Shown: piece after piece, positions 1 to 64,000 of the stretch
How the letters are laid out: every line of letters begins with the position of its first letter
Numbering within the stretch: the first letter of the stretch is position 1
IMG/VR virus record: IMGVR_UViG_3300035182_002586
Coordinates: 248,001-312,000 of that record
Length of the DNA: 64,000 bases
Reading direction: 5' to 3' (one strand)
Notes under the pieces: generated by a model
The model's database searches: none
Seen by the model: the letters and a program-made list of their open reading frames with translations, nothing else
What the model was told of the DNA's origin: nothing
Translations under genes and position numbers: made by a program

Positions 1-1650
1 CGCGCTACCAGTCGGCTGCCCGCCACCAAGAGCGAACCATGAGCCGGCCTGGCGCGAGTAGAGCGCAGACGAAGCATCCGTGCCGTCCGTGCGAAGGAAG
101 AGGGATCCGTTCGCTTCGTTGGAGACGGGCACCCCCGTTCCCGAGGTGAGCGTGGGACCGCTCGTGGAAGCGACCTGGAGCTTCGCGCCCGTGATCGTGC
201 CGGTTGTCAGGATGTTCTGCGCACCGAAGTTCGGGGAGATCTTCGTACCAGCGATGCCCGCCCCGGAGGCGACGTTCGCATCCCCGATGTAGTCATAGGC
301 CAGCGCCGACACGCCCGAGACCTGGAGGACATGCCCTGTGGTCAGAGCACCGGAAGCGGGGACGGAGGCTCCGTTGATCTTCACGACCGCAGGGGTCGCC
401 GCACTTCCGGACAGGTCTCCGGCGAGGATGATGGCGCCCTGCGCGCCGACGGTCGCCGAGGGGAGGTCGCCCGCCGTGAGAGCGGCGTACGTGAGCGATG
501 TCGCACCGAGAGCCTTGAGGAACTGCCCGGCCAAGGGTGCGGAACCAGGGGCCGTCACCCCATTCAGCTTCGCGACTGTGGGGCTGGGGTACGTCCCCGA
601 GAGATCTCCGCCAGCGCTGCCCGAAGGTGTCGTGGAGACGGTTGCCCACGTGGGGTCTGCTCCGGCGCCGTTCGTCTGGAGGAGCTGCCCCGAAGAGCCT
701 GCCGCGAGTCGTGTCCACTGCGTACCATTGAAGAAGAGAACGTCCCCACGAGTCTGGCTGGTGATCGAGAGGTCGGTGATCCCGACGGTCGTAGCGCCGA
801 TCAGGTTCCCGGCAGCATTCGTACGAACGTAGGCGTTGGCCGCCAGAGAGACCGGGGCGACCCGCGAAACGAGCCAGTCGGTCCCGTCGTAGACCGCCTC
901 CGCGTCGTACACAGACGTCCCACTGACCGGGGCCGTGAAGGTGGCGATTGCCGGCCCCCCGACACCGTTGTGGAGCACGAACCCGCCCGAGGTCGAAGCG
1001 ATCGAGAGCAGGTAGCGGACCGTCTTGCCGATGGCAGTCCCGGTCGTCACCAGCTCCTCTGTGTAGGCACCGGTTCCTGTGGCGAGCAGGATGCGATAGG
1101 GCTTGTCCGTGCCATCCGTGTACGGAACGACCGACGCCGAGGAGCTGGTGTAGTTGATTCGTTGGACGTTGCCGACCCAACGGCCCACACGCGTGCGAAC
1201 GAACCTCAGATAGGCATCGAGCTGATCGTTCGTTGTAGCGTCCGCTCGACCTGCCCAACCCGCCGCGATCGCCAGTGTGGGCGTCGCGCCGATGTTGTGC
1301 ATGTTTGACGACTGGCCCGGACTCGGAAGGATCATCCCGTCTTCGTCAGCGACGCCGAAGAAGCGGATGTCCACCGTGGTCCCCGAGAGGTCCACACGCG
1401 TCAGCTTGACGAGGTATACGCCGTCGAGGGTCGGAGGGTCGACCGTGGCAACCTGTGCGGTGGGGTTCGTGATGCTAGGTGGCGACGACAGGGGGCTCGG
1501 CCAGGAGACGATCTGCCAGCTCCAGCTCGTCGCTCCAGGGCCGGCAGCGTCCGTGAGAGTGACGGGCAGGCCGCGCACGAAGCCGAGCACCGACTGGCCG
1601 TTGCCGCCGATGTTCGCACCCTGCGTGAACTGGATCATCGCCTGAGCCAT
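1..1650 (-). CDS. Tail fibre-like virion protein (3'-truncated by window edge)
   Basis: Not in the ORF track because there is no stop in the window. ATG at 1650 overlaps the upstream TGA (TGATG). Manual translation begins MAQAMIQFTQGANIGGNGQSVLGF, is Gly/Ala/Thr-rich and has repeated GDLSG..P.V.K[LI]NG motifs typical of fibre shafts. Confidence 0.7.
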   Translation of the reverse strand, partial: MAQAMIQFTQGANIGGNGQSVLGFVRGLPVTLTDAAGPGATSWSWQIVSWPSPLSSPPSITNPTAQVATVDPPTLDGVYLVKLTRVDLSGTTVDIRFFGVADEDGMILPSPGQSSNMHNIGATPTLAIAAGWAGRADATTNDQLDAYLRFVRTRVGRWVGNVQRINYTSSSASVVPYTDGTDKPYRILLATGTGAYTEELVTTGTAIGKTVRYLLSIASTSGGFVLHNGVGGPAIATFTAPVSGTSVYDAEAVYDGTDWLVSRVAPVSLAANAYVRTNAAGNLIGATTVGITDLSITSQTRGDVLFFNGTQWTRLAAGSSGQLLQTNGAGADPTWATVSTTPSGSAGGDLSGTYPSPTVAKLNGVTAPGSAPLAGQFLKALGATSLTYAALTAGDLPSATVGAQGAIILAGDLSGSAATPAVVKINGASVPASGALTTGHVLQVSGVSALAYDYIGDANVASGAGIAGTKISPNFGAQNILTTGTITGAKLQVASTSGPTLTSGTGVPVSNEANGSLFLRTDGTDASSALYSRQAGSWFALGGGQPTGSA

Positions 1651-2426
1651 CAGATCCTCGCACCCCCCGCTCGAAGCGGGGCTAGTCGTCGGTGGATGAA
1701 CGTTGCAGAGACCCCAAGCTGTTTGGCCACTTCCACTTTGGTCAACCCTTGGCTCAGAAGGGAGAGAATCTCAGACGTGCTCAGGTCTGAACGCCAAGCG
1801 TGGTGATTTTGTCCCCCGGCCTTCCCCCGTCGTGAAGCGGACACTTTAGCTCTGACTTCCGCCGACAGCTCTTTGCCCTTCATCGAAGAGGGGCGGCCAA
1901 GATTCGCCAGACGGACGGCATCACGAACATGCGGGGGTCGAGGGACACCGCGCTTTGCGGCTGCGAGCCGTTCGTAGTGTTCCGAAGGGTTCGGATTCCG
2001 ACCCTTCATAAGCTGGGACATCATCGCACACCACTCCGGCGTGTGCTTTGGTTTGGGTACACCTCGCTGAGCAGCCGCAGTCTTTTCTACGGATGCCTTT
2101 GAGGGGTGGAACCCTGCCCTCCCACCACCCCCGTCAGACAAGTTCACAAGGCGCACCCCGTCATGTCGAGCCTGTGTGATCATCTCGATCTCAGCTACAT
2201 CCAAATCCTCTTGCGAAGTGGCACACGCAAGAGACTGGATGATGGGCCGACCCCCTCGTCCCACTACCCCCTTGAGCCAGCGAGCCAAGTAGGAGTGGCG
2301 ACGGAGGCTCGAAGGGCACAGGTGGGCCTTGAGGCGAAGCTCCACTGGGTTCTTCGTCGTTTGCCCAATGTACCGCAGCTCTCCGCTGTCGGGGTCGTAG
2401 AGACCGTAGATAAAGCCGTGGAGCAA
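1650..2426 (-). CDS. GIY-YIG homing endonuclease with NUMOD3-like repeats and C-terminal HTH
   Basis: GFIYGLYDPDSGELRYIGQT motif, then LVNLSDGGGG, K-rich NUMOD3-like repeats and a C-terminal HTH (TKVEVAKQLGVS). Start moved to TTG 2426 after the upstream stop at 2431. Confidence 0.85.
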   Translation of the reverse strand: MLHGFIYGLYDPDSGELRYIGQTTKNPVELRLKAHLCPSSLRRHSYLARWLKGVVGRGGRPIIQSLACATSQEDLDVAEIEMITQARHDGVRLVNLSDGGGGRAGFHPSKASVEKTAAAQRGVPKPKHTPEWCAMMSQLMKGRNPNPSEHYERLAAAKRGVPRPPHVRDAVRLANLGRPSSMKGKELSAEVRAKVSASRRGKAGGQNHHAWRSDLSTSEILSLLSQGLTKVEVAKQLGVSATFIHRRLAPLRAGGARI

Positions 2427-2430
2427 GGGT

Positions 2431-2946
2431 CTACCCCACCTGTACGGAATATTGAATCGTGAGGGTGTCGTTCGTGAAGAGCGTGCGCTGGGGGAAGGGG
2501 ATCTCATGCGCCATGTTGCCCGCGACCGGCGCATCGAAGAGAGCCGTCTTCTGGATGCCCTGTGAGACGAGGCCCGTGTACGTGAAGACGTACTGGAGGA
2601 TCGTCTGGTTGCCGGACCCCGTGGGCAACGTGACCGTGCTAAGGGCTCGGGAGAGTCCGTTGCCAGACAGCTCTCCTGGAAGTGTTAGGTCTCCGGCCGC
2701 AGGGGCCGCAGGGTCGTTGGAGAGCGCGATGTAGTTCAGGCCCCCACCAAGGGAGGCGCGCTGTCCCGCCGAACCGTAGAGGTACGTGTGGAGGGTGACC
2801 CTGCCCGCATCGGTGAGGATGTTGAGCCCCTCACACTCGTCGATCGTCCTGTAGGTGTAGATCCCCGTGCGTTCGTCGTAGTCGACCGGACGCTGATGGG
2901 TGATCCGAGCCTTGGCGCGGCGGACAAGGGTGGTCTCGTTGAGCAT
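2431..2946 (-). CDS. Virion structural protein (tail fibre/baseplate-associated)
   Basis: ATG 2946 with a GGGGAGG SD. Sequence NYIALS...ELSGNGLSRA...TLTIQY resembles small fibre-proximal structural proteins. Confidence 0.6.
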   Translation of the reverse strand: MLNETTLVRRAKARITHQRPVDYDERTGIYTYRTIDECEGLNILTDAGRVTLHTYLYGSAGQRASLGGGLNYIALSNDPAAPAAGDLTLPGELSGNGLSRALSTVTLPTGSGNQTILQYVFTYTGLVSQGIQKTALFDAPVAGNMAHEIPFPQRTLFTNDTLTIQYSVQVG

Positions 2947-3007
2947 GTGGGCGGGTCCTCCCCCTCCCCGGGGGATAAGAAAACCAGCGGCCCCCACGCC
3001 CTAACGT

Positions 3008-3820
3008 TCAGAAATCGGAGCCGTGCGGCTCTCCCGTGACGGCCTGGCTCTTCTTCGCGCCGAGACGGTTGCGGTCCCGGATGCCAGCCCAGTACGAGCG
3101 AAAGTCGTCGTACCAGTAGGCTGACAGGTGCCACCGCATCGAGTCGAGGACCTTCCCGAAGGTGTCGTTCGGCTTGTACCGGTCGGTGAAGATGTACCGG
3201 ATCCGGAAGAGCGTGTGGGCGGGCCGGATGATGTCCAGTAGGATGCGGGTCGCCGAGTCGAGGGCGAAAACGTCCGTCGGGAAGGCCCCGCCAGTCAGCA
3301 CGTCCACCTGGAAGCCGAACTGGTCGGAGATGTCGTACCCACTGGCGCCAGCCCGAACGAGCAGAAAGTTCTCGGTGACCTGGATCGCGTCGTTCTTGAA
3401 GAAGAGCGCCACCGCGTCCGACATGGACTTCGGGACCGACCCTTGGAAGTAGATGCCGACTAGGGCGAGCAGGAAGTTGCGGAACTCCACGTCATCGAAG
3501 GCGAGCGGAGGGAGCTTGCCGTTCAGAAGCAAGAGGTAGCCGACGATGGAGTAGAGGAAGTCGCTGCGGGTCGTGGGGAAGGACCGGTCTCGGCCCACGT
3601 CCTCCAGGGACAGCTCGATGCGGGCCAGCTCTACGGCAACAGCTTTCAGCTCGTTCGTGTAGTTCGGGCCTTGGATCGTCGAGATGTAGTTGGACGGGAG
3701 GAGCCCGAGGAGGGTCGAGAGGATCGACTGGGCGCGACCGAGCAGACGGAGGTTGTACTCCTTGCCCGACTGTTCGATCGTATAGTTGAGCCGGTTCGGA
3801 TCGTTCTGAAACCGCGCCAT
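3008..3820 (-). CDS. Baseplate wedge protein (P2 gpI-like position)
   Basis: Lies immediately downstream of the J-like gene; LLDIIRPAHT motif; 270 aa. Confidence 0.55.
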   Translation of the reverse strand: MARFQNDPNRLNYTIEQSGKEYNLRLLGRAQSILSTLLGLLPSNYISTIQGPNYTNELKAVAVELARIELSLEDVGRDRSFPTTRSDFLYSIVGYLLLLNGKLPPLAFDDVEFRNFLLALVGIYFQGSVPKSMSDAVALFFKNDAIQVTENFLLVRAGASGYDISDQFGFQVDVLTGGAFPTDVFALDSATRILLDIIRPAHTLFRIRYIFTDRYKPNDTFGKVLDSMRWHLSAYWYDDFRSYWAGIRDRNRLGAKKSQAVTGEPHGSDF

Positions 3821-3834
3821 TCAGACCCTCCCCG

Positions 3835-6800
3835 TCACGTTGCCGACCTGTAAGTGATCGTGAAGTCACCCAGGGTGATGAACTCGACCATCGCCGCAGA
3901 GATGTCGTGGGCGCCCTTGTCCCCGTTGATGACGTAGCTAGCTGCGTACGCGTGGTTCCCGGGGTTGTCCGGGGGAAGCCCCGCACCCGACATGGAGACG
4001 ATGATGTGGTTTGCGGTCCGCTGGAGAAGAGCAGCGGCTCGGGTCTCCGGGGTCGTGTACCCCGCCGCGATCAGCGTCGCGTCGTCCGTGTATCCTGCGA
4101 TCACGGCACCCGTCGCACCGATGATGAACGCCTGCTTCGGTGCGAAGGCCACCTGGGAGAGCGTCGAGGCGAGCGCCATGCTCACGTCATCCTGGAAGAC
4201 CCCCTTATGCTGAGTCTTCGTCCCGCCCCCGTCCGTGGTCGGGTACTGGAGGGGGTTCGTCAGGATGTACGCGACGTTGGCTCCGATCGCGAGGGTCGGG
4301 AGGGCCAAGTAGGTGGAGAGGATCGACTCCCGTAGCTTGCGCGATCCGTTGGCGTAGGCCGTCTTGGCGTACGGCACAGGGGAGTAGTCCACGCCTGTCG
4401 TCGAGTCGATCACCCTGATGATGTCCGACTGCGCGATCCCCTGGCCGATCGTCTTGCTGTCCAGCTCGTTGCTCAGCCCCGTACGAACGGCCGGGTCCAC
4501 CTTGTCCTTAGTCGACCCCTTGAGGAGCTGGATGGTCGTCTCGATGTCGATGGGGTTCTCGACCGCCTGCTTCACGAGGACATCTGCCGTCACGTGTCGA
4601 CGGACGTTGACCGTCTGTTGCAACTCCAGGAGGAGGTCGTTGACGACGTATGTGACCGTGAAGTTCTCGTCGTGCACGTAGTCGACCGAGACCTGCTGCC
4701 CGTTCGAGATGGTGGACGCTGCGGTGCGCACGATCTTCACGGGGGTCGTTGCTGTACCGACGATGATGTCGAAGTCCGGGCTGACGGCGCTCGGCCCTGA
4801 GTACTCGATCGTGCGCGCCTGGTTGAAGACGCGAATCGTCTCGGTGTTGATGCCGATCGAGAGAAGGGGCTCCTGCACGAACCCTACAAGGACGTGGGCT
4901 TCGTCGTTGACGGTGAGGGTGTTCCCGCTCGGGACGCCGCTGACCTGGTTGATCGAGAGGTAGTCCTGAGCGATCGTGCTTTCACCCGTGAGAAGAGGGT
5001 CGTCTGTCTTGTAGAGGTCATAGCCGAGCGTGGTGTCGAGCGGCCCGGAGACCTCCCCGACGACAGAGACGACACGGCGGACCGGCTGGAGCGTGAACCG
5101 GAACTGGTTGATGACGCGGAAGCGGTAGTCCGCGATGATCACGTCATCGATGTGGGTGACCGGCTGCGCGATCGCGGTGTTGATCTTGAACGTCTGATAG
5201 TCGAGGATCGTCACGCCCGTGAGGTCGTACGTGAGACCCGTCGTGGCGTTGCGGACCCCAAGACCCTGCGCGGGGTTGTTGAGGACCTCGACGATGGGGG
5301 TCGTGGGCGTGACGCGTGAGTCGAGGACGCGGAAGACGAGGTTGGTCAGGTCGATGATCGCACACTGGATGTCACGTGCGATCTCGAAGGTGAACGCGAA
5401 GGTGTCCGAGACCTGGCGCTCTCGGAGGCCCTGCACCCAGATGTCGACTTTGCCCCCAATATGCTTGCCTCGAACGGGGTCGTAGTCCCGCATCATGAGG
5501 GGGTCGCCGCTCTTGACGACCTTGGCCTTGATGATGCCGATTTCCTCGGCTGCGGTGGCTGCGTAGCCGCCTTCCGTACCCGTGTCGACAGAGGAGTAGG
5601 CGAGCTGTGCGCGCGTCGCGAGGTCTGCGTTCGACTCTCGGTCCGTGCCGAAGACCGTCGACTCCGTGTTCGTGACCGACACCCCGGAGACCCCGGTGAT
5701 GTTCTTGATGGTCCCTGCGGATCGGTTCCCCGTGGAGCCAGTGTTCTCGGCCACGATGTCTACGATCAGCTCGTAGCGTTTGGTGTCGAAGTTGTAGAAG
5801 GCCGATGCGTTCGCAGCGGGCAGCGTGTACGAACCACCGATGCGGAAGCGAACGGAGGACAGGTTGTTCGTGGGGTCCGAGTCGGTCGACACGAACGACC
5901 CCGCCGGCACTACGATGTCCTGCGTGGGCTTGGCGTTCGTGTAAACCACTGCCTGACCCACGGCGGGGCGACCGGGGAGGCGCTTCTTGTTCTCGTTGGC
6001 CGCGAGCTTGTCGAACTGCTGATCGATGAGGTTCTGCACCGAGGCATCGTCAGGGAGGCCGAGAGCTGCCTTAAGGGCCTGCTTGTAGGCGCTGCTGGCG
6101 ACGGCATCCGACACACCCGTGCCGTTCACGTCGTCAACCTGGATCAGCGTCAAGAAGCTCTGCGAGCGGTGCACGAAGTCGACGATGAACCAGATGCGCT
6201 CGGCCTCTGAGGCGAAGGGGTCGATCGACACATCACGGGTCGTGGACCCAGGGATGAGCGCGATACTGCTGTTGACCTGCTGCACCTGCGTCAGGTAGTC
6301 GAGCGTGACCTGAAACTGCGTGCGTCCGGGCAGGTCCCGGATCGTGGTGTCGATGACGAGAGGGGCACCGAGGACTTCCTGCGAGTAGGAGGTCTCGATC
6401 TCCTTGTTGTTCGTCTTGTCGTAGTAGACGCCGGTGACGACGTAGTAGAGGGGCTGCGTGTCGTCCACGCCCGTGAACTGGTCGGAGTTCGTGATCCCTG
6501 CACCACCCGCGCGGTTGTGGCGGAAGTACACGTACTGGTCGAGCCGGTAGTTCTCCAGGGTGCTGGAGAACCGGAGGTTGTCGGTGAACGAACTCGTCAG
6601 GTAGACCCTGTTGAGACGCTCGTTGAGGACGTTGTTGAACGCGTCCTCCTCCGTCACCTTGACGCGCACGTAGGTGTAGGTCGGGTCCGTCCACGAGGTC
6701 TGATCCGAGAAGGTCGTGAAGACTGTCTCGCTGAACAAGGTCGTGGAGAGCACGGGCCTCTCATTGACCTTGAAGTACCCGGTCGAGCCACCGGGTGACG

Positions 6801-7296
6801 ATGAGGCGTAGAAGTTGAACCCCAAGAAGTCCAGGGTCAGGGGGATGACCGTTGCGACGTTGCCGAGGAAGGACACCGTGGGTACGGGCACGGCCGCGAG
6901 GATGTCCACCGTGTCCCGGCGGCGACGCACGCTCACGCCCGTAGGGATCGTAGCACCCGTGTCTGAGAGGATGCTGACTCTCGTGATCACGGCCGTGGAT
7001 GTGGCGCTCACGCCCCCCACGATGTCGATCGTTCGGATGGCGATGGTGTTGACGCCGAAGTCGAGGAGCAGCCCTGACGGGTAGGAGGCCGGGTTCGGGA
7101 TCGTGAACGTCAGCAGGTCCAGAAGAACGAGTGTCGGATCCGAAACGAAGGCAGCCCCGTTGATCGACACCTGGATCGCAGCCGTGTCTACTCCGACCGT
7201 ACCGGTCAGAACCACAGCCTCCTGGTTCGTGGTGAACACCAGGTTCGTAGTGAACCCGGTTCCGTCCCTGAGTGCGATCTGAGGAGCCGATGCCAT
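3835..7296 (-). CDS. Baseplate wedge J/gp6-like protein
   Basis: Central segment VPAGSFVST...AENTGSTGN..AGTI..ITGVSGVSVTN...GTDRESNADL...GTEGGY matches the Baseplate_J pattern; 1153 aa. Confidence 0.8.
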   Translation of the reverse strand: MASAPQIALRDGTGFTTNLVFTTNQEAVVLTGTVGVDTAAIQVSINGAAFVSDPTLVLLDLLTFTIPNPASYPSGLLLDFGVNTIAIRTIDIVGGVSATSTAVITRVSILSDTGATIPTGVSVRRRRDTVDILAAVPVPTVSFLGNVATVIPLTLDFLGFNFYASSSPGGSTGYFKVNERPVLSTTLFSETVFTTFSDQTSWTDPTYTYVRVKVTEEDAFNNVLNERLNRVYLTSSFTDNLRFSSTLENYRLDQYVYFRHNRAGGAGITNSDQFTGVDDTQPLYYVVTGVYYDKTNNKEIETSYSQEVLGAPLVIDTTIRDLPGRTQFQVTLDYLTQVQQVNSSIALIPGSTTRDVSIDPFASEAERIWFIVDFVHRSQSFLTLIQVDDVNGTGVSDAVASSAYKQALKAALGLPDDASVQNLIDQQFDKLAANENKKRLPGRPAVGQAVVYTNAKPTQDIVVPAGSFVSTDSDPTNNLSSVRFRIGGSYTLPAANASAFYNFDTKRYELIVDIVAENTGSTGNRSAGTIKNITGVSGVSVTNTESTVFGTDRESNADLATRAQLAYSSVDTGTEGGYAATAAEEIGIIKAKVVKSGDPLMMRDYDPVRGKHIGGKVDIWVQGLRERQVSDTFAFTFEIARDIQCAIIDLTNLVFRVLDSRVTPTTPIVEVLNNPAQGLGVRNATTGLTYDLTGVTILDYQTFKINTAIAQPVTHIDDVIIADYRFRVINQFRFTLQPVRRVVSVVGEVSGPLDTTLGYDLYKTDDPLLTGESTIAQDYLSINQVSGVPSGNTLTVNDEAHVLVGFVQEPLLSIGINTETIRVFNQARTIEYSGPSAVSPDFDIIVGTATTPVKIVRTAASTISNGQQVSVDYVHDENFTVTYVVNDLLLELQQTVNVRRHVTADVLVKQAVENPIDIETTIQLLKGSTKDKVDPAVRTGLSNELDSKTIGQGIAQSDIIRVIDSTTGVDYSPVPYAKTAYANGSRKLRESILSTYLALPTLAIGANVAYILTNPLQYPTTDGGGTKTQHKGVFQDDVSMALASTLSQVAFAPKQAFIIGATGAVIAGYTDDATLIAAGYTTPETRAAALLQRTANHIIVSMSGAGLPPDNPGNHAYAASYVINGDKGAHDISAAMVEFITLGDFTITYRSAT

Positions 7297-7297
7297 C

Positions 7298-7885
7298 TCA
7301 GGCTACCTTCCTGTGCAAGTGTGTACGAATTCGGTGGCAGTTGGCGCACACTACGTCGCACTTGGCGACTTCCGCCAAGATTCTGTCCTTCCGCCAACCC
7401 AACATCAGGCTGATAGATGCCACCTTGTCTCCGCGCACGTGGTCAAAGTCCATGACCACAGGAGGGAAGGTTTGTTGACAGTCAGCGCACGGGCGATCCT
7501 TAAGGGAGTCGATCCATCTCCTCCGTTCGGAAAGAGCTGCGCGTTTGTACCCTTGCTCTTTTCGGTAGGTCCTACAACAAACCAGACACCACGAGGATCT
7601 CCCAGATCCGGAAGACTTCTTTGGGTATTCCTTTAGCTTCTTTGAGGCCCCACACTTCGTGCAGGCTTTCTCCCCGAAAACAGGTGTAATCCTCCGTGAG
7701 ATTCCGGTTCTGGTTGCTGCCGCTGCCTTTACCCTAGCAGTGCGTGAAGCCACCGACTTCTCGCCATACCTTTGGATCCACCACACCCGAACCGTGCGGA
7801 ACCCTACACCTAGCCGAGCGGCCACCTTTTTGATGGGCTCATTGGTGTTGAACGCTGCGTAGGCACTTTCGAGAGGGGTTCGCAT
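7298..7885 (-). CDS. HNH homing endonuclease
   Basis: N-terminal HTH, CxxC pairs and CADC...FDHVRG...KCDVVCANCHRIRT HNH motif; codon usage differs from the flanking genes. Confidence 0.85.
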   Translation of the reverse strand: MRTPLESAYAAFNTNEPIKKVAARLGVGFRTVRVWWIQRYGEKSVASRTARVKAAAATRTGISRRITPVFGEKACTKCGASKKLKEYPKKSSGSGRSSWCLVCCRTYRKEQGYKRAALSERRRWIDSLKDRPCADCQQTFPPVVMDFDHVRGDKVASISLMLGWRKDRILAEVAKCDVVCANCHRIRTHLHRKVA

Positions 7886-7890
7886 GCATG

Positions 7891-9030
7891 TTACCCGGTG
7901 AGCACATAGTCGTTGAGTGATTGGCGGATCTGCCCTTGTGCGGCCGTTGGGTCAACGAGAGAAAGTGGTGTCGGAAGCCTCAAGCCCCGATCCAATTGGA
8001 TGGGATCCCCAGAACGGTTTTGCACAACCACTTTAACGAACACGACGGTAGGGTCCTTCGTGCTCTGTTGGAGGTTCACCGCAGTGAGGGCGAAGGGGTA
8101 CTCACGGTCGGACACGTACTGCCCGGCACTCGTCTCCTGCTGGTGCTTGACGCTCTGCCAGCGTCGGAACGCCTGGTAGATATCCGACACGATGAGGTTC
8201 TGGATGAAGTTGTTCGGTGTGAGTTTCTTGCCCACCGTGTCGAGGAGGTTCGTCCCGTACCAGTCGTGAAATTGGTTGGACCCCAACACCGTATAGAAGA
8301 GCTTCTGGATCTCCTGGATCAGGAGCGCCTCGTCCACGACCTGGACCACTTCACCGTTGACTGCGTAGCGCCAGTCGTTCTCGGTGCCCGTGCCCCCGCA
8401 CCGACGGCACTCGTTGCGCTCCGTCGTGTAGTTGATCTCCACGTAGTCGTTGAAGCCGTGGACTGGCTCGTCGAAGACGATGAGGCGTCGTGGGCGGTCT
8501 GCGAGCGTGCGGGGGTCGCTGATGAGCGTCCACCCGGGCGCCACGTTGACGCCTCGCACCTGACGGTTCAGGGGGAACCCAATGGTCTGGTTGAGCGTGC
8601 TCCCAGCGGAAAGAAAGACGGTAGCTCCCTTACCTTCGTCCGCGGAGGTCATTTTCACACGCGACCCTGCGGCCGAGAACGTGACGCCCGCCACTCCCTG
8701 GTTGAGGAGCAAGACCATCTGGTCCAACGGCATCTTGTGTGAAGCCGGAAGAACCACGGTCTGAACGGCGCCTGTCCCCACCTGAATACGGAAGACGTTG
8801 TTCGCCCCCGTCTTGATGTTGAAGGGCGCGTCTCGTGTCCCGGTGAGCGTGGCAGAGATACGAGCACCGGCTGAGGGCACGTCGATAACCCCGTTCAGCC
8901 GCACCTTGACGGAGAGAGCGTTCGCGATCGGCCGGATCGGGGCCACCGTCTGTCGGTCGTCCGCGAAGTAGAGAGCCTCTTGCAGCACCCCGTGCGTGCA
9001 AGTCTGGTCGATTTGCCGGTCGTAGCTCAT
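7891..9030 (-). CDS. Baseplate wedge initiator (gp25/W-like C-terminal domain)
   Basis: C-terminal LLIQEIQKLFYTVLGSNQFHDWYGTNL resembles gp25-like proteins; baseplate gene context. Confidence 0.65.
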   Translation of the reverse strand: MSYDRQIDQTCTHGVLQEALYFADDRQTVAPIRPIANALSVKVRLNGVIDVPSAGARISATLTGTRDAPFNIKTGANNVFRIQVGTGAVQTVVLPASHKMPLDQMVLLLNQGVAGVTFSAAGSRVKMTSADEGKGATVFLSAGSTLNQTIGFPLNRQVRGVNVAPGWTLISDPRTLADRPRRLIVFDEPVHGFNDYVEINYTTERNECRRCGGTGTENDWRYAVNGEVVQVVDEALLIQEIQKLFYTVLGSNQFHDWYGTNLLDTVGKKLTPNNFIQNLIVSDIYQAFRRWQSVKHQQETSAGQYVSDREYPFALTAVNLQQSTKDPTVVFVKVVVQNRSGDPIQLDRGLRLPTPLSLVDPTAAQGQIRQSLNDYVLTG

Positions 9031-9773
9031 ACCGCCGTCCCTCCCTTTGACCCGGGGCTGACGATACCCTCCTCGAACGTACGCTCGATGCTCGCAGCCG
9101 TAGCTCCCTTGCCTTCGGGATCGTAGGGGGCGTAGGGGGCGTAAGCCTTCTTTCCGAAGGGGTCCGTCGACGTCGTGATCGCGCGGTAGGACTTGTCGGC
9201 GATGAGGTTCTGGATCTGCACGAACAGCCCTTCGAGGGAGCCTGTCGTGGTAGCACTCTGGTTGATCACCTTGAGGACGGCGATCTCTTGCTGGAGCTGG
9301 TCGGAGTAGTCGAGCAGACGACGGATCTTCCGCTCCAGGTACTCCTTTCGGTAGTCCAGCGTATCCAAGAACGGGGCACGGGCCTGCCCGATGAGTCGTG
9401 CGGAAGGGGCGTCACCAAGCCCCGGAGACCCCATGACATCCCCGTTCGAGAAGGTCTGCGGGCTACCGGTCTCGTCCCCCTTGAGCAAGAATACAGGCTG
9501 CCCTGCACTGCGGAGGTTCAAGTCGTAGTACGCGTCTCCCCCTAGGATCTCGTAGACCGCCAGGAGCTTGCCCAGGTAGGAGTCCACGGGGTCGGCCGTG
9601 AACCTCTTCGGTGTCCCGTCGCTGTTGTAGGCGAAGGCCAAGACCCCGACACGTTCCAGCTCTGCGGAGAGGTGGTCGATTCGGGCCGGTACGGTCGCAA
9701 GCTGCCCTCGGACGAACGCCGCGAAGCGATCGAACTGGCCCTGCGTGAATGTACCGAGAAAGTCGAACGCCAC
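9027..9773 (-). CDS. Hypothetical virion protein
   Basis: AGGAG SD, 4-bp overlap with the next gene, coiled-coil segment. Confidence 0.6.
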   Translation of the reverse strand: MAFDFLGTFTQGQFDRFAAFVRGQLATVPARIDHLSAELERVGVLAFAYNSDGTPKRFTADPVDSYLGKLLAVYEILGGDAYYDLNLRSAGQPVFLLKGDETGSPQTFSNGDVMGSPGLGDAPSARLIGQARAPFLDTLDYRKEYLERKIRRLLDYSDQLQQEIAVLKVINQSATTTGSLEGLFVQIQNLIADKSYRAITTSTDPFGKKAYAPYAPYDPEGKGATAASIERTFEEGIVSPGSKGGTAV

Positions 9774-9810
9774 CTGGGTCTCCTGCTAGAGCGGGCGATT
9801 AAGAGGTTCC

Positions 9811-12273
9811 TCAGAATATCGCGTTGAAGGCGGTCACGTAGGGCCCCACGTCCGGGCCGAGGTACGCGAAGACCGTCCCCGCCGTGTAGCCGTTCGGGCC
9901 GCTGGTGGGAGGTGTGCCTCCGGCGGTGTCGATCGCCTGGATCCAGTCCTGGATGTCCCCTCCGGTCTCCGGGAGGCTAAGGAAGTACGCGCCCACGGAC
10001 AGGCTCGTGATGAAGTCGAGGAGCGAGATGAGGTACTGGAGGAAGCGCTCCAGGGTGTCGATCTTGCGTTCGATCAGGTTGATGAAGTCCTTGATCTCGT
10101 CCATCGTGCCGCGGTAGGCATCGAGCAGGGCATTGATCTTGGCGGAGAGGTCGTAGAGGAACTGCCCGCTCCACGGGATGATGTCGCGCAGGATGCTGAC
10201 CTGGATCCAGTCCGGCGGCGTCCCCTTGAGCGTGAACGTCTGGATGAGGTTGACGGCCTGGAGGATGTTCTGGCGCGTCGCTACGTCGGCGAAGATGTCG
10301 CTGTACAGCACGACCGTGTTGCGGTCGGTGTTGCCGTCCGCGTCTACCTTGACGATCGCTGCAATGAGCTTCTCCAGGGTGTTCGTCCCCGCAGGTAGCG
10401 TCGGAGCGTCCGCGGGCGCCCCCTTGGGCAGGGGTGGCGTCTGCATCAGGGTGCGGAATTGCTCGATGGTACCACTACCCGCTTGAAGCAGAGCGCTCGC
10501 GACCGTGGTGGCAAGTCGGGCCGACAAGCGGCGCACCTGCTTGTTCTGCCACGGCATCTCCGGGTACTTGCCGGTGGCCTCGTCGATCACGTAGTCGTTC
10601 TTGAAACCCCCAGGATCCGCCACACCAGCAGCCAGAGGGCCAATGAGGGGGATGTTGACGAGCTGCGAGAGAACGCCGCCCTGCCGCACGAGGGACCCCT
10701 TGCCGACCTCGCTGTTCAGCGTCGGGGCAACGGGGACCCCCGCGCTATCAAACTTGGCGTCCGAGGCAACGGGTTGGTGGAAGTTGAGCGAGAACGCCGC
10801 CTGGAAGATGTTCGTCAGGTTCCCGACCACATCGAAGTTCGACGGGAGCTTCACGAGGCGAACACGTGCTGTACCCGAAGCTCGGCCCATGACAGGGGGG
10901 TCGGAAGTGCCGAGGGCAGGCCACGAAAGAACCCATGTGTTGGTGATGGGGTCCTTTCGCTCCGGGATCTTGAAGTCGATGCTCTTGTCCGAGGCGACCG
11001 CAAGGTCGCCGCTGAACGCTCGCACTCGGTAGTAGTAGGTCTGGCCGAACTCGACCTCGTTGTCGATGTACCGGAACTTCCCGAGCTGCCCGAGCAAGAA
11101 GGTGCCCGTTGCATGCGTCGCGTCGATGACCGTGTACTTCTGAAACTTGACGAAGGGATCTCCGTACTCGTCGGTCACGCGCTCTTTGCGCTTCATCCTC
11201 TGACCGGGTTTCCCGCGCAGCTCGAAGTCGGTCTCATATGTCGTCGTGACAACCCCCACGGCGTGTGGGTTGTCGACCTCCGACATGTCGATCTCGGGTG
11301 TGACCGGGAAGTCCGACCGCTCGATGAGGAACTTCGGCGGGATGAACTCGGTCCCCACGCTCGTCACGAGGTCCGAGAACCCGGGGTCCGGTGACTGCTG
11401 GTTCGTCGGCAGAGACCACTCGATGGCGATCGCTTCGGGCTGCGTGCCGAACGCCTTGACCACGGAGAGGATGGGATCTCCCTTGGCTCCGACGGGCAGG
11501 ACCTTGACGTTGGACGGCGCCTGGTAGTGCGGTGCCGTGAGGTCCTTCCCGAAGAAGCGGAGTAGCTGCCTCGCCAGCCTGAGGAGCTGGAGAGAGGTGC
11601 TTGCATCGACGACGATCATCACGAACCCGCTTTTCGTGGCCCCGGCGACGGGCTGCGGGCGGTTCTGGTCCCGCTCGTCGTAGAGCGACGACTTGAAGCG
11701 GGTCGTGAACGCCTTGTATCCTCCGTAACTCTTTTTGAAGTTTGGGTCCGAGAAGGGGTTTGGGTAGTCGTTGAAGGCGTAGACGCCCGTTCGCTTGAGC
11801 AGCTCGAAGAGCTGGAGGATCAGCTTGACGAGCGCGTCGACGAGAGCCTTGATCGGGTTGCCGAAGTCGACGAGGAAGGTCTTGACCGTCTCCAGAACGG
11901 CTTTGACGACCTCCAGGTAGGTCATCAACGTTTCGAGGGCGCTGCGAGCCTTCTCGGTGAGGTCCTTCCCGGGGATCTGGAACGAGAAGTTGTGCCAGGC
12001 ACCGTCGAACGCGCCCGAGGAGGACGGGGTAGCCGGGGTCGTGGTGGCCGGCGTTGCCGTAGGCGAGGTTGTAGTGATCGCCCCTGCCGGGATGGCGGCA
12101 GTGACACGCACACCTGAGGCGTACGTCAACTCCGCGCTGACCGTAGCCCCCGCATCGAGAGCCACGGGCCCGAGACCGGGCGTAGTCAGCTCGGCCCCGG
12201 CGGCCAGGTTGGCCGTGATGGGGATCGTGACGGTTGCAACCGCTGTCAGGTGTGAGGTGCCTTCGTCAGCCAC
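9811..12273 (-). CDS. Large virion structural protein with FN3-like segment
   Basis: 820 aa; YIDNEVEFGQTYYYRVRAFS is an FN3-type strand; amphipathic helices at both ends. Confidence 0.6.
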   Translation of the reverse strand: MADEGTSHLTAVATVTIPITANLAAGAELTTPGLGPVALDAGATVSAELTYASGVRVTAAIPAGAITTTSPTATPATTTPATPSSSGAFDGAWHNFSFQIPGKDLTEKARSALETLMTYLEVVKAVLETVKTFLVDFGNPIKALVDALVKLILQLFELLKRTGVYAFNDYPNPFSDPNFKKSYGGYKAFTTRFKSSLYDERDQNRPQPVAGATKSGFVMIVVDASTSLQLLRLARQLLRFFGKDLTAPHYQAPSNVKVLPVGAKGDPILSVVKAFGTQPEAIAIEWSLPTNQQSPDPGFSDLVTSVGTEFIPPKFLIERSDFPVTPEIDMSEVDNPHAVGVVTTTYETDFELRGKPGQRMKRKERVTDEYGDPFVKFQKYTVIDATHATGTFLLGQLGKFRYIDNEVEFGQTYYYRVRAFSGDLAVASDKSIDFKIPERKDPITNTWVLSWPALGTSDPPVMGRASGTARVRLVKLPSNFDVVGNLTNIFQAAFSLNFHQPVASDAKFDSAGVPVAPTLNSEVGKGSLVRQGGVLSQLVNIPLIGPLAAGVADPGGFKNDYVIDEATGKYPEMPWQNKQVRRLSARLATTVASALLQAGSGTIEQFRTLMQTPPLPKGAPADAPTLPAGTNTLEKLIAAIVKVDADGNTDRNTVVLYSDIFADVATRQNILQAVNLIQTFTLKGTPPDWIQVSILRDIIPWSGQFLYDLSAKINALLDAYRGTMDEIKDFINLIERKIDTLERFLQYLISLLDFITSLSVGAYFLSLPETGGDIQDWIQAIDTAGGTPPTSGPNGYTAGTVFAYLGPDVGPYVTAFNAIF

Positions 12274-12274
12274 T

Positions 12275-12475
12275 TCAACCCCCGTACTGCGCCTTGGCCA
12301 GCTTCCGTCGAAGCGTCGCTAGCTCACTCTCGGTGGCACTGATCGCGAGGTGAATGACCTCACGCATCTTCCCGTGGATGGCGAATTCGGTCTTGTACTT
12401 CCACTCGACGCCGGGTTTCTCCTCTTCGGGGCAAGGCGGGGCCTCGCCCTCCACAGGCTTCTCTTCGGGGGTCAC
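12275..12475 (-). CDS. Small hypothetical protein
   Basis: GTG 12475 overlaps the upstream TGA (GTGA); 66 aa ending in a coiled coil. Confidence 0.5.
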   Translation of the reverse strand: MTPEEKPVEGEAPPCPEEEKPGVEWKYKTEFAIHGKMREVIHLAISATESELATLRRKLAKAQYGG

Positions 12476-15400
12476 GGAGACACCGCCAGCAGCTTCGTGA
12501 GCTGATTCACTACGTCCTGTTGCGCTTGGATCCGATCCGCCACGGCTCGGGTCTGCTTGACCAGGATGCCCGTCCCCAGGTTGATCCTCGCGTCGATCCA
12601 CGTGAACCTCTTGTCGTAGAGCCTCTCGGTGCCCGAGAGCGCGTTGGTGATGAGAGCGACGGGGCCGCTGGACGGGTTGTTGATGTACGTCTGACGGGTC
12701 GTGGCCTGCGTGTATCGCGTGTTCAGGTCCGTTGTGAGCGTGGCCCGAGCAAAGGCGAGAGGGTCGACCACCGGACCCGGCTTCACAACGGAGACAGGCG
12801 TTGTGACGAGCGTGAGGAACGACTGCGTGAGAACCAGGAACGCGTCCGCTTGCAGGAGGATAGCCACGAGGTACGTAAGTGTCTGGAATCCCACTCCAGA
12901 GAAGCTCACGACTCGATAGCCTGCGGCAAGATCGGGCGTCGGGAACGCGGACGCCACAGTGATGGAGGTATCCGAGACCACCGATGCGACCTGGTAGATG
13001 CCCGCAGCGGACCCGGTTCGGATGAACACGAGATCGTTCGTGGTCACCCCGCTCGACACGAAAGTGGCAGAGGGGTCCGTCAGAGTCGTCGCGGAGGCCG
13101 ATGCTGTCGAAGGCGTAACGATGTCCGTGAACACGAGGTTCAGGTACGCTTCGATGGCAGTGCGCTCGTTGCCAAGAGCGACGACTTCGCCTTGAAGATC
13201 AGGTACGAGGGACCCTTCCAAGAGCGAGGTCGGTGCACCCCCAAAGGCGATGAGCGAGTTCGTCACCCGGTAGGCGCCGGAGGAAGCCGTCGAAGCCAGC
13301 GTGAGCTGCGTGGTGGAGTCCACCGTGAGCACCTGACGACGCTCTCCGGTCGACACACCCGTCGTCAGGACCACCGTGTGCCCCGGCTGAACCCCCGCCG
13401 CCACGAAGTCGGCGAAGAGGTCCGTGAGTGTGGTCCCAGCGATCGCGGCCGCCCCCGTTATGAGGGCGGCCGACACCCCCACCACGAACGTGAAACCTGT
13501 GTCCACGGAGGCGAAAGCCGTGTCCACCGTGACGCTGTTCGCCGTAGCCGTGACCACGCGTCGGTACGAGGTGGTGCCGTTGACCCCGGAGGTGATGCGC
13601 ACGAGGTCGTGGGCAACCGGGACCGGCGAGGGGAAGGTTCCGGCCGTGAGGGTGATCGTCGTCTTCAGTGCGTCCAGGTTTCCGGTCCCCACGAAAGGCG
13701 CGGTCGTTGCGGTGCGCAGCGTACCGCTCGGGGACTGGATGAGCTGGATCTCGTTTGCCAAGAGCCCGCCTCCCACCGAGGTCAGCTCCGCGGCGAACGA
13801 GGGCCCGACCAGGGGGAGGGTCACCTCTCCGTCGTCGTCCACCGTCCCGCCATCGAGCGCCGGGAACCGTGCTGGCGTCGTCGACGTTGCGTTGTGGTAC
13901 ACGTCGGCAGACAGGGCTTGCCCCGCCGGGATCTGCTTCGTCACCAGCGCGTTCGGGACGGGGACGGGGGAGGCCGAGCCGTCGAGGGGCGGCATGGCCT
14001 TCACGTAGGTGAGCTGCCCTTGAGCGGGGGCAAACCCGTAGCTCGCGGGCGGGTAGTGCACGTTCTCGTTGACCCCCGGCTGCGGGGAACCGCTCGCGTT
14101 CGAGTCATCACTCGGGGCGCGGTAGATGGTTGCCCCCGCAGGGACCGCAACCGGCAGACCGGGGGCGAAGGCGATGCTGGTCGGAGACGTGGCCGAGACC
14201 ACGATGGGCGACCCATCCGGAACGAGGAACGTCCCGTTTGATAGCTGGACGACACACTTCATCCCCGTGAGGAACGGGGGGCGGATGGTCGTGGCCGAAC
14301 CCTGCGCGGCATCTACGGTAAGGGTCGTGGCCCCTACGACTGCCGGCTGGGTCACCCGCGCGAAGGCAGGCCGGGTCCTCACGTTCTCCACAGACGTGAG
14401 GTTCTTCGCCCCCGTGTCGAGGATGGCATCCCCCGTGGCCACTCCAGCGGCCGCTACCCCGAACGAGTGCCGGAATGTGGGGAAGAACCGGCTCACAGCC
14501 GAAGGCAGGTAGAGAGCCTGGTACGTTCCGACGGAGACGAGCGTGAAGGTCGGGAACGTGAACGAGACCTGGTAGGGGGCGTCGGAGACCTTGATCTGAT
14601 CGTCGATCTGGTTGGTCGCCGCCTGCATGGTCGTGACGGGCGCGTTGGTGGTCAGCCCGTCAAAGCGGAAGCGCCCGCTTCGGTGCCCAACCACACGGCC
14701 GTCGAGGTTCTGGAGGACATCCTCCAGGTAGTTGATCCCGTCGTTGTAGAAGACGAGGGTGGAGCGGGCAACGATGTCCTCGTTCGCGAGATGGCCCTCT
14801 GCGAAGAACACGGAGGGGCGTCCCTGATCCGAGAGCTTCGTCTGTCCCGCGTTCGAAGTGTTGGGCCCATTCGAGGGGACGGCCGACTTCGCGTCGTCTT
14901 CGTACTGCTGCGCCAGCTCCCCCTTGAAGTTCGTGAACGTCTCGACGCGGTAGTAGAACGAGTCCGGGGAATCGATCGTGTAGTCGGACTTGAGGACCTG
15001 ACCGAGCAGACCGTTCGAGGCCGTGGGTACGATGATCGAGGTGTATGAGGCACGCACTCGCGGACCCGGGCCCACGCTACGGTGACCCGTGTAGAGGATG
15101 CCGAACTCCTCGTTGGGGAGAAGCGCGGAAGCGAAGGTGATCCGCCCTGAGTCGTTGATCGCGTAGTCCGCGGGGGACGTGAGGATCGAACCCGGCTGAC
15201 CCATCACGCGTCGGTAGACCGTGTACGGCTGCGTGAGGATGGGGGTCAGACTCGTGGAGACGGCCGACGTGCTCGCTTCCAAGACCGGACGCACGGACCG
15301 GTACAGAAGGGCGCCTCCCGTGCCCGGCGCGTACTGCTTCGAGAAGTTCTCTGCCACGAGGACGGTGGTGGCCCCCGCAGCCTTGTCGTAAGTCGAACCC

Positions 15401-18400
15401 GTGACCTGGTAGAACTCGTTGAGCCCCGTGGCGTTCTGGAAGTAGACCACCGTGCCTGCGGGGTACGTAGCGGTACGGTCCCCGACCAACACGATGGACT
15501 GCGTACCCCTCGGCGCAGCGTTCCAGTTTGCAGCTTCCAGCACGAAGTACGACGGGCGCGCCGGTGTGCTCGATGTGGGCGTGGGGCCTGACGCGAGGAA
15601 GACGTTCGGGTTCGTCACGTCGTCACGGAAGGACTGTCCCGCGGCGAGCTGCACCGTCGTGACGTTGGACGTGGTGTCGTACGTCGCCGCGGAGATGAGG
15701 TAGACCTGCTCTTTCTCGATGCGGAAGAGCAGGTCCGGCCGGAACGTTGCCGTCCAATCTCCGCTAAGGAGGAACCCGGTGTCCCCCGCGCTGGCGATGA
15801 ACTGCGCGACCGTCATGGGGGGCTGAAGGACCGTCGTGGTCTTCTCCCCTCCGAAGGCTTGCGTGACGTAGTAGTCGATGTAGACGCGTTCCGTGGGCGC
15901 GACGATCGCCCCGTGAGGCAGTGCGTCCGTGACCTGGTTGTCCGGGAGGAACCGGATCGTCCCCGCGGTCGTGTCCACGACGCACTGGACGTTGAGCGTC
16001 TGCGGTCGACCACCTCGGTAGACCGCGGGTGCGGGCTGTGACGCTACGTGTTTCCCCGTGGGGTTGAAGTGCAGGATGGACGTCGGTGTCGTGTGGGGCT
16101 GCGTGACTTCCTTCCGCACAAGGAAGGTGGCCGGCTCCGTCACGGGGGCGGAGCCGGATGCCGGGAGGTACGTCAGGTACCCTTCGTCATCCGTGAGCGC
16201 CCGCTCCGTGTAGTCGATGAGGCCCAAGGGGGGCGTCAGTCGGTAGTCCTTGGACTGCTGGAGCTGGAAGACGCCGTAGACCGTCTCTCCCAGGTTCAGC
16301 TCGGAGAAGTTCAGGTTTCCGGTCGCTGCGCTCACCTGTACGACACCGCTCGGAATGCTGGTCGGAGGGGAGAAGTACCCATCGTTCGGTACGACGGTGA
16401 CCAACGTGGACATCGTGGTCGCCCCGAACCGGAAGCGAACGTGTCCCACCTGCGCGAGCATCACGGTCAGACGAGGTGCGTTCGACACAGCCCCGAGCGC
16501 CCGCACACGCTCGATGATCGTCTGCGGATCGGCGAGAACCAGAGGAGAGAAGAAACGGTCGGCGACGATCTCCCGGCCGTGGCGCACCTCGTAGCTCACG
16601 GACGCCGCCGTGGGCGCCGCTGCATCGAGGGTGAGGGTCGTGGTCCCAACGGCGGTGATCAGGTAGATCCCTGCCGCCGCCCCCGACGGCACAAGCAAGG
16701 AGTCACCCACCGCGACTCCTGCCAGCGCGAAGTTCTTCGCCGGATCCGTGAACGTCGTGGAGGCGGTGCTTCCTCCGGTCCCGCTCGTGACGAGAGTGCC
16801 TTGCGTGGAGGTGAAGGACACCGCCCCCGACGTGTTGTCGAAGAGTGCGTCCACCCCGACAGTCAGGGGCATGTAGATGCCGGTCCCTGTGCCCGTCTCC
16901 AGCTCCAACACGACGTTGGACGCGAGGACCAGCGGGTCCGGCAGCATGACGCCCCCGACGGGCTGCAAGGTCGGGATGAGAGCCTGGTTCTTGCGCTGCG
17001 CGTACTGGAGAAGACGCTGATCGAGGTCGAGTACGTAGCCGAGACCCGCAGGCGGAGAGGCTACGTCCAGGCGAGGGAGGGCCCCCGTGAAGGAACCTGT
17101 ACCTTGCTCGACTCGAACGGTGAGCGGGAGGGAGTCGACAGGTAGGGAGGGGAGGAACACCTGCGGAGCGCCGATCACAGGGTCCGCGAACGTGGCGTCT
17201 GTCACCGGGTACAGAGCCGTCACGTCTTTCAGTGAGGGATCGCCCGCACCGAGGTTGACCGGGTTCCGGAAGAGACGGAGCGAGATACCGTGGTCGACGG
17301 GGAGGTCGCCCGTCGTGAGGGTGACCGTCTGACCCGCGTAGGACGTGCGGTCTGCCAGGGAGAACCGGGCTTCTCCGCCCAAGCCCACTCGAAGCACCTG
17401 GACGACGCCAGCCTTGCCCACAGAATCCGCGAAGGACGTCACCATCTCGAACTGTGGGAACTGCACGGTCCCCGCACGGAAGACGAGATCCCCTCCATCC
17501 GGAGGAAGAGCTGCGATCGACAGGGACGTGTACCCCGCCGGCATCGAACCGAGGGTCGAGGACGGCAACGTCAGTGCGCGCCCAAGCACCACCCCGTCGT
17601 AGTAGACGGCCTTGCCGAGGTTCGCGGCGACGTCCACGGGGCTGAGGTTGATACGCCCCGTGGTGAGAGCCCACTCGAACGTACCCGCAGCGGGGCTCAG
17701 AGAGAAAGCCCCCTCATTCGGGACTTGGATCGGCGTGAGGGGGAGCCCGTAGCCGATCCGAACCACGGGGAACTGCCCCGTCGCGGGGAGGGGGTTCAGA
17801 ACCAGTGTAGCCGGCGGGACTCCGAGGTGGCCATTCGAGTCCGTGAACGAGAAGAACCCCTGCTGCTGGAACCTGACGATCTGCCCGGAGTAGGTCGTCA
17901 GGTCCGTGGTGTTCCAGTTCAGGTTCCCCGTGGTAAGGGAGAGCTGGACGGTTCCTGCGGACGGCGCGCTGAACGCCCCATCGTTCGGGACGAGAGCGAT
18001 GGTGAACGTCGTCCCGCTGCCCACCGATCCCACAGCGATGCGCATGGGGAACAGGGTCAGGTTGGAGAGCGCCGGCTTCGGGGCCGTCAGGCGGGTCGTG
18101 TTCGAGTTGGGCCCGAGAGGGGCCGCCGCCGTGCTCGGAGGACCTCCAGGAAGCAGCTTGAAGCGCTGCTCACGCCCTTCGTAGTCGAAGCGCTGGAAGC
18201 CGATCTGTGCACCGCCTACAACGGCGCCTTCGTTCTTCGTCCAGTCGAACGAGGCCGTGGGCAGGTTGCCGTCCTGATGTACGAGGACGAGGTAGTCGGC
18301 TCTGGGGTTCGGCTCACTGCCGGTGGGGTAGGCTGCGGCATACGCGACGGAATCCGAGACGTAGTTGTCCGGGGAAGCCGTGAACGGGGAGTTCGCTGAA

Positions 18401-18447
18401 CCCACCCGCGGTCGTTCGAGGACGTAGCCTTTCAGCGCGTAGCCCAT
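12472..18447 (-). CDS. Very large baseplate/tail structural protein
   Basis: 1991 aa, beta-rich, with repeated ~45-aa modules (T[FL]TD...F...GV...D/H...G...G.Y.V..V....TL). Confidence 0.7.
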   Translation of the reverse strand: MGYALKGYVLERPRVGSANSPFTASPDNYVSDSVAYAAAYPTGSEPNPRADYLVLVHQDGNLPTASFDWTKNEGAVVGGAQIGFQRFDYEGREQRFKLLPGGPPSTAAAPLGPNSNTTRLTAPKPALSNLTLFPMRIAVGSVGSGTTFTIALVPNDGAFSAPSAGTVQLSLTTGNLNWNTTDLTTYSGQIVRFQQQGFFSFTDSNGHLGVPPATLVLNPLPATGQFPVVRIGYGLPLTPIQVPNEGAFSLSPAAGTFEWALTTGRINLSPVDVAANLGKAVYYDGVVLGRALTLPSSTLGSMPAGYTSLSIAALPPDGGDLVFRAGTVQFPQFEMVTSFADSVGKAGVVQVLRVGLGGEARFSLADRTSYAGQTVTLTTGDLPVDHGISLRLFRNPVNLGAGDPSLKDVTALYPVTDATFADPVIGAPQVFLPSLPVDSLPLTVRVEQGTGSFTGALPRLDVASPPAGLGYVLDLDQRLLQYAQRKNQALIPTLQPVGGVMLPDPLVLASNVVLELETGTGTGIYMPLTVGVDALFDNTSGAVSFTSTQGTLVTSGTGGSTASTTFTDPAKNFALAGVAVGDSLLVPSGAAAGIYLITAVGTTTLTLDAAAPTAASVSYEVRHGREIVADRFFSPLVLADPQTIIERVRALGAVSNAPRLTVMLAQVGHVRFRFGATTMSTLVTVVPNDGYFSPPTSIPSGVVQVSAATGNLNFSELNLGETVYGVFQLQQSKDYRLTPPLGLIDYTERALTDDEGYLTYLPASGSAPVTEPATFLVRKEVTQPHTTPTSILHFNPTGKHVASQPAPAVYRGGRPQTLNVQCVVDTTAGTIRFLPDNQVTDALPHGAIVAPTERVYIDYYVTQAFGGEKTTTVLQPPMTVAQFIASAGDTGFLLSGDWTATFRPDLLFRIEKEQVYLISAATYDTTSNVTTVQLAAGQSFRDDVTNPNVFLASGPTPTSSTPARPSYFVLEAANWNAAPRGTQSIVLVGDRTATYPAGTVVYFQNATGLNEFYQVTGSTYDKAAGATTVLVAENFSKQYAPGTGGALLYRSVRPVLEASTSAVSTSLTPILTQPYTVYRRVMGQPGSILTSPADYAINDSGRITFASALLPNEEFGILYTGHRSVGPGPRVRASYTSIIVPTASNGLLGQVLKSDYTIDSPDSFYYRVETFTNFKGELAQQYEDDAKSAVPSNGPNTSNAGQTKLSDQGRPSVFFAEGHLANEDIVARSTLVFYNDGINYLEDVLQNLDGRVVGHRSGRFRFDGLTTNAPVTTMQAATNQIDDQIKVSDAPYQVSFTFPTFTLVSVGTYQALYLPSAVSRFFPTFRHSFGVAAAGVATGDAILDTGAKNLTSVENVRTRPAFARVTQPAVVGATTLTVDAAQGSATTIRPPFLTGMKCVVQLSNGTFLVPDGSPIVVSATSPTSIAFAPGLPVAVPAGATIYRAPSDDSNASGSPQPGVNENVHYPPASYGFAPAQGQLTYVKAMPPLDGSASPVPVPNALVTKQIPAGQALSADVYHNATSTTPARFPALDGGTVDDDGEVTLPLVGPSFAAELTSVGGGLLANEIQLIQSPSGTLRTATTAPFVGTGNLDALKTTITLTAGTFPSPVPVAHDLVRITSGVNGTTSYRRVVTATANSVTVDTAFASVDTGFTFVVGVSAALITGAAAIAGTTLTDLFADFVAAGVQPGHTVVLTTGVSTGERRQVLTVDSTTQLTLASTASSGAYRVTNSLIAFGGAPTSLLEGSLVPDLQGEVVALGNERTAIEAYLNLVFTDIVTPSTASASATTLTDPSATFVSSGVTTNDLVFIRTGSAAGIYQVASVVSDTSITVASAFPTPDLAAGYRVVSFSGVGFQTLTYLVAILLQADAFLVLTQSFLTLVTTPVSVVKPGPVVDPLAFARATLTTDLNTRYTQATTRQTYINNPSSGPVALITNALSGTERLYDKRFTWIDARINLGTGILVKQTRAVADRIQAQQDVVNQLTKLLAVSP

Positions 18448-18462
18448 GTGCGATCCCGTCTT

Positions 18463-19032
18463 TCATACGATCTGGCCGAACCCCACCCCTGCCGAGGGCG
18501 ACGGAGAAGGTGGTCCCGCTATAGCCACGGGTGATACAAGAGCACTAAAGAGTGCGTCGAGGGCGGTCCCCACCGCCAAAGCCAGCTTGTCGGTTCCTAG
18601 CCCGCTCACCCCCGCAGCCGAAAGTGCGGTCTGGATGAACGGAGATGCAGGCGGTGCGCGAAACGTACAGATGCCTGCTCCTACCCCCACGCTCGGGTGG
18701 GTCGTCATGATCTGGCCTTGCAGGAACGCCTGTGTAAGCCCGATCGAAAGCCCGAGAACCGTGGACGGTGCGAAGGGACCGATGATCTCATGCGCGAGGA
18801 AACCGGCTTGCACGACCGCCTGAACAACAGGCATCGCAACAACCAGTGGGGTCACCCCCGCTCCTACGCCTGCCGTTCCGGTGTCAACGGTTTGGACTTT
18901 GACCAGGGCGACCCAAGCCACTAGCCCGTTGGCGAGCCCCTGCGCCATCTTCGGAACGGCTGCGCCGAGATGTCCCGTCGAAGCCAGGTTCGAGAGAAGA
19001 GCACCCCGGACGCCGGTGGGTGTGAGAGCCAT
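18463..19032 (-). CDS. Hypothetical virion protein (Gly/Ala/Val-rich)
   Basis: Coupled to the upstream stop (TGATG); lies between the spike and the giant structural gene. Confidence 0.55.
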   Translation of the reverse strand: MALTPTGVRGALLSNLASTGHLGAAVPKMAQGLANGLVAWVALVKVQTVDTGTAGVGAGVTPLVVAMPVVQAVVQAGFLAHEIIGPFAPSTVLGLSIGLTQAFLQGQIMTTHPSVGVGAGICTFRAPPASPFIQTALSAAGVSGLGTDKLALAVGTALDALFSALVSPVAIAGPPSPSPSAGVGFGQIV

Positions 19033-19400
19033 CAGTACGTCTCCGGGGAACCAAGAGCGGTTTCAAGGTACTCCGCGATACGGCGGAAAACTTGAGGATC
19101 TGTGCAGTTGTTCTTGAGGGTGTTGGCAAGGTGACTGATAACAGCGATGTTTCCCTGTACGTACCCCAGGACAGGATCGATACGATCCAAAGACATGGAG
19201 TAGGGGTGGGCCTTCCCTTGGCCTAGTACGAATGCTTCTCGTGTGATGGGGCAATGACCATCGTTAGGAAGACACGCTCGGATGTCGTCGAGTGTGACAT
19301 TGAAAGGGAGCCCCTCTCTTGTGGCTCGCGCCCTCGCGTTCCGAAGCAGGTTCACCTCCGGGCGGTCATTGGCATTCGTAGCCTGTGTAGAGGCACTCAT
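19032..19400 (-). CDS. Small HNH-like endonuclease
   Basis: ARARATREGLPFNVT...CPIT...SLDRIDPVLGYVQGNIAVISHLANTLKN matches the common phage SLDRID/GY..GN beta-beta-alpha family; lower GC than neighbours. Confidence 0.75.
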   Translation of the reverse strand: MSASTQATNANDRPEVNLLRNARARATREGLPFNVTLDDIRACLPNDGHCPITREAFVLGQGKAHPYSMSLDRIDPVLGYVQGNIAVISHLANTLKNNCTDPQVFRRIAEYLETALGSPETY

Positions 19401-19403
19401 GTC

Positions 19404-21581
19404 TCAGATTGAGCGTACCATGGCAGCCCCCTGCAAGGGCAAACCGGTAATCCAGTCCAGCGAGGGAGAGCCGGGGGGCATCATCGGCGTCCCCCGGGCA
19501 ACCCCGAGCACAGCCGTTGGCCCGCCCAAGAGCACTTGCGGGGCGACGAGGGAGACCAGGACCGGAGAGGTAATGCTGACCGCGAGCCCGGCGACGAGAG
19601 AGATGGCTCCGGCCGCCGCGTTCATCGAGATGGCTCCGGCCGCCGCGGAGACGGCAACGGCCCCGGCTGTCGCCGTCATCGTGATGCCCCCTGCACCGAC
19701 CTGAACGGCGTAGGCACCCGCAGCGCTTGTGATGGAGGTGGTGCCTCCAAGGACGTTGATCGCGTAGGCACCCGCCGTGACGGTCTGAATCGAGCCCCCC
19801 GCCAGGATCGTGGAGAGCTTCCCGCCCGTAACGATGGTCTCCTGGACCTGTTGGGCGTAGTTGGCCTGCGTCTTCCCGGAAACGAGAGCGTTCCACTCCC
19901 CCGCGTTGAACGTGATGCCCGACTGCGCGTTGAGCTGCATTCGGTCGGCCATGAGGTTGTAGCCGCCGTTGACGGTCGTGCTCTTGGCTCCGAGGATGTT
20001 CTCGACCCAATCCGCCGAGCACAGCACCTCTCCGTTGCCCGTGACGGACATGGAGTAGGCCACATCGTTGATGTCCGGGACCCCCAGGTACTCCGCCGAG
20101 TAGGACGAGTGATACTTGACTTTGATCGCCTGCCCTGCCGACGACGAGCCGATGTCTGCGACGATGCCACCGTCGAGACGCAGGTTGAGCGACACGTTGT
20201 CCGGAGAAGACGCGCCGATGCGGGCCTTGATGCCACCCTCCGCGTTGATCTCGGCGGAGACGTTCTTCGCTGCGTCCGCGTACTTCTCGATGCGGCTGCC
20301 CGGGAGGTTGACGAACAGCTTGCCCTGCTTCGACACGGCGACTGCGAACGAGTCGTCCTCGGTCGTGCCAAGGGGGGAGCGGATCCGCATGAGGTAGGCG
20401 CCCGCCGTGGACTTCGACTCGTCGTCGCCTTCCAGGGGCGTGCGCGGCACTTCCTCCATGGAGAACTTGCCCGGTCCGAGCTGTCCCCATGCGTCGAAGA
20501 TCTTCGGCTTGAGGAGCCGGCCGTACTGCCTCTGCCCCATCCCCGAGAAGGCATCGTTCCCTACGATGGAGCCGAACACCTGCTCGATGAAGATGACGCG
20601 ACGGTCCATCTGGAAGCCGTCGATCTCACCGAGCACGTCCGTGGACGCGTCGGTCGTGTGGTACATCTCCAGCCGGTGCTCCGTGAAAGCGTCGGCGGCC
20701 CCTTTCGGGTCCTCGAAGTTCACGGCCGGTTCGGTGGCTGTATAGAACGTGCGCTTCCCGTTGGAGTACGTGACGGGCGGGAACTCGTTGGCGTCGTTGA
20801 AGGCGTCGAGCACCTTCCCGGAGGAGTTGGCGAACTTGGTTGCGGAGCCGGGGGAGCCGGGGCCCGCGTTCTGGAGGTCGTCTCGACCGAAGTACCGATC
20901 GGCCTCGGTCTTGAGCGTCACTCCGTCCTTGCCGAAAATGTCACCCGGGAGCCAGAACGCCCCTCGACGAGTAGGGCCGGACCAACGGTGAACGCCGGCT
21001 TCCGCCTCGACCCTGTGGGTCGCCTGCATGACGAGGGTTCGCTCCGAGTCGCGCAGCTCGATGAGGTCGCCTGCGCGGTTGCACATGCGAACGTCTTTCG
21101 ACAACGCCAGCTCCGCGCCGGAAGCCGACATGCCGCCCACGTCTCCGGGCTGGAGCTTGAGCCGCTTGTAGCGGATCATCGGGCCGTACACGGCGTCGTA
21201 GAGGGCCTTGTCGGACGAGGCGACGGCGGAGGGGTTCTCCGGTGAGAACGGGTCGAAGCGCAAGCCGCTTCGGTTCCCCACCGGGATGTACCCGAGGATC
21301 ATCGCCTCGTAGAGCTGCTTGTGCTTGCGCCGGTAGCCGATGATGACGAGGGAGTTGACCTCGGGGACGCCGCCCCAGAAGCTCCGGGGTCCGGCCATCG
21401 CCTGCGTGAGGTCGATCTCGAAGCGGTCCCCACCTCCCGTGAGGATCTTCACGTCAGCCTTGAGGTTGATCTCGTCGACGCGCGTGATCAGCCCCACCTT
21501 CATCCCGAAGGCGTCGCCCGAGCTGACGAACTCCTTGCCCGGGACGTGGCCGATAGGCGGGGCGGGGCTCTTGGGGATCAC
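19404..21581 (-). CDS. Baseplate central spike (gp5/VgrG/gpV-like)
   Basis: N-terminal OB-like GLITRVD...GGVPEVNSLVIIGY and C-terminal beta-helix repeats (AGAYAI, AGAVAV, AGAISM, AGAISL). Confidence 0.75.
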   Translation of the reverse strand: MIPKSPAPPIGHVPGKEFVSSGDAFGMKVGLITRVDEINLKADVKILTGGGDRFEIDLTQAMAGPRSFWGGVPEVNSLVIIGYRRKHKQLYEAMILGYIPVGNRSGLRFDPFSPENPSAVASSDKALYDAVYGPMIRYKRLKLQPGDVGGMSASGAELALSKDVRMCNRAGDLIELRDSERTLVMQATHRVEAEAGVHRWSGPTRRGAFWLPGDIFGKDGVTLKTEADRYFGRDDLQNAGPGSPGSATKFANSSGKVLDAFNDANEFPPVTYSNGKRTFYTATEPAVNFEDPKGAADAFTEHRLEMYHTTDASTDVLGEIDGFQMDRRVIFIEQVFGSIVGNDAFSGMGQRQYGRLLKPKIFDAWGQLGPGKFSMEEVPRTPLEGDDESKSTAGAYLMRIRSPLGTTEDDSFAVAVSKQGKLFVNLPGSRIEKYADAAKNVSAEINAEGGIKARIGASSPDNVSLNLRLDGGIVADIGSSSAGQAIKVKYHSSYSAEYLGVPDINDVAYSMSVTGNGEVLCSADWVENILGAKSTTVNGGYNLMADRMQLNAQSGITFNAGEWNALVSGKTQANYAQQVQETIVTGGKLSTILAGGSIQTVTAGAYAINVLGGTTSITSAAGAYAVQVGAGGITMTATAGAVAVSAAAGAISMNAAAGAISLVAGLAVSITSPVLVSLVAPQVLLGGPTAVLGVARGTPMMPPGSPSLDWITGLPLQGAAMVRSI

Positions 21582-21589
21582 GTGCTACC

Positions 21590-24500
21590 TCATCCGAGCT
21601 GAGACAGCTCAGCCTGCTTGTTGGCGATGTCCTGTTGCGTGCTGGCGATCTTCTTGTCGAGCGCGGCGATCTGGTCCGGGAGGCTAGGGTAGGCGATGGT
21701 GGTGCCACTTGCCGCCTGTTGTTCGAGTTGCGCTTTGTCCGACTTGTACCGCTGCAAAGCCTGCTGCTCGTTGGCGATGTCCTGCGAGAGTTGCGTCTTC
21801 TTGGCGTTGTTCTTGAGGTTGCTCCCGAAGCTGCTCCACGCGTTGCCGATGTCCTTGATCGCCGTGGAGGCGTTGCCGAGGGTCGCCTTCGTGTCCCCGA
21901 GTGCGTAGCGATCAGGCTCCGAGAAGGGCGGGGTGAGGTCACCGTAGGGCGTACCCGTGTCCGCAGTCGAACCGTCGACCTCTCCGGGCGTCAGTGCGAT
22001 CCCACCGTCACGGAGACGCTGCTCCAACGCCTGGTGGGGCCCATCGAGCGCCGTGTAGAGGTTGACGAGAAAGAGGTCGACACGCTTGATGACCTCCTCT
22101 CGGGAGGGAGAGAGAAGAGCGCCCGTCACGGGCACTGCATCCGAGATACTCGGTGCGGCCCCGAGACCCACGCCAATCCCACGCGCCTCGTTCAGTGCGG
22201 CGGCGGTAGCCGTGTCGCCCGCGATCACGCCAACGAGCCCCACCGTCTTCCCGTCGTAGAGCGCGGGAGCCGGGCTCGCGGGGGTGAGTACCTGCACCTG
22301 GTAGCCCGTGGAGATGAACGCCAGGTCGCTGCGCCCAAGAATACACGCACAGTCGGTGTCGACGATGGTGTTGCCGTCCTTGACCGTCAGTTCTGCGATC
22401 GTGAGAGCCTTCGAGAGCTGGGACGCCTCCACACTGGAGGGGAGACCCTGAGCTTCTGGTGACCCAAGAGGTGCCGAGTCGACGAAGTTCACGCTGCTGG
22501 TGACCATGCGAAGGTCGGGATCCTTCGAGTCTGGGTTCTGCACCCCGGCCGTCTGGAGGTCCTCCGGTTGGAGCCGGGCCAGGGCATCAGCCGGGTTGGC
22601 GTAGGCGGAGATGAGGGCGGTGATGCCTTGCGACTGCGCCTGGAGAGTCTCGAACAACCCCCCCGAGAGAGCGAGCTGCACGTCGACGTTGGCAGCCTTG
22701 TTCCTCTCACCTGAGTTGTAGACGAGTTGGCCGTCACGGAGAGCGACCCCGCGCCCGTATCGGAAGTGGCCGATGACCTCGAACCCCCGCTCATCGCTGA
22801 CGGGACGGATCATGCCCGTCGATCCCTCGAAGACTTTCGTGTCTGCTCCGGTTGCGTCCGTCGTATGGACGTTCTTCGCCGGGAGGAGCACAAGCTCTCC
22901 GATGGTCTTCTCTTTCTCGTAGGCGTAGACGTACACACCCGCCGAGTTGAGCCCGTACTGGTAGCGGTTGTTCGAGTGCTTCGCACGAAGCTCGTCGATG
23001 CTGTCCGTCATGAAACTAGAGGTCGTCTCATCGACCCTCTTGGCGTAGTTCTCACCCTCTTTCTTCGCATATGCGGCTGAATTCGGATTGGGCGTCGTTT
23101 TGATACCCGCGTCCTTTTTCAACTGATCGGGACTCGTCTTGAACGGGCGCGTGTAGACCATCACCGCATTGGGGTACCCGAGAATGCGGCCCGTCTTCGG
23201 GTGCTGCATGATCAGGGGTTCGTAGGGGTTCACAGCCCCCGGGGCGATGTCTGTGACAGGTGGGACCGTCGCCGCTGTCCCCACCTGCAAGTCGTACGAC
23301 CCGTAGTTGGACAGGGTGCGGGAGCTGTACGGGAAGGCCGCGTTCCCGGGGTTTGAGACGGCCCCACTGGACACACCCTTGAACTTGAGCGTTCCGATCC
23401 CTTTGGGAGCCAGGAACTTCTCCCGCTTCGCGGTCAAGGTCAGCGTGGTCGTAGCGCGCCCGCCGAACGCGATGTTGTGGGAGATGCCGGTGATGTACCA
23501 GATCTGGTCCTTCGGGGCGATGTAGATGGGGAACCCCAGACGCAGCTCCGGTCTGAACGGGATGGTCACCGAGCCGCGATGCCTGCGCGAGTTCTTCCGG
23601 TCCAGGATGTCCAGGCCGTGGTAGAACATGAGCGTGGTGTCGCCCATGAACTCAGAGCTGTAGTTCTCGGGCCTCCACCCGTACTTCCGCAGCAGGTGGT
23701 AGTCGGTGACGGACGTGAAGGGGGTGCACTCCTCGGAGAACCCATAGTCGACGTTCCCGCCGAAGAACCCTTGGAGCGTGAGCTGTGTGACGACTTCGGC
23801 CTCGGACACCGACAGGTTCCACTCGATGATGTCGATGTCTTGGATCCACGAGAGCGGCTTGTTCGACAGGATGTCGAGGTTGTAGAAGGGCGGCTTGAAA
23901 ACGATGGAGCCGTCCACGTCCATGTAGAACTCGAAGCCGATCGCTTCCTTCGCTGAGTTCGCCAGCTCCAGCTTGGTCTGGTACTCGCTCTGCCAGAAGT
24001 TGACCTGCCCTGCCTGTGAGAAGACCGTGTGGAACGCGGTCACCTGCGGATCTGAGGGGTCGAACACCATTTGGCCGCCCTGCGTGCCGCCGTTGGCGTT
24101 TGCCACCGCCGTGGACGCGAAGTGGCCAGGGTCATTCGGTTTCCCGCCCGTGCGGTACGGCTCGTAGAGGGAGTCGCCACGGACGGCGATCCCGTTGACG
24201 CCGTAGAGAAGCAGGTTCGAGCGTACGCGCCGGAACCGCTGTTCCCAGTAGAGCATGATGTCCGAGAAGGCGGAGTTGAACGTCGCCTGCTGCCCGGCTT
24301 CCTTGTAGAGCGACACGAGAGAGCCCGTGCCGATGATGGCGTCGCCGAACGACGACTGCGCCAGGGACCAGATCACGTCGTAGGGGTTCGAGCCGAAGAA
24401 GACGTTGCCGAAGATCGATCGCCCCTGCTGCCCGCTCGGGGCCGTGAACGCAGGGTTGATGTTCATGCGGCACAGCTCCCACCACTTGAGGATGTCGCTG

Positions 24501-24907
24501 CACGAGATCGAGACCGAGTGCTCCCCGCCTGAATAGTCGTCGCCCACTTCGGTGACGAGCCCCCAGAATATGGGGTAATACTGCGGGACACCCTCGACGA
24601 GGTAGAAGCCCTTCGCGTAGATCTCGACCTCCATCATCGGCGTGATGACAGGGTTGCCCTCGAAGTAAAAGTCGTCGATCGTGTGGCGGGGGATCGACAG
24701 CGAGATCGAGGCCGAGCCCGGGACGCTCTCGACGGAGAGGTCTACCTGAACCGACGTGATGTACTTGTTCAAGTCGAAGCGCCGCCTGCACGACGGGCAG
24801 CCGATCATGTCGACTTCCCCGTTGATGTAGACGATCGCGTCGGGCGCCGTCACCACGGTCTGCCGGACGTTCGGCTGGTAGGTCCCCTGAAACGGTCCTC
24901 GTGCCAT
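21590..24907 (-). CDS. Baseplate hub (gp27-like)
   Basis: Immediately upstream of the spike; FEFYMDVDGSIVFKPP and GSVTIPFRPELRLG...WYITGISHNI hub patterns. Confidence 0.7.
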   Translation of the reverse strand: MARGPFQGTYQPNVRQTVVTAPDAIVYINGEVDMIGCPSCRRRFDLNKYITSVQVDLSVESVPGSASISLSIPRHTIDDFYFEGNPVITPMMEVEIYAKGFYLVEGVPQYYPIFWGLVTEVGDDYSGGEHSVSISCSDILKWWELCRMNINPAFTAPSGQQGRSIFGNVFFGSNPYDVIWSLAQSSFGDAIIGTGSLVSLYKEAGQQATFNSAFSDIMLYWEQRFRRVRSNLLLYGVNGIAVRGDSLYEPYRTGGKPNDPGHFASTAVANANGGTQGGQMVFDPSDPQVTAFHTVFSQAGQVNFWQSEYQTKLELANSAKEAIGFEFYMDVDGSIVFKPPFYNLDILSNKPLSWIQDIDIIEWNLSVSEAEVVTQLTLQGFFGGNVDYGFSEECTPFTSVTDYHLLRKYGWRPENYSSEFMGDTTLMFYHGLDILDRKNSRRHRGSVTIPFRPELRLGFPIYIAPKDQIWYITGISHNIAFGGRATTTLTLTAKREKFLAPKGIGTLKFKGVSSGAVSNPGNAAFPYSSRTLSNYGSYDLQVGTAATVPPVTDIAPGAVNPYEPLIMQHPKTGRILGYPNAVMVYTRPFKTSPDQLKKDAGIKTTPNPNSAAYAKKEGENYAKRVDETTSSFMTDSIDELRAKHSNNRYQYGLNSAGVYVYAYEKEKTIGELVLLPAKNVHTTDATGADTKVFEGSTGMIRPVSDERGFEVIGHFRYGRGVALRDGQLVYNSGERNKAANVDVQLALSGGLFETLQAQSQGITALISAYANPADALARLQPEDLQTAGVQNPDSKDPDLRMVTSSVNFVDSAPLGSPEAQGLPSSVEASQLSKALTIAELTVKDGNTIVDTDCACILGRSDLAFISTGYQVQVLTPASPAPALYDGKTVGLVGVIAGDTATAAALNEARGIGVGLGAAPSISDAVPVTGALLSPSREEVIKRVDLFLVNLYTALDGPHQALEQRLRDGGIALTPGEVDGSTADTGTPYGDLTPPFSEPDRYALGDTKATLGNASTAIKDIGNAWSSFGSNLKNNAKKTQLSQDIANEQQALQRYKSDKAQLEQQAASGTTIAYPSLPDQIAALDKKIASTQQDIANKQAELSQLG

Positions 24908-24910
24908 GGT

Positions 24911-26809
24911 TCAGACCCCTACAGCAACTTCGGTGGCGGTCACAGGTAGTTCAGGGGGAGGAGGTGGAACCTTCTCGGCCCCCACATCGGTGACGGTCTT
25001 GGGGATGGCGGAAGAGGACTCGTTGAGGATGGGGTTGGGGGGCACGAAGGGCGGCGCCCCGAAGGTGAGGGCGGGATCGCTCACGTTGTCGAGGAGGAAC
25101 CACGCTCGGACCGTGAACGAGAACGAGTACTCCAGCGTGAACGGGCCCGTGTCGGCCTCGTTGATGCTGAGATTGTCGAAGCTCCCGATGTACAGGATGT
25201 TGTCGTAGTAGATGTAGATCGACCCCACGACAGAGAGCGTGGGAGCGCCCGTCTTCCCGACGATGCCCTCGTTGTTCAGCCACACGCCCCCGTTGTTCTT
25301 GTAGAGCAGGTAGAGGGACAGGAAGTTCTGGTAGCTGTCCGACATGTTGCGGCCCGTGCGGGTGAGCCCCCCACCGCCGGTGCTCATGCTGACTGCGTAG
25401 AAGCCGGCGAGCTTGCCGGACCCTTCGATCTTGTCCTGTTGTTCGCCCCAGTGCTCGATGATGGGTCCGTTACGGCCATAGTTGCCGTCGGAGATGATCT
25501 TCTCCCCGCTCACCTTGAAGCTCGTGGGGTTCACCAGGAGACGGAGAGGCGGCGTCTTCGCCATCTTGTCCAGCTCTCGCTGCGTCGCCTTGATCATCGC
25601 CTCCTGCGCAGCCTGGAAGCTCGTTCCGAGGTCGGTGAGGTTCAGGTCCTTGTTGGAGGTCTTCTCGATCGTCTTCTTCGCCGTGCTGGCGTCACCCGAC
25701 CCGCTCGGCTTCCAGTCCCCCGTCGTTGCTCCGCCAGTGGGGCCCGCACCAGGGTTGAGGGTGCCGTCGGCACCGCCCTTCAAGGCCGCCTCACCTTGCG
25801 CAATGCCGGCAGTGATCCAGTCAGGAAGGGGTTTGTTTGCGTACTCGGCCACCTGGTCGACGTTGATGGCTCCGATAGGCTCTTGGATGACCTTGCCCGT
25901 GGCGTCCTTCTTGGGTACGTCGAAGCCGGGGTTCTGCTGGTAAGCCAGGTCTTGGAAGTCCGCCCGTGGGAACTTGAACCCCGGGTGGTCCTCGATGTAC
26001 TTCTTCTGGTACGCCGCGCTGGCGTACAGGATCCCGGGGGGATTACCGGAGTTCTGGAAGCCCCCGAAATTACGGAGGTAGGCTTCCGTGGCGGTCATAC
26101 CCTTGACGCCACCCTTCGCGAAGAACTTTTCGGCCCAATAGAGCTGGTTGTCGGCCGAGGTGTTCTCGTAGTTCTTCCAGTCCTCTTCCGACATGCCGAT
26201 GCTCTTCGCGGGATCGAGCATCAACTGGTTGAGGCCCTTGGCCACGGGCACAGGGGGGTTACCCTGCTTGTTCACGGCCGTGGTCTTGAAGCCGCTCTCA
26301 CCCTTGATGACGGCAGCGAGGACCTTGGGGTCCACACCAAGGCGCTTACACATCGCCACATACTTCGTCCAGAAGTCCGGTGGTAGGGCTCCGTTGGGCA
26401 GACCCGCTCCACCACTGGTGTTCCCCTTGATGTTCAGCTCGTCGGCGAAGCCTGTGATCGAGGCTACGCTGGCCGAACGATCGAGGTGGCGTCCCGTGAC
26501 GTTGGAAGACGGGGGTAGCACCCCGATGATGAAGGGCTTGGCGTCCTTGTGGTACGCGTCTGACTGAGAGAACCCCACGAAGTCGGAGGTTGCGGGGTCG
26601 TCCTCCGTCCGGAGCCGGCTGTACTGCGTGAGGAGGTTGTAGACCTGCGGGGCGTAGGTGTCCGCCGTGTTCTCGATTTGCTGGTAGACGCGCTGCTCAG
26701 GGGAGGTGGGGGACGCCGTGGTGATGCCACCCGCAGGCACTCCTCCGGTCTCCGTGAGAACGGTGGGGGACGCGCTAGGGTCGACTCCGGTGCTTGTATT
26801 GAGTGCCAC
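24911..26809 (-). CDS. Tail-associated lytic transglycosylase fused to tube-initiator-like domain
   Basis: SLT motif VLAAVIKGESGF...AKGLNQL; the C-terminal LLVNPTSF...EHWGEQ domain is paralogous to the 26819-27550 protein. Confidence 0.7.
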   Translation of the reverse strand: MALNTSTGVDPSASPTVLTETGGVPAGGITTASPTSPEQRVYQQIENTADTYAPQVYNLLTQYSRLRTEDDPATSDFVGFSQSDAYHKDAKPFIIGVLPPSSNVTGRHLDRSASVASITGFADELNIKGNTSGGAGLPNGALPPDFWTKYVAMCKRLGVDPKVLAAVIKGESGFKTTAVNKQGNPPVPVAKGLNQLMLDPAKSIGMSEEDWKNYENTSADNQLYWAEKFFAKGGVKGMTATEAYLRNFGGFQNSGNPPGILYASAAYQKKYIEDHPGFKFPRADFQDLAYQQNPGFDVPKKDATGKVIQEPIGAINVDQVAEYANKPLPDWITAGIAQGEAALKGGADGTLNPGAGPTGGATTGDWKPSGSGDASTAKKTIEKTSNKDLNLTDLGTSFQAAQEAMIKATQRELDKMAKTPPLRLLVNPTSFKVSGEKIISDGNYGRNGPIIEHWGEQQDKIEGSGKLAGFYAVSMSTGGGGLTRTGRNMSDSYQNFLSLYLLYKNNGGVWLNNEGIVGKTGAPTLSVVGSIYIYYDNILYIGSFDNLSINEADTGPFTLEYSFSFTVRAWFLLDNVSDPALTFGAPPFVPPNPILNESSSAIPKTVTDVGAEKVPPPPPELPVTATEVAVGV

Positions 26810-26818
26810 TGTGCCCTC

Positions 26819-27550
26819 TCACTTCTTCGCGGGTGTGGGCAGTGGGGAGTTGACGACGCCCTGTGCGGAGCTGGTCACACGCAGACCCCGATCCGGCCCG
26901 GCCTGGAGGGCGTTCTTGCTCTGGAAGTCCGGGGTTGTGTAGTTCTTCGTGAGACCCGGGAAGGTCGGGATCTTCACGATCGTCTCTTGCACCTTGAACG
27001 ACCACGAGATGTGGAAGGCGAAGGGGCTCTCGTCCGTCTCTTCTGTCTCGAAGGTCGTGAAGTACCCGATGTAGGTCCCCCGATCGAACATGAGCATCAC
27101 GTTGCCCTGTAGGACGATGTTGCCGTAGGGGTCGTAGACGGAGCCGTTGTTTCGGAAGAGGTCATGCAGGTCCCGGTAGCGGTCCCATGCGATGGTCCTC
27201 TGGCGAAGCACGCTGGAGAGCCCCGTGTAGATGTTCATGAAGGCGCCCGTGGAGCCGTCCGCACTGATCTCCGCCAGGTCATCCCCCCAGTGCTGCTCGA
27301 CCCACCCTCCACGCGTCTGGATCCGTTCGACCTTCTTGTTCTCGGTAATGCCGAAGGTCGCCGGGTTCACGTGCATCACAAGCGCCGTGGGCAAGAGGCA
27401 CCGATGCGTGTCGAACGGCGACGTGATCTGGAACGCCATCGGGATGGGGATGGACTTCTGCTCGTCCAACCCATGCCGGTAGATCGGCGTCGTTGTGGGC
27501 AGTACCTTGTTCTGCTTGAAGTCCGGGTTAGGGGACGGGATTCTGGGCAT
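26819..27550 (-). CDS. Tail tube initiator (gp48/gp54-like)
   Basis: MHVNPATF...VEQHWGDD...YIGYFTTFE...FAFHISWSFKV; directly follows the tape measure gene. Confidence 0.6.
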   Translation of the reverse strand: MPRIPSPNPDFKQNKVLPTTTPIYRHGLDEQKSIPIPMAFQITSPFDTHRCLLPTALVMHVNPATFGITENKKVERIQTRGGWVEQHWGDDLAEISADGSTGAFMNIYTGLSSVLRQRTIAWDRYRDLHDLFRNNGSVYDPYGNIVLQGNVMLMFDRGTYIGYFTTFETEETDESPFAFHISWSFKVQETIVKIPTFPGLTKNYTTPDFQSKNALQAGPDRGLRVTSSAQGVVNSPLPTPAKK

Positions 27551-27565
27551 GTCTCACCCCTCCCC

Positions 27566-30500
27566 TCACTGGAACTTCTTGCGCCGCTCGTACTCGGCGA
27601 TCAGCTTGATAGTGCCGTTCTTGATATAGGACTCGAACTCCGCACTCGGCGGCCCGTTGAAGTTCTGGATGACGGCAGCGCCACCCTTCCCTCCCTTCGG
27701 TACGATGGTCTCGCCGGGCGCGACGGACGCGAACGCTTCGCCCGGGGCGGGGCGCATGACCGTGCCACCAGCCGCGTTGGGCTCTACGAGCTGGACGCCG
27801 GCCGTCTGAGGGTTGAACGTGGACCCCTGCTTTTTGGCGAGGTCCATCGTCTGCTCAGTGATGTCCTTGATACTCTTCCCGCTAGCCATAGCAGCCGCTA
27901 CGTCTTTGCGATCGAAGCCGCTGTACAGGTAGTACTCGAAGAGCGCCGTTCGGACCGACTCCAGGGTGGCGTCCTCGATCTTGCCCTTGAGGCTGTTCGC
28001 TCCCGACCCCTTGTCGAACTTCTTCGCAGCGACGGCTTCCTTGTGGATGTCGGTCAGGGTGTCGTTCGAGGCTTCCGCCTGCTTCCCTGTCGGAGGTGCG
28101 TCCTTCGACGACGCGGGCACAGGCGGACCCCCTGCCACGGGGACCTTGTTCGTAGCGGGGGTCCCACCAGTCCCGGTGGCGGTAGGGATCGTAACCGGAA
28201 CCTTGTTTGCAGCACCGCCTCCTACAGCGGGAGCGCCCCCAACAGGCATGGCAACGGTGGACATCTTACTCTCACCCGCCACCTCGGGGGGTGCGCCGCT
28301 CTCCTTGGCCGCCTTCTTGTGAAGCTGATCGAGGCTGTTGATCAGGTATTGAACCTGCTCGTCGTCTTCGAGACCACCTTCCCCGACATGTTCCCCATTC
28401 ATGTAGGTCGTAGGCCCCTGTTCCAACAGGGCTCCGAGGTAGGCCGCCTTGTCCTCTGCGTCCAGTTTGACCCCAGCGTTCTTAGCGATTACCTCGATGT
28501 CTGGAAGACCCATTTCGTCGCCGTTTTCGGCGTAGAAGTCCCTGGCCTCAGCAATGACCTTATCCATGTCCTTGCTATAGCCCTTCAAGCTACCGAGGGC
28601 GTCGAGCTTGGAACGGTCATCAAGGCGCGCCGAGTGCTCAATGTCCCCCTGCTCGCTGGCCTGTTGCTTCTTGAGGACGGCTGCTTGATCCAGTAGCTTC
28701 TTCTTCTCCTTGGGGTCACTCGTCTGGCCTGCCTGCTTCTCCAAGCGCTCGATGGTGTCCCCTCGCTCCTCGAACTGCTTCTTGAACCCAGAGACCAGTT
28801 CCGCACTCATTTTCTTCATGTCGCCGCCAGACTTCTTGTAGGCGGCTTGAACCGTCGGGTCGCTGCTCTTCTTGTTGTACTTCATGATGTTTCGCAGATT
28901 GATGGCCTCCATCTTTTTGGGGTCGACGAACGACTTGAAGATGGGGGCCTGTCCAAGCAGCGAGTAGATGTCTGCCAGTGTGTCGTAGATGTAGTTCAGG
29001 ATGTAGTCCATGATCGTATCCAGCTTATCCAGCAAGCTGGAGGTCAGGTCGGCCTGCTTCTTCGCGTAGTCGATTTGCTTACCTGCGTTCAGCAGCGTGT
29101 CCTTGTCTTCCTTCGACATGGTGTCGAGGACTTCATCGGTCTCCATCGAGTCGACCTTCTTCTTGTCCCAGCCCTGCGCGATCAACGCCTCTTTCTGGTC
29201 GTCAATGGCCTGCTCGAACTTGATCGCCTGGTCGAGTTGTTCCTGAGAGATGCCGAGGTTCTCGGCCATCATCTCTCCACCAAGGGACCCGGCTGCATCC
29301 TCCAGCTTCTTCCCTCCGAAGCGACCGATCGACTTCTTGTACATCTCGAACACGCCGCCAGCACCGAGGTTTCCGGTTGCTGTAGACAGTCCAAAGAGCC
29401 CTCGCTTGGAGCGCTTTGAGTCGATCTTGATCTGGCTGGCTGCCTCGGAAATCTCGCCCTGCATCTCCTTGGGTAGCTTCGAGATGATGTCCTTTGCGCC
29501 TTGTCCCCCCGCTTTGATGGCATTGGCAATGTCCTCGACGTTGCCCTTTCCACCCATCGCGTCCTTGATCTTCTCCGCAAGACTCTTAGTCTTGCGGTTC
29601 AAGTCGCGTTCGACGATATCCTTGGTAGCTCCTTGGCCAGCAAGGAGGGTCATGCGGAGCTTCTCAGCTCGACCCATCGTCTTGAAGCCCTGCATCGTCG
29701 TCTGGAGGAACTTCTGCGCGTTCCGGGGGCTCATCACCTTCCCGAGGAGGGTCAACATGTGCACGGCGTCTTCCATGCGCATGTTGTAGAGGGACAGGTC
29801 CGAGCTTACCCCCTTGATGATGTTGAAGAACTTGTTCGAGGCGATACCGGCCTCCGCCGCACCCATCTGCATGGCGGCGAAGTCCTTTGTGGTAGACGCC
29901 AGAGACCCACCAAGCTCCGTCATCATCTCCGCCTGTAGGGAGGAGATTTCGTTGAGGCTCACACCGAAGTTGCGTGAGTAGGCGACAGCCACGTGTGTCA
30001 TGGTCGCACTGAAGTTACCCATCGACTTGCCCGCACGCTCTGCTTCGTCCTTCATGTGCTTGAGGGACACGCCCTCAGCATTCAAGGTGTTCAGCACCGC
30101 GAGGTGGTCCTTGTTGTTGATACCCCAGTCGAGGTTGTCCAAGGAGAACGCAGCGTCACGCACCTCTCTGATCGTCTCCTCTAGGTCGGCAGCAGCAGCA
30201 GACGCATTACCCAGGTTGCTCGCGAGATACTCGGAGGTGCTCGTAGAAGACAGCAGGTCCTTGTTGAACTGCTTAGCCCCGGCTTCCGCGTCGAGGAACA
30301 GCTTGACAACTGCCATCATCACGCCGCTTACAGCCCCGAGGATCGGCCCGAGTTTAGACAGGGTTTCGAGCATGGGGCCCATTTTGCCCATGGCCTTGCC
30401 CATGGCCTTGCCAAACCCGCTCGCACCAGGGTCCGCCTGCTTCTTGGCGGCGTATCGAGTAGCGGCAGCACCTAGCCCCTTGAAGCCGCCGCTGATGCCC

Positions 30501-31081
30501 TTCAAGAAGCCCTTAGCGGCTCCTGCCATATCTCGTGAACCGATGCCGGAGAGGGCATCGGTGATGCCCTCTCCGACCTCGACACCTGCATCGGACCACT
30601 TGTACTTGACGATGGACTTGAAGGCGTCCTCCACCTCTCGCCGAAGATTCTCCCCCATCTCCTCAGTGGCTTCCTCGAAAGCCTTGCCGATGTTGGCGGT
30701 CTTCTGGAGCTTGCCGATCTCCTGCAACAGTTCGAGTTCTTTCTCGTGTTCTTTGATCTCCCTCTTGATTCCTTTGAGGGTCGCCCCAGAGGCCGAGATC
30801 GATGCCGCCTTGTTCTCGTTGATCTGCTGGTTCAACGTACGCAAACGCAAGTTGAGTTGATCGACCTGCTTGTACGAGAGCTTCAAGCCCTTGGCGTAGT
30901 CCGTCCCGAGCTTGTGGGAGACCTTCAGGAGCTTCTCTGTGAGTACGTTGACGCCCTTGGTCGCCTTGGCGATGCGATCAAACTCGCGCTTGTACTTCTT
31001 CTGGACAGCCGCGACCTGCGCCTGTGCGCGCTTGCCGTCGATGTCGAGTGTAAATGAGAGTACTTCGGTGTCTTCGGCCAC
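27566..31081 (-). CDS. Tape measure protein
   Basis: 1171 aa, helical, Ala/Gly/Lys-rich, located after two chaperone-like genes and the tube. Confidence 0.8.
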   Translation of the reverse strand: MAEDTEVLSFTLDIDGKRAQAQVAAVQKKYKREFDRIAKATKGVNVLTEKLLKVSHKLGTDYAKGLKLSYKQVDQLNLRLRTLNQQINENKAASISASGATLKGIKREIKEHEKELELLQEIGKLQKTANIGKAFEEATEEMGENLRREVEDAFKSIVKYKWSDAGVEVGEGITDALSGIGSRDMAGAAKGFLKGISGGFKGLGAAATRYAAKKQADPGASGFGKAMGKAMGKMGPMLETLSKLGPILGAVSGVMMAVVKLFLDAEAGAKQFNKDLLSSTSTSEYLASNLGNASAAAADLEETIREVRDAAFSLDNLDWGINNKDHLAVLNTLNAEGVSLKHMKDEAERAGKSMGNFSATMTHVAVAYSRNFGVSLNEISSLQAEMMTELGGSLASTTKDFAAMQMGAAEAGIASNKFFNIIKGVSSDLSLYNMRMEDAVHMLTLLGKVMSPRNAQKFLQTTMQGFKTMGRAEKLRMTLLAGQGATKDIVERDLNRKTKSLAEKIKDAMGGKGNVEDIANAIKAGGQGAKDIISKLPKEMQGEISEAASQIKIDSKRSKRGLFGLSTATGNLGAGGVFEMYKKSIGRFGGKKLEDAAGSLGGEMMAENLGISQEQLDQAIKFEQAIDDQKEALIAQGWDKKKVDSMETDEVLDTMSKEDKDTLLNAGKQIDYAKKQADLTSSLLDKLDTIMDYILNYIYDTLADIYSLLGQAPIFKSFVDPKKMEAINLRNIMKYNKKSSDPTVQAAYKKSGGDMKKMSAELVSGFKKQFEERGDTIERLEKQAGQTSDPKEKKKLLDQAAVLKKQQASEQGDIEHSARLDDRSKLDALGSLKGYSKDMDKVIAEARDFYAENGDEMGLPDIEVIAKNAGVKLDAEDKAAYLGALLEQGPTTYMNGEHVGEGGLEDDEQVQYLINSLDQLHKKAAKESGAPPEVAGESKMSTVAMPVGGAPAVGGGAANKVPVTIPTATGTGGTPATNKVPVAGGPPVPASSKDAPPTGKQAEASNDTLTDIHKEAVAAKKFDKGSGANSLKGKIEDATLESVRTALFEYYLYSGFDRKDVAAAMASGKSIKDITEQTMDLAKKQGSTFNPQTAGVQLVEPNAAGGTVMRPAPGEAFASVAPGETIVPKGGKGGAAVIQNFNGPPSAEFESYIKNGTIKLIAEYERRKKFQ

Positions 31082-31087
31082 GGGTCA

Positions 31088-32371
31088 TCACCTCCGGAAG
31101 GGAGTCTGCCTGGGCCGGCTCTGGTGCACCGGCATCGCGTTCGAGGGGTCGTCGTCGCTCATGGGGATGTTGCCAGGGGACAACCCCCACTTCTCCTTGA
31201 ACGCTTCGTCCTTTTCGGCGTCCGACCCGGGCTGATTGACAGGGACGATACGCTGCGCGGCGAGCTGCGCCTCGTAGGTCCGCTGACGTTCGGCCCGCTG
31301 ACGTACCTCTGCCGCTGTGATCCCTCGCATGTCAGTCCCACCGGAAAGAAAACGATTCCCCATCTCTTCCTGGTGGGTACGCGCGAGTTCCACGATCCGC
31401 TGCTTCTGTTCGTACTCGGCGCGTTTCACTTCGTGCTGCGCCTGGTCCACCACGAAGTCGTGGAAGTCCTTCTCTCCACGGAGGTCCCGTGTGAGCTGCT
31501 CTGCTAGTTCCTCCGCGGTGTGGGCGACGACCAAGACGGCTCCGTTCTTCTGAAGACGTTCGCCGTTGGGGTCCTCTCCAAGAACCACCTCCCGGAGAAC
31601 GGCGTCCTTACGTGCCAGCCGTTGCTCCCGGTCTTTCTGCCGACGGTCGCTATCTTGCTGGTAGACCTTGGAGATGCCCTTCCCGGCCATGCAGGAGCCG
31701 ATGAACTTCGCGTTCTCCCACTCCCGCTCGTGCTGCTCCTTGAGGTCCTCGAACTGGTTCACAGCCCTCCACGTGAGCTGCCCCCAGTTGAGACCTAGAC
31801 GATCCGTACCCTCGATGCCGGTGACAGCGGTGGTCGTCAGGTCGAGCCCCTTGAGCTGCACCCAGCGGTAGCGGGACTGCCACTCCATGGCGAACGCCTC
31901 CGTCAAACGGATGGCGTTCGTCGCTCGACGATTGACCTCAGAAAGCGGGCGGATAATCCGCTCTCTGGCCGGGCGTGGGATGTCGTCGAAGAGTCTGACG
32001 AGTTGCTGGACAGATTTCGCACGATCTGCCAGCACGTTGATCCCGTCGAAGAGGAACACGCTATACGCCAGGAACACGTTCCAGAACCTCTGCGTGTGCC
32101 CCTCGATGGTCCCCGAGACCATGTTGATCCGCTCGAACTCGTGGTGGTTGAGCGACTTGAACACGATCGGCACGTCGTTGACGGTGGCGTGTGCGGTGAG
32201 GAACCCGCGAAACAGGATCGGCTCCACGTCCTTGTAGACGATGGGGTTGACTTCGGGGTCCTTGGGGACCTCAATGACGAGATCCTCCTCCGAAGGCGTG
32301 CCTTCTTGCTGCCGGCGCAGTTTCGCCTGCTCGGCCTGATACTCGGGATCCCTTGCGTCAGCCGCGTTCAC
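31088..32371 (-). CDS. Tail assembly chaperone-like protein 2
   Basis: Position between the first chaperone and the tape measure gene; IVFKSLNHHEF resembles VVLRNLRPDEY of the upstream gene. Confidence 0.5.
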   Translation of the reverse strand: MNAADARDPEYQAEQAKLRRQQEGTPSEEDLVIEVPKDPEVNPIVYKDVEPILFRGFLTAHATVNDVPIVFKSLNHHEFERINMVSGTIEGHTQRFWNVFLAYSVFLFDGINVLADRAKSVQQLVRLFDDIPRPARERIIRPLSEVNRRATNAIRLTEAFAMEWQSRYRWVQLKGLDLTTTAVTGIEGTDRLGLNWGQLTWRAVNQFEDLKEQHEREWENAKFIGSCMAGKGISKVYQQDSDRRQKDREQRLARKDAVLREVVLGEDPNGERLQKNGAVLVVAHTAEELAEQLTRDLRGEKDFHDFVVDQAQHEVKRAEYEQKQRIVELARTHQEEMGNRFLSGGTDMRGITAAEVRQRAERQRTYEAQLAAQRIVPVNQPGSDAEKDEAFKEKWGLSPGNIPMSDDDPSNAMPVHQSRPRQTPFRR

Positions 32372-32377
32372 GGCCGA

Positions 32378-33541
32378 CTACCTCGGCGGCGGCCGGTACA
32401 GAGGATTCAGACCGGCCGGCGGAGCGGGGTCGATGGTGGGGAGAACGGCTGCGGGATCCGGGCGATCGTTCGACCGGCCCGTGAGCACAGGGATCTCCTG
32501 CGGTGCCTGCTGGCGGTCCATGGACGACCCCGCAAGAAGGTTGGCTACACCGGGATCGCCTTCGGCCTCCAGGGCGGCGATGCGTGCCGACCGGCTGAGG
32601 GCGACGGGCCCACCACCAGCCTGCGGAGTGTTGAGCACGGCCGGAGCCTGCACGTACGGCTGCTGACGCGCGACCGGGGCCTGCTGGACCGGGGCCTGCG
32701 CCTGTGGGGCCGGAGCCTGCGGAGCCCATCGAGGAACGGGGACAGGGGCGGGCTCTGCCTGACGGTTGAGCGGGACCCTCGTGCGCATGAGCTTCACGGG
32801 GTCCGCTGCCAGTGCAGCGGGGTCCACCTTCGGCGTCTGTTCCGGTGCGACCTCTTCGGGCGCCGGGTCGGCGGCTACCGGGGCCGGAGCCTGCGGAGTC
32901 GGGGCGACAGGGACCGGCGCGACCGAAGCGAGCTGGTCGTCGATGTTCTTGGCCTGCTCTGCCGTCGTGTGGTGCATGAACCCGAACTCGACGAGCGTGC
33001 GCTCCACCAGCTCCGGGGGCAGGTCACCCTCAGTGTCCTTGATCTCTCCGAGGAGGCGCCGGAAGCGCTCTTCCTGAGTCTCTTCCGAGACGATGAACTT
33101 GATGCCTTCCTTCGAGCGCCTCTCGGCCTCGGCAACGGCATCCCCGAACTTGCGGTAGGCCACGTACAGGATCTCTTTCGACCATGTGTCGACGAGGTAC
33201 TTCCGTACATAGGAGTGAAGCTCCAGCTTCACCGTCTTGATCTTGTTGATGTCCTTGGGGTCCGGTTCGTCGACCTCGACGAACTTCACATCCCGAAGGC
33301 TCTGCCCGTTGACCTCACAGAGGGCACGTGAGACGTGCGCCTTCTGGAAGGTGTACAGGTACTCCATCCCTTCGAGGCCCTTGCAGTCGTTGAGGGCGAG
33401 TTCGTACTCGTCGGGACGAAGGTTGCGGAGGACGACCTCGCAGTCGTCGCTCAGAGAGAACCGCTCCTCGTAGAGCCCGAGTCCACGCGCCTTGTCTACG
33501 GCCCCTGCGAGGGTCTTGGCCGAAATCGTGCTGCTCCCCAT
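32378..33541 (-). CDS. Tail assembly chaperone-like protein 1
   Basis: Directly downstream of the tube gene; Pro/Ala/Gln-rich C-terminal half. Confidence 0.5.
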   Translation of the reverse strand: MGSSTISAKTLAGAVDKARGLGLYEERFSLSDDCEVVLRNLRPDEYELALNDCKGLEGMEYLYTFQKAHVSRALCEVNGQSLRDVKFVEVDEPDPKDINKIKTVKLELHSYVRKYLVDTWSKEILYVAYRKFGDAVAEAERRSKEGIKFIVSEETQEERFRRLLGEIKDTEGDLPPELVERTLVEFGFMHHTTAEQAKNIDDQLASVAPVPVAPTPQAPAPVAADPAPEEVAPEQTPKVDPAALAADPVKLMRTRVPLNRQAEPAPVPVPRWAPQAPAPQAQAPVQQAPVARQQPYVQAPAVLNTPQAGGGPVALSRSARIAALEAEGDPGVANLLAGSSMDRQQAPQEIPVLTGRSNDRPDPAAVLPTIDPAPPAGLNPLYRPPPR

Positions 33542-33611
33542 TTGATCTCTTCTCCATCTGAGACGAGTGGGGTGGCAGAGCCATCGCTGGGGATCGACTG
33601 CTGCGGCTTAC

Positions 33612-33639
33612 GGGTGGACCTCCGAATGAAGGTCCACCC
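33612..33639 (-). other. Perfect 10-bp hairpin between tube and chaperone genes
   Basis: GGGTGGACCT-8 nt-AGGTCCACCC in a 159-bp intergenic gap; no U-tract. Confidence 0.55.
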
Positions 33640-33700
33640 TCTCCGCCGCGTTTCCATTCGATTCCATCTGTGGCTCCGCCACCATTCTCGTCGGTTACGA

Positions 33701-34402
33701 CTACAGAAGGGCGGACGATGCCGAGGTGCCGCCCGCGAAGCGGATGGACCACGTTTGCCCAGGGCCGCCGGTGCCGGCTGCCGCGAGGCCCGTGTCGACG
33801 AACTCGCCGTACTGCGAGGTGCCATCGATCACGTCGGTGACCGTGACGGAGCTGTTCTCGGCGACGACTGCCGCGTCGCTCGTGTAGCTCGCTGAGTACG
33901 AGTTCAGCCAGCAGCCCTCGAAGAACGTGAAGAGGGCCTTCACGGTCACGATCGGGCTCTCGGGGCCGGACTGGATGGTCGCGTTCTTCACGCCCGGGCC
34001 GACGCTCTCTTCCTTGGAAGAGATCTCGGAGAAGACGATCTCCTGCTTGATGTCGAACGGCCACCGGTGATGCCGGAGCGAACGCACCAAGCCGTCGATC
34101 CCGCCCTTGTACCCGACCACCTGGAACACGTTCGCGGCGTAGAGCAGCGTGCGGTTCAAGGTGAGGGTCATCGGTTCGGTGACACCGGGCACCAGCTCGG
34201 CGATCTGGTCGCCGAAGCCGACGCCACGCACCGGGTCGACCGCGCGGGACTCGTCGTGCCCGAACTCGGACACTGCCCCGAGCTGCTGGAAGGACTTGGA
34301 ACCTACGGAGTAACCGTAGATCTTGTTCTTCTGGGAGACGACGGCCCTGGTGTTCGGGGCGGTCCCCATGCGGTAGATGTAGTTGCTAGTGGGGACGGGC
34401 AT
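33701..34402 (-). CDS. Tail tube protein
   Basis: LGAVSEF...DPVRGVGFGDQIAELVPG...LTLNRTLLY...FDIKQEI...FEGCWLNSYSASY...VAENSSVTV is a typical myovirus tube pattern. Confidence 0.75.
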   Translation of the reverse strand: MPVPTSNYIYRMGTAPNTRAVVSQKNKIYGYSVGSKSFQQLGAVSEFGHDESRAVDPVRGVGFGDQIAELVPGVTEPMTLTLNRTLLYAANVFQVVGYKGGIDGLVRSLRHHRWPFDIKQEIVFSEISSKEESVGPGVKNATIQSGPESPIVTVKALFTFFEGCWLNSYSASYTSDAAVVAENSSVTVTDVIDGTSQYGEFVDTGLAAAGTGGPGQTWSIRFAGGTSASSALL

Positions 34403-34454
34403 GTTGATTCAATACCTTCCTACGGGGGTGCCGGTTGGTCCGTGGGGGAGAGGA

Positions 34455-35375
34455 TCAGGCGTCCGCCGGGAAGAGTGCGGCGATCTCGCTCGCGCTCTTC
34501 GAGAGCGCCTGGAGGTCGTCCTTGAGCCACGTGTTGGCGAGATCGACGCTTGCGCAGATCTCACTGACACGGGATGCGATCTTGGTGAGGTCACCCTTCG
34601 CCTTGGCGGCGTTGAAGCGCTTGCCCGCTGCGACGAGGCGATCGATCTTCCCGTTCGTCGCATCGAGGGTGCGGAGGGTCTGATCGACGAGTGCCGTGTT
34701 CGCCTTGAAGGCGTCGAACGACATCTTCGAGGTGCTCGCCTGCTTCTTGGCCTGCTCGGCCTGCTCTTCGGCGACCTGCTGCTCGGCAGCCTGCTTCTTG
34801 GCCTGCTCTTCGGCGACCTGCTGCTCGGCAGCCTGCTTCGCCTGCTCTTCGGCGACCTGCTGCTCGGCAGCCTGCTTGGCTGCACCGAACGAGCGCTCGG
34901 CCCAGGTGGCGATGGTACCGAGCTTCTGGACCCCGCCCTTCAGCAGCGCCGTCGCTGAGGCGTTGCCCAACGACGCTTCCTTCGCATGCTGGTTGAGGAG
35001 CGCGATGTGCTGCTCCAAATGGGCCGCCCATTGCTGGAGGGCTACCTTCTTTGCCTGGTCGATGTCCGCCATGGTGCTGCCTTCCCTCGGCTGTGAGGTC
35101 CGATCCCCCTGATAGATAAGTGGATCTGTGGACGAGCCGAAACGTGTGCGGGTAGGCGCCAGAAGCGCGAAAAACCGGTCGACATCGACCCGGATTCGGG
35201 CCTTGTCGCCGGCTAGGAACGCTTCAAGGGCTCGACGAGCCTCTCCCGTCGGAGCCAGCTCTGCTACGAGCTTGGACACAGAGGTCGTGCCGAGCATGTA
35301 CTTCGTACCGTCAGGCAACAGCGCCCAATCGCGCAGCCCGTCGGTCCCAAGCAACACGTCTACGAACGTCGCCAT
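34455..35375 (-). CDS. Hypothetical coiled-coil protein with AAEQQVAEEQ repeats (possible internal start at 35072)
   Basis: 306-aa ORF; in-frame ATG 35072 has a GAGGGAAGG SD-like sequence. Confidence 0.65.
   Translation of the reverse strand: MATFVDVLLGTDGLRDWALLPDGTKYMLGTTSVSKLVAELAPTGEARRALEAFLAGDKARIRVDVDRFFALLAPTRTRFGSSTDPLIYQGDRTSQPREGSTMADIDQAKKVALQQWAAHLEQHIALLNQHAKEASLGNASATALLKGGVQKLGTIATWAERSFGAAKQAAEQQVAEEQAKQAAEQQVAEEQAKKQAAEQQVAEEQAEQAKKQASTSKMSFDAFKANTALVDQTLRTLDATNGKIDRLVAAGKRFNAAKAKGDLTKIASRVSEICASVDLANTWLKDDLQALSKSASEIAALFPADA
34760..34878 (-). repeat. Three ~39-42-bp coding tandem repeats (AAEQQVAEEQAK[K]Q)
   Basis: Repeated gcctgctcttcggcgacctgctgctcggcagcctgcttc units. 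Confidence 0.85.
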
Positions 35376-35390
35376 CCCACCGCTTGGCGG

Positions 35391-35405
35391 CCGATGAGGA
35401 GATTA
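35391..35405 (-). promoter_or_regulatory. Candidate TA-N7-TATC-class promoter (TAATCTCCTCATCGG)
   Basis: 15 nt upstream of ATG 35375; matches a motif recurring before several genes. Confidence 0.4.
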
Positions 35406-35462
35406 GCGAGGCGCACGTTCAGGTAGGAGAGGCGGTGGCGGAGCCCCTCACGTTCGTTGGGG

Positions 35463-35669
35463 TCACCAGGGGAGGTCGTCGTCCTCTTCGAGGTCGATGT
35501 GGAACTCCACGTCATCCCCTTCAACGTGAACAACAGGGGGTGGGCAAGGCAGCGTGTCGCGCACGTAACACTCGTCACAAATGGCGTCACACTCGAACGT
35601 GCCCTCGTCAATAGACACCCGAGCATGGGTGAGTAGTGACGGGTTCTGCTTGCTGGTGATCATGTTCAT
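35463..35669 (-). CDS. Small protein with SSB-like acidic C-terminus (EEDDDLPW)
   Basis: GAGGGGG SD before ATG 35669; 68 aa; CxxxCxxC cluster. Confidence 0.5.
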   Translation of the reverse strand: MNMITSKQNPSLLTHARVSIDEGTFECDAICDECYVRDTLPCPPPVVHVEGDDVEFHIDLEEDDDLPW

Positions 35670-35703
35670 GCCCCCTCTACAACACGTGTACCCTTGTGAT
35701 CCA

Positions 35704-36567
35704 TCACACCCTTAGAAAAACTTCCATGAGGTGTGACAACAAGAGGGTCGTGCCCACAGAGGGTCCAGAGAGCCAGAGCCCATCCTCCCTCCACTCCGGA
35801 GGGCCTCCGATCGATCTCTCGATCTCGTTGAGGTACGCCGCAGCCCTCGTGAGATCGAATGCTACGTGGGGACTCTTGCGTGCAGCGAGCACGCGTCGCC
35901 GCCCATCTGCATCGGGCCCCACGACGAGCCCACGGAGAAACCCACGTCGGTACAGGTCGATCCAAGCATCGGGCAGAGGCCCGCTCGCCTGAGCCACCAC
36001 GAACCCGTTGGCCCCATGGTCGAGCACACGTGGCGGAGGTGCCTCAACACCCAGGTGTGGCAGAGTCCCGTCCATGAGGTACGACCTGACCCACCCCAAA
36101 GTCGTACCCAAGCGATCAGCGACCTCCCGCTTGCTGAGGGGTGTGTCCGGAAGGACGTAGGCGCGAAGAAGTCGCAGGAAGCGCTCGACGGGGACCTCGA
36201 CATGAGCGGCGTATGCGATACCGAGGCGGTGCGTTGCGTCCACGATCGCAACGAAAGGGGCCGTGGCGGGACTGATCGCTAGGTCCCGGTGCATGAACAA
36301 CGCGACCGCCACCACCGTGTCGATGCCCGCAATCGCACGCGTCTCGAACCGTAGAGGCAGGGCTCGGCCGAGGAGGAGGTCCTCGTAGAAGCGCTGGAGA
36401 GCCCCCGGGGAAGTCGTGTCGAACCCTGCGCCGTGGTGCTCGTAGGCGAACACCGAGGGGTCCCGCGTCTGCTCCGGGCTGGCACCGGTCTCGAAGGACA
36501 CGGCGCTTGTGGACGTGACCGGCACGTCCGGGCTCACGGACATCTCGAAGACCAGCTCGTGGGGCAT
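35704..36567 (-). CDS. Hypothetical protein, possibly DHH-superfamily phosphoesterase-like
   Basis: FAYEHHG (DHH-like) and IAGIDTVVAV (DxD-like) motifs. Confidence 0.5.
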   Translation of the reverse strand: MPHELVFEMSVSPDVPVTSTSAVSFETGASPEQTRDPSVFAYEHHGAGFDTTSPGALQRFYEDLLLGRALPLRFETRAIAGIDTVVAVALFMHRDLAISPATAPFVAIVDATHRLGIAYAAHVEVPVERFLRLLRAYVLPDTPLSKREVADRLGTTLGWVRSYLMDGTLPHLGVEAPPPRVLDHGANGFVVAQASGPLPDAWIDLYRRGFLRGLVVGPDADGRRRVLAARKSPHVAFDLTRAAAYLNEIERSIGGPPEWREDGLWLSGPSVGTTLLLSHLMEVFLRV

Positions 36568-36577
36568 GAGGTGAGCC

Positions 36578-36584
36578 TACACCG
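36578..36584 (-). promoter_or_regulatory. CGGTGTA candidate promoter (TA at -12, leaderless)
   Basis: CGGTG-TAGGCT-CACCTC-ATG; no SD between the motif and the start. Confidence 0.5.
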
Positions 36585-36595
36585 TCGTTAAAGGC

Positions 36596-36623
36596 CAAGG
36601 GCCGACGATCCCGCCGGCCCTTG
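36596..36623 (-). terminator. Hairpin downstream of HU gene
   Basis: CAAGGGCCG/CGGCCCTTG 9-bp stem 21 nt after the stop; weak U-tract. Confidence 0.45.
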
Positions 36624-36644
36624 AGTCCTTCCCACCGAAGGGAC

Positions 36645-36980
36645 CTACTGAACGCCGTCCTTGAGCGCCTTGACCGGCGTGGCCTTCACCTTCGTGGAGG
36701 CCGGCTTCGCCGCGATCTTGATCGGCTGCTTCGTGAACGGGTTCACGCCGTCCCGCGCGGGAGTCGCGGCCTTGTGGACCGCCTTGAGGCGGAGCAGGCC
36801 GGGGAGGACGACGACGCCCGGGCCCTTCGGACCCAACTCGCCACGCACGATGTCGGCGATGGCCGAGAGCGTCTGCTCGATGCTCGCCTTCGAGGTGCCG
36901 AGCTTCTCGGCGATCTCGCCGACGAACGCGCTCTTGGTCATGGGCTTCTTGGTGGGCGCCTTGCTGTTCTTGCTGGCCAT
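36645..36980 (-). CDS. hup: HU-like DNA-binding protein
   Basis: MTKSAFVGEIAEK...LPGLLRLK...ARDGVNPFTKQPIKIAAKPA..VK is the HU/IHF fold signature; AGAAGGA SD before ATG 36980. Confidence 0.9.
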   Translation of the reverse strand: MASKNSKAPTKKPMTKSAFVGEIAEKLGTSKASIEQTLSAIADIVRGELGPKGPGVVVLPGLLRLKAVHKAATPARDGVNPFTKQPIKIAAKPASTKVKATPVKALKDGVQ

Positions 36981-37084
36981 TTCGGTCCTTCTGGTTGAGT
37001 GGTGAGCCTGTGGTGCTACCCGCAGGCCGGGGTTGGATGCACGACCCCTACACCACACTGAGCCGATTTGGAGGGCAAAATGCG

Positions 37085-37306
37085 TCAGTCCAGGTCGGCC
37101 CCGTTCGTCAGAGCCCACTTTTCCACAGAAAACAGGTTCACCCGCTGGATTCGCACCTGGTTCTTCGCCAGCATCCGATGCAACAGGTGCGACGCCTTCG
37201 ATGGGGTCAGACCACTCAGCTCAGCTATCTCGGCGGTCGTTCGAGCACAGTCCGGGCGCAAGCAGGTCCGCACGAACGTCGTGATGTCTGCCTCCGTTTC
37301 CTGCAT
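37085..37306 (-). CDS. Small winged-helix DNA-binding protein
   Basis: TTAEIAELSGLTPSKASHLLHRM..KNQVRI; AAGGA SD. Confidence 0.55.
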   Translation of the reverse strand: MQETEADITTFVRTCLRPDCARTTAEIAELSGLTPSKASHLLHRMLAKNQVRIQRVNLFSVEKWALTNGADLD

Positions 37307-37392
37307 GGTTCACGTTCCTTGGAGCGGGTACACTTTCACCTGCCGGGTGGTTCCAGCACTCCTACTACCGCGCCAAGGGGGGCCGATCCATC

Positions 37393-37399
37393 CGGTGTA
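37393..37399 (+). promoter_or_regulatory. CGGTGTA candidate promoter
   Basis: Upstream of ATG 37414 and followed by a GAGGTGAGG SD. Confidence 0.4.
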
Positions 37400-37413
37400 T
37401 CGAGGTGAGGGCG

Positions 37414-37611
37414 ATGGCGATTCGGAAACCGCTCAAGAAAGGCGAGGACGTGGAGATCGTCCCCACAGGCCAGAAGTACGTCGTGCTCGCCGATCAGGAT
37501 GGGGATCAGATCCGCTGCAAGCCCAAGGAGGGTGGGGTCGAGATCGTCCTGCACCTACGGGCCATCCGTCGTGTGCGCACACGCGCAACGACCGTCATGA
37601 TCAAGAGGTAG
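37414..37611 (+). CDS. Small SH3/KOW-like hypothetical protein
   Basis: LKKGEDVEIVPTGQKYVVL is a beta-barrel-like pattern; good SD. Confidence 0.55.
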   Translation: MAIRKPLKKGEDVEIVPTGQKYVVLADQDGDQIRCKPKEGGVEIVLHLRAIRRVRTRATTVMIKR

Positions 37612-37613
37612 CT

Positions 37614-37973
37614 GTGGCTCGGATCGTAGTCTGCGCTGTCGATGTGACGGCGAAACAGCTTCTCTCCCTAGGGACAGACGAACGCCTTCGGTCGGTCACG
37701 GACGCCTTGAAGGTGGAACGGGTCGGTGGACGCCTCACCGTTTCGGTCGATGAAGCGGGGCGGATCCACATAGAGTTCGATGCCCACGGGGCCAGTGACC
37801 CTGTTGTGGAGGCTCAGACTCCACCGATCGAAGAGCCCGGAGAGAAGCTGGAGACGGAGGATCTGCGGCTCACCGTTGACCCTCCGGAGATCTTGATCGC
37901 CGTGCCCACAGAGGAAGAGATGCAGCAGTACGGCACCCTGGAGCCGGACAAGGGCACCACCTCGACGACATGA
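37614..37973 (+). CDS. Hypothetical protein
   Basis: GTG 37614 with a GAGG SD, 2 nt after the upstream stop; acidic C-terminal half. Confidence 0.55.
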   Translation: MARIVVCAVDVTAKQLLSLGTDERLRSVTDALKVERVGGRLTVSVDEAGRIHIEFDAHGASDPVVEAQTPPIEEPGEKLETEDLRLTVDPPEILIAVPTEEEMQQYGTLEPDKGTTSTT

Positions 37974-37980
37974 CCCCCCT

Positions 37981-37987
37981 CGGTGTA
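37981..37987 (+). promoter_or_regulatory. CGGTGTA candidate promoter
   Basis: TA at -13 relative to ATG 37999. Confidence 0.45.
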
Positions 37988-37998
37988 AGAGGGGGGTC

Positions 37999-39696
37999 AT
38001 GGAAGCAACCAAGAAATCCCGTCGTCCCCGATGGTCGGTCGTTCTAGGTACCGTCGCGGGAGTGGTCGCCGTTGCTCTTGTCGTGGCCTGGTTCGTCGCA
38101 CCTGTGATGGTGCGACGCTACGTGGAGCAGCACTACAAGGGGGTCCACATCCAAGGCGGGGTGACCCTATCGTTCCGTGGTGTCGCACTCCACGGGGTCG
38201 AGATCGACAGGGAGGGGGTCAAAGCACAGCTACCCCTCGTGCGTGTGCTCCCGGATGAGAGCGTCGTCGTAGAGGGCGGGACGGCTACCCTCACCCTGAC
38301 GGAAAAGCCAGGGGGCGGTAACAGCGACACGAAGAGACGGGTCGTGGGGTGGTTGGATGCGGCCACGGTCGTGCAGGGGGACGTCAAGGGGACTGCCACG
38401 AAGGTCACGTTCGACGACTTTCGCGTCTGCGCCGAGAAGGTGGAGGCGCAGCACCCAAAGGGTTCGGTGTCTGGTGCCACCGTCTGCGTGAGGAAAGACC
38501 GCACGCTCGTCACGGCCGAGGCGCTGACGGCCACACCGAGCTTCAAGCTCCCCTACATCGACAAGCTGCCGGCCCCGACCCCCAAGGACATCACCGTCAC
38601 TGGCGTCGAGTTCAAACCGAAAGAGCCGAGCGTATCGGTCAAGACGGCCACCTTTGGGCCGGTGTCGGTCAAGTCCGGGTACGCAGCGATCAAGTCCGCG
38701 ACCGTGTATCTCATGGGGGACGTGACTCTGGACCTGGCGGTTCTGCACACGGGGCCGATCACGTTGAAGGACGTGAGCACCAAGATCCCTGTGGCGGATC
38801 TGGCGAACCTGACGAAGATCCCGGTTCAGATCGGCCCCGCTCGGGTGGTGATCAGCCCGGGGGACATGTCCCTCGAAGGGGATGCGAAGTGCCAGGCGTG
38901 GGTCGATGCGTTGCCCACGGAGCTGCGTACGGGCCCCCTTGCCACGATGCGCCTGGAGGGGTCCTTGTCCTTCACAGTCGCCGTGAAGCCCCCCACGCCC
39001 ACGTTCAAGATGAAGGCGGACTGCCACGCCTCGTGTGAGGGGTTCAAGCCTCTGTCGGGGAAGTTCACCTACACGGCCTACGATGCTGACGGAAAGGAGT
39101 TCGTGCGCACGACGGGTCCGGGCACGAAGGACTGGACCCCGATCGGCGAAGTGAGCGCCACGCTTCCGGCCGCCGTGATGTCGACGGAAGACCCCGGGTT
39201 CCTCGGGCACAAGGGGGTCATCCCCGAGGCCATCGAGAACTCGCTGCGGGACGACCTCAAGGCCGACCGCTTCGTGCGCGGGGGCTCCACCATCACGATG
39301 CAGCTCGTGAAGAACGTCTGGCTCCGACGGACCAAGACGCTTGGACGCAAGACCCAAGAGGTCCTGCTGTCGCTCGCGATCGAGTCGTGTCTGTCGAAAG
39401 ACGTGATCATGGAGACGTACCTGAACGTCGTCGAGTTCGGCCCCAATCTCTACGGGGTGGGGCCCGCGTCGCAGCACTACTTCGGAGAAGCTGCGATGAC
39501 TCTCGACCCTGTGCGGTCGTACTACCTGGCTTCGATCCTCCCCGCCCCTCGAAAGGCTCCGCCCCCGAACACCGAGACCTTGGAGCGCATTCGCTCGCTG
39601 ATGATCCGTGTGTCGAAAGAGAGTGGACAGCTCTCGGACACGTTCGGAGCACCTAGCCCTCAGGACGAAGAGGGGTGGGTCGTCAACAAGCCGTAG
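37999..39696 (+). CDS. Membrane-anchored peptidoglycan glycosyltransferase (GT51, monofunctional)
   Basis: N-terminal basic stretch plus TM helix; C-terminal EDPGFLGHKG, RGGSTITMQLVKN, RKTQE and YLNVVEFG GT51 motifs; no transpeptidase domain. Confidence 0.9.
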   Translation: MEATKKSRRPRWSVVLGTVAGVVAVALVVAWFVAPVMVRRYVEQHYKGVHIQGGVTLSFRGVALHGVEIDREGVKAQLPLVRVLPDESVVVEGGTATLTLTEKPGGGNSDTKRRVVGWLDAATVVQGDVKGTATKVTFDDFRVCAEKVEAQHPKGSVSGATVCVRKDRTLVTAEALTATPSFKLPYIDKLPAPTPKDITVTGVEFKPKEPSVSVKTATFGPVSVKSGYAAIKSATVYLMGDVTLDLAVLHTGPITLKDVSTKIPVADLANLTKIPVQIGPARVVISPGDMSLEGDAKCQAWVDALPTELRTGPLATMRLEGSLSFTVAVKPPTPTFKMKADCHASCEGFKPLSGKFTYTAYDADGKEFVRTTGPGTKDWTPIGEVSATLPAAVMSTEDPGFLGHKGVIPEAIENSLRDDLKADRFVRGGSTITMQLVKNVWLRRTKTLGRKTQEVLLSLAIESCLSKDVIMETYLNVVEFGPNLYGVGPASQHYFGEAAMTLDPVRSYYLASILPAPRKAPPPNTETLERIRSLMIRVSKESGQLSDTFGAPSPQDEEGWVVNKP

Positions 39697-39735
39697 CCAG
39701 TCGGAACAATACTCTACTTATGTCTTGTTCCGGCT

Positions 39736-40170
39736 ATGCGACTCTGTACCTGCGGCAACCCTGCGATTTCCGATCGACGTATTTGCACTGCGTGCCGGAA
39801 CAGCAAGCTCCGAGAGCGTTACCAGAACGATACGGAGTTCCGTATGAAACGCCTGTCTGATATGAAAGACAGGTTCAACCCTCAGGTGCGGAGAGAGCGT
39901 TACTACGCACTACAAAGTAAAGCTCTCGCAGTGCTTGGGGGGCCCAAGTGTCGGGTGTGTGGATTTGCTGACCCCAGAGCACTTCAAATCGATCACGTTG
40001 CTGTGGACGGGTACCAACGAAGACGGCAAGGAGAGTCGGGGGAAGCTCTATATCGTAAAGTGATCCGGACTCAAGGGGTTGGGTACCAGATTCTCTGTGC
40101 AAACTGCAACTGGATCAAGAGAGTGGAAGAGGGTAACGGCGGGGGGTCAAAGTCAGGGAGGCTGGGTTAA
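39736..40170 (+). CDS. Small HNH endonuclease
   Basis: CRVCG..DPRALQIDHVAVDG...YQILCANCNWIK; lower GC. Confidence 0.8.
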   Translation: MRLCTCGNPAISDRRICTACRNSKLRERYQNDTEFRMKRLSDMKDRFNPQVRRERYYALQSKALAVLGGPKCRVCGFADPRALQIDHVAVDGYQRRRQGESGEALYRKVIRTQGVGYQILCANCNWIKRVEEGNGGGSKSGRLG

Positions 40171-40182
40171 TCGACCTATACA
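40168..40182 (+). promoter_or_regulatory. Candidate TA-N7-TAT promoter (TAATCGACCTATACA)
   Basis: Upstream of ATG 40217. Confidence 0.35.
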
Positions 40183-40216
40183 AGCGCCTCGACGTACGCC
40201 CACGAAAGGTCTACCG

Positions 40217-40618
40217 ATGCGCCCTGACGACCCCCGCTGGAAGATCGCATCCACCAGCGCCGCTGCTGTCCACGCCGCTCTCGAACACCAGTTCAAGGCC
40301 GTCAAGACGGACCCAAAGGCACTCGGAGAAGCTGCGGCGCAGACGGCGAGGAAGTTCACAGCGGCCGTCCGGGCGTTTCACACCAAGATCGAGGCGTTCG
40401 ACAAGTGGCGGAACCTCCCCGAAGGCGCCTACGAGCTGCCGGAGTTCGCGACCACGTTCGTGTGGGCGGTCGAGAAGGCGGGACCTACACCCGTAGCTCT
40501 CGAACTACGCATGAAAGAGGCGCTGGCGGAGACCCTGCTCGTCGCCCACATCACGGAAGCGTGGTTCGCGGAAGCCCTCACGGCGGTCGGCGGGACGGTC
40601 TGGACCTGGCGCCTCTGA
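40217..40618 (+). CDS. Hypothetical protein (N-terminal WKIAS motif)
   Basis: GAAAGG SD before ATG 40217; helical. Confidence 0.6.
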   Translation: MRPDDPRWKIASTSAAAVHAALEHQFKAVKTDPKALGEAAAQTARKFTAAVRAFHTKIEAFDKWRNLPEGAYELPEFATTFVWAVEKAGPTPVALELRMKEALAETLLVAHITEAWFAEALTAVGGTVWTWRL

Positions 40619-40625
40619 GCTGACG

Positions 40626-40632
40626 TGGTGTA
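40626..40632 (+). promoter_or_regulatory. TGGTGTA candidate promoter for rplL
   Basis: In the intergenic gap, 30 nt before the ATG; a GGAGG SD follows. Confidence 0.45.
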
Positions 40633-40662
40633 TACCTCCGAGTCCACCGGAGGCACCACGCC

Positions 40663-41049
40663 ATGTCGAACGTCAACACGGATCAGATCGCAGAACAGCT
40701 CGGCCAGCTCTCCGTCATGGAGCTGATTGGCCTCACAAAGAAGCTGGAGACCGCCTGGGGCGTTTCGGCGGCGCCTGCCGTCAACCTGGCCCCGCCGACC
40801 CCGTTGCCGGGCACCCCGGTCGTCGCAGAGCAGACGGAGTTCGAGGTCGCCCTCACGGGCCTCGCCGCCCCGGACAAGAAGATCTCGGTCATCAAGGTCA
40901 TCCGGGAAGTCACGGGCCTCGGCCTCAAGGAGGCGAAGGACCTCGTGGAAGCCCTCCCGAAGACCGTGAAGGAAGGCATCGCGAAGGCGGAGGCGGAAGA
41001 CCTCACGAAGAAGCTGCGTGAGGCCGGCGCCACGGTCGAGATGAAGTGA
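40663..41049 (+). CDS. rplL: 50S ribosomal protein L7/L12 (full length)
   Basis: [25 protein letters not shown] and [34 protein letters not shown]...AE.L.KKL.EAGA.VE.K; GGAGG SD. Confidence 0.97.
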
Positions 41050-41069
41050 TCGCTCCCTCGGGGCGTGTC

Positions 41070-41076
41070 CGGTGTA
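41070..41076 (+). promoter_or_regulatory. CGGTGTA candidate promoter for pyrB
   Basis: CCGGTGTACCGGCGCGCCCCGATG; no SD. Confidence 0.45.
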
Positions 41077-41089
41077 CCGGCGCGCCCCG

Positions 41090-42043
41090 ATGACGGACAT
41101 CAAACACGCAGTCTCCATCGACCAGTTCGACAACCCCTCGATCGAGAGGTTGTTCCTACGAGCCAGGACTCTTCGGGACGCCGACGTGCAGGCGAGCAGC
41201 CTCGCGGGCAAGGTCCTCGCCTGCCTCTTCTACGAGCCCTCGACCCGCACCTCGTCCAGCTTCATCGCTGCGATGACTCGGGCCGGGGGCTCGGTCATTC
41301 CGATCACTCAAGGGGTGCAGTTCTCCAGCGTCTCGAAGGGCGAGACGCTGGAAGACACGATCGTCACCCTCGGTCAGTACGCCGATGCGATCGTTCTTCG
41401 TCACCCGGAGGTGGGCGCAGCCGCACGGGCGGCCGCTGTCTCCCCGGTCCCGGTCATCAACGCCGGAGACGGTGCCGGAGAACACCCGACGCAGGCGCTC
41501 CTGGACCTCTTCACAATCCAAGAGGAGTGTGGCGGCCGCCTCGACGAGCTGAACGTGACGTTCGTGGGCGACCTTGCGCACGGCCGTACGGTGCACTCGC
41601 TGGCGAAGCTCCTCGCACGGCACAACACGAAGATCAACCTCGTCTCCCCCTTCCTTCTCCGCCTCAACCGGATCGGGGATGACGACCCTACCTACCGGGC
41701 CGTCAAGCATCGGATCGGACGGGAGCGCACCGTCAAGAACGGGCTCCACGAGGCGCAGGACATCCTGAACGATTCGGATGTCATCTACATGACGAGGGTG
41801 CAGAGGGAGCGCTTCACGTACGCGGAAGGGTACGCGGAGGTGAAGGACTCCTGCCTGCTCACGGACGAGATCGTCGCGGGGCTGAAACCTCGTGCGCGCA
41901 TCCTCCACCCGTTCCCGCGCGTGAACGAGATCCCGACCACCATCGACAAGGACCCTCGCGCGGCCTACTTCCGGCAGATTCGCAACGGGCTGTGGGTCCG
42001 GATGGCCCTTCTCGAAAGCGTCATCCTCGGGAGGACGCCGTGA
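41090..42043 (+). CDS. pyrB: Aspartate carbamoyltransferase catalytic subunit
   Basis: FYEPSTRT carbamoyl-phosphate site, SSVSKGETLEDT, NAGDG..EHPTQALLD, VGDL.HGRTVHSL, YMTRVQRER and LHPFPRVNEI. Confidence 0.95.
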   Translation: MTDIKHAVSIDQFDNPSIERLFLRARTLRDADVQASSLAGKVLACLFYEPSTRTSSSFIAAMTRAGGSVIPITQGVQFSSVSKGETLEDTIVTLGQYADAIVLRHPEVGAAARAAAVSPVPVINAGDGAGEHPTQALLDLFTIQEECGGRLDELNVTFVGDLAHGRTVHSLAKLLARHNTKINLVSPFLLRLNRIGDDDPTYRAVKHRIGRERTVKNGLHEAQDILNDSDVIYMTRVQRERFTYAEGYAEVKDSCLLTDEIVAGLKPRARILHPFPRVNEIPTTIDKDPRAAYFRQIRNGLWVRMALLESVILGRTP

Positions 42044-42074
42044 TCGTCGGCATCCTCGGTCTCGCAGGCTTTGG

Positions 42075-42089
42075 TAGTCTGGTTATAGG
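42075..42089 (+). promoter_or_regulatory. Candidate TA-N7-TAT promoter (TAGTCTGGTTATAGG)
   Basis: 11 nt upstream of ATG 42101. Confidence 0.4.
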
Positions 42090-42100
42090 ACGTCCTGAGT

Positions 42101-42931
42101 ATGGCGCTCACGAGTCACATCTACGCCCTCGTTCACCCTATATCTGGTGAGATCCGCTACGTTGGGAAGTGTGTGACGTCGCTCAAGAGACGACTTCACA
42201 ACCACGAGTACCGAGCACGTAGTGGTCGCGACAAAACCCCCAAAGGGGAGTGGATCCGGCAGCTACACCTGAGGGGGTTACACCCCCTCACCCGGCCACT
42301 CGAAGTAACCACAGAGCTTCGATGGCAGGACGCCGAACGACGGTGGATCGCCAAACTACGAGCAGAGGGACACCCGCTTCTGAACTTGCACGCTGGCGGC
42401 AACGGGGCTCACACACGTGCTGCCCTCGCCCCGCAGTATGCAAGCCTTCTCGGAACGATCTCCGACGCTCGAATCGCGGAAATGGCTGGATTGTGTCGAG
42501 AGACGGTAACGTACCACAGAAGAAGGGCTGGTATCCACGCCTCCAACGATCGCAGTCGGGTCAAGTGCACCTTCCAGAAGGGGGCACCCCCTCCTAACAA
42601 GATCGAGATCCCGTCTGCCCTGCTCGGTCAACTGGGAAAGCTGAGTGACGGGGAACTGGCCAAAACCTGCGGTGTGTCGCGAGGGCTGATTAAGCAGCGC
42701 AGAAAGAAAGCCGGGATCGCCCCTGCTCTCCCGAAAGGCAAAACGCCACATGGGACAGACCACCCCAACGCAAAGTTGACTGAGGAAGTCGTCCGTCAGA
42801 TTCGAGCAAGATACAAGCGATACAGCCGGACAGATGGGTGTGGAGTGATGGCCAAGGAACTGGGGATCGATCGCTCCACCGTGCACGACGTGGTGACGGG
42901 TAAGATATGGAGGGTAAGATATGGAGGGTAA
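42101..42931 (+). CDS. GIY-YIG homing endonuclease with repeated HTH modules
   Basis: HIYALVHP..GEIRYVGK motif; two LLG..SD..IA...G HTH repeats; C-terminal HPNAKLTEE.VR.IR. Confidence 0.85.
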   Translation: MALTSHIYALVHPISGEIRYVGKCVTSLKRRLHNHEYRARSGRDKTPKGEWIRQLHLRGLHPLTRPLEVTTELRWQDAERRWIAKLRAEGHPLLNLHAGGNGAHTRAALAPQYASLLGTISDARIAEMAGLCRETVTYHRRRAGIHASNDRSRVKCTFQKGAPPPNKIEIPSALLGQLGKLSDGELAKTCGVSRGLIKQRRKKAGIAPALPKGKTPHGTDHPNAKLTEEVVRQIRARYKRYSRTDGCGVMAKELGIDRSTVHDVVTGKIWRVRYGG

Positions 42932-42944
42932 GATATGGAGGGTA
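42898..42944 (+). repeat. 3 x 14-bp tandem repeat GGGTAAGATATGGA
   Basis: Units at 42898, 42912 and 42926, plus a partial GGGTA. Confidence 0.95.
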
Positions 42945-42949
42945 GTAGG

Positions 42950-43720
42950 ATGCTTCTAGGTATCAGCGGGTTAGCGAACAGCGGCAAGGACACGGTGGCG
43001 AAGTTCCTCGGGGAAGACCTCCGGTTCGTTGGCATCGCGTTCGCTGATCCCCTCAAGCAGATCGCGAAGACGGTCTACCGCTTCACGGACGACCAGCTCT
43101 GGGGGCCGTCCCACATGCGCAACACCCCCGACAAGCGCTACCCTCGGTCTCACACCTGGGTCCTGGCCGATCGGCTCGCCGAGCACGAGATGACGTGCGC
43201 CTGCTGTGGGGCTGGAGCCAACCGCCGACTCGTCGAAGACGACCTGCTCGTGGTCAATGAGGAAGACGTCTCCCCGTGCTACCTCACGCCGAGGTATGCC
43301 CTCCAGCTTCTCGGCACGGAGTGGGGGCGGCAGTGCTACCCCGACACGTGGGCGCTCCTTGGCGTCACCAACGCCAAGGAGCTGCTCGGGCCCAACGGAG
43401 CTGGACTTCGTTACGACAGGGCGCGTGGCATCTGGCGCTCGGACCGGCACCCGACGGAGAAGGCGGCAGGCGTCGCGATCACGGACGTGCGCTTCAAGAA
43501 CGAGATGAGGGTCATCCGTGAAGGCGGCGGGAAGGTCATCCGCGTTCGTCGACCCGGGGCTGGACTTGGGGGCGGGGCCGGGCTCCACCCCTCAGAGGCA
43601 GAGCAGGCGAGCATCCCGGATTCGGCGTTCGACGCGATCATCGAGAACGACGAGACCCTCGACGTTCTGCGTGCGCGGTCGCACGACACCCTGGTGAGCC
43701 TCGGGGCCACGGGTTACTGA
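42950..43720 (+). CDS. Deoxynucleoside monophosphate kinase
   Basis: LLGISGLANSGKDT P-loop, FADPLKQ, TPRYALQLLGTEWGR, ITDVRFKNE and HPSE are the phage dNMP kinase pattern. Confidence 0.9.
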   Translation: MLLGISGLANSGKDTVAKFLGEDLRFVGIAFADPLKQIAKTVYRFTDDQLWGPSHMRNTPDKRYPRSHTWVLADRLAEHEMTCACCGAGANRRLVEDDLLVVNEEDVSPCYLTPRYALQLLGTEWGRQCYPDTWALLGVTNAKELLGPNGAGLRYDRARGIWRSDRHPTEKAAGVAITDVRFKNEMRVIREGGGKVIRVRRPGAGLGGGAGLHPSEAEQASIPDSAFDAIIENDETLDVLRARSHDTLVSLGATGY

Positions 43721-44559
43721 CCCACGGCGGCTCGGCCAGCTTGAAGCAGTTGCGCTGAGATCGCAGGATCGAACGAAACTGGGTTCACGTACGTCATCGA
43801 TGCGGGGGCGAAGACTCGGATACGAGGGGCCTGCCTACCCTTGAACTCCTGCTTCGTCCACGCGTCGATGTCCCCTTCCATCACCCCATCGAGAGCATAG
43901 ATCAGGGCTGCAACAGCGATGGTGGTCAACGTGAGTGCCCGCTTCGGGGGCACCACCATCCAGTCCCCGAGGCCACGCGGAAAGCAGAGGATGATGTCGA
44001 TCTCGTCGGCACCCTCTGCAACGGCCACAGACACAGGGTCGTTGCGTCGGATACCCCCATCAACGTAAGAGGCCCCGTCGATCTCTACGGGCGGGAATAC
44101 GAGCGGGATCGCCGCAGAGGCGAGCACCCACTTGGCGAACGAGGCGTCTTCGCTGCTGCTCGTGTGGACCCGGCCGCTTTGCAGCTCCACCGCGCTCACG
44201 ATGCACTTTGTGTGGAAGGTCGAGCTGCCGGTGATGTACCGCTCGACCAGGTGGCGCAGCGGGGTGGTGCTTCGGAACGAAGGCTTGGCTCGAAGCCAGG
44301 GGACGATCCCGGCAAGGGCTCCGAACCAATTCGCACGATGTACGTGACGGGTGTGGAGTTGTGACCAAAGGGCAACGAGTTCGGCCGCCCGGGCCCTCTG
44401 TTCGTCCTTCGGTGCACACGCAAGGAAGGCTCCGTTGAGGGCACCTACACTGGTGCCAACGACGAGATCCCACGTCGCCCCTTGTTCAGCAAGCCCTTGG
44501 ATAGCGCCTGCCTGGAAGGCTCCGAGAGACCCGCCGCCGCTGAGGACGAGGGCTCGCAT
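43714..44559 (-). CDS. Patatin-like phospholipase
   Basis: LSGGGSLGAFQAG glycine loop, GTSVG nucleophile elbow and VDGG catalytic Asp. Confidence 0.92.
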   Translation of the reverse strand: MRALVLSGGGSLGAFQAGAIQGLAEQGATWDLVVGTSVGALNGAFLACAPKDEQRARAAELVALWSQLHTRHVHRANWFGALAGIVPWLRAKPSFRSTTPLRHLVERYITGSSTFHTKCIVSAVELQSGRVHTSSSEDASFAKWVLASAAIPLVFPPVEIDGASYVDGGIRRNDPVSVAVAEGADEIDIILCFPRGLGDWMVVPPKRALTLTTIAVAALIYALDGVMEGDIDAWTKQEFKGRQAPRIRVFAPASMTYVNPVSFDPAISAQLLQAGRAAVGQ

Positions 44560-44570
44560 ACCCTCTCAGG

Positions 44571-44585
44571 CCGATAGGAGGGCTA
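44571..44585 (-). promoter_or_regulatory. Candidate TA-N7-TATC promoter (TAGCCCTCCTATCGG)
   Basis: 11 nt upstream of the patatin ATG. Confidence 0.45.
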
Positions 44586-44620
44586 GCAGGACCCGGATCC
44601 TCTTGTCGCCGCCCCCTGAC

Positions 44621-45418
44621 ATGACCTGGCTCCTCGGACTCGATGCCGCTCGTTGGCAAGGCAAGCTCAAGGGAAACGCACTCGACGGGTGTGTGGTGAA
44701 AGACAACGCCGGCAAGGTCGTCGGCCCCGTCAAGTTCGCGTACTTCAAGGCCACCCACGGCACCGGCGGCGTCGACGAGCAGTTCGTCTGGAACGCTACG
44801 TCGAGCGCGCCGATGAAGCGTCGCGGCTTCTACATGTGGCTCGTCCCGACGCAGGACCCTCTCAAGCAGGCGGATCACTTCTGCGATGTGGTCAGCGAGT
44901 TCGATCGTCCGACGGACCTCCCTCCGGCGATCGACTTCGAGGACGACGGGAATGGCCGTGTTCGAGGGAAAGCGCTTCTCGACATCGCACGCGCTTGTGT
45001 GATGCGTGTGGAAGAGCGCCTCGGTCTGCGCCGGTCGGTTCTCTACACGGGCAAGTGGTTCTGGCAGCAGGCGTGTGCGGACATCGACGACGACTTCTTC
45101 GCGAAGCGTCCCCTCTGGCACGCGCAGTACCCCGGACACGTGGTGAGCGAAGGCGAGAAGCCCGCCATCGCAAAGCCTTGGGCGTCACGGAACATCGCCG
45201 AGACGTTCTGGCAGTTCGACGGGGACAAGGGCCTCTTCCTCCCTGGTGAGGCAACGGCTCTCGGCAAGCCTGTCGATGCCGACTTCAACCGCTTCATGGG
45301 CAGCGAGGAAGACCTCGACACCTTCACGATGTGGGCCCGGACGCCCTCCGTGGCAGCTTGCCCGCCGGACCCGGATGCGATGGCAGACGATTGGCGCAAG
45401 CCTCCCCCCGCAGTCTGA
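44621..45418 (+). CDS. GH25 muramidase (probable endolysin)
   Basis: GLDAARWQG, FAYFKATHG, LPPAIDFE (DxE), LYTG, LWHAQY, FWQF and VDADFN are GH25 motifs. Confidence 0.88.
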   Translation: MTWLLGLDAARWQGKLKGNALDGCVVKDNAGKVVGPVKFAYFKATHGTGGVDEQFVWNATSSAPMKRRGFYMWLVPTQDPLKQADHFCDVVSEFDRPTDLPPAIDFEDDGNGRVRGKALLDIARACVMRVEERLGLRRSVLYTGKWFWQQACADIDDDFFAKRPLWHAQYPGHVVSEGEKPAIAKPWASRNIAETFWQFDGDKGLFLPGEATALGKPVDADFNRFMGSEEDLDTFTMWARTPSVAACPPDPDAMADDWRKPPPAV

Positions 45419-45438
45419 AGGGTAGGGTAGACACGAAG

Positions 45439-45467
45439 AAGGGCACCCTCTCGGGGGTGCCCTTTTT
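45439..45467. terminator. Intrinsic terminator between convergent genes
   Basis: AAGGGCACCC-TCTCG-GGGTGCCCTT stem followed by T-tract. Confidence 0.85.
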
Positions 45468-45489
45468 GCGTTAGCGCGGGCCTGTCAGA

Positions 45490-45993
45490 TCAGTTCCGCT
45501 TCTTCTTCCCCTCGGGGGCCTTGGCCTTCACGGGCTCTGCCTCCGGGGCGGCTTCGACGACGGGCTCTGCCTCCGCCGGTGCGGGCTCCTCCGCCGGTGC
45601 GGGCTCGGGAGCGGGTTCCTCCGCCTTCACGGGCTCGGGAGCGGGTTCCTCCGCCTTCACGGGCTCGGGAGCGGGCTCGGGAGCGGGCTCGGGAGCGGGC
45701 TCGGGAGCGGGCTCGGGAGCGGGCTCGGGCTCGGGCTTGGGGGCAGGGGCCTTCACGGGCTCGGGAGCGGGCTTGGGGGCACGGGGTGCTGCCTTCGGTG
45801 CAGCCCGTAGCGCTTCCGCCTGTGCGATGAGCGCGAGGAGCCCGTCGATCGACACATCGATCATCCCCGAGGCACCCACCTCCGAGGCGAGCTGCTTCGC
45901 GTACTCCTTTGCGTGGCCGACCTGAAAGCCGTGGGTACGAGCGTACAGGCAGCGAGCCTTGAGTGCAGCGAGTTCGTGGCTGTCCATCGACAT
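45490..45993 (-). CDS. Pro/Glu/Ala-rich (PEPA repeat) protein
   Basis: GAGGAG SD; short helical N-terminus, (PEPA)n linker and basic KKKRN C-terminus. Confidence 0.7.
   Translation of the reverse strand: MSMDSHELAALKARCLYARTHGFQVGHAKEYAKQLASEVGASGMIDVSIDGLLALIAQAEALRAAPKAAPRAPKPAPEPVKAPAPKPEPEPAPEPAPEPAPEPAPEPAPEPVKAEEPAPEPVKAEEPAPEPAPAEEPAPAEAEPVVEAAPEAEPVKAKAPEGKKKRN
45545..45775 (-). repeat. 12-bp coding repeat (gcgggctcggga; PEPA) and longer AEEPAPEP duplications
   Basis: Directly visible tandem units. Confidence 0.9.
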
Positions 45994-46043
45994 GGGGTAC
46001 TCCTCGTTTTCCGATAGACAGCCCTATAAGAACTCTCTCCAGC

Positions 46044-46802
46044 CTAGAGGCTGCTGATCGACACGTCAGCGAGCCAGTTCGAGAACGCGCTCACCTTCTT
46101 CGGGCCCGTGACCACAGGGACGACCGGCACGAAGACCGTGGGGTTCGCCTTCGGCTTGAGAAGGTCTGCGATGGCGTCGTCACTGAGGGGCGCCGGGTTG
46201 TTCGCGTACCACTTGGTCGCGAGGTTCATGCGACGTGCAGACGCCTCTCCGCCTGCGTTCGCGTTGCCACTCGCGTAGACGCGCAAGCGGTCGGACAGGG
46301 GCATGTTGACCGTCGCGTCGAATGAGATGCGCATCACCCGAAGACCGGCCGTGATGCACTTCTTGCGGTCGGCGACCAACTCCTTGCCGGTCCACCCCTT
46401 CACGACTTCCGACGAGGGGTCGCTGTCATAGGCAGCGCGGCCCTTCACCGTGTTCCATGAGAACGTGCGGCCTTCACCGACGTTGAGCTGCATGAGACAC
46501 CACGAGCGCCCGCTGTCCCCCTTGGCACCCTTCCCAAGCCCGAAGTCGACATCCTTCCGGAAGCCGCTCTCGTGGCTCATGATGCTGAGGATCACAGCAA
46601 CCGTGCGTGCTCGACCGTTGGGGCCCGCGAAGAGAGGGGGCTGAGGATCTGCCCACACCACTTCGGTGACATCCCTCGCGATCGAGTTGTATCGGACGAG
46701 AGCCTCATCCTTGGTTTCCTTCGCGTCCTTGACGAACTGCGGGCGGTCTGCCGGGGCAACCGCAACGATGAAGCTCACGATCCAGGCGACGACAGGTTCC
46801 AC
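46044..46802 (-). CDS. Lysozyme-fold (SLT-like) protein
   Basis: ILSIMSHESGF...GDSGRSWCLMQL resembles SLT motifs I (E-S) and II (GLMQ); hydrophobic N-terminus could be a signal sequence. Confidence 0.6.
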   Translation of the reverse strand: MEPVVAWIVSFIVAVAPADRPQFVKDAKETKDEALVRYNSIARDVTEVVWADPQPPLFAGPNGRARTVAVILSIMSHESGFRKDVDFGLGKGAKGDSGRSWCLMQLNVGEGRTFSWNTVKGRAAYDSDPSSEVVKGWTGKELVADRKKCITAGLRVMRISFDATVNMPLSDRLRVYASGNANAGGEASARRMNLATKWYANNPAPLSDDAIADLLKPKANPTVFVPVVPVVTGPKKVSAFSNWLADVSISSL

Positions 46803-47018
46803 TTCGACCTCCTACGGGTTTGACCCCCACCGATCAACCTGTCCAACCTCAAGTTGGACGGTCTTGTGTGTTGCATGTGCTGCCCTCTTACGAGGATGGG
46901 GAGGGGCCTAGATAATGGACGTAACGCGGACACGCAAGGGTGGATCGACCTTAATCGTCGATCCTGGGGTCCCGTACGTCACTTTTTCTTGCCTATTGAA
47001 CGACTACTGGCATCCCCT

Positions 47019-47087
47019 GAGGGTCATTGAAACCCAATAGAGGGTCATTGAAACCCAATAGAGGGTCATTGAAACCCAATAGAGGGT
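47019..47087. repeat. 3 x 21-bp tandem repeat GAGGGTCATTGAAACCCAATA (iteron-like)
   Basis: Identical units at 47019, 47040 and 47061, plus GAGGGT; located in the ~500-bp divergent intergenic region. Confidence 0.95.
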
Positions 47088-47282
47088 AGCCTGGGGGGTC
47101 CTCTTAGAGAGGATCCTCACCTTGCCCTGTGGGCATTTCGACACAACCTGCGACGAGACCCCTCGCAAGAAGCACACGTACGCGACGAGGGGGGACGAGA
47201 GCCCCACGGGAAGTCGTCGGAGTACGGGCAGACAAGGGGTGCATGCGGAGCGGTGGTCCCTGTACACCAGGTCGCCCCTAGC

Positions 47283-47289
47283 TGGTGTA
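47283..47289 (+). promoter_or_regulatory. TGGTGTA candidate promoter (TA at -12 of GTG 47300)
   Basis: TGGTG-TATTCT-CGCACC-GTG; a mirror TGGTGTA lies on the minus strand at 47263-47269. Confidence 0.5.
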
Positions 47290-47299
47290 TTCTCGCACC

Positions 47300-47803
47300 G
47301 TGAGCAACTCGTACTCGATCGCGAAGTTCCACGAGAACTGTTTCGGCACGCCTCCCACGCCCGAACACTGCCAGCTCTACGACGCGTACCCTGCTTCGCG
47401 CGGCTACTCGGATCGGAAGTTGAACCGAGAGCGGTTCCGCGCAGCCTTTGTGTTGGCGCTCTACCAGACCATCGTGTTCGGCCAGAAGAAGACGGCGAAG
47501 TCGTACCTCATCATCCCCCGTGCACACGACGCGTGGGTCACGAAAGAGATGCGGTCCCTCATCCAGGAGATCTTCGACCAGATCAAGGTAGTCCGAGCCT
47601 CGGGGAAGGACGTACGAGGGATCACCGACTACATCACGGGGTGCATCAAGTCCCTGCTCATCGGCCACTTGGCCTTCCAACTGAGCGGAGAACCCGAGCA
47701 CTGGTCGGTCTTCGGTATCTCCTCGAAGGACCCCGTGCCCGAATGGATTCCAGATCGGTTGCTGCATGTGGAGAAGCCGGGCCGTAGCGGTTCCGACGAG
47801 TAG
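47300..47803 (+). CDS. Hypothetical protein
   Basis: Start chosen from motif spacing; phage-like codon usage. Confidence 0.6.
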   Translation: MSNSYSIAKFHENCFGTPPTPEHCQLYDAYPASRGYSDRKLNRERFRAAFVLALYQTIVFGQKKTAKSYLIIPRAHDAWVTKEMRSLIQEIFDQIKVVRASGKDVRGITDYITGCIKSLLIGHLAFQLSGEPEHWSVFGISSKDPVPEWIPDRLLHVEKPGRSGSDE

Positions 47804-47813
47804 AGCAGGAGGC

Positions 47814-47820
47814 CGGTGTA
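47814..47820 (+). promoter_or_regulatory. CGGTGTA candidate promoter (TA at -12 of GTG 47831)
   Basis: CGGTG-TACTAA-CACCAG-GTG. Confidence 0.5.
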
Positions 47821-47830
47821 CTAACACCAG

Positions 47831-48634
47831 GTGGATCCCGACGACATCGAGAGCTGGTGGGCCTTGGTCCATCCTCCCGAGCCCCCCACGCCAGGGGAGG
47901 TCCTCCAGGCTGCGCTCCCCTCCGGGTACAACATCAGACCTCCCATCCTCTTGACGGCCGTGGGGTCCGCGAAGGACTTCCGAGATGCCGTTGGGCATGT
48001 GAGCGCTCGCCACAAGCTCGTGCTTGAAGGGCCCGTTGACGAGTACCTGCGCAACCTCTTGCGGCTCTTGGTATCGGAGCAGGGGCCGAAACCGAGACCT
48101 CACCCCGTGTCCCTCGTCCTCCGGGCCATGCGCCGTTTGGCCCGAGAGAAGGACATCCTCTACAACTGGGTGCGACGCAGCTCTCAGCTCCCGGTGAACT
48201 TCAAAGCCCTCCTGGATTCTGTCGTGCATGTCGACCCGGACGAGGAGACCCGTCTCCACGACATCGCCAGGAAGTGGTTCGAGGGTCAAGAGCTGACTGC
48301 CGAAGAAACCTACGATCTCTTCAACAGTGACCGGTGGGCACCACAGCTACCCGCCGTAGCAGCCACCGAGCGGGTAGACCGAGCATGGGGTCTGCTGCTT
48401 CTGGCGTACGCGTCCATTCCACACCTACCCATGCTACTCATCGTCTGTAGTCTGCACGAGGTCCGACACGCTCCGGCCACCCTCCTCTTCGGATGGGACG
48501 GCCAGGATCCACAGAGAGTGAGTTCCGAACTCCTCGGTATCCTCCGGGAGACGGAACTTGTTCTAAGACCTGAACATAGAGATGCAGAAAAGCGAATCCA
48601 CCCTGAGGGTCGTTCCTCCAGTAGCCTCCGTTGA
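47831..48634 (+). CDS. Hypothetical protein
   Basis: 267-aa helical ORF. Confidence 0.6.
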   Translation: MDPDDIESWWALVHPPEPPTPGEVLQAALPSGYNIRPPILLTAVGSAKDFRDAVGHVSARHKLVLEGPVDEYLRNLLRLLVSEQGPKPRPHPVSLVLRAMRRLAREKDILYNWVRRSSQLPVNFKALLDSVVHVDPDEETRLHDIARKWFEGQELTAEETYDLFNSDRWAPQLPAVAATERVDRAWGLLLLAYASIPHLPMLLIVCSLHEVRHAPATLLFGWDGQDPQRVSSELLGILRETELVLRPEHRDAEKRIHPEGRSSSSLR

Positions 48635-49541
48635 GGTCGAGCCGGAACGAGCGGCGCGCGCCAAGCCCCTGCGGCACGCAGACATGCGTGCACGCACGGC
48701 GCAGAGTGGGACGCGTGAAGTCGCTGTGGCACCGCTCTTCCGATGGACCATGAACTTCCACCGACCCGACCGACCCACCGTCGCGGTCCTTTCCGGGCCC
48801 ACCATGGTCCGAGCTGCGATGATCGCCAGCTACCTTTCGCCCCGGTTCGAAACACTTCGTACGGGAGCGATCGAAGAGCTAGCGGAAGGCCGCACGTGGT
48901 TGGAGGGCAACGTCACGAGAGCCTTCCTGGAGAAGATCTCCAAAGCTCGCATCCCTGCGGAATGTCGAGACGGCGACGAGTCCCCTGAGGAAACGTGGAA
49001 CCTCCTGTGGGGCCTACTTCGGACCGAGACGCTGATCGTGGAGGAGACCCTTCGCGACCTCCTCGATCAGGCTACCCCTCTCATCACGAGTGTTCATCGG
49101 GCGCTGTGGGAAGCCCGTTTCCTGCTCAGAGAGCATGCCGACGACCGCATTGCGCGGGCGTTCGTCTGTGCTTTCTCTCGGTGGATCTCCGGCCACCCCC
49201 TCTCCGTCGAGGATGTCGCTGCCCTTCGGAGCGCTGACATCGAGCCCTTCCCGTTGTACGCCGTGGATCAAGTCGAAGCCGCCTGCTTCCTCCTCACCCT
49301 CGCAGCGCAGAACGCGCTCTTGAGTCGGTTCGTAGTCTTGTTCGACGGACTGGAGGACGCTGACTACGCGACCGTCTGCGGGCTGGGGGAGCTTCTCTCC
49401 GTGCTCGACAAGTGGGTGGCAAGGGATGGTTCCCCCCTTGGCGTCCTGGTTGGCTTCGAGGGTACGACCTACCAGCGCCGGGCTCTGCGTCAAAAACACC
49501 CGGTGCTTGCGAAACGGGTCGAGCAAAGCCCGACGGCGTAG
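48582..49541 (+). CDS. Degenerate P-loop ATPase-like protein resembling DUF2791/BrxD (start uncertain)
   Basis: VAVLSGPTMVRAAMI (Walker A-like position, lacking GKT), FSRWISG and RFVVLFDGLE (Walker B-like). Confidence 0.45.
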   Translation: MQKSESTLRVVPPVASVEVEPERAARAKPLRHADMRARTAQSGTREVAVAPLFRWTMNFHRPDRPTVAVLSGPTMVRAAMIASYLSPRFETLRTGAIEELAEGRTWLEGNVTRAFLEKISKARIPAECRDGDESPEETWNLLWGLLRTETLIVEETLRDLLDQATPLITSVHRALWEARFLLREHADDRIARAFVCAFSRWISGHPLSVEDVAALRSADIEPFPLYAVDQVEAACFLLTLAAQNALLSRFVVLFDGLEDADYATVCGLGELLSVLDKWVARDGSPLGVLVGFEGTTYQRRALRQKHPVLAKRVEQSPTA

Positions 49542-49553
49542 GCCACTTATCGG
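49539..49553 (+). promoter_or_regulatory. Candidate TA-N7-TATC promoter (TAGGCCACTTATCGG)
   Basis: 14 nt upstream of ATG 49568. Confidence 0.45.
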
Positions 49554-49567
49554 AAGCACCTTGTGCC

Positions 49568-50089
49568 ATGCCCGAGATCTTCCGCACACGGGACGTGATC
49601 GTCTTCGCCAAGACCCATGCGATCCCGGTGGCCGTCTCCACAACGTTGAAGACCGGCGGTTGGACCGGCGGCCAGGGTGTGCAGTGGGCAGACGTTCCCG
49701 GCGTCGACCAGTTCCTCGTCACCTACTCGGACGGCCCCTACGGCGGGTTCCTTCTGTGGGGGTCGGACGAACCCGCCGACCAGTACGTGTCGTACGTCGA
49801 GAACCAGCCAACCTACGGCTTCGCCGTCCTCTGCACGGGGAACTGGCTCATCGCAACGTCCACCTTCGAGCGCTACACGTACGCGTCACGCACTGGAGGG
49901 GGCCCCCTCGTCCCTCTCGTGTACGCCCCTGGTGATGCTCTCCGGTTCAGCCTTCGGGGCTTCTTCACGAAGGAAGACGAGTGGACTCTCTCGGCGGACC
50001 CACGGGCACCGAACCGCTACATCGTGGGGCGCGTCGCGCAACCCAACACGCTCAACCCGACGTTCCTCTCGGTTCAGACGATCTTGTAG
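49568..50089 (+). CDS. Probable virion structural (head decoration-like) protein
   Basis: Beta/Gly-rich 173 aa; preceded by the putative late motif. Confidence 0.5.
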   Translation: MPEIFRTRDVIVFAKTHAIPVAVSTTLKTGGWTGGQGVQWADVPGVDQFLVTYSDGPYGGFLLWGSDEPADQYVSYVENQPTYGFAVLCTGNWLIATSTFERYTYASRTGGGPLVPLVYAPGDALRFSLRGFFTKEDEWTLSADPRAPNRYIVGRVAQPNTLNPTFLSVQTIL

Positions 50090-50570
50090 CCTGAACGGCG
50101 GCCAGGGCCATCCCCCGCGCGTACTCGATGACCGTGTGCGCGATCGCCTCCAGGTTCCGTGTGGCGAGGTCGGCCTGGAAGCGATCGACTTCCGTAGCGT
50201 CCTCGGCACCGGCCCTCATGCGAGCCCGCTCGCACTGGAGATCCGCTCGCCCGAGACGGAGCATGAGCGTTTCCAAGATCTGACGGTGGATGGACGACAC
50301 CTCCTCGTCTTCGGAACGAGGGCGGTTACGCGCCACGGCGGTCCAGAAGTCCCGCGCCGCTTCGTCGGGCTGGTAGCCTCCCTCGAAGCCCACCTCCCCC
50401 GCAGGAGAGATTCGAACGAGGTACTTGCCCTGACGCGCGATCACGACTTCACCGGGCGCAACCGGCGAGCCGTCACCAAGGAGAACGGGGGGTGCCTCCT
50501 CGGGGAACAGCTCCGGGTGCTGCGACCGCCAGAAGACTTCCAGCTCGGATTTGTCGTCCTCGGAGGGCAT
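50052..50570 (-). CDS. Hypothetical protein
   Basis: AGGAG SD; CGGTGTA at 50595-50601. Confidence 0.6.
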   Translation of the reverse strand: MPSEDDKSELEVFWRSQHPELFPEEAPPVLLGDGSPVAPGEVVIARQGKYLVRISPAGEVGFEGGYQPDEAARDFWTAVARNRPRSEDEEVSSIHRQILETLMLRLGRADLQCERARMRAGAEDATEVDRFQADLATRNLEAIAHTVIEYARGMALAAVQATRSSEPRGTSG

Positions 50571-50602
50571 GGGTCGACTCCTGTACGACCCTTCTACACC
50601 GC

Positions 50603-50902
50603 CTAGTCCGTCTCGTCATCATCCGAGTCAGGTGCGTCGTCGTCGGACGGCTCGGTGGGTACGGGGGTTCCAGCACGAGAGAAGATTGCTGCCTTCACCC
50701 GCCGGGACATCGTGAGCATCTTCCTGGTGGTCTCGTCGAGCACGAAGTCCAAGGGGCCCGCAGCCGACTCGAACAGGATCACGTCGCCCACGCGAACGAC
50801 GCATACCCACCAGTCATCTCGGTCGGGAATTCCGCGCACGATCACTTCCCCACCGGGAGAAATGGCTCGTGTTGCTTCACACAGGCGTCGTAGCTTACGC
50901 AT
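50603..50902 (-). CDS. Hypothetical protein with acidic tail
   Basis: GAGG SD; 99 aa. Confidence 0.55.
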   Translation of the reverse strand: MRKLRRLCEATRAISPGGEVIVRGIPDRDDWWVCVVRVGDVILFESAAGPLDFVLDETTRKMLTMSRRVKAAIFSRAGTPVPTEPSDDDAPDSDDDETD

Positions 50903-51119
50903 GGGTCCTCACCCGTGTGAGGAGACAAGAGATTCCTCGACAACTTTGCTGGGGGTCATCTTCGTGTCACGGCAGAGGATAGGTCAGGCCAAGCTCACCG
51001 CCGAAGGGGCGGGGACACCAGCCTTCTGGAGGCCCTGTCCTACCTAGCGAATTTCGCGGGCAAGTACGGCCACGGTTCGCGATAGCGCTGCGGTAACGCT
51101 CTTGTGCGCGGGCGTAGGT

Positions 51120-52052
51120 ATGCCCACCCCGTCCGCGCTCGTCTCGCGCGTCGCCCACCGTTACGCGCTCGTCTCGCGCGTCGCCCACCGGTTTGCAGCC
51201 TCCCACGAGGTCTTCGCGAGCAAGGCCCTGGCGCGTTCCTGGCCAGAGTTGGTCAGCATGGTCGAGAAGGATGCGCAGGCCGTGGGGCACTGGCGTAAGA
51301 AGTTCGTCTCGGAGTCCTTGGCCATTCTCAAGAAGGGCCGGGCCGATAGCGAGGCCATGGTCAAGGGGCCGTGGTGGGAGCGCTATCCGGACGCCGTGAA
51401 AGGGAACTTGAAGGACATCGAGTTCGTGTTCTCGACGGTCGAGAAGAACGTCAAGAAGCTCGAAACGAAGATGATCGACGAGCCTCTGGCGGGGCACGAG
51501 GTCAGCCAGATCCACATGGACCACTGGGACCCCGAGATGTTCGCAGACGGTCAGACGAAGGCTGACTACGGCCGCAAGCCCATCGACCCGATCTTCGAGG
51601 CCGTGCAAGCGGTCACCACGAAGTACCACGAGTTCTGGAAGCGCTTCAACGCGAAGTACGACCTCGGGAGCCTGAACGTCACCCTCTATGGCCTTCTCCC
51701 CGCCAGCTTGAACAAGAAGAGCCGCCTGAACTTCGAGCTGATCCAGAAGCTCGACGGGGAGGACCTGGAGAAGGCCCTCCACTGGTACAGCGGCGAGCTG
51801 GAGAAGCTCGCGAAGGAAGTCGAGAAAGAAGGTCCTCCCGGTGCCGCGAACGCGCTGTCCGTCGGTGCCGGCCTCTCGGCCCTCATGGGCGAGGCCAAGA
51901 AGAAGGGCGATCAGTGGACCGCCGACTTCGCCAAGTCCCTGATGGGCCAGGCCGAAAGAAGGCACCCGTTCTCCGACAAGCAGCGGAGCCTGCTCGATGC
52001 GAAGCTGCACGAGTACCACGTGCCACCCGTCAACTACACGATCTGGTGGTGA
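51120..52052 (+). CDS. Hypothetical protein with duplicated ALVSRVAHR[YF] N-terminus
   Basis: AGGT SD before ATG 51120; 30-bp tandem duplication at about 51134-51190. Confidence 0.7.
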   Translation: MPTPSALVSRVAHRYALVSRVAHRFAASHEVFASKALARSWPELVSMVEKDAQAVGHWRKKFVSESLAILKKGRADSEAMVKGPWWERYPDAVKGNLKDIEFVFSTVEKNVKKLETKMIDEPLAGHEVSQIHMDHWDPEMFADGQTKADYGRKPIDPIFEAVQAVTTKYHEFWKRFNAKYDLGSLNVTLYGLLPASLNKKSRLNFELIQKLDGEDLEKALHWYSGELEKLAKEVEKEGPPGAANALSVGAGLSALMGEAKKKGDQWTADFAKSLMGQAERRHPFSDKQRSLLDAKLHEYHVPPVNYTIWW

Positions 52053-52056
52053 CCCG

Positions 52057-52770
52057 ATGGCATTCCTCGGCCTCCGCGTTCCTCTCGAAACCGCCCGCCT
52101 CTTGTCCGAGGTGCCGGACGTCGCCAAGTACGGTGATCCGGAGCCGCTCGATCGGTTCCACGTGACCCTGCTCGTCCTCGGGGACATCCCCATCGAGGAC
52201 GTAGCGCGCACTATCGAACCTGTCTTCAAGGTTGTCTCCGAGACCCGGCCCTTCACGGTCTCGACGTCACACATCACGACGTTCCCGCCCGGTGAGACGA
52301 CCCCGATCATCGGGCTCATCGACTCTCCCGAGATCCACGTCCTCAGGGCCCGCCTCACCGAGGCGCTCGGGGAAGCCGACATCGAGTACAACCGCAAGTT
52401 CAAGGACTACGTACCCCACGTCACGCTTGGGTACTCCGCCCCCGACCTGCACTACGATGGTGGGATCAACGTGCACCTCCCCGTCCCGATCTCGTGGGGC
52501 GCTCACGAGCTGGTGCTGTGGGGTGGGCACGTCGACGATCAGGTCATGACCCGGGTGATCGTGACCTTCCCGTTCTCGCTCGGTCTTCCTCGTCCGGGAG
52601 ACGAACCGGAGCAAGAGAAGGCGGAAGAGCCGGAGAAGGTCAAGGACAGCATCCGCTACAAGGCTGCCGTGCGTCTCGCGATGCACGAGGGGCAGACCGG
52701 GTGGCCCTCACGCTCTAGTACGGCGAGTCGTGTGCTCAAGCGCTACCTCGGAGCCGTTCGAGGAGGCTGA
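52057..52770 (+). CDS. 2H phosphoesterase, Acb1/T4 gp57B-like
   Basis: Two H-x-T-h motifs (FHVTLL and PHVTLGY) in a context PEPLDRFHVT...KFKDYVPHVTLGY resembling Acb1 (PVPREKIHST...DFDDYTPHITLSY, recalled from memory). Confidence 0.75.
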   Translation: MAFLGLRVPLETARLLSEVPDVAKYGDPEPLDRFHVTLLVLGDIPIEDVARTIEPVFKVVSETRPFTVSTSHITTFPPGETTPIIGLIDSPEIHVLRARLTEALGEADIEYNRKFKDYVPHVTLGYSAPDLHYDGGINVHLPVPISWGAHELVLWGGHVDDQVMTRVIVTFPFSLGLPRPGDEPEQEKAEEPEKVKDSIRYKAAVRLAMHEGQTGWPSRSSTASRVLKRYLGAVRGG

Positions 52771-52774
52771 TCCC

Positions 52775-53686
52775 ATGCCGATGCAGATCGAGTGGTGCTC
52801 AAGGTGCAGTGCAGCGATCTACGACGTAGACGACGTGCCCGGAGCCTGCGGTTGCCCTGATGGGCAGCTTCGGGGCCTCCTCGCCATGCGCCGGATCGCA
52901 GCCGGAACCCCCGCCCCTCAACCCGTGGCGTCCCCGCCCCCGGTCGTGACGCCCTCTTGGGACACCATCCAGGTGGCCGTTCAGAAGGCCGTGCGAGCTG
53001 CCGTGCAGGCTCCTGCACGGGCCCCGCTCGTCACTCCGATCGCCACTCCGATCGCCCCCACCTCCGGTTTGCCGGACCTCACCCCCGACATACTGATGTC
53101 CGGCAACGCACTCGCTGAGTACCAAGCGATGCGATCTGGAGTCATCCCGAGCAGCAGCCAGGCACCCGTTCGAGGGCGTCGTGGGGACGAGCCCGTCGAA
53201 GTCTCGTGGGACGACAACGGTGAGGACGCCCCGCCTGTCACGGGGGCGCTCGAAGAGCTGTGGCTCGGGCGCGCCGAGATGGAGCAAATCGCGAGCAGTG
53301 GGGTGGACATCGAGTTCTCGACTCCCGACGAGTACGAAGCTCCCTCTCGCCCTCGCTACAGCGAAGCCGCCCGCTTCCGTGTTGATCGACCCCCGCCCCG
53401 TGCCCCCACTCCTACTGGACCTCGGGTAGGCGGAGTCGTTCGACAAGACGGGGAGGTCGTGGGGAGCCGTCAGGCACTTCGACAGACGGCCGCATCGGCC
53501 CCCCCTTCCCTGCGCGAGATCCGGCAACGGGCTCGTGAAGGCGTCGTCTCACCGCCCCAAGAAGTTCGGGTAGCCGTCCGAACGGCCCCTGTTCGAACCG
53601 CCCCTGCCCGAACGGTCCCCGCGGAGCCCCCGCCCATGTCCGCGTACGAGCGGATCATCAACGGGCAAGGCCCCCTCGACGACTAG
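52775..53686 (+). CDS. Hypothetical protein, N-terminal Zn ribbon, Pro-rich disordered body
   Basis: WCSRC...ACGC; GGAGG SD. Confidence 0.6.
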   Translation: MPMQIEWCSRCSAAIYDVDDVPGACGCPDGQLRGLLAMRRIAAGTPAPQPVASPPPVVTPSWDTIQVAVQKAVRAAVQAPARAPLVTPIATPIAPTSGLPDLTPDILMSGNALAEYQAMRSGVIPSSSQAPVRGRRGDEPVEVSWDDNGEDAPPVTGALEELWLGRAEMEQIASSGVDIEFSTPDEYEAPSRPRYSEAARFRVDRPPPRAPTPTGPRVGGVVRQDGEVVGSRQALRQTAASAPPSLREIRQRAREGVVSPPQEVRVAVRTAPVRTAPARTVPAEPPPMSAYERIINGQGPLDD

Positions 53687-54048
53687 TTCGGCTTCTTCGC
53701 GGGCGGCTTGTCCTGCGGGGGGAGGTCGGAGACCGGGCTGACGCCCTTACGCACGGCGACCTGTCTGATCGCTGGATAGAAGGCCCTGGCGACACGAAGG
53801 GCGGCCTGCTCGTATTCGAGCCTCACGTGAGCGAGTTCGTTCAGCATTTGGTGCGCTCCCTCCGGCACTTCGAGGAGGAAGTCCATCACGTCCTCAGCCA
53901 CGATGTCGGACAGCTCGATCATCAGTTGCTTGCGTTCGACTGGATCGTTCGTCTCCGCGATCGTCATCGCGAGGCGGAGAGCGTCATCTGAGAACACGCC
54001 GTCGTCTTGGGTCGGGGCTCCACAGGTCGGGCAAGATTCGTCGCTCAT
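53683..54048 (-). CDS. Hypothetical protein with N-terminal CPTC
   Basis: 121 aa; convergent 4-bp overlap with the preceding gene. Confidence 0.55.
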   Translation of the reverse strand: MSDESCPTCGAPTQDDGVFSDDALRLAMTIAETNDPVERKQLMIELSDIVAEDVMDFLLEVPEGAHQMLNELAHVRLEYEQAALRVARAFYPAIRQVAVRKGVSPVSDLPPQDKPPAKKPN

Positions 54049-54226
54049 GACCAGAGGATAGCCGCTACCCGGTGTACCGGCACGCCCATGCGACGGGTTG
54101 GGTTACCCGTTCTGGGGAAATCGACATCGACCCCCATCAGCTTCCTTGACAACACCTACGCTGTTGAGGAAACACTACAACCCTCCGTGACCTAATCGGA
54201 ATCGGATCAGAACAAGGAGACGTCTC

Positions 54227-54457
54227 ATGCCCGCTGCGAAGAAGACCACCGCCAAGAAGACCACCGCCAAGAAGACCACCGCCAAGAAGGCCCCCGCGAA
54301 GAAGGCCGCCCGCAAGACCACCGCGAAGAAGGCCCCCGCGCGCAAGACCGCGGCCAAGAAGGCGCCGGCCAAGAAGGCCGCGCGCAAGCCCGCCGCCAAG
54401 AAGGCCGCGCGCAAGCCCGCCGCCAAGAAGACGGTCGTGGCGCCCCCGGCGATCTGA
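54227..54457 (+). CDS. Histone H1-like Lys/Ala-rich DNA-binding protein
   Basis: (A/T)AKK and PAKKAARK repeats across 76 aa; AAGGAG SD; own terminator. Confidence 0.85.
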   Translation: MPAAKKTTAKKTTAKKTTAKKAPAKKAARKTTAKKAPARKTAAKKAPAKKAARKPAAKKAARKPAAKKTVVAPPAI

Positions 54458-54478
54458 TCGTCGCGGTCCGACACGTTG

Positions 54479-54517
54479 AAGGCCCGCCCCTGAAAAAGGA
54501 GCGGGCCTTCGGTTTTT
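54479..54517 (+). terminator. Intrinsic terminator after H1-like gene
   Basis: AAGGCCCGC...GCGGGCCTT stem followed by CGGTTTTT. Confidence 0.75.
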
Positions 54518-54532
54518 CCGGGCCTTGGGAGG

Positions 54533-55591
54533 TCAGAAGTCCTTTCGGTCGACCTCGTGGTACCCGCACACTCCATCATCCAGGACGACGAACCGCTTCC
54601 CGTTGTTCGTGTCCTTCTCGTCGATACGGGTCCAGAACCGGATCTTGCGCCCCGCCCGATGGGGCAGGACGTAGAGGCACTTCTTGATGCCGGGGTTCAC
54701 GGGGTTCTCGTACGAGATGAAGAGGACGTTGCCCTTGTCCCGTACGATCATGCTCTCGGGGATGTCCCGGATCGACCGGTAGGGGACGATCGTGAAGTTG
54801 ATGTTGATGCTCCTGCCCTTGAGCGTCCCCGAGGGGATCGTCCCATGGGCGGACCCGATGGCGACGTAGCGGGCGCCCTGGAACTCGAACGTCTCCAGGA
54901 ACGGGTGGGACATCTTCGGTGCATAGCTCTCGCGCATGATGGTCCAGAGCGGCCCCTCCGACCGCATGAACGGGTGCTCGCTGAACTGCGCGAACTCGTC
55001 GTGTTCCGCCTCGTTGATCAGGTCGTAAAACTCCTCGTCGCTGATGTAGACGTGGGAGTCCGAGGGCCGGGGACCGGGGATGATCTCCGGGGAGGCCGCC
55101 AGCTCGTCCACCAGTTCCTCGTCCGACTTGCCGAGGAACCGGGTCGGAGTGCTGTCCGTGACGGGCAGCCATTGCAGACCGGGGTTCGGCGTGTTCAAGG
55201 AGGGCTTCGAGGGACCTGCGCTATCGATGGGTGCAGGCACCGGAGGAGCAGCCTCCACAGGCGCGGGCGACACTACCGCGTCTTCCCTCGCCCACTCGGG
55301 AAGACCAGTGCCCCCAATGCGGACGATAGCGTCCTGGTAGGTCGTCCTCGCGTACTTCTTGTCCGTCGAGTCCGCGTCCTTGCTCGTGAGCACCGTCCGC
55401 AGGAAGTCGTCGAGAACCCCCTTGAGGGTGCCGGCCTTGATGGCGGCGTCGATGACCTTCTCGCGGAACACCCTGACGACGAACTTCTCCGTGCCGATCT
55501 TCCTCTGCTCGCGGCTACGCCGCGACGTGGCCTCGTGGGCCTCACGCTCTTCCATGGGATCCTCGCTTGCTTGCAGCACTTGCAGAGGCAT
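54533..55591 (-). CDS. Hypothetical protein
   Basis: 352 aa; two domains joined by a Pro-rich linker; start may be 55555. Confidence 0.6.
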   Translation of the reverse strand: MPLQVLQASEDPMEEREAHEATSRRSREQRKIGTEKFVVRVFREKVIDAAIKAGTLKGVLDDFLRTVLTSKDADSTDKKYARTTYQDAIVRIGGTGLPEWAREDAVVSPAPVEAAPPVPAPIDSAGPSKPSLNTPNPGLQWLPVTDSTPTRFLGKSDEELVDELAASPEIIPGPRPSDSHVYISDEEFYDLINEAEHDEFAQFSEHPFMRSEGPLWTIMRESYAPKMSHPFLETFEFQGARYVAIGSAHGTIPSGTLKGRSININFTIVPYRSIRDIPESMIVRDKGNVLFISYENPVNPGIKKCLYVLPHRAGRKIRFWTRIDEKDTNNGKRFVVLDDGVCGYHEVDRKDF

Positions 55592-55668
55592 CCCGTTGCT
55601 TGCGTGGGGTGCCTCGGAGCAACGGACCTTGCCGCCGCTCCGAGGTCAGAGGTACACCGGAAACCCGT

Positions 55669-56262
55669 TCAGAGCTGATCGTCTGTGTCGAGTAGGCGCT
55701 CTTGCCAGGTAGGGGGTGTCAGGTCTCTACCCGCTGGCTCGAAGGTCCGCGTGAAGATGTACCCGTCCATCAGCTCGGGCGTTCGATCCCCCTCAACCCA
55801 CACGAAGCGGACTCGTACGAAAGGGCCCGTAACGACCTCCACGACACGAGCCAGGCGACCGCTGCGCCGCTCCTGCACGAGCATTTCCACGGTAGCCCAC
55901 AAGGGCTCGTGTAGGTCCGGAATGGGACCCGGATGGTGCAGGGCCTCACGGAGCTGGCGATCACGGTCCGCCTCTTGGGTTCGGCGGACGAACTCCCGCA
56001 GCTTGGGTGAGGTGAGAGACCGGTCGTGGGCGTACCGTAGATGTAGGCCGTGTAGCTCTCGCTGTTGCGGCCGTGTAGCCCCTTCGACGAAGACCACCTC
56101 AAAGTCGAAGGCGTCTGGATGGTCTATGACCTCGTGGAAGCTCACGTCTTGCACATGAGGATCACGTCGAAGCTGATCGAAGTGCCGGCGCATGAGTGTG
56201 TGATCCTCGGCCGAGAGAACCACGTACCGGAGCTGCCATCGGGCGGGGGTGGGGGTAGGCAC
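55669..56262 (-). CDS. Hypothetical protein with C-terminal PPTWQERLLDTDDQL
   Basis: GGAGGT SD; C-terminal SH3-like segment. Confidence 0.6.
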   Translation of the reverse strand: MPTPTPARWQLRYVVLSAEDHTLMRRHFDQLRRDPHVQDVSFHEVIDHPDAFDFEVVFVEGATRPQQRELHGLHLRYAHDRSLTSPKLREFVRRTQEADRDRQLREALHHPGPIPDLHEPLWATVEMLVQERRSGRLARVVEVVTGPFVRVRFVWVEGDRTPELMDGYIFTRTFEPAGRDLTPPTWQERLLDTDDQL

Positions 56263-56275
56263 GTCACCTCCGAAG

Positions 56276-56614
56276 CTATTCGTCGAAGCGGGTATCGTCG
56301 AGAACCCTCTCCCACGTGGATAGCGGGACGGGACAAGGACCGAACCCTACAACAAGAAGCACCTGGTGACGCTTCTCCCCGCCCTCCTCGTAGGTGACGT
56401 GGAAGCTCGTGTAGCCCGACCAGTGCTCTACCTGCGAGACAGCGAAGTCCTCTACGTTGAGCGCCGTCTTCACGTAGTGCGTGGCGTCGGCGTAGATCGC
56501 GGGCCCCCCCGGATCCGACAAGTGGTAGATGCGAGGAAGTTTCGAGGAAGGGCGCTCCACCCCGAGCTGCGTGAAGAGGTGCTCGGCTAGCTCCCCTTGG
56601 TCTACCGCTGCCAT
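56276..56614 (-). CDS. Hypothetical protein with C-terminal LSTWERVLDDTRFDE
   Basis: ATG 56614 chosen downstream of the upstream stop. Confidence 0.6.
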   Translation of the reverse strand: MAAVDQGELAEHLFTQLGVERPSSKLPRIYHLSDPGGPAIYADATHYVKTALNVEDFAVSQVEHWSGYTSFHVTYEEGGEKRHQVLLVVGFGPCPVPLSTWERVLDDTRFDE

Positions 56615-56676
56615 CGAGCCCCACGCCTCCGGAAAGGGGGTCAAGACAGCGTAGACCGGTGGGGATCGACGGATTC

Positions 56677-57258
56677 TCACGCCTCTTCCTCCAAGAGACG
56701 CGTCCACGCGTCCAAGGCGGGGGGCGACACTTCTTCTGCAAGCGCCTCCACATCCGTCGTGTCGGGAACCGGGGCGCGATCCCCGAAGAGGTCCGGGACG
56801 CGACGCGTCGGGGAGTAGTCCGGTAGAGGAAGTGCGACCTCGAAGCAAGCGCTGCGCTGTGCGAGCACCACCTGCCACCGGAGGCTCTCCCGTCCGTCGA
56901 GGGCCATGTAGGGTTCCGCTTGCAACGTGACCGTCAGATGCCGTGCGTGCGCACTGAAGACCCCCTCCACGTCGTGGGCCGACTCCAAGGAGAACACGTA
57001 GTCGTTGCCCTCGCCGGGCTGACCCACGGAGTCCGCGTCGAGAACCCAGTACCCACCTCGCTCAATGGTTCTTCGCGCGAAGTCGAACTGGAGTCGAGGC
57101 AACATGAGGGTGCTCGGAAGGTCTCCCATCAGAGAACGCGTGTTCTCCACGAGAACCTGAGCGGGAAGGTCATGCGTTGCCCCGAGCTGGAGAACGAGTG
57201 CCCCGGGGAAGGAATCGGGGTGGACGCGAACAACGAGCGCGGTGAAGTCGATTAGCAT
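56677..57258 (-). CDS. Hypothetical protein with C-terminal PPALDAWTRLLEEEA
   Basis: ATG 57258 overlaps the upstream stop. Confidence 0.6.
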   Translation of the reverse strand: MLIDFTALVVRVHPDSFPGALVLQLGATHDLPAQVLVENTRSLMGDLPSTLMLPRLQFDFARRTIERGGYWVLDADSVGQPGEGNDYVFSLESAHDVEGVFSAHARHLTVTLQAEPYMALDGRESLRWQVVLAQRSACFEVALPLPDYSPTRRVPDLFGDRAPVPDTTDVEALAEEVSPPALDAWTRLLEEEA

Positions 57259-57731
57259 TGAAGTTCGTTCACGATGAGGTGATCCCACAGCGAGATGCGC
57301 TTGCCCCATCCCGGCACAAGGGCCCGAAGCGCTGCGCTTACAGGCCAGAAGAACGAGTCGTAATACTGGTCGGGCCAGTGGAACTGGCCTCGGTCGTCCG
57401 TCACCCACAGCTCTTTGCCCGAGGCGTCGATGCCGATCGGGCTAACGCCAGTCGCGAAGAGCCAGCCGTAGCGCACTTCCTGGATGCGGAGAACCGCAGG
57501 GCGCCGCCGCTCGACGACGCAGTTGTGTGCGTAGTCGACCTCCTCCCCTACGGCCAACCACGAAGGGGCGGTGACACCTCGTTCGATCGGCGGTCGATAG
57601 CGCTGCCACCGGGCTCGAATCTCATCGTCCGTCAGGAAGAGGATCTGCGTGTGGCACCCCTCGATGTGACAAGGGCGCCGCCGTTTCTGGCCCGGCCGAA
57701 CCACAGGCTCCGTACCGATACCGATCGCCAT
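57252..57731 (-). CDS. Hypothetical protein with C-terminal ISLWDHLIVNELQC (start uncertain)
   Basis: ATG 57731 preferred because ATG 57797 would overlap the divergent start at 57796. Confidence 0.5.
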   Translation of the reverse strand: MAIGIGTEPVVRPGQKRRRPCHIEGCHTQILFLTDDEIRARWQRYRPPIERGVTAPSWLAVGEEVDYAHNCVVERRRPAVLRIQEVRYGWLFATGVSPIGIDASGKELWVTDDRGQFHWPDQYYDSFFWPVSAALRALVPGWGKRISLWDHLIVNELQC

Positions 57732-57778
57732 CCGCCGGCCGTGGCGGTCAACCCACCAGGATCCTCGGGGTAGCGTTG

Positions 57779-57785
57779 CGGTGTA
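57779..57785 (+). promoter_or_regulatory. CGGTGTA candidate promoter (TA at -12 of ATG 57796)
   Basis: CGGTG-TACAGC-TTGGGC-ATG; no SD. Confidence 0.5.
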
Positions 57786-57795
57786 CAGCTTGGGC

Positions 57796-58089
57796 ATGAG
57801 CCAGGTCTTGTTCCGGGGTGTGCTCTCCAACAATACACCGGTGGAGGTCATGGCCGGGTGGGACCACCCGCTCCAGCACTTCTACCTGACGATCTTCGAT
57901 CTCAGCGAAGACGCGGAGGAAGAGACCGTCTGGTCGACCATCGCGTACCCGAATACGGCAGACTCCAAGGGGACGGCCAGGCTTCGTGCGAAGCTGGTCG
58001 AAATGGGCCTTCGGGCGCCGCCGACCTTCTGGGAGCTGGTCGAAAAGAAGGAAGGGAACGCGCAGTACCACCTGTCGGTGTCGTCGTAG
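57796..58089 (+). CDS. Hypothetical protein (GWDHPLQHFYL family)
   Basis: Motif seen in small phage/plasmid hypothetical proteins. Confidence 0.55.
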   Translation: MSQVLFRGVLSNNTPVEVMAGWDHPLQHFYLTIFDLSEDAEEETVWSTIAYPNTADSKGTARLRAKLVEMGLRAPPTFWELVEKKEGNAQYHLSVSS

Positions 58090-58134
58090 GCGGGGCCCGG
58101 ATGGATCATCCCCGCGTCACGAGGTAGTAGGGTC

Positions 58135-58665
58135 ATGCGGTTTCAGGGCATCCCCCAATTCACGCGTCACCCGGGCTACGCCGTCGATCAGTCGTGGGAC
58201 GACCTCAACCTGACGATCGAGAAGTACGTGAAGGACTACGGGCTCGACCTGAACCCCGACTTCCAGCGTGGCTACGTCTGGACCCCCGAGCAGCAGACCC
58301 GCTTCATCGAGTACGGTCTCAAGGGCGGGCAGTCGGGCCGCAGCATCTACTTCAACCACCCCAACTGGAACACGGGCATCAAGCGCGAGCCGAAGAAGTT
58401 CGTCATCGTCGACGGCAAACAGCGCCTCGAAGCGGTCCTCGCCTTCCTGCGCAACGAGGTCCCCATCTTCGGCGGGCACTACTACCGCGACTTCGAGGAC
58501 AGCATGAATTGGGTCCGGCACAACTTCCGGTTCCACATCAACGACCTCAAGACGCGCGCCGAGGTCCTCCAGTGGTACCTCGATCTGAACTCGGGCGGCA
58601 CCGTCCACTCGGATGACGAGCTGAACCGCGTGCGTGCCTTGCTGGCTACGGCCAAGGGGTCGTGA
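58135..58665 (+). CDS. Stand-alone DUF262 (GmrS/SspE N-terminal ParB-like) protein
   Basis: LNPDFQRGYVW, IVDGKQRL and YLDLNSGGT are DUF262 signature motifs; no nuclease domain. Confidence 0.85.
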   Translation: MRFQGIPQFTRHPGYAVDQSWDDLNLTIEKYVKDYGLDLNPDFQRGYVWTPEQQTRFIEYGLKGGQSGRSIYFNHPNWNTGIKREPKKFVIVDGKQRLEAVLAFLRNEVPIFGGHYYRDFEDSMNWVRHNFRFHINDLKTRAEVLQWYLDLNSGGTVHSDDELNRVRALLATAKGS

Positions 58666-58666
58666 C

Positions 58667-59068
58667 GTGGTTGCCAGCTACTCGGACGAAGACAGACACT
58701 ACCTCGGCTGCATCACGGCGTGCGATGAGAAGCACCCGGAGCTGAACGTAGGGTACAACCCGTTCCGTTGGACCTACTACTCCCCGAAGTACGAACCCAA
58801 CTTCGAGTCGGAGATCCCTCGGGCGCGCAACCACCACGAACGGCGTGTGTTGGAGTCGCTTGATCCGAAGCGTGTCGAACTCGTGCGGCGCGCAGTCGGC
58901 AAGGGACGATCGGTTGCGGCGTGCAACCAAGCGTTCTTCGACATGATCGGCCACGAAGCTCCCTCGAAACCGCGCGCGCAGGCTCGCCCGACCAACCTAC
59001 CGCAGAGCCGTCAGCCTCGGTGGAAGCGAGTTGGAGCAGCCGTGATTCGGTGTACCGGCGAACGTTGA
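58667..59068 (+). CDS. Hypothetical protein
   Basis: GTG directly after the DUF262 stop. Confidence 0.45.
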   Translation: MVASYSDEDRHYLGCITACDEKHPELNVGYNPFRWTYYSPKYEPNFESEIPRARNHHERRVLESLDPKRVELVRRAVGKGRSVAACNQAFFDMIGHEAPSKPRAQARPTNLPQSRQPRWKRVGAAVIRCTGER

Positions 59069-59138
59069 CGCTCCTCGTCACGGACGCCAACGAAGGCATC
59101 ATCCGTGGACCTCAGGGCGTTGCCCGGAGGAATCACGG

Positions 59139-59456
59139 ATGGCGAAGCCGCCCTCAGACATGACCATGCTGCGCGCAGTGCTCGGGACGCAGAACTTGAA
59201 CCCGAGTGAGCGCAAGGCGTTTCAGGGGATGTACGACGACCTGGAGTTCGGCAAGCAGACGTGCCTCTCAAAGGCACAGAAGGCGTGGGTCGAGAAGAAG
59301 TTCACGGACCTCAACCTCGCGAACAAGCCACTCCCGCCGCCCCCGCCGCCGCGCACGCCGAGAGAGCGGCCGAAGATGCCGTGGGAGACCGGAGACAAGC
59401 CCCTCAAGCCCCCGGTCAGACGCTCGCCCTCTTCGGGGGGCGAAAACGAATCCTAG
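59139..59456 (+). CDS. Hypothetical protein with Pro-rich tail
   Basis: GGAGGA SD. Confidence 0.55.
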   Translation: MAKPPSDMTMLRAVLGTQNLNPSERKAFQGMYDDLEFGKQTCLSKAQKAWVEKKFTDLNLANKPLPPPPPPRTPRERPKMPWETGDKPLKPPVRRSPSSGGENES

Positions 59457-59556
59457 TAGGGAGAGGTGGGCTAGCGCTGCTGTCGCGCCAGATCCTTTCA
59501 CTTCCGCGCTCTTACAAGAGCTGGACTTCGCAGCTCAGACACAGGAGCGAGGATCG

Positions 59557-59904
59557 GTGGCGACCCGTAAGAAGACAGCCGCAACCGAGAAGGCCAAACC
59601 GAAGGCGAAAGCCAAGGCCAAGCCGAAAGTGGAGGCTCCGCCCCCGCCCGAGAAGACGCGCGACCTGATCCAGGTGTGGCTCGTGGCGCTCAAGCGTGAG
59701 CACTACGATGATGTGCCTCTGGACTGGCCCGAGCAGCTCATCTCGCCCATCCCCACGGTGGTCCTCCGTCCCCGTCCGAAGCAACAGCAGGTGTTGCCCC
59801 GGCCCGTGAGCGTTGAAGTTCTCGGGCCGGAGTCACAGATGCCGGAGCTGCGCTCCCGTCTTGGGAGCAAGTTCCAGGTCACCGTGGTGTCGGACGGAAC
59901 GTGA
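59557..59904 (+). CDS. Hypothetical protein with Lys/Ala-rich N-terminus
   Basis: GAGGA SD before GTG 59557. Confidence 0.55.
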   Translation: MATRKKTAATEKAKPKAKAKAKPKVEAPPPPEKTRDLIQVWLVALKREHYDDVPLDWPEQLISPIPTVVLRPRPKQQQVLPRPVSVEVLGPESQMPELRSRLGSKFQVTVVSDGT

Positions 59905-59936
59905 CAAGACGGAGGGTACGCCCTACCCTCTCGGCC

Positions 59937-60119
59937 ATGAGCGACGACGCGATGATCATCCTCGTGGCCGTGGGGTTCATCGTGTTCGTCACCCTTCTTG
60001 TGGTGATCCTTCGACGCGGCGATTCGGGCTCCGGGTGGTCCTCCGGCAGCTCAGGAGATCACGTCGGAGACAGCGTAGATCTCGTGGGAGATCTGATCGA
60101 CGTTTTCCTCGACGACTAG
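59937..60119 (+). CDS. Small single-pass membrane protein
   Basis: IILVAVGFIVFVTLLVVIL TM helix followed by RR, a GS linker and an acidic amphipathic tail. Confidence 0.55.
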   Translation: MSDDAMIILVAVGFIVFVTLLVVILRRGDSGSGWSSGSSGDHVGDSVDLVGDLIDVFLDD

Positions 60120-60123
60120 CTCG

Positions 60124-60894
60124 TCACACCTCTGCGTAGACGATGCAGTCCTGGTTCCAGAGGAGCCCCTCGCAGTGCACCTTGTCGGGCGGCTGGATGA
60201 TACAGACCCCGCCCTCTCCGAAGTTGTTGTTCGCCTCGCGACCGTAGCGGTTCGAGACGACGAGGGTGCAGCGGTTGCTCTCCACGAAGTCCATCCAAGC
60301 GGTCGCGGGGAAGCCCCCGTCACCGAAGTTGGCGCTGAACGCCACGATGTCGGCGTCACCCCTCTCGTAGAGGGAGGTCCACTTGTCGTTGACCCGATCC
60401 CGGATGTCACGGCAGATGAGTAGTCCGACCTTCTTCTCGACCCCACCGAGGTCGAGGGTAGCGACCGGGGGGTTGGCCCTGCCCGGTTTGGCCCAACAGT
60501 GATCCTGGCCCCAACGGTTAATTTTTCGGTACGAGTACATCTCCCCCGTGGGGGTCACGAGAGCCTGTGCATTGTAGAGGTCACCGTTACCTACGTCGAC
60601 TTCCACGAGACCCCACGCAATGTGGACTCCAAGATTTCGGGCCAGCTTGGACATCACGAGAACGCTGTCCCCGCCTTCGAACTCGTCCGCGCCAAAGTGC
60701 GCAATGGGTTCGGCGAACGGCCGAGCCTCAGCGGGCGACATCATCGAGTAGCCGGTCGTGCACAGCTCAGGGAGGACGACGAGCTTCGCTCCGCCCGCCG
60801 CAGCCTCCGTAACAAGGGAAGCCAGACGGCGAAGGTTCTCCATCTTCTGACCGTACTTGGCGGCGAATTGGACGGCAGCGACGCGCACCTTCAT
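60124..60894 (-). CDS. Carbon-nitrogen hydrolase (nitrilase superfamily)
   Basis: VAAVQF, LVVLPEL (Glu), YRKIN (Lys) and GLLICRD (Cys) give an intact E-K-C triad. Confidence 0.9.
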   Translation of the reverse strand: MKVRVAAVQFAAKYGQKMENLRRLASLVTEAAAGGAKLVVLPELCTTGYSMMSPAEARPFAEPIAHFGADEFEGGDSVLVMSKLARNLGVHIAWGLVEVDVGNGDLYNAQALVTPTGEMYSYRKINRWGQDHCWAKPGRANPPVATLDLGGVEKKVGLLICRDIRDRVNDKWTSLYERGDADIVAFSANFGDGGFPATAWMDFVESNRCTLVVSNRYGREANNNFGEGGVCIIQPPDKVHCEGLLWNQDCIVYAEV

Positions 60895-60896
60895 AC

Positions 60897-61280
60897 CTAC
60901 CCCCCTCTGATAGAAGAGTTCTTCGTGTGCTCTGCGATCAGAGCACACCACCGTGTGAACTCAGACACAGGGAGTGCGTTGCGCATCAAGTTCACCACCT
61001 TGTGGACCCACTGAACGTTCCCAGGCACGTAGCCTTTCGTGTTGTCAACACGGTCTAGGGATGCAGTCGTCCGTGAGTTCCTCCCCGCCTCAAATATAAG
61101 AGGCTCTCCCGAGATCGCGCACTTGCGTTCCTGCCTCTCGAACAGGCTCCACGCGTGCTCCATGGTGAGGTTGAACTCAATACCCCTACGAGCAGCCCCT
61201 TCGATGTACCCCGTCCAAAAGCTCGCTCGTATCTCTTTGAACCCCTTGAAGGTAGCTGTGGGAGAAGGCGCCGAGGACAC
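60897..61280 (-). CDS. Small HNH-like endonuclease
   Basis: AARRGIEFNLT...CAISG...SLDRVDNTKGYVPGNVQWVHKVVNLMRN; same family as 19032-19400; overlaps the 3' end of the upstream gene. Confidence 0.75.
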   Translation of the reverse strand: MSSAPSPTATFKGFKEIRASFWTGYIEGAARRGIEFNLTMEHAWSLFERQERKCAISGEPLIFEAGRNSRTTASLDRVDNTKGYVPGNVQWVHKVVNLMRNALPVSEFTRWCALIAEHTKNSSIRGG

Positions 61281-63009
61281 CGAGGGCGAGGGAGAAGCGG
61301 GGGGCCGCTGCCGTCTTCGACGTGGGCCCGAGCGTTGCGTTCAGCTCCTCGTGGAGGGCGTCGAACATGTTGTAGTGCGCCTTGGGCGAGCCCTTGCGGC
61401 TGACGAACTCCCGCACCTCGCTCGCCGAAGGCTTTCGACCGCCCTGCCACTCGGCGAGGAGACGCTCGCAGAGAGCGCGGTCACCGGGGGCATCCGCGTC
61501 GAAGCGCCGGAACGTCTCCGCAACGTTGAACCCGAGGTCGTGACTCATGCGCTCGACGACCTTCAAGCCCACCTTCTCGACCCGCACGCTGTGGAGATCG
61601 TCGACTGCATCGATCAGGATGGTGACGAGCTTCGGGTTGTGCATCTCGATGAGCCGGCCGAGGTCCTGAATCGCCTTGCCGCCCTTCTCTTCGGGCAGGA
61701 TGAGGCTGTCGTCGGCAGCCTGGTAGACGGCAGCCTGGAACCCGGCCTCGTCCTTGATCATCACCTGGAAAGCCAGGGAGGCGACCTTCAACATCGGCTT
61801 CCAGTGGCCCTGTCGAACGTCATGCACGAACTCGACGACGTTCGCGGCCGCGCGTGCGCGCGCATCGGGGTTCGACCGGAGATCCGCCTCGGGGAAGAAG
61901 GTGGTCACGTCGAACGTGTCGGCCGGGTACTTCGCTGGGTTCGCGATGATGCGCTCCACGAGGCCCCGGTCCATCACCCCGACCTCGTACTCTTTCAACC
62001 GGGTGGCGTACGCATCCCTCAGAGCCCCGATGCCGGCCTCCATCACGAAGGACAGGTACTCGTAGCTGGAGAGCGTCGTGAGCACGTCGTGGTACTTCTC
62101 GCGCAGGTTCGTCTTGAGGCGCTCCACGTGCCCGTGCGCGGCCGAGACGAGCCCCGTTCGGTAGTGCGCCAGGTCATCGTAGATGCGGATGATCACGTCG
62201 TTGGGCGCGCGGCCCTGGAAGACCTTCCCGAGCTGTGACTTGAGCGTCTGGAGCTGCTCCGCCTTGCCCTTGTTGCCGCGCTTCGTGAGGATCCCCTGCA
62301 CGATCTCCATGACCCCCGTGTTGTCGGAGGAGGGGAGCTTCAACCGGGTCGCGAGCTGACGGATCTCGATGCAGGCGTTGACGGCCTTCATCGCATCGGA
62401 GCGCGCTGCGGAGTCGATCTTCAACGCGTTCAGGACTCGAACGCCGTTGTTGACCTCGACCATGTGCTTGAAGATGTGGAAGTCCCCGCCCGTGCCGGCG
62501 GCGTGGACCATCGCACGAAGGGAGGCTTCGAGGTCCGCCAGCTCGGAGGACTCGACGATCTCGCCGCCCTTCTGGACCCCCTCCTGCCGCCGCTTGAGGA
62601 TCTTGATCTCGTTGGAGATCAGCGAGCGGAGGCGCTCCACGTCGGTCTTGTAGTGGATGTTGAGGAAGTTGACGATGCACTCGGAGCCGATGTGGAGCGT
62701 CCGCTTCCGGATCTTGTTCTGGATCGGGAAGTTCCAGGCGATGGGCTCTTTCCCGCACAGCTCACAGTGCGAGTGGGGGGCCCAGTAGGGGGCCCCCTTC
62801 CTCGCCCACTCCTTGATCGCCGTGGCGAGATCCTGGCTGGAAGACTCGGAGAGGAGCTTCGCGCGGATGCGCTGCCAGTAGGCGTCCCCTGTCCCGGCCG
62901 GGCGTAGGTGGGCGTCGTCCAGCTCTTCGAGAGCCCGCTCGTACTCAGGGAGGTCGTGGACCGTCCCGTGGAGCGGACCCTGGCCTTCGGCGGCGTAGAA
63001 GAGGAACAT
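61186..63009 (-). CDS. Hypothetical helical protein with CxxC...HxxxxC Zn site
   Basis: HCELCGK...HIGSEC; 607 aa; KTAA motif near the C-terminus. Confidence 0.65.
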   Translation of the reverse strand: MFLFYAAEGQGPLHGTVHDLPEYERALEELDDAHLRPAGTGDAYWQRIRAKLLSESSSQDLATAIKEWARKGAPYWAPHSHCELCGKEPIAWNFPIQNKIRKRTLHIGSECIVNFLNIHYKTDVERLRSLISNEIKILKRRQEGVQKGGEIVESSELADLEASLRAMVHAAGTGGDFHIFKHMVEVNNGVRVLNALKIDSAARSDAMKAVNACIEIRQLATRLKLPSSDNTGVMEIVQGILTKRGNKGKAEQLQTLKSQLGKVFQGRAPNDVIIRIYDDLAHYRTGLVSAAHGHVERLKTNLREKYHDVLTTLSSYEYLSFVMEAGIGALRDAYATRLKEYEVGVMDRGLVERIIANPAKYPADTFDVTTFFPEADLRSNPDARARAAANVVEFVHDVRQGHWKPMLKVASLAFQVMIKDEAGFQAAVYQAADDSLILPEEKGGKAIQDLGRLIEMHNPKLVTILIDAVDDLHSVRVEKVGLKVVERMSHDLGFNVAETFRRFDADAPGDRALCERLLAEWQGGRKPSASEVREFVSRKGSPKAHYNMFDALHEELNATLGPTSKTAAAPRFSLALGVLGAFSHSYLQGVQRDTSELLDGVHRRGCS

Positions 63010-63038
63010 GTGCGCAGAGGTCTCCCTTCACCTGCCCC

Positions 63039-63053
63039 GCGATAAGTGCCTTA
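63039..63053 (-). promoter_or_regulatory. Candidate TA-N7-TATC promoter (TAAGGCACTTATCGC)
   Basis: 29 nt upstream of ATG 63009. Confidence 0.45.
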
Positions 63054-63103
63054 CCAGACAGGCTTTTCCTAGGGGTCCCAGGTGAAGGGTGTGCTCTGAG
63101 GGC

Positions 63104-64000
63104 CTAGCGGTGCTCTCCGATCGCGTCCGGTCTGATCGCCCGGTTCCACGGCATGAGCGTCGGGTAGCAGACCCTTGCCAGCTCAGCCATCTCCCAGGCG
63201 ACGCGGCGATACGAGATGTGGCCCTGCGGCTGCGTGCGCAGCTCGGTGATGTAGTACAGCTCACGCATGTCCATCTGGAAGATGGACCGGTGAAGGTAGC
63301 CGAGCGGTACGGCGTACTGGACGATCGAGGAGGACACGCCAGACGAGATCATCGTCCGGCACGCAGTGCCCACTTCGTCCATCGCCGAGCGGTAGGGGGC
63401 CTCGAACTCCGTGCCTTTGAGGTCGTCCGGCACGAGGTAGCCGTAGTCCGTCCCGAGGGGTTCGACGTACTGCTCGCACCGTCTGTGGCGCTGGAGGTCG
63501 CGGAAGGCGCCATAGTCCATCATCACGTCGAACGTGATCGGGACCGTCTTGAAGATCTCCGGGACCGGGTGCTTGCCCCGCGTCTCCATGAGTGCTCCGA
63601 ACGCCCCCCGGTCGAGCCCGTGCCAGTCGGAGACCCTCTGCCAGAAGCGCGTCTCGTGGCGGAACGCGTCGTCTGCGGTCATGGGGTCCTCGATGGTGAC
63701 CCGCCACTCGCTGCTCTTCGTACGGGGGACTCGACCCCTGCCGAGGTCTCGGATCGGGGGCTCGAACGTGTTCGCCTTCGCCCCCATCGCGAAGACCGGA
63801 GCGAACTTCGAGGCTGCCGCCACCATGCGCTCGCCGATGGCCCTCAGCTCGGGGTTCGAGCTACCGAGGAGGTCAGACATGACGTAGCGGGCATCGCGCG
63901 CGTTGAACACGCCTGCGAGGTTCGTCCCCGTGCCTGCGGGCAGCAGATAGCGGAGGTTGTCGAAGGCGCGGGCCTTGACCGAGGGCTTCTTCATCAGCTC
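63104..64000 (-). CDS. thyX: FAD-dependent thymidylate synthase (ThyX/Thy1-type), 5'-truncated by window edge
   Basis: FRDLQRHR ThyX-type motif and RELYYITELRTQPQGHISYR; the reading frame stays open to the window end. Confidence 0.75.
   Translation of the reverse strand, partial: ELMKKPSVKARAFDNLRYLLPAGTGTNLAGVFNARDARYVMSDLLGSSNPELRAIGERMVAAASKFAPVFAMGAKANTFEPPIRDLGRGRVPRTKSSEWRVTIEDPMTADDAFRHETRFWQRVSDWHGLDRGAFGALMETRGKHPVPEIFKTVPITFDVMMDYGAFRDLQRHRRCEQYVEPLGTDYGYLVPDDLKGTEFEAPYRSAMDEVGTACRTMISSGVSSSIVQYAVPLGYLHRSIFQMDMRELYYITELRTQPQGHISYRRVAWEMAELARVCYPTLMPWNRAIRPDAIGEHR

What the first reader, a model, noticed from the sequence alone, without database searches (positions are those of the whole stretch)
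40663..41049. Full-length ribosomal protein L7/L12 with a Pro-rich hinge
Phage-encoded bL12 is known but uncommon. This copy keeps both the L10-binding/dimerisation NTD and the factor-recruiting CTD, so it could be incorporated into host ribosomes. The normally Ala/Gly-rich flexible hinge reads [15 protein letters not shown], and the CTD has a LAAPDKK insertion. These changes could alter recruitment of translational GTPases (IF2, EF-Tu, EF-G) or evade host translation-targeting defences. It has its own candidate promoter and a strong SD.
Basis: partly seen in the sequence, partly recalled or inferred. Interest (0 to 1): 0.75.

Follow-up and report, generated by a model that had tools for sequence, protein, structure and literature searches.

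The report
Huge-phage bL12 with proline-rich hinge
A 529-kb phage genome carries an intact, selectively maintained copy of ribosomal stalk protein bL12. This kind of gene is already known in phages. Its alanine-poor, proline-rich linker turns out to be typical of phage-borne copies.

Summary
window:40663-41049(+) encodes a 128-aa bL12 with both domains (TIGR00855 142.6 bits, cut-off 84.4).

**Setting.**
- The window lies in a 528,957-bp virus record with baseplate and tail genes, 53 tRNAs and a tmRNA.
- Searches found no rRNA, uL10, bS21, S1, IF1, RF or EF-type GTPase.

**The hinge is atypical.**
- It has 6 Pro and 5 Ala in 23 residues.
- 80 named cellular bL12 have at most 4 Pro and a median Ala fraction of 0.54.
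- Every other Ala-poor-hinge bL12 whose context I checked (8 of 8) is phage-like, as are two IMG/VR phage groups and the 735-kb phage LR756501.

**The "LAAPDKK insertion"** is only 2 extra loop residues. Some cellular bL12 (Elusimicrobia) have it too.

**Selection and descent.**
- The factor-binding helices match the consensus.
- dN/dS against a syntenic relative is 0.36 overall, 0.16 for the NTD and 0.79 for the hinge.
- The gene is inherited within a phage lineage, and no donor is resolvable (47-63% identity to everything).

**Expression signals.**
- No sigma-70 promoter was found.
- The strong SD and the AUG are buried in a hairpin.

**Most likely role:** replacing or supplementing bL12 on the host uL10 stalk.

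**Verdict:** a new member of a known kind (Mizuno 2019; Al-Shayeb 2020), of moderate interest.

The parts
40663..41049 (+). bL12 (rplL-like) coding sequence, 128 aa including start, TGA stop
   Evidence: the ORF carries PF16320 and PF00542. TIGR00855 scores 142.6 bits (cut-off 84.4).
40663..40764 (+). N-terminal dimerisation / uL10-binding domain (residues 1-34; two helices, 6-14 and 18-32)
   Evidence: PF16320, residues 6-44. (AF2 helices, pLDDT about 88). (dN/dS 0.16 against L044).
40765..40833 (+). Hinge, residues 35-57, with 6 Pro and 5 Ala in 23 residues. Length is typical and composition is atypical.
   Evidence: composition compared with cellular bL12. (residues 37-56 have pLDDT below 50 and no helix). 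(dN/dS 0.79).
40834..41046 (+). C-terminal factor-recruiting domain (residues 58-128). It includes the 2-residue longer beta1-alpha4 loop (about residues 65-71, nt 40855-40875) and the conserved helices [10 protein letters not shown]...[12 protein letters not shown].
   Evidence: aligned to E. coli, T. maritima and other solved bL12. (the query carries all invariant and near-invariant residues). (b-a-a-b-a-b fold, pLDDT about 90).
40649..40653 (+). Shine-Dalgarno GGAGG, 9 nt upstream of the ATG
   Evidence: sequence
40621..40668 (+). RNA hairpin in the 44-nt intergenic spacer. It pairs the SD and the AUG and begins 3 nt after the stop codon of the upstream ORF.
   Evidence: -26.4 kcal/mol, z -4.65, 0 of 200 shuffles fold as well. 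It is kept in the 141-nt fold. It is not conserved in L044 (z 0.41).
40627..40634 (+). GGTGTATA box. It is shared with the syntenic relative L044 at the same distance from the ATG, although the upstream genes differ. Possibly a -10-like promoter element or a protein-binding site.
   Evidence: The box occurs 7 times in the 529-kb record (about 6.7 expected), so conservation with L044 is the only support.
41047..41102 (+). GC-rich hairpin that starts at the bL12 stop codon and covers the likely pyrB ATG (41090). It has no U-tract.
   Evidence: -32.3 kcal/mol, z -4.27, 0 of 200 shuffles fold as well.
40079..40618 (+). Upstream ORF of unknown function (179 aa from TTG; the true start may lie further in). 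Its stop codon lies 3 nt before the hairpin.
   Evidence: no Pfam or PHROG match
39736..40170 (+). HNH homing-endonuclease-like gene two genes upstream
   Evidence: phrog_2255, E 2.8e-12
41090..42043 (+). Aspartate carbamoyltransferase (pyrB) directly downstream, on the same strand
   Evidence: TIGR00670 302.9 bits. (the query from ATG 41090 equals catalogued protein P0273).
42101..42931 (+). Endonuclease-like gene with HTH DNA-binding motifs. By eye its N-terminus looks GIY-YIG-like.
   Evidence: weak HTH hits. (phrog_59 and phrog_664).

Best explanation
This is a functional, phage-maintained copy of ribosomal stalk protein bL12. It sits in a huge tailed phage of about 0.53 Mb or more, and it is the only protein of the translation apparatus that I could find in the record.

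**Shown:**
- The gene is intact and has both domains.
- It keeps the invariant factor-binding residues.
- It is under purifying selection in both folded domains.
- It is inherited within a lineage of related phages.

**Inferred:**
- During infection the protein dimerises through its N-terminal helices.
- The dimer docks on the C-terminal helix of the host's uL10. The phage has no uL10 of its own. bL12 is a multi-copy r-protein that contacts no rRNA (PMC3299993) and belongs to the readily exchangeable class (PMC6375957).
- Its C-terminal domain recruits the host's IF2, EF-Tu, EF-G and RF3. This keeps or raises stalk occupancy while phage proteins are made with the phage's own 53 tRNAs.
- The hinge keeps the usual length but has 6 prolines with no Pro-free run longer than 5. 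It therefore probably cannot adopt the compact helical state described for Ala-rich hinges, and stays extended.
- This Ala-poor hinge is a shared trait of phage-borne bL12.
- Translation of the gene is probably gated by the hairpin that buries its SD and AUG, for example through opening by ribosomes that terminate on the upstream ORF 3 nt before the hairpin.
For: **Family membership and intactness.**
- Domain and equivalog matches.
- Alignment to solved bL12 structures at 1e-23 to 3e-27.
- The query carries all invariant and near-invariant residues of 77 homologues.
- The AF2 model shows the canonical two-helix NTD, a disordered hinge and an a/b CTD.

**Phage setting.**
- Baseplate wedge, hub and tail-fibre PHROGs in the window.
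- A virus record of 528,957 bp with 53 clustered tRNAs plus a tmRNA.
- No 16S rRNA.
- No uL10, EF-type GTPase, bS21, S1, RF-1, class IIb aaRS or IF1.

**Real DNA, not chimeric at this locus.**
- One 3.5-kb contig spans the stretch.
- Identical pieces occur in two microbial-mat runs, and a relative about 96-97% identical occurs in a groundwater run.

**Retention and selection.**
- The syntenic relative L044 keeps the order transglycosylase ... bL12 ... dNMP kinase, while the genes in between differ.
- The distant relatives L049 and L048 share other genes and also carry bL12.
- dN/dS against L044 is 0.36 overall, 0.16 for the NTD, 0.36 for the CTD and 0.79 for the hinge.
- The groundwater variant has 2 synonymous changes in the NTD and none that change a residue there.

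**Hinge signature.** See, with contexts.

**Precedent.**
- One phage bL12-domain protein was found in E. coli 70S ribosomes by MS, and viral r-protein genes are under purifying selection (PMC6375957).
- rpL7/L12 is listed among huge-phage translation genes (PMC7162821).

**Hinge behaviour.** The helix-to-extended switch and the need for flexibility are described in PMC3299993 and PMC6753160.
Against: - There is no direct evidence of expression or ribosome incorporation. No RNA run was shown to hold the locus.
- The complex prediction with a cellular (Elusimicrobia) uL10 gave 'no answer', which counts neither for nor against.
- The host is unknown, so NTD compatibility with the host uL10 cannot be judged. 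The NTD is at most 65% identical to any cellular bL12 in the set.
- In Mizuno et al. the tagged viral bL12 could not be used to affinity-purify ribosomes, so incorporation may be weak (PMC6375957).
- The RBS-sequestering hairpin is not conserved in the closest relative.
- The hinge contrast partly rests on sequences that I picked for low Ala before looking up their contexts. The IMG/VR groups, LR756501 and the 80 GTDB bL12 are free of that bias.
- One IMG/VR locus (L015) has an Ala-rich hinge in a context without Pfam matches.
Confidence: 0.55

Rival explanations
1. Stalk poison or decoy. The phage bL12 forms heterodimers with host bL12, or occupies uL10 sites with a non-retractable hinge. Alternatively it binds translational GTPases off the ribosome. 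Either way it damps or re-programmes host translation rather than supporting it.
For: - The hinge composition departs from all 80 cellular bL12 sampled and is predicted non-helical.
- There is no phage uL10 or GTPase partner.
- Viral bS21 lowered in vitro translation when incorporated (PMC6375957), so viral r-proteins need not be neutral replacements.
Against: - The factor-binding helices are consensus-like and under purifying selection. That fits a working CTD.
- The phage itself needs efficient translation and invests in 53 tRNAs.
- Hinge length is kept at 21-24 residues in this phage's own lineage and 18-20 in the marine phage group.
Confidence: 0.13
2. Moonlighting outside the ribosome. 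The protein acts as a dimeric adaptor for a phage protein. One model is a transcription role like that of mitochondrial bL12m, which binds the phage-type mitochondrial RNA polymerase (my own knowledge, not tested here).
For: - The NTD has diverged from cellular bL12 (at most 65% identity) while staying under strong constraint (dN/dS 0.16). That would fit a phage-specific partner.
- bL12 CTDs occur inside many larger multi-domain proteins (PMC6375957).
Against: - No partner was identified.
- The domain architecture and length are exactly those of ribosomal bL12, and the protein passes the equivalog cut-off.
- The conserved residues are those of the GTPase-binding face.
Confidence: 0.07
3. Functionally neutral passenger. 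The gene was picked up by horizontal transfer or homing-endonuclease traffic and has not yet been lost.
For: - HNH and endonuclease-like genes flank the bL12-pyrB pair. HNH or LAGLIDADG genes lie near bL12 in L047, L048, L049 and L052.
- The hinge evolves almost neutrally.
Against: - dN/dS is 0.16-0.36 in the folded domains.
- The gene is kept at the same backbone position in relatives whose neighbouring genes were exchanged.
- Identity to any cellular bL12 is at most 60%, so the acquisition is old.
Confidence: 0.07
4. Cellular rplL on a mis-binned or chimeric contig, not a phage gene.
For: - IMG/VR labels the record 'provirus', and the protein is also seen on a 620,031-bp contig.
- Many 'phage' database hits to bL12 are bacterial contamination. 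H10, for example, is secE-nusG-rplKAJL-rpoB.
Against: - There is no rplJ or rpoB next to it, and no uL10 or 16S anywhere in 529 kb.
- It lies 5 kb from a 30-kb baseplate/tail module.
- The same arrangement recurs in independent metagenomes and in related phage contigs.
Confidence: 0.02

Closest known systems
Cellular ribosomal protein bL12 (L7/L12; TIGR00855; e.g. E. coli 1RQU/1CTF, T. maritima 1DD3)
   Same: - Same length class (128 aa).
- Two-helix NTD, a hinge of about 23 residues, and an a/b CTD.
- All invariant and near-invariant residues are present, including the helix 4/5 face KxxVIKxxR...[12 protein letters not shown].
   Different: - Not in an rplJ-rplL-rpoB operon, and no L10-leader RNA.
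- The hinge has 6 Pro and 5 Ala, against 2.2 Pro and 12.5 Ala in cellular copies.
- The beta1-alpha4 loop is 2 residues longer, which is rare but present in some cellular bL12.
- At most 60% identical to any cellular protein found.
Virus-encoded bL12 of Mizuno et al. 2019 (PMC6375957) and rpL7/L12 of huge phages, Al-Shayeb et al. 2020 (PMC7162821; LR756501, 735 kb)
   Same: - A phage-borne bL12 under purifying selection, proposed to enter host ribosomes.
- It sits in a huge phage with many tRNAs.
- LR756501 also has a full-length copy with an Ala-poor hinge.
   Different: - The cultivated-phage examples are mostly CTD-only, or a CTD embedded in larger proteins of 98-724 aa. This one is full length with the NTD.
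- It is only 34% identical to the LR756501 copy.
- Those papers do not discuss the hinge or the NTD.
Full-length bL12 of uncultivated phages found here: the syntenic relative L044/P0002 (63%), L049/P0165, L048/P0192, L050/P0170, L047/P0184, L052-L054, the marine T4-like group (L002, L022) and the GC-70% group (L016, L023, L027)
   Same: - Full length, with an Ala-poor hinge.
- Non-ribosomal, phage-like neighbourhoods, often with homing endonucleases.
- L044, L048 and L049 share other genes with this phage.
   Different: - Its 6 hinge prolines are matched by two rows of the 169-homologue set (P0017, P0151; contexts not looked up) and exceeded by one (P0192, 7 Pro, phage-like context).
- Its CTD is closer to the cellular consensus (79% to Elusimicrobia P0003) than that of its nearest phage relative (61%).
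- The RBS hairpin is specific to this phage.

Membership tests
bL12 (ribosomal protein L7/L12, TIGR00855 / PF16320+PF00542) | N-terminal dimerisation / uL10-binding domain | tested here: met
   PF16320 scores 47.1 bits (cut-off 25) over residues 6-44. AF2 shows helices 6-14 and 18-32.
bL12 (ribosomal protein L7/L12, TIGR00855 / PF16320+PF00542) | C-terminal a/b domain with the conserved GTPase-binding helices | tested here: met
   PF00542 scores 94.5 bits over the full model, 1-67. K73, V76, I77, K78, R81, L86, G87, L88, K89, E90, A91, K92 and V95 are all the invariant or near-invariant residues.
bL12 (ribosomal protein L7/L12, TIGR00855 / PF16320+PF00542) | Equivalog-level full-length score | tested here: met
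   TIGR00855 scores 142.6 bits against a cut-off of 84.4, covering 1-128 of the protein and 1-125 of the model.
bL12 (ribosomal protein L7/L12, TIGR00855 / PF16320+PF00542) | Flexible hinge of about 20 residues, normally Ala/Gly-rich | tested here: inconclusive
   Length is met: 23 residues against a mean of 23.8-24. Composition is not typical: 6 Pro and 5 Ala, outside the range of 80 cellular copies for Pro. The hinge is predicted disordered.
bL12 (ribosomal protein L7/L12, TIGR00855 / PF16320+PF00542) | Binds uL10 and is part of the 50S stalk | not testable with these tools
   Complex prediction with Elusimicrobia uL10 gave 'no answer'. The host is unknown.
Cellular rplKAJL-rpoBC operon copy with L10-leader autoregulation | rplJ upstream, rpoB downstream, L10 leader RNA | tested here: not met
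   The neighbours are an unknown ORF and pyrB. No PF00466 match in 529 kb. No Rfam match in 39500-42200 apart from a chance miRNA hit.
Virus-encoded ribosomal proteins (Mizuno et al. 2019) | Encoded on a bona fide viral genome | tested here: met
   Baseplate and tail PHROGs in the window. An IMG/VR record with 100% CheckV estimate. A tRNA array and no rRNA. Caveats: the 'provirus' label, and no terminase or capsid hit was sought successfully.
Virus-encoded ribosomal proteins (Mizuno et al. 2019) | Under purifying selection after transfer | tested here: met
   NG86 dN/dS is 0.36 against L044, 0.16 for the NTD and 0.36 for the CTD. dS is about 0.8, so the estimate is rough.
Virus-encoded ribosomal proteins (Mizuno et al. 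2019) | Incorporated into host ribosomes | not testable with these tools
   This needs biochemistry. The published precedent covers one phage bL12-domain protein only (PMC6375957).

The most novel reading that the evidence does not exclude
Phage-borne full-length bL12 proteins form one or a few old viral lineages. Their shared signature is a hinge of normal length that has lost the alanine-rich, helix-capable character and become proline/polar-rich and permanently extended. Under this reading the signature is adaptive. It would change how the host stalk captures or releases translational GTPases in favour of phage protein synthesis, and it would let viral bL12 be told from cellular bL12 by sequence alone. 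In this phage the gene would additionally be translationally gated by an RBS-sequestering hairpin.
Probability: 0.2. Interest if true: 0.6.

Novelty: new member of a known kind. Interest (0 to 1): 0.35.

Why it matters
bL12 is the ribosome's recruiting arm for every translational GTPase. A phage that supplies its own copy, with no uL10 and none of the translation factors searched for, can only act through the host stalk.

This makes it a clean natural experiment on how hinge composition, as opposed to hinge length, affects factor recruitment.

The finding adds a well-documented full-length example from a genome of 0.5 Mb or more. It also adds a comparative observation that the two key papers do not discuss: phage copies share Ala-poor hinges.

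It does not change the picture that huge phages carry pieces of the translation apparatus.

Tried and rejected
- **Sigma-70 promoter scan** of 39600-42200 found 0 sites. Its count in the genome equals expectation.
- **Rfam** found no L10 leader or other RNA family.
- **Complex prediction** of the phage NTD dimer with Elusimicrobia uL10 gave no answer. It is not used as evidence.
- **Phylogeny.** 91 rows by 103-128 columns is too short to resolve much.
  - Query plus P0002 come out as sisters (SH-aLRT 93).
  - One clade for the four related phages is neither recovered nor rejected (p-AU 0.21).
  - The nine-row test did not finish.
- **Donor or host search.**
  - The best cellular bL12 are 47-60% identical over many phyla.
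  - pyrB points weakly to Chloroflexota among named hits.
  - The left-end OmpA-family protein points to inconsistent MAG labels.
  - The host is left unresolved. A GC match with one Elusimicrobia MAG (64%) is too weak to use.
- **'phages' collection hits** to Listeria, Salmonella, Staphylococcus and Acinetobacter 'phages' were rejected as likely bacterial contamination. Only H10 was inspected; the rest is inferred.
- **Terminase_6C** gave no hit in the record. Phage identity therefore rests on the baseplate and tail genes, the tRNA array and the IMG/VR/CheckV call.
- **Population variants** from read laying were of limited use. Positions 40870-40990 are swamped by cross-mapping cellular bL12.

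Full report
**1. What is there**

window:40663-41049 (+) is an ATG-to-TGA ORF of 128 codons.
- Pfam finds the bL12 dimerisation domain at residues 6-44 (47.1 bits) and the bL12 C-terminal domain at residues 60-128 (94.5 bits, whole model).
- The NCBIfam equivalog TIGR00855 scores 142.6 bits against a cut-off of 84.4, over the full length.
- The protein aligns end to end with solved bL12 from several bacteria, including E. coli and T. maritima, at E 1e-23 to 3e-27.
- An AlphaFold2 model built on 77 homologues gives the canonical layout: helices 6-14 and 18-32, an unstructured stretch at 37-56 (pLDDT below 50), and a b-a-a-b-a-b domain with pLDDT about 90.

**2. Where it is**

The window is positions 248001-312000 of a 528,957-bp IMG/VR virus record. 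The same protein was also seen on a 620,031-bp contig. GC content is 63.9% throughout.

Evidence that this is a phage:
- In the window, the minus strand from 3.8 to 35 kb carries a tail module. It has a gp6-like baseplate wedge (E 2.5e-24), a baseplate hub/tail lysozyme and tail-fibre PHROGs.
- The record holds 53 tRNA genes, a suppressor-type tRNA and a tmRNA, all clustered at 123-176 kb.
- It holds no 16S rRNA.

bL12 is the only copy in the record. Searches of the record found no uL10, EF-type GTPase, bS21, S1, RF-1, class IIb aminoacyl-tRNA synthetase or IF1.

The gene lies in a plus-strand block, in this order:
- PBP-type transglycosylase
- HNH endonuclease
- unknown ORF
- bL12
- aspartate carbamoyltransferase
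- endonuclease-like/HTH gene
- dNMP kinase

There is no rplJ or rpoB. This is a phage gene, not a piece of a ribosomal operon.

The 'provirus' label is doubtful.
- The leftmost genes include an OmpA-family protein. Its 56-84% homologues sit on many unnamed contigs of 440-660 kb with inconsistent MAG labels.
- The pyrB homologues behave the same way.
- This looks like a family of phages of about 0.45-0.66 Mb. It is not proven.

**3. Is it real DNA, and is it maintained?**

- One 3.5-kb contig of the probable source run spans the stretch without a difference.
- Two microbial-mat runs hold identical pieces.
- A groundwater run holds a relative about 96-97% identical. In the bL12 N-terminal half its differences are two third-position synonymous changes (Ile22, Thr25).
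- A more divergent contig has Ala55Val at the hinge end.

The closest database protein is P0002 (63% identity).
- It lies on a 5.7-kb contig that is syntenic with the window. The transglycosylase C-terminus is 78% identical, bL12 63%, dNMP kinase 67% and the next gene 81%.
- The genes between these anchors differ.

More distant relatives also carry bL12.
- L049 has a transglycosylase at 36% identity and bL12 at 52%.
- L048 shares two other genes at 57-58% identity.

Nei-Gojobori dN/dS against L044 is 0.36 overall (0.29/0.81). It is 0.16 in the NTD, 0.36 in the CTD and 0.79 in the hinge. dS is high, so these values are rough. Even so, both folded domains are clearly constrained and only the hinge sequence drifts.

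**4. The hinge**

Residues 35-57 have 6 Pro and 5 Ala in 23 residues.
- Among 169 full-length homologues the means are 2.5 Pro and 11.2 Ala. Only 4 of them have 6 or more Pro.
- An independent sample was not chosen by hinge: 80 named cellular bL12 from GTDB genomes, 62 with uL10 detectable in the 1.5-kb flank. There the maximum is 4 Pro (mean 2.2) and the median Ala fraction is 0.54. The query has an Ala fraction of 0.22.
- Hinge length is normal.

The more interesting result is that this is not a private oddity. I looked up the neighbourhoods of eight other Ala-poor-hinge bL12 (P0184, P0192, P0165, P0170, P0174, P0199, P0237, P0229).
- All eight lie among small unknown ORFs, HNH/LAGLIDADG endonucleases, a sigma factor or an anti-Pycsar gene.
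- None lies next to rplJ or rpoB.

Three further phage sets also have Ala-poor hinges:
- the marine GC-31% IMG/VR group, which sits next to T4-like gp6/gp7 baseplate genes on a 177-kb contig;
- the GC-70% group on contigs of about 150 kb;
- the 735-kb phage LR756501 of Al-Shayeb et al.

Thirteen named cellular copies have hinge Ala fractions of 0.46-0.65. Thirteen phage-context copies have 0.04-0.27, with no overlap.

Caveats:
- The eight looked-up proteins were picked for low Ala first.
- IMG/VR locus L015 has an Ala-rich hinge in an uninformative context.

Published work describes the Ala-rich hinge as switching between a compact helix and an extended form. It calls hinge flexibility essential (PMC3299993, PMC6753160). 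A hinge with Pro at positions 4, 10, 11, 13, 15 and 18 cannot form such a helix. I infer that it is permanently extended. This is inference, not a result.

**5. The 'insertion'**

From TEF to VIK the query has 21 residues, against 19 in 153 of 169 homologues. That is two extra residues in the beta1-alpha4 loop, not a seven-residue insert.

The same two-residue lengthening occurs in:
- the syntenic phage relative P0002;
- the bona fide cellular Elusimicrobia bL12 P0003, which has the identical [13 protein letters not shown] and sits in an rplJ-rplL-rpoB-rpoC context;
- 2 of 80 GTDB copies.

It is therefore compatible with ordinary bL12 function. The residues that follow match the consensus. These are K73, I74, I77, K78 and R81, then L88-D93. 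By the alignment they correspond to E. coli K65, V66, I69, K70, R73 and L80-D85. That stretch is the GTPase-binding face known from the literature (my own knowledge).

**6. Origin**

- No cellular bL12 exceeds 60% identity.
- The best hits are spread over Elusimicrobiota, Proteobacteria classes, Myxococcota, Acidobacteriota, Verrucomicrobiota, Nitrospirota, Cyanobacteria and others.
- The CTD is closest to Elusimicrobia (56/71). The NTD is closest to the phage relative (27/34), then to a Pseudomonadota-labelled group (22/34).
- Trees on 103-128 columns are unresolved. A single clade of the four related phage copies is not rejected (p-AU 0.21).
- 'WGV' occurs in 129 of 182 aligned sequences and is not diagnostic.

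The acquisition is old and the donor cannot be named.

**7. Expression signals**

- GGAGG lies 9 nt before the ATG.
- The 44-nt spacer folds into a hairpin at 40621-40668 (-26.4 kcal/mol, z -4.65, 0 of 200 shuffles as good). It pairs both the SD and the AUG, and it begins 3 nt after the stop codon of the upstream ORF.
- A second hairpin starts at the bL12 stop codon and covers the likely pyrB ATG (-32.3 kcal/mol, z -4.27).
- Neither hairpin has a U-tract.
- No sigma-70-like promoter is found, and no Rfam family such as the L10 leader.
- A GGTGTATA box 29 nt before the ATG is shared with L044, although the upstream genes differ. L048 has GGTGTAATA in a hairpin loop. The box is no more frequent in the genome than chance predicts.
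- The RBS hairpin is not conserved in L044 (z 0.41).

My reading is translation gated by the hairpin, possibly coupled to termination on the upstream ORF. This is inferred and of low confidence.

**8. Mechanism**

Shown: an intact, constrained, vertically inherited phage bL12 without a phage uL10 or phage GTPases.

Inferred: NTD dimers dock on host uL10, and the CTD recruits host IF2, EF-Tu, EF-G and RF3. This replaces or tops up host bL12 during infection. The hinge is non-helical and extended.

The precedent is limited. One phage bL12-domain protein was detected in E. coli 70S ribosomes by MS, but a tagged version could not pull down ribosomes (PMC6375957). The complex prediction gave no answer.

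Rivals: a stalk poison or decoy, an off-ribosome adaptor role, a neutral passenger, and contamination. The last two are disfavoured by selection, synteny and context.

**9. Comparison and novelty**

- Phage bL12 is the second most common viral ribosomal protein (PMC6375957).
- rpL7/L12 is listed for huge phages (PMC7162821).
- This is a new member of that kind. It is notable for being full length, for being the sole translation protein found in a phage of 0.5 Mb or more, and for exposing a hinge signature common to phage copies. Neither paper discusses that signature.
- Interest is moderate.

Noticed in passing
G000:C1:123254-176528 (outside the window): The record carries an array of 53 tRNA genes, a tmRNA (tag ANDNGTVITALKAAA) and a tRNA with anticodon UUA that would read the UAA stop codon. 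Among ORFs of at least 300 codons, the stop codons are TGA 228, TAG 103 and TAA 19.
   Followed up: partly
window 41047-41102 and 40621-40668: The bL12 gene is bracketed by two strong hairpins without U-tracts (z -4.3 and -4.7). Each contains a GGTGTA(TA)CC element. A similar element sits in the loop of a -36 kcal/mol hairpin upstream of bL12 in L048:4101-4140. Their function is unknown.
   Followed up: partly
window 41090-42043: The phage encodes aspartate carbamoyltransferase (pyrB). Its best homologues (64-66%) lie on unnamed contigs, several of them 200-470 kb long. Named cellular hits are 55-58% identical and come from Chloroflexota/Anaerolineae. pyrB is absent from the syntenic relative L044.
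   Followed up: partly
L057:970-2766 (G000:C1:970-2766): An OmpA-family protein lies at the left end of the record, with GC3 of 0.93. Its 56-84% homologues sit on many unnamed contigs of 440-660 kb, and the MAG labels disagree (Polyangiales, Rhizomicrobium, Acidobacteria). This suggests a family of phages of about 0.45-0.66 Mb and casts doubt on the 'provirus' label.
   Followed up: partly
proteins P0121-P0133 and others: Many proteins of 170-1066 aa carry 2-8 tandem copies of the bL12 C-terminal domain. They outrank single-domain bL12 in the profile-free search. Their genomic context was not examined.
   Followed up: no
window 39736-40170 and 42101-42931; L047, L048, L049, L052: Homing-endonuclease genes (HNH, LAGLIDADG, GIY-YIG-like) lie within one or two genes of bL12 in this phage and in four other phage contigs. 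This may be coincidence in endonuclease-rich genomes, or it may be a route of gene mobility.
   Followed up: no
window 37999-39696: A 565-aa protein has a PBP-type peptidoglycan transglycosylase domain (PF00912, 148 bits). It is conserved upstream of bL12 in the relatives L044 (78%) and L049 (36%).
   Followed up: partly
phages collection hit H10 (CAKLQH020000005.1, locus L056): A record labelled 'Acinetobacter phage MD-2021a' contains secE-nusG-rplKAJL-rpoB, which is bacterial chromosome. The short Listeria, Salmonella and Staphylococcus 'phage' records that hit bL12 are probably of the same nature. Of these, only H10 was inspected.
   Followed up: partly
L022:6001-6360 and neighbours: In the marine GC-31% phage group, a full-length bL12 sits about 0.9 kb upstream of T4-like gp6 and gp7-type baseplate wedge genes. 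It also lies near a porphobilinogen deaminase gene, on a 177-kb contig.
   Followed up: partly
window 43714-44559 (-): A patatin-like phospholipase gene (PF01734, 117.6 bits) converges on the bL12-containing plus-strand block.
   Followed up: no

What the first reader, a model, noticed from the sequence alone, without database searches (positions are those of the whole stretch)
41090..43720. De novo pyrimidine gene pyrB in a phage, near a dNMP kinase and alongside ThyX
pyrB catalyses the committed step of de novo pyrimidine synthesis and has all the catalytic motifs here. No regulatory (PyrI) or dihydroorotase (PyrC/PyrC') partner is adjacent, so it may act as an unregulated catalytic trimer that bypasses CTP/UTP feedback, or titrate the host complex. 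With the dNMP kinase (42950) and thyX (63104) it outlines phage control from the start to the end of dTTP/dCTP supply. ATCase is not a commonly cited phage auxiliary metabolic gene.
Basis: partly seen in the sequence, partly recalled or inferred. Interest (0 to 1): 0.7.

Follow-up and report, generated by a model that had tools for sequence, protein, structure and literature searches.

The report
Huge-phage aspartate carbamoyltransferase gene
A half-megabase phage carries an intact copy of the enzyme that commits cells to making pyrimidines, an old, vertically inherited gene of one huge-phage lineage that probably boosts nucleotide supply during infection; it is a fresh example of a known kind of phage "metabolic helper" gene.

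Summary
Window 41090-42043(+) encodes a complete aspartate carbamoyltransferase (ATCase) catalytic chain, above NCBI's pyrB equivalog cut-off, with every substrate-binding residue in place. Window 42935/42950-43720(+) encodes a T4-gp1-like dNMP kinase. The genome is a 529-kb IMG/VR viral record (620-kb parent contig) with tail and baseplate genes, an endolysin, 53 tRNAs and a tmRNA.

The interpretation needs correcting in five places.
- A type-II dihydroorotase (pyrC) sits 266 kb upstream in the same genome.
- Lacking PyrI is not a phage adaptation: the nearest cellular relatives (Chloroflexota) lack it too.
- The phage does not control the pathway from start to end. I found no carB, pyrD, pyrE, pyrF, CTP synthase, ribonucleotide reductase, dCMP deaminase or dUTPase.
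- At least 200 IMG/VR contigs encode relatives. The window's enzyme falls in a well-supported clade found only on large, phage-like contigs. In 15 of 16 large viral records ATCase is the only pyr gene among those tested.
- The ORF between pyrB and the kinase is a mobile GIY-YIG homing endonuclease, absent in a sister strain. There the kinase start appears to overlap the pyrB stop.

Best reading: a working, PyrI-less catalytic trimer that raises flux through the committed pyrimidine step. It is a new member of a known kind.

The parts
40663..41049 (+). Ribosomal protein L7/L12 homologue, directly upstream of pyrB on the same strand (40-nt gap)
   Evidence: TIGR00855 at 142.6 bits (cut-off 84.4) and Pfam Ribosomal_L12 plus L12_N. 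The same neighbour is present in three assemblies.
41090..42043 (+). pyrB, the aspartate carbamoyltransferase catalytic chain, 317 aa (an alternative GTG start at 41072 adds 6 aa)
   Evidence: TIGR00670 at 302.9 bits, above the 236.95 cut-off. Pfam OTCace_N and OTCace. Best solved relative is the human CAD ATCase domain 5G1N at 4.4e-80, aligned over residues 5-315. All substrate-binding residues are conserved. 9 of the 12 listed differences to a sister strain are synonymous.
42040..42068 (+). Remnant of the original 5' end of the dNMP kinase gene. Its GTG overlaps the pyrB TGA stop (GTGA).
   Evidence: The sequence reads VIVGILGLAG. In run X4, contigs join 42068 to 42983/42986 with 4 or 7 letters between. 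That gives an in-frame P-loop N-terminus, VIVGILGLAGSGKDT.
42101..42931 (+). Free-standing GIY-YIG-type homing endonuclease (276 aa: nuclease domain plus helix-turn-helix modules), a mobile insertion
   Evidence: Pfam GIY-YIG on residues 1-110: E 4.4e-4, 20.9 bits, just under the 22.6 cut-off. Weak helix-turn-helix hits and phrog_59/664. The ORF is absent from sister-strain contigs in X4. Its GC3 is 0.635 against 0.83-0.89 in the flanking genes.
42899..42940 (+). Three tandem copies of a 14-nt unit (GGTAAGATATGGAG) at the junction of the endonuclease 3' end and the kinase start. Each copy carries GGAG and ATG.
   Evidence: Read directly from the sequence.
42935..43720 (+). dNMP kinase (T4 gp1-like). 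The likely start is ATG 42950, 7-12 nt after a GGAGG. Its first ~16 codons are a lower-GC replacement of the remnant at 42040-42068.
   Evidence: phrog_139 at 1.1e-37 and Pfam PF21448 at 42.4 bits, above 27.1. 11 of the 13 listed differences to the sister strain are synonymous.
63104..64000 (-). 3' part of a divergent ThyX-family gene with two ThyX-like stretches. The full ORF is 448 aa and runs to G000:312,450.
   Evidence: Pfam Thy1 at 72.5 bits. The full ORF scores 53 bits on TIGR02170 with two matched stretches, below the 87.9 cut-off.
3835..7296 (-). Baseplate wedge protein, part of a tail and baseplate module spanning about 3.8-33 kb. It shows that this segment is viral.
   Evidence: phrog_6 at 2.5e-24. 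phrog_694 (hub and tail lysozyme) matches 19404-21581, and tail-fibre families match 24911-26809. A GH25 endolysin lies at 44621-45418.

Best explanation
The gene encodes a working aspartate carbamoyltransferase that the phage expresses in the infected cell, most likely as a bare catalytic homotrimer with no PyrI and no obligatory dihydroorotase partner.

It would take host carbamoyl phosphate and aspartate and add capacity at the committed step of UMP synthesis. That pulls carbamoyl phosphate towards pyrimidines. In this genome a phage type-II dihydroorotase then carries the product one step further. Every other step is left to the host: CPSase, pyrD, pyrE, pyrF, nucleotide kinases and ribonucleotide reductase.

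pyrB is co-expressed with a dNMP kinase. In the ancestral arrangement the kinase start codon overlaps the pyrB stop; here a homing endonuclease has inserted between them.

**Shown:** gene identity, intact catalytic residues, viral context, clade-level inheritance, a mostly synonymous pattern of differences between strains, and absence of the other pathway genes.
**Inferred:** enzymatic activity, trimeric state, expression timing, the flux benefit and the regulatory behaviour.
For: - **Identity and active site:**
- **Viral context:** the same L12-pyrB-endonuclease-kinase order appears in three assemblies. Tail and baseplate genes and an endolysin flank the region. The genome has 53 tRNAs and a tmRNA. 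It is an IMG/VR record with a CheckV completeness of 100%.
- **Old phage gene, not a fresh capture:** the window's ATCase lies in a clade of 15 sequences with SH-aLRT 99. All of them come from contigs over 190 kb or from unplaced metagenome contigs. Two are genomes with direct terminal repeats, of 380 and 435 kb. The nearest named cellular sequences, from Chloroflexota, are only 50-57% identical, against 60-68% within the clade.
- **Selection:** 9 of 12 listed differences in pyrB, 11 of 13 in the kinase, and 23 of 29 in pyrC (third codon positions) are silent or third-position changes relative to a strain roughly 90-95% alike.
- **ATCase as the only pyr gene is the rule:** across 16 large viral records that encode ATCase, PyrI, carB and pyrF were found in 0, pyrD in 1 and Amidohydro_1 in 1.
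- **Link to the dNMP kinase:**
- **Established knowledge:** ATCase active sites are shared between adjacent chains of a trimer, through S80 and K84. Catalytic trimers are active without PyrI, as shown by the E. coli c3 subunit, B. subtilis and plant ATCases (PMC7878868).
Against: - There is no expression evidence. No RNA run was listed.
- Nothing tests activity or oligomeric state.
- The 529-kb record lacks ribonucleotide reductase and the remaining pyr genes, so any benefit depends wholly on host enzymes that may themselves be limiting.
- About 81 kb of the 620-kb parent contig could not be searched.
- The host is unknown. L7/L12 homologues are uninformative.
- 'Unregulated' is not established. 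The CP-loop Phe equals Arabidopsis F161, which is required for UMP inhibition.
Confidence: 0.72

Rival explanations
1. The enzyme is active but feedback-regulated within its single chain, as in plants. UMP would bind in the active site and be stabilised by the CP-loop Phe (F78 here). The phage copy would then add regulated capacity rather than bypass feedback.
For: The CP-loop reads FSSVSKGE, against plant FSSAAKGE, with the same spacing as in the plant and human enzymes. F161A abolishes UMP inhibition in Arabidopsis ATCase, and its authors attribute UMP sensitivity to a few changes in this loop (PMC7878868). F or Y at this position is conserved across the phage clade and its bacterial relatives.
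Against: Plant A164 and A165, which contact UMP, are V and S here. Plant E156 and E160 are not conserved. The Phe is a trait of the whole bacterial and viral subfamily, for which no UMP inhibition has been reported in anything I read. Overall the enzyme is slightly closer to human CAD ATCase, which has Thr at this position.
Confidence: 0.2
2. The gene is not viral: it is a host gene on a chimeric contig, or a host flank of a provirus. IMG/VR labels the record 'provirus'.
For: IMG/VR and CheckV class the record as a provirus and trimmed 90.6 kb from the 620-kb contig. No Terminase_6N match was found in the record.
Against: pyrB lies 289 kb inside the record, between a baseplate and tail module and an endolysin. 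The same gene order appears in three separate assemblies, and identical or near-identical sequence in four metagenomes. Its closest relatives are on complete huge-phage genomes with direct terminal repeats. The 9 kb beyond the trimmed boundary looks phage-like: Endonuclease VII and many small ORFs with no Pfam match. In cellular relatives pyrB sits in a pyr operon; here it does not.
Confidence: 0.03
3. The protein acts as a decoy that titrates a host regulatory or partner subunit (PyrI, or an inactive dihydroorotase-like PyrC') rather than as an enzyme.
For: It lacks the roughly 25-residue N-terminal extension conserved in its nearest cellular homologues. In Thermanaerothrix the cellular pyrB follows a dihydroorotase-like gene.
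Against: All catalytic residues are invariant across the phage clade, and differences between strains are mostly synonymous. The nearest cellular lineages have no PyrI to titrate.
Confidence: 0.03
4. The main benefit is draining carbamoyl phosphate or aspartate away from host arginine and other pathways (host shut-down), or making N-carbamoyl-aspartate for some other purpose. Pyrimidine supply would be secondary.
For: ATCase is the only pyr gene found in 15 of 16 large viral records that have it. No ribonucleotide reductase is present to follow the product through to dNTPs.
Against: This genome also keeps the next enzyme, pyrC, with mostly third-position differences between strains. pyrB is repeatedly linked to a dNMP kinase. 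Both point to nucleotide supply.
Confidence: 0.05

Closest known systems
ATCase domain of human CAD (PDB 5G1N) and fungal CAD ATCase (5NNN)
   Same: It is the best solved-structure match: 4.4e-80, aligned end to end. It shares STRTS instead of STRTR, the same CP-loop length, and the PRAAYFRQ C-terminal motif.
   Different: The phage protein is free-standing rather than a domain of a CPSase-DHOase-ATCase polyprotein. It has Phe where CAD has Thr in the CP-loop, and about 10 extra residues in the aspartate domain.
Arabidopsis PyrB, a UMP-inhibited homotrimer (PDB 6YPO; PMC7878868)
   Same: It is a stand-alone trimer type with no regulatory chain. The match is 5.4e-76. The CP-loop FSSxxKGETLEDT carries the Phe equivalent to F161.
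   Different: A164 and A165 are V and S here. There is no transit peptide. UMP sensitivity is untested.
E. coli / Salmonella PyrBI holoenzyme (class B, c6r6)
   Same: All PALA-contacting residues are conserved. The match is about 3.5e-64, with 42% identity to Salmonella pyrB by tblastn.
   Different: No PyrI is present in the phage, in 15 other large ATCase-encoding viral records, or in 5 Chloroflexota genomes with the nearest cellular ATCases.
Chloroflexota pyr-operon ATCases (for example Thermanaerothrix daxensis)
   Same: They are the nearest named cellular relatives, at 50-57% identity, with an identical or near-identical CP-loop (ITQGVQFSSVSKGE in some members).
   Different: The cellular genes sit in an operon: a dihydroorotase-like gene, pyrB, a pyrF-pyrE fusion, then pyrD. 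They carry a conserved N-terminal extension of about 25 residues. The phage clade has neither.
Phage nucleotide-metabolism auxiliary genes: cyanophage 'pyrBI', and huge-phage purine and pyrimidine genes (PMC10436341; Al-Shayeb et al. 2020, PMC7162821)
   Same: It is the same category: a virus-encoded step of de novo pyrimidine synthesis with no functional study. Another published huge phage, LR756511.1 (595 kb), also encodes an ATCase.
   Different: This one belongs to a distinct huge-phage clade. The LR756511 enzyme is only 37% identical and sits on a very long branch. This genome also pairs it with pyrC and a translationally coupled dNMP kinase.
Bacillus subtilis class C ATCase (an unregulated trimer, PDB 2AT2/3R7D)
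   Same: It is the functional model for a PyrI-less, partner-less catalytic trimer.
   Different: It is much more distant in sequence: 1.7e-37 against about e-80 for the CAD and plant types.

Membership tests
Aspartate carbamoyltransferase catalytic chain (PyrB, EC 2.1.3.2) | Two-domain architecture: a carbamoyl-phosphate domain plus an aspartate domain | tested here: met
   Pfam OTCace_N covers residues 11-151 and OTCace covers 159-316, both over their full profile length.
Aspartate carbamoyltransferase catalytic chain (PyrB, EC 2.1.3.2) | Scores above the curated equivalog cut-off and better than the ornithine or putrescine carbamoyltransferase models | tested here: met
   TIGR00670 scores 302.9 bits against a cut-off of 236.95. 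The best OTCase model scores 122 bits against a cut-off of 306.
Aspartate carbamoyltransferase catalytic chain (PyrB, EC 2.1.3.2) | Carbamoyl-phosphate site residues S52-T53-R54-T55, R105, H134, Q137 (E. coli numbering) | tested here: met
   All are identical in the alignment to Salmonella PyrB and invariant in 27 clade and relative sequences.
Aspartate carbamoyltransferase catalytic chain (PyrB, EC 2.1.3.2) | Aspartate site residues R167, R229, Q231, and the H-P-x-P-R motif | tested here: met
   R166, R236, Q238 and HPFPR are present. L267 is Phe here and Leu in most clade members; that contact is made through the backbone.
Aspartate carbamoyltransferase catalytic chain (PyrB, EC 2.1.3.2) | Shared active sites in a homotrimer, with S80 and K84 donated by the neighbouring chain | tested here: inconclusive
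   S79 and K83 are conserved. Assembly into a trimer was not modelled or measured.
Aspartate carbamoyltransferase catalytic chain (PyrB, EC 2.1.3.2) | Catalyses carbamoyl phosphate + L-aspartate to N-carbamoyl-L-aspartate | not testable with these tools
   This needs an enzyme assay or complementation.
Class B ATCase holoenzyme (PyrB6-PyrI6, regulated by CTP, UTP and ATP) | A PyrI regulatory chain is encoded | tested here: not met
   PF01948 found no match in the 529-kb record, while the control detected it in 7 genomes. It was found in 0 of 16 large viral records and 0 of 5 Chloroflexota genomes.
Class A ATCase-dihydroorotase dodecamer | A type-I dihydroorotase or inactive PyrC' partner, usually adjacent | tested here: not met
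   The only amidohydrolase found is a type-II dihydroorotase (TIGR00856 at 359.5 bits; TIGR00857 at only 37.8 bits). It lies 266 kb away.
Plant-type UMP-inhibited ATCase | CP-loop Phe (F161) with the FSSAAK context | tested here: inconclusive
   F78 and both Ser residues match, with the same loop length, but A164 and A165 are V and S. UMP binding itself cannot be tested here.
Phage auxiliary metabolic gene | A cell-type metabolic gene inside a viral genome, flanked by viral genes, intact and under purifying selection | tested here: met
Free-standing GIY-YIG homing endonuclease (ORF 42101-42931) | A GIY-YIG nuclease domain, DNA-binding modules, and presence/absence polymorphism at a conserved gene junction | tested here: met
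   GIY-YIG: E 4.4e-4, 20.9 bits, just under the cut-off. Weak helix-turn-helix hits. A precise absence of about 915 bp in X4 contigs. Deviant GC3. Cleavage activity was not tested.
T4 gp1-like dNMP kinase (ORF 42935/42950-43720) | DNMK family match plus an N-terminal P-loop | tested here: met
   PF21448 at 42.4 bits, above 27.1. phrog_139 at 1.1e-37. The P-loop GLANSGKDT is present.

The most novel reading that the evidence does not exclude
Huge phages of this lineage keep a minimal ATCase as their one conserved foothold in de novo pyrimidine synthesis. This enzyme, together with its Chloroflexota-type bacterial subfamily, would use the single-chain UMP feedback and sequential-firing mechanism so far described as exclusive to plants, mediated by the CP-loop Phe. 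The phage would then plug in a self-regulating committed step rather than an unregulated one, and the 'plant-only' mechanism would be widespread in bacteria and viruses.
Probability: 0.15. Interest if true: 0.55.

Novelty: new member of a known kind. Interest (0 to 1): 0.38.

Why it matters
Nucleotide supply limits phage replication. A 0.5-0.6 Mb genome needs over a million nucleotides per virion, more than recycling host DNA can provide for a sizeable burst.

One huge-phage lineage has kept the committed-step enzyme over long evolutionary time, usually as its only pyr gene. This points to ATCase, and the partition of carbamoyl phosphate, as the step worth owning.

The enzyme is also a compact, PyrI-less ATCase that should be easy to express. 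It could be used to test whether the plant-type CP-loop mechanism exists outside plants.

This is an incremental addition to the known catalogue of phage auxiliary metabolic genes, not a new principle.

Tried and rejected
- **Megablast of the region against 50,697 phage records:** no match. In the tblastn search, most 'phage' records with ATCase were mislabelled bacterial contigs (Salmonella, Listeria, Staphylococcus). Only LR756511.1 was a credible huge phage.
- **Expression:** no RNA run was listed for the region or for pyrB alone, so expression is untested.
- **Searching the full 620-kb JGI contig:** I could view only 9 kb beyond the trimmed boundary, so about 81 kb remains unseen and could hold further genes.
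- **Terminase_6N:** no hit in the record. I did not pursue other terminase or capsid models. The viral identity rests on the tail and baseplate genes, the endolysin, the tRNA array, IMG/VR and CheckV, and relatives with direct terminal repeats.
- **Host inference from L7/L12:** the best cellular hits are at most 60% identical and come from mixed phyla, so this was uninformative. The Chloroflexota affinity of the ATCase is too deep to name a host.
- **Promoter and terminator scan of 39.6-44.7 kb:** nothing on the + strand.
- **Not run:** a trimer or ATCase-dihydroorotase complex prediction. Homology already makes the trimer near certain, and I do not claim a PyrB-PyrC complex.
- **Rejected:** ornithine or putrescine carbamoyltransferase identity, a host-contamination origin, and the decoy hypothesis. 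Reasons are given under the rival explanations.
Full report
**1. What is at the coordinates**

The window is bases 248,001-312,000 of a single 528,957-bp contig with 63.9% G+C. The contig has 53 tRNA genes and a tmRNA clustered at 123-176 kb. IMG/VR holds it as a viral record with a CheckV completeness of 100%. It is a trimmed version of a 620,031-bp JGI metagenome contig.

The stretch 40.6-45.4 kb holds the following genes.

| Coordinates | Strand | Gene | Evidence |
|---|---|---|---|
| 40663-41049 | + | Ribosomal protein L7/L12 | TIGR00855, 142.6 bits |
| 41090-42043 | + | pyrB | see below |
| 42101-42931 | + | 276-aa ORF | see section 6 |
| 42935/42950-43720 | + | dNMP kinase | phrog_139 1.1e-37; PF21448 42.4 bits |
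| 43714-44559 | − | Patatin-like phospholipase | Pfam Patatin |
| 44621-45418 | + | GH25 endolysin | Pfam Glyco_hydro_25; phrog_291 |

These rest.

pyrB matches both carbamoyltransferase domains over their full length. It passes NCBI's aspartate carbamoyltransferase equivalog model at 302.9 bits (cut-off 236.95), while all ornithine and putrescine carbamoyltransferase models fall far below theirs.

Aligned to Salmonella PyrB, every residue known to contact the bisubstrate analogue PALA in the E. coli enzyme is present: S52, T53, R54, T55, S80, K84, R105, H134, Q137, R167, R229, Q231 and P266. The only differences near the site are R56 to Ser, as in human CAD, and L267 to Phe, a contact made through the backbone.

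**2. Is the segment viral?**

Yes, on several independent grounds.

- A tail and baseplate module lies upstream on the minus strand. It includes a baseplate wedge protein (phrog_6, 2.5e-24), a hub and tail lysozyme, and tail-fibre families. An endolysin lies 2.5 kb downstream.
- The order L12-pyrB-276 aa ORF recurs in three separately assembled contigs. Identical or near-identical sequence occurs in sediment, microbial-mat, groundwater and hot-spring metagenomes.
- IMG/VR labels the record 'provirus' because CheckV cut 90.6 kb from the left of the contig. The 9 kb I could view beyond that boundary holds an ABC ATPase, an RF-1 domain protein, an Endonuclease VII, a histone-deacetylase-family protein and about 15 small ORFs with no Pfam match. 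That looks like more phage, so the trim is probably an artefact and the true genome is nearer 620 kb.
- A Terminase_6N search found nothing. I did not pursue other hallmark models.

**3. What kind of ATCase it is**

The best solved relatives, in order:

| Structure | E-value |
|---|---|
| Human CAD ATCase domain (5G1N) | 4.4e-80 |
| Arabidopsis PyrB (6YPO) | 5.4e-76 |
| Fungal CAD ATCase (5NNN) | 5.4e-73 |
| Pyrococcus ATCase (1ML4) | 8.1e-72 |
| E. coli PyrB | about 3.5e-64 |
| B. subtilis enzyme | 1.7e-37 |

The nearest named cellular sequences among 185,579 species genomes are overwhelmingly Chloroflexota (Anaerolineae, Caldilineae, Ardenticatenia, Thermoflexus), at 50-57% identity. In Thermanaerothrix daxensis the gene sits in an operon: a dihydroorotase-like gene, pyrB, a pyrF-pyrE fusion, then pyrD. 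None of five such genomes has PyrI. The subfamily therefore lacks PyrI natively, and the absence of PyrI in the phage is inherited rather than an adaptation.

The phage enzymes do lack a roughly 25-residue N-terminal extension that the cellular homologues share. An in-frame stop just upstream of 41072 rules that extension out here.

**4. The phage clade**

The closest proteins in a 5.8-billion-protein collection are 60-66% identical. They sit on contigs of 200-660 kb packed with small unannotated ORFs. An IMG/VR scan found 200 contigs encoding relatives, and 14 of the 80 listed are 195-435 kb.

In a maximum-likelihood tree of 55 sequences rooted on Salmonella PyrB, the window's enzyme falls in a clade of 15 with SH-aLRT 99. 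The clade contains no named cellular genome. It includes genomes with direct terminal repeats of 380 and 435 kb. Branch lengths inside the clade are substantial, yet all catalytic residues are invariant. This is an old, vertically kept huge-phage gene, not a recent capture.

**5. The rest of the pathway**

The 529-kb record has no match for any of these:

- PyrI, carB, pyrD, pyrF, pyrE or an amino-acid-kinase-fold enzyme (carbamate or UMP kinase)
- CTP synthase, dCMP deaminase or dUTPase
- ribonucleotide reductase class I/II or class III

Every search detected its family in the control genomes.

The record does encode a dihydroorotase, at G000:22,041-23,066, about 266 kb upstream of pyrB. It scores 359.5 bits against TIGR00856 pyrC_dimer (cut-off 292.95), which makes it the E. 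coli-type class II enzyme. It lies among DNA methyltransferases, RNase HII and small ORFs. A sister strain roughly 90-93% alike also has it, with 23 of the 29 listed differences at third codon positions. Its nearest homologue, at 64% identity, sits next to a pyrD gene on another phage-like contig, with an L12-like gene nearby.

Across 16 large viral records that encode ATCase, the counts were:

| Gene family | Records with a match |
|---|---|
| PyrI | 0 of 16 |
| carB | 0 of 16 |
| pyrF | 0 of 16 |
| pyrD | 1 of 16 (LR756511.1) |
| Amidohydro_1 | 1 of 16 (this genome) |

ATCase as the only pyr gene among those tested is therefore the rule, and this genome adds one further step. The caveat is that about 81 kb of the parent contig was not searchable.

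**6.

I laid metagenome contigs on 40663-43720. In a groundwater run (X4), two contigs join position 42068 directly to 42983 or 42986, with only 4 or 7 letters between. The 276-aa ORF is simply absent there.

That ORF has these properties:

- a GIY-YIG nuclease domain (E 4.4e-4, 20.9 bits against a cut-off of 22.6)
- helix-turn-helix modules
- a GC3 of 0.635, against 0.83-0.89 for its neighbours

It is a mobile, free-standing homing endonuclease.

Reading the joint against the window sequence gives the endonuclease-less arrangement. The kinase would begin at a GTG overlapping the pyrB TGA stop (GTGA) and read VIVGILGLAGSGKDT, a proper P-loop. That indicates translational coupling of pyrB and the kinase. 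I could not read the X4 contig letters themselves across the stop, so this step is inferred.

In the window the old 5' end survives as a remnant at 42040-42068. A replacement 5' end with lower-GC codons, preceded by three 14-nt repeats that each carry GGAG and ATG, restores the kinase at 42935/42950.

The same gene pair recurs in a distant member of the clade. In the 435-kb genome with direct terminal repeats, a kinase 39% identical lies immediately upstream of the ATCase gene.

Listed differences between strains are mostly synonymous: 9 of 12 in pyrB and 11 of 13 in the kinase. Only the best-supported differences were shown by the tool, so these are partial counts.

**7. How it most likely works**

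The conserved active site includes the two residues donated by a neighbouring chain. By homology to trimeric ATCases that are active without any partner (the E. coli c3 subunit, B. subtilis and plant enzymes), the protein should form a catalytic homotrimer. It would convert host carbamoyl phosphate and aspartate to N-carbamoyl-aspartate.

This is the committed step, and it competes with ornithine carbamoyltransferase for carbamoyl phosphate. Extra ATCase should therefore pull flux into UMP synthesis. The phage dihydroorotase removes the product, and host enzymes do the rest.

A genome of 0.53-0.62 Mb costs more than a million nucleotides per copy, so recycling host DNA cannot sustain a large burst. 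That part is inference.

Whether the enzyme escapes feedback is open. Its CP-loop (FSSVSKGE) carries the Phe equivalent to Arabidopsis F161. Mutating F161 abolishes UMP inhibition, and the Arabidopsis authors hold that loop to be plant-exclusive (PMC7878868). An aromatic residue at this position is conserved throughout the bacterial and viral subfamily. The two Ala residues that contact UMP are V and S here.

**8. Comparison with what is known, and verdict**

Virus-encoded ATCase is already on record:

- as a low-frequency cyanophage auxiliary gene 'pyrBI' of unknown role (PMC10436341)
- in viral auxiliary-gene lists
- implicitly in the statement that many huge phages carry de novo purine and pyrimidine genes and L7/L12 (PMC7162821)

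No functional study turned up. The finding is therefore real and correctly named, but it is a new member of a known kind. The additions made here are:

- the huge-phage-specific clade
- the pattern of ATCase as the only pyr gene
- the distant pyrC
- the natively PyrI-less, CAD- and plant-like subfamily
- the homing-endonuclease insertion that split a coupled pyrB-kinase pair

I score interest as moderate, at 0.38.

Noticed in passing
window 42040-42952: A homing endonuclease inserted into the 5' end of the dNMP kinase gene. The original first ~10 codons remain as a remnant overlapping the pyrB stop. A recoded, lower-GC replacement 5' end sits behind the endonuclease. A sister strain in a groundwater metagenome lacks the insertion.
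   Followed up: yes
window 42899-42940: Three exact tandem copies of a 14-nt unit (GGTAAGATATGGAG) span the endonuclease stop and the kinase start. Each copy offers a Shine-Dalgarno-like GGAG and an ATG.
   Followed up: partly
window 40663-41049: A full-length ribosomal protein L7/L12 gene lies directly upstream of pyrB. Its homologues are at most 63% identical and come from mixed phyla, so it gives no clue to the host. An L12-like gene also lies near pyrD-pyrC on another phage-like contig.
   Followed up: partly
G000:C1:22041-23066 (= L006:1471-2496), outside the window: A type-II dihydroorotase (pyrC) lies in the same phage genome, among methyltransferases and RNase HII. It is retained in a sister strain. 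Its nearest homologue lies next to pyrD on a 73-kb phage-like contig.
   Followed up: yes
whole 529-kb record G000: I found no ribonucleotide reductase of any class, and no dUTPase, dCMP deaminase or CTP synthase. That is an unusually thin nucleotide toolkit for a half-megabase phage. About 81 kb of the parent contig went unsearched.
   Followed up: partly
G000 left boundary; L172:12764-21797 (JGI contig below position 90,622): The DNA that CheckV trimmed as 'host' looks phage-like. It has Endonuclease VII, an RF-1 domain protein, a histone-deacetylase-family protein and many small ORFs with no match. The 'provirus' label is probably an artefact and the genome is about 620 kb. The last genes inside the boundary are an ABC permease-like protein and a 598-aa protein with a C-terminal OmpA domain and ABC-transporter-like neighbours.
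   Followed up: partly
window 63104-64000(-), continuing to G000:312,450: The thyX-like gene is cut by the window end. The full ORF is 448 aa with two ThyX-like stretches. It scores well below the thyX equivalog cut-off, and its RHR motif is not followed by the usual Ser.
   Followed up: partly
G000:C1:123254-123328: ARAGORN calls a tRNA with anticodon TTA (a 'tRNA-Stop', which would read UAA) ahead of the 52-tRNA array and the tmRNA. All ORFs examined read normally under table 11.
   Followed up: no
alignment A1 and (L087-L166, L007-L083): The aromatic CP-loop residue (F or Y before SS-x-x-KGE), reported as exclusive to plant ATCases, is conserved across a large bacterial subfamily (Chloroflexota, Aminicenantes and others) and its viral relatives.
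   Followed up: partly
L135:3735-8382 (Thermanaerothrix daxensis): The cellular relatives carry an operon: a dihydroorotase-like gene, pyrB, a fused OMP decarboxylase-phosphoribosyltransferase (pyrF-pyrE in one 475-aa ORF), then pyrD.
   Followed up: no
window 37999-39696(+) and 43714-44559(-): A 565-aa protein has a C-terminal peptidoglycan glycosyltransferase (PBP-type Transgly) domain. A patatin-like phospholipase weakly resembles CBASS effector lipases. Both are unusual phage cargo flanking the pyrB cluster.
   Followed up: no
window 60124-60951(-): A carbon-nitrogen hydrolase family protein (nitrilase or N-carbamoyl-amidase superfamily) has no subfamily assignment. Any link to carbamoyl compounds is untested.
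   Followed up: no
window 45490-45993(-): A 167-aa protein has a long low-complexity tract rich in Pro, Ala and Glu (repeated APEP and EPAP units). It matches no family.
   Followed up: no

Follow-up and report, generated by a model that had tools for sequence, protein, structure and literature searches.

A huge-phage 2H phosphoesterase with a terminal tag shared by other proteins of the same genome

Two groups of described 2H phosphoesterases are relevant to the gene studied here. The LigT/ThpR RNA 2',3'-cyclic phosphodiesterases, for example Escherichia coli ThpR, the CPDase of D. radiodurans (5h7e) and the T. thermophilus protein 1iuh, have two HxT motifs on a full two-lobed 2H fold of about 180 aa. 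Acb1 (T4 gp57B; Pfam PF23474), an anti-CBASS 2H nuclease, is compact (about 150 aa) and has a C-terminal lid of about eight residues (PMC9117128). 2H domains have further been described, together with zincin-like peptidases, in polyvalent and MuF- or portal-fused phage proteins which are thought to enter the cell with the DNA, and for which degradation of nucleotide signals or an action on RNA has been proposed (Iyer et al., 2017, PMC5512222). With respect to protein targeting, the T4 capsid targeting sequence of internal proteins and the cargo-loading peptides of encapsulins are short terminal peptides shared by unrelated proteins. Known cases load cargo into an HK97-fold shell. The T4 sequence is N-terminal and is cut off by the prohead protease, while encapsulin peptides occur at either terminus. 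A short helical motif, LARLANEFFS, lies in the N-terminal domain that loads cargo into a family 2A encapsulin (PMC8049743).

The protein analysed here, which we refer to as P0001, shares the two HxT motifs and the full-size fold with LigT/ThpR, at only 15–23% identity, but belongs to a phage-specific clade with an extra C-terminal linker and helices. With Acb1 it shares the HxT/HxT tetrad, the sequence context of the second motif and phage origin, and two aromatic residues align with W74 and F107 of Acb1; it carries, however, a 60-residue tail of a different nature. In the polyvalent, MuF- or portal-fused proteins the domains are covalently joined to a head protein or within a multi-domain polypeptide, whereas P0001 is a stand-alone protein of 237 aa with a short tag, and the long 2H homologues examined carry no MuF or portal domain by Pfam. 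The tag resembles capsid-targeting and cargo-loading peptides in being short, terminal and common to unrelated proteins of one virus, but its likeness to the encapsulin motif is slight and covers only about six positions.

The 2H gene and its neighbours

The window, that is the whole stretch of 64,000 nucleotides analysed, comprises bases 248001–312000 of a 528,957-bp IMG/VR virus record (IMGVR_UViG_3300035182_002586) with 64% G+C. IMG/VR labels the record 'provirus' with 100% completeness, and the same protein is recorded on a 620-kb contig. The record is a huge tailed phage without a near relative among 50,697 deposited phage genomes. The window carries a tail and baseplate block on the minus strand, including a Baseplate_J protein, an SLT transglycosylase domain and a 1991-aa ORF that may be a tape measure protein. 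Elsewhere, the record encodes a major head protein (phrog_2522, E 4e-53), a prohead protease and a Gln/Ala-rich scaffold-like protein. In record coordinates, the gene of the major head protein lies at 343027–343959, that of the neighbouring head protein at 344007–344696, that of the Q-rich scaffold at 344771–346282 and that of the protease at 346326–348050. Searches for a portal (PF04860, PF05133) and for a T4-type head protein (PF07068) found nothing.

The features of the locus are listed in Table 1. The start of the 2H gene at ATG 52057 is supported by an alignment of 20 homologues, in which M1 and A2 are invariant and the opening MAF[LI]G is near-invariant; a longer ORF from 51997 would overlap the upstream gene. 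H35, T37, H121 and T123 are invariant in the same alignment, and in 150 homologues H121 is invariant with the other three near-invariant. The preliminary description had noted the two HxT motifs, an acidic linker (GDEPEQEKAEEPEK, residues ~182–195) and a C-terminal end (STASRVLKRYLGAVRGG) similar to a motif of the upstream gene, and we could confirm all of these observations. The C-terminal SRVLKRY matches SRVAHRY and SRVAHRF, which stand ten residues apart at the start of the upstream gene.

Table 1. Features of the locus; positions are those of the window.
Position (strand)	Feature	Properties	Supporting observations
51120..52052 (+)	Upstream gene, likely start ATG 51120	310 aa; all-helical (predicted), function unknown; N-terminal tag and invariant WDPEMFADGQTK core; conserved partner of the 2H gene	Eleven homologues; AF2 pLDDT 84, helical bundle, no informative fold match
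51144..51194 (+)	Two tandem copies of the tag	SRVAHRY at 51144-51164, SRVAHRF at 51174-51194	PSSM scores 20.8 and 21.4 bits; 30-nt DNA unit duplicated almost perfectly
52057..52770 (+)	2H phosphoesterase gene (P0001)	237 aa; starts 4 nt after the stop codon of the upstream gene	
52057..52590 (+)	Catalytic 2H domain	Residues 1-178; H35-V-T37 at 52159-52167, H121-V-T123 at 52417-52425	AF2 pLDDT mostly above 90
52600..52644 (+)	Acidic, probably disordered linker	GDEPEQEKAEEPEKV	Shared only with the closest homologue, P0002; lowest pLDDT block, 65
52630..52683 (+)	First tail helix (predicted)	Residues 192-209, IRYKAAVRLAMHEG	Degenerate counterpart of the RAFVQLAKNW helix that ends many homologues
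52717..52755 (+)	Terminal tag, predicted helical	STASRVLKRYLGA, residues 221-233; core R225-Y230 at 52729-52746	PSSM 25.5 bits, the best site in the genome; helix 222-235 in the model
52775..53686 (+)	Downstream gene, start ATG 52775	303 aa; 4 nt after the 2H stop codon, preceded by GAGGAGG; N-terminal Cys4 ribbon-like motif, then Pro/Ala-rich sequence; no tag; probably third gene of the operon	No Pfam hit; a similar CxxC...CxxCG ribbon lies inside the 2H tails of homologues P0003 and P0006

The three genes look like one operon. A scan for sigma-70 promoters and terminators around it found nothing above chance, and a k-mer search of intergenic DNA for a shared promoter found only a CRISPR array and tRNA T-loop k-mers. 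The pairing of the upstream gene with the 2H gene was seen directly in one other locus (L020), where the next gene downstream is tagged as well. In two further cases, the homologues of the two genes have a longest contig of identical size (2950 and 44325 bp). For the upstream gene, searches of Pfam, PHROGs and the ESM Atlas, Foldseek against viral models and VIA-align against PDB revealed only generic helical bundles.

Placement of the catalytic domain

P0001 passes the Pfam cut-offs of 2_5_RNA_ligase2 (PF13563, 57.7 bits against 27) and LigT_PEase (PF02834, 44 bits against 23.3), but remains below that of Acb1 (21.5 bits against 27). AlphaFold2 with a 150-sequence alignment gave a model with pLDDT 87, in which the two tail helices are at 65–77. 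The comparison of folds, which had been proposed beforehand as a check on the Acb1 assignment, placed LigT/ThpR-type cyclic phosphodiesterases (5h7e, 1iuh, E. coli LigT) at ranks 1–20 of the Foldseek search against PDB (E about 1e-9, TM about 0.71, 181–189 aligned columns, the whole domain) and Acb1 (7t26) at rank 21 (E 1e-6, TM 0.62); all top matches are 2H proteins. The family profile searched against PDB sequences hits 5h7e at 5e-9 and Acb1 at 1e-4. By hhalign, however, the family alignment is about equally distant from E. coli ThpR (probability 92.5, 147 columns, 18% identity) and T4 gp57B (probability 93.6, 92 columns, 27% identity). Among the 150 family members, LigT_PEase is hit by 124 and the Acb1 model by 79 at E<=1e-5, the best Acb1 hit being 1.7e-11, so that the clade borders the Acb1 family.

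At the residue level, the context of the second motif in P0001, F-K-D-Y-V-P-H-V-T-L-G-Y, closely matches F-D-D-Y-T-P-H-I-T-L-S-Y of T4 (F-x-D-Y-x-P-H-[VI]-T-L-[GS]-Y). Of the residues which stack on the bases in Acb1 (PMC9117128), W74 aligns with F76, which is invariant in the family, and F107 with the conserved F115; Y12, E141 and the W147 lid fall outside the 92 aligned columns. The tail of P0001 consists of the 60-residue linker plus two helices and is not a short lid. The Acb1-like impression of the preliminary description is therefore correct for the second motif. We nevertheless do not assign the protein to Acb1. It is an intact full-size 2H domain, nearest to LigT/ThpR by Pfam and fold, from a clade that sits between the two families and is found almost only on large phage contigs; its substrate is not settled by sequence. 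That P0001 is a true Acb1-type anti-CBASS or anti-type III nuclease rather than an RNA end-healing enzyme remains a tentative alternative, in favour of which it may also be said that the gene stands alone, away from ligases.

A modular tag at protein termini

Most of the first 75 homologues found are 180–200 aa long. About 40 of them end, directly after the last strand of the domain, in a motif of the form [small]-A-x-[RK]-V-[AVL]-x-R-[FYW]. Among 146 further representatives 18 more carry it, some at the end of proteins of 469–732 aa and some at a domain junction. Another group of homologues ends in RAFVQLAKNW, and proteins such as P0067 (KAAVRVAQRFL) show that this is the same helix in a diverged form. 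P0001 and its five nearest relatives carry both, a degenerate first helix and a full tag. The possibility that RAFVQLAKNW is a second tag of multiple proteins was rejected, as it occurs only in the 2H family.

To search for further bearers, we built a position matrix from the tails of homologues in other metagenomes and scanned the whole record. In the predicted proteins 13 hits exceeded 15 bits, compared with 0.4 in shuffled proteomes, and a six-frame scan brought the number of credible bearers to about 17. Exact RVAHRY occurs in two different proteins. Eleven proteins carry the tag at the N-terminus, typically as M-D-x-x-A-x-R-V-A-x-R-F-L-x-A, four carry it within 25 residues of the stop codon, two proteins have one at each end, and two or three have it at an internal junction. 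For many of the N-terminal sites, where an open frame runs further upstream, GC3 falls from 0.83–0.93 inside the gene to 0.36–0.65 just before the tag, which places the start codon at the tag. The codons for the conserved R and V differ from copy to copy (CGT/CGC/CGG/CGA and GTG/GTC/GTT/GTA), indicating that selection acts on the peptide and excluding a repeat at the DNA or RNA level. A twin-arginine signal was also rejected, as the spacing is wrong and many tags are C-terminal. The tag is duplicated in tandem in two proteins, the upstream gene product and one 2H homologue (P0049).

Among the tagged proteins are a HAD phosphatase of the 'Swiss Army Knife' RNA-repair type, which is Pnkp-like and also matches the PHROG named polynucleotide kinase, four paralogous zincin-like peptidases (HExxH, then E-x-F-A-E-x-F), a 1403-aa protein that heads the run of genes ending in protease, scaffold and major head protein, a protein with a long Cys-rich CxCGG repeat after the tag, and several helical proteins without any match. 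The 1403-aa protein showed no Pfam, PHROG or Atlas match. A tblastn search with a tagged peptidase against cultured phages gave two unannotated hits. The tag is conserved in orthologues of three unrelated families: the 2H family; the upstream-gene family, where ten of 11 members have an MDxxAxRVAxRF-type N-terminus that stands out against 34–59% overall identity; and the HAD family, where the six nearest relatives have it and the more distant ones stop right after the domain.

A profile of 65 instances finds 7–9 sites each in three of four other high-GC huge-phage records of 372–448 kb, one site in the fourth, and none in a 481-kb low-GC record. Twenty of these sites were inspected, and they are again mostly right after a start codon or right before a stop codon. 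V and R are invariant and the aromatic residue is near-invariant at fixed spacing across the 65 instances. The aromatic position of the motif is typically followed by a hydrophobic one. Written as a helix, the motif has one hydrophobic face (positions 1, 2, 5, 6, 9, 10) and two arginines four residues apart, which suits docking into a groove.

Possible roles of the tag

The sequence data themselves establish the intact 2H phosphoesterase, the flexible acidic linker and two helices (as modelled) behind its catalytic domain, and the modular nature of the last helix, which this phage and its high-GC relatives place at the extreme N-terminus (usually straight after Met-Asp) or the extreme C-terminus of many unrelated proteins. 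What the tag binds, whether its bearers enter the head, and the catalytic activity of the enzyme are inferences. The interpretation in the preliminary description, an Acb1-like enzyme with a possible virion-packaging tail, is thus only partly supported: the tail is real and much more widespread than could be seen from the locus, but packaging stays a hypothesis with circumstantial support.

In the reading we favour, though only tentatively, tagged proteins dock through this helix onto one conserved receptor, most likely the inside of the assembling head, and would be enclosed and delivered with the DNA. This would resemble the T4 capsid targeting sequence or an encapsulin cargo-loading peptide, but here it would serve a set of separate enzymes. 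As a precedent, short terminal helices that load cargo into HK97-fold shells are known, and the family 2A cargo motif LARLANEFFS has a similar pattern, although over only about six positions. The tagged set contains a 2H domain and four zincin-like peptidases, domains which Iyer et al. describe in polyvalent or MuF/portal-fused proteins that are packaged and injected, and one 2H homologue (P0106) is fused to such a peptidase. Foldseek finds 2H domains inside large actinophage 'capsid morphogenesis' and 'structural' proteins. The nearest cultured-phage homologue, Arthrobacter phage Wheelbite gp18, lies between the portal/protease genes and the major head protein gene. Three tagged genes, one of them encoding the 1403-aa protein, lie within 10 kb of the major head protein gene. 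The major head protein is 92–94% identical among tag-bearing genomes, compared with 52–68% for the protease, 63–66% for the neighbouring head protein and 42–45% for the 2H enzyme, and only 38% identical in the tag-less genome. A receptor holding one motif constant across these genomes would have to be that conserved, but major head proteins are usually the best-conserved phage proteins anyway, so that this evidence is weak. A complex prediction of the major head protein with residues 205–237 returned no answer (score 0.00) and counts neither for nor against binding. Most tagged genes are scattered over the genome, and no shared cleavage-like motif was seen on inspection of the flanks of the tags, a weak test as the specificity of the protease is unknown. 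The 2H gene is not next to any RNA ligase; the ligase-like genes lie at about 464 kb and 39 kb of the record. The slightly raised GC3 of tagged genes, taken as a proxy for expression, gave only p=0.02 on a gene set that was itself chosen by GC3. On entry, the enzyme might heal 2',3'-cyclic phosphate RNA ends, working with the tagged Pnkp-like phosphatase, or cut nucleotide immune signals as Acb1 does, alternatives which sequence cannot separate.

The main rival, which we consider less likely, is a hub outside the virion, such as an RNA-repair or counter-defence complex or a replication or translation factory, with the 2H enzyme, the phosphatase and the peptidases acting together in the infected cell. 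It is favoured by the presence of the two classic RNA end-healing activities, a 2H cyclic phosphodiesterase and a Pnkp-like HAD phosphatase, among the tagged proteins, by an RNA ligase-family gene and an RtcB fragment in the genome, and by the dispersal of the tagged genes; terminal docking peptides on a dozen or more clients are also the pattern of sliding-clamp clients in cells. However, no candidate hub was found, the motif does not resemble known clamp or SSB-partner motifs, and four peptidases and many unknown helical proteins do not fit a repair complex. Iyer et al. also note that phage 2H domains of this kind do not associate with RNA ligases. A proteolytic element appears unlikely, be it a degron timing the removal of early proteins or a site at which the tagged peptidases process one another and their clients. 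Degrons, as in ClpXP substrates, are short and terminal, four tagged proteins are peptidases, and in longer fused homologues the tag lies at domain junctions (P0201 residue ~224, P0093 ~339; also the 1403-aa protein ~1138), where a processing site would be expected. Yet simple fusion of tagged modules gives the same position, and the strict RV..R[FYW] pattern and the helical prediction suit docking better than an unfoldase tag. Least likely is a membrane-binding or self-associating amphipathic helix without a specific receptor. The hydrophobic face with two arginines resembles membrane-targeting sequences such as those of MinD and FtsA, and the helices are predicted with moderate confidence only, but membrane helices tolerate far more variation than is seen in the 65 instances, which point to a specific partner.

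The enzyme alone is an ordinary addition to a known superfamily, and delivery of a 2H domain with the virion was predicted in 2017. What is new is the shared tag, which marks a defined set of huge-phage proteins, most without recognizable function, as belonging together; we found no paper describing such a tag in huge phages, although the literature searched was not complete. It is possible, but far from certain, that a clade of uncultured 370–620 kb phages uses this one peptide at either protein end as a general signal for loading about 10–20 separate enzymes and unknown proteins into the head for delivery with the DNA, a phage counterpart of encapsulin cargo loading and a polyvalent protein split into separate pieces. 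If so, the tag would list the injected proteins of the clade from sequence alone, would explain how first-minute counter-defence is organized in phages too large to rely on one polyvalent protein, and would give a short portable peptide for loading foreign proteins into an HK97-type shell. If the tag docks to something else, it still points to an unknown hub with many clients. In the low-GC relatives, the 2H protein ends in a different conserved tail, LTPSxERRKxER, which within 20-kb loci was seen only on the 2H protein.

Tag duplications and sequences beside the tag

The tag at the start of the upstream gene is doubled by an almost perfect 30-nt tandem duplication. One homologue of the 2H protein (P0049) also has two tags in tandem. 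A Cys-rich knuckle (CxCGGxCxC), in one case a 30-residue run of such units, often lies directly before or after the tag. It was found in a minus-strand gene of the record outside the window, in the homologues P0048, P0088, P0093, P0096 and P0149, and in a further locus (L047). In low-GC huge phages (loci L038–L074 of the low-GC relatives) the 2H protein ends in a different conserved tail, LTPSxERRKxER, and two of these loci (L062 and L066) have a ParB-like domain inserted before it.

Other genes of the window and of the record

The minus strand at the beginning of the window carries a tail and baseplate module of very large genes. In addition to a Baseplate_J protein and an SLT-domain protein, it contains a 1991-aa ORF, which may encode a tape measure protein, and several ORFs of 1100–1170 aa without a Pfam match. 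Two cell-wall enzymes are encoded on the plus strand: a 565-aa protein with a PBP-type glycosyltransferase (Transgly) domain, which is unusual for a phage, and a GH25 lysozyme. A possible plus-strand Ala/Lys-rich repeat ORF consists of AKKTT/AKKAP units and is histone H1-like, but minus-strand ORFs overlap it and may instead be the coding ones. This stretch gives the only DNA match to a cultured phage (Rhodococcus phage REQ2, 75% over 100 nt).

Outside the window, the record contains a CRISPR array of nine 36-nt repeats (GTCTCGGCGTACCGAGCAATCTGCGTGCGTTCCTAG) with spacers of about 37 nt (locus L086). The array lies next to the gene for a 796-aa protein with a Cas12f1-like TNB domain, so this is a phage-borne compact Cas12-type system. 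A 99-aa protein encoded elsewhere in the record ends in DEDDDIPF, the signature C-terminal tip of bacterial SSB. For RtcB, only the last ~90 positions match, in a 138-aa open frame, which may be a fragment or a split gene.

Coordinates of the additional features (window or record positions as indicated)
Feature	Reference	Position	Strand
Tail and baseplate module	window	1-37000	-
Baseplate_J protein	window	3835-7296	-
1991-aa ORF, possible tape measure protein	window	12472-18447	-
SLT-domain protein	window	24911-26809	-
Protein with PBP-type glycosyltransferase (Transgly) domain	window	37999-39696	+
GH25 lysozyme	window	44351-45418	+
30-nt tandem duplication doubling the tag	window	51135-51194	
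Ala/Lys-rich repeat ORF	window	54227-54457	+
ORFs overlapping the Ala/Lys-rich repeat ORF	window	54175-54579	-
Gene with Cys-rich knuckle	record	50764-51399	-
Partial RtcB match	record	116020-116316	+
99-aa protein with SSB-type C-terminal tip	record	328075-328374	+
CRISPR array (L086)	record	501190-501860	
Protein with Cas12f1-like TNB domain (L086)	record	501846-504236	
acb1 (57B) and ipI (L112)	phage T4 record	73591-74410	

Head protein matches in related genomes and the acb1 locus of T4

Besides the main head protein gene, each of the related genomes (other records, G001–G004) holds one to three extra partial matches to the major head protein, with 46–56% identity over 34–134 residues. In phage T4, the acb1 gene (57B) lies directly next to ipI, the gene of a packaged internal head protein.
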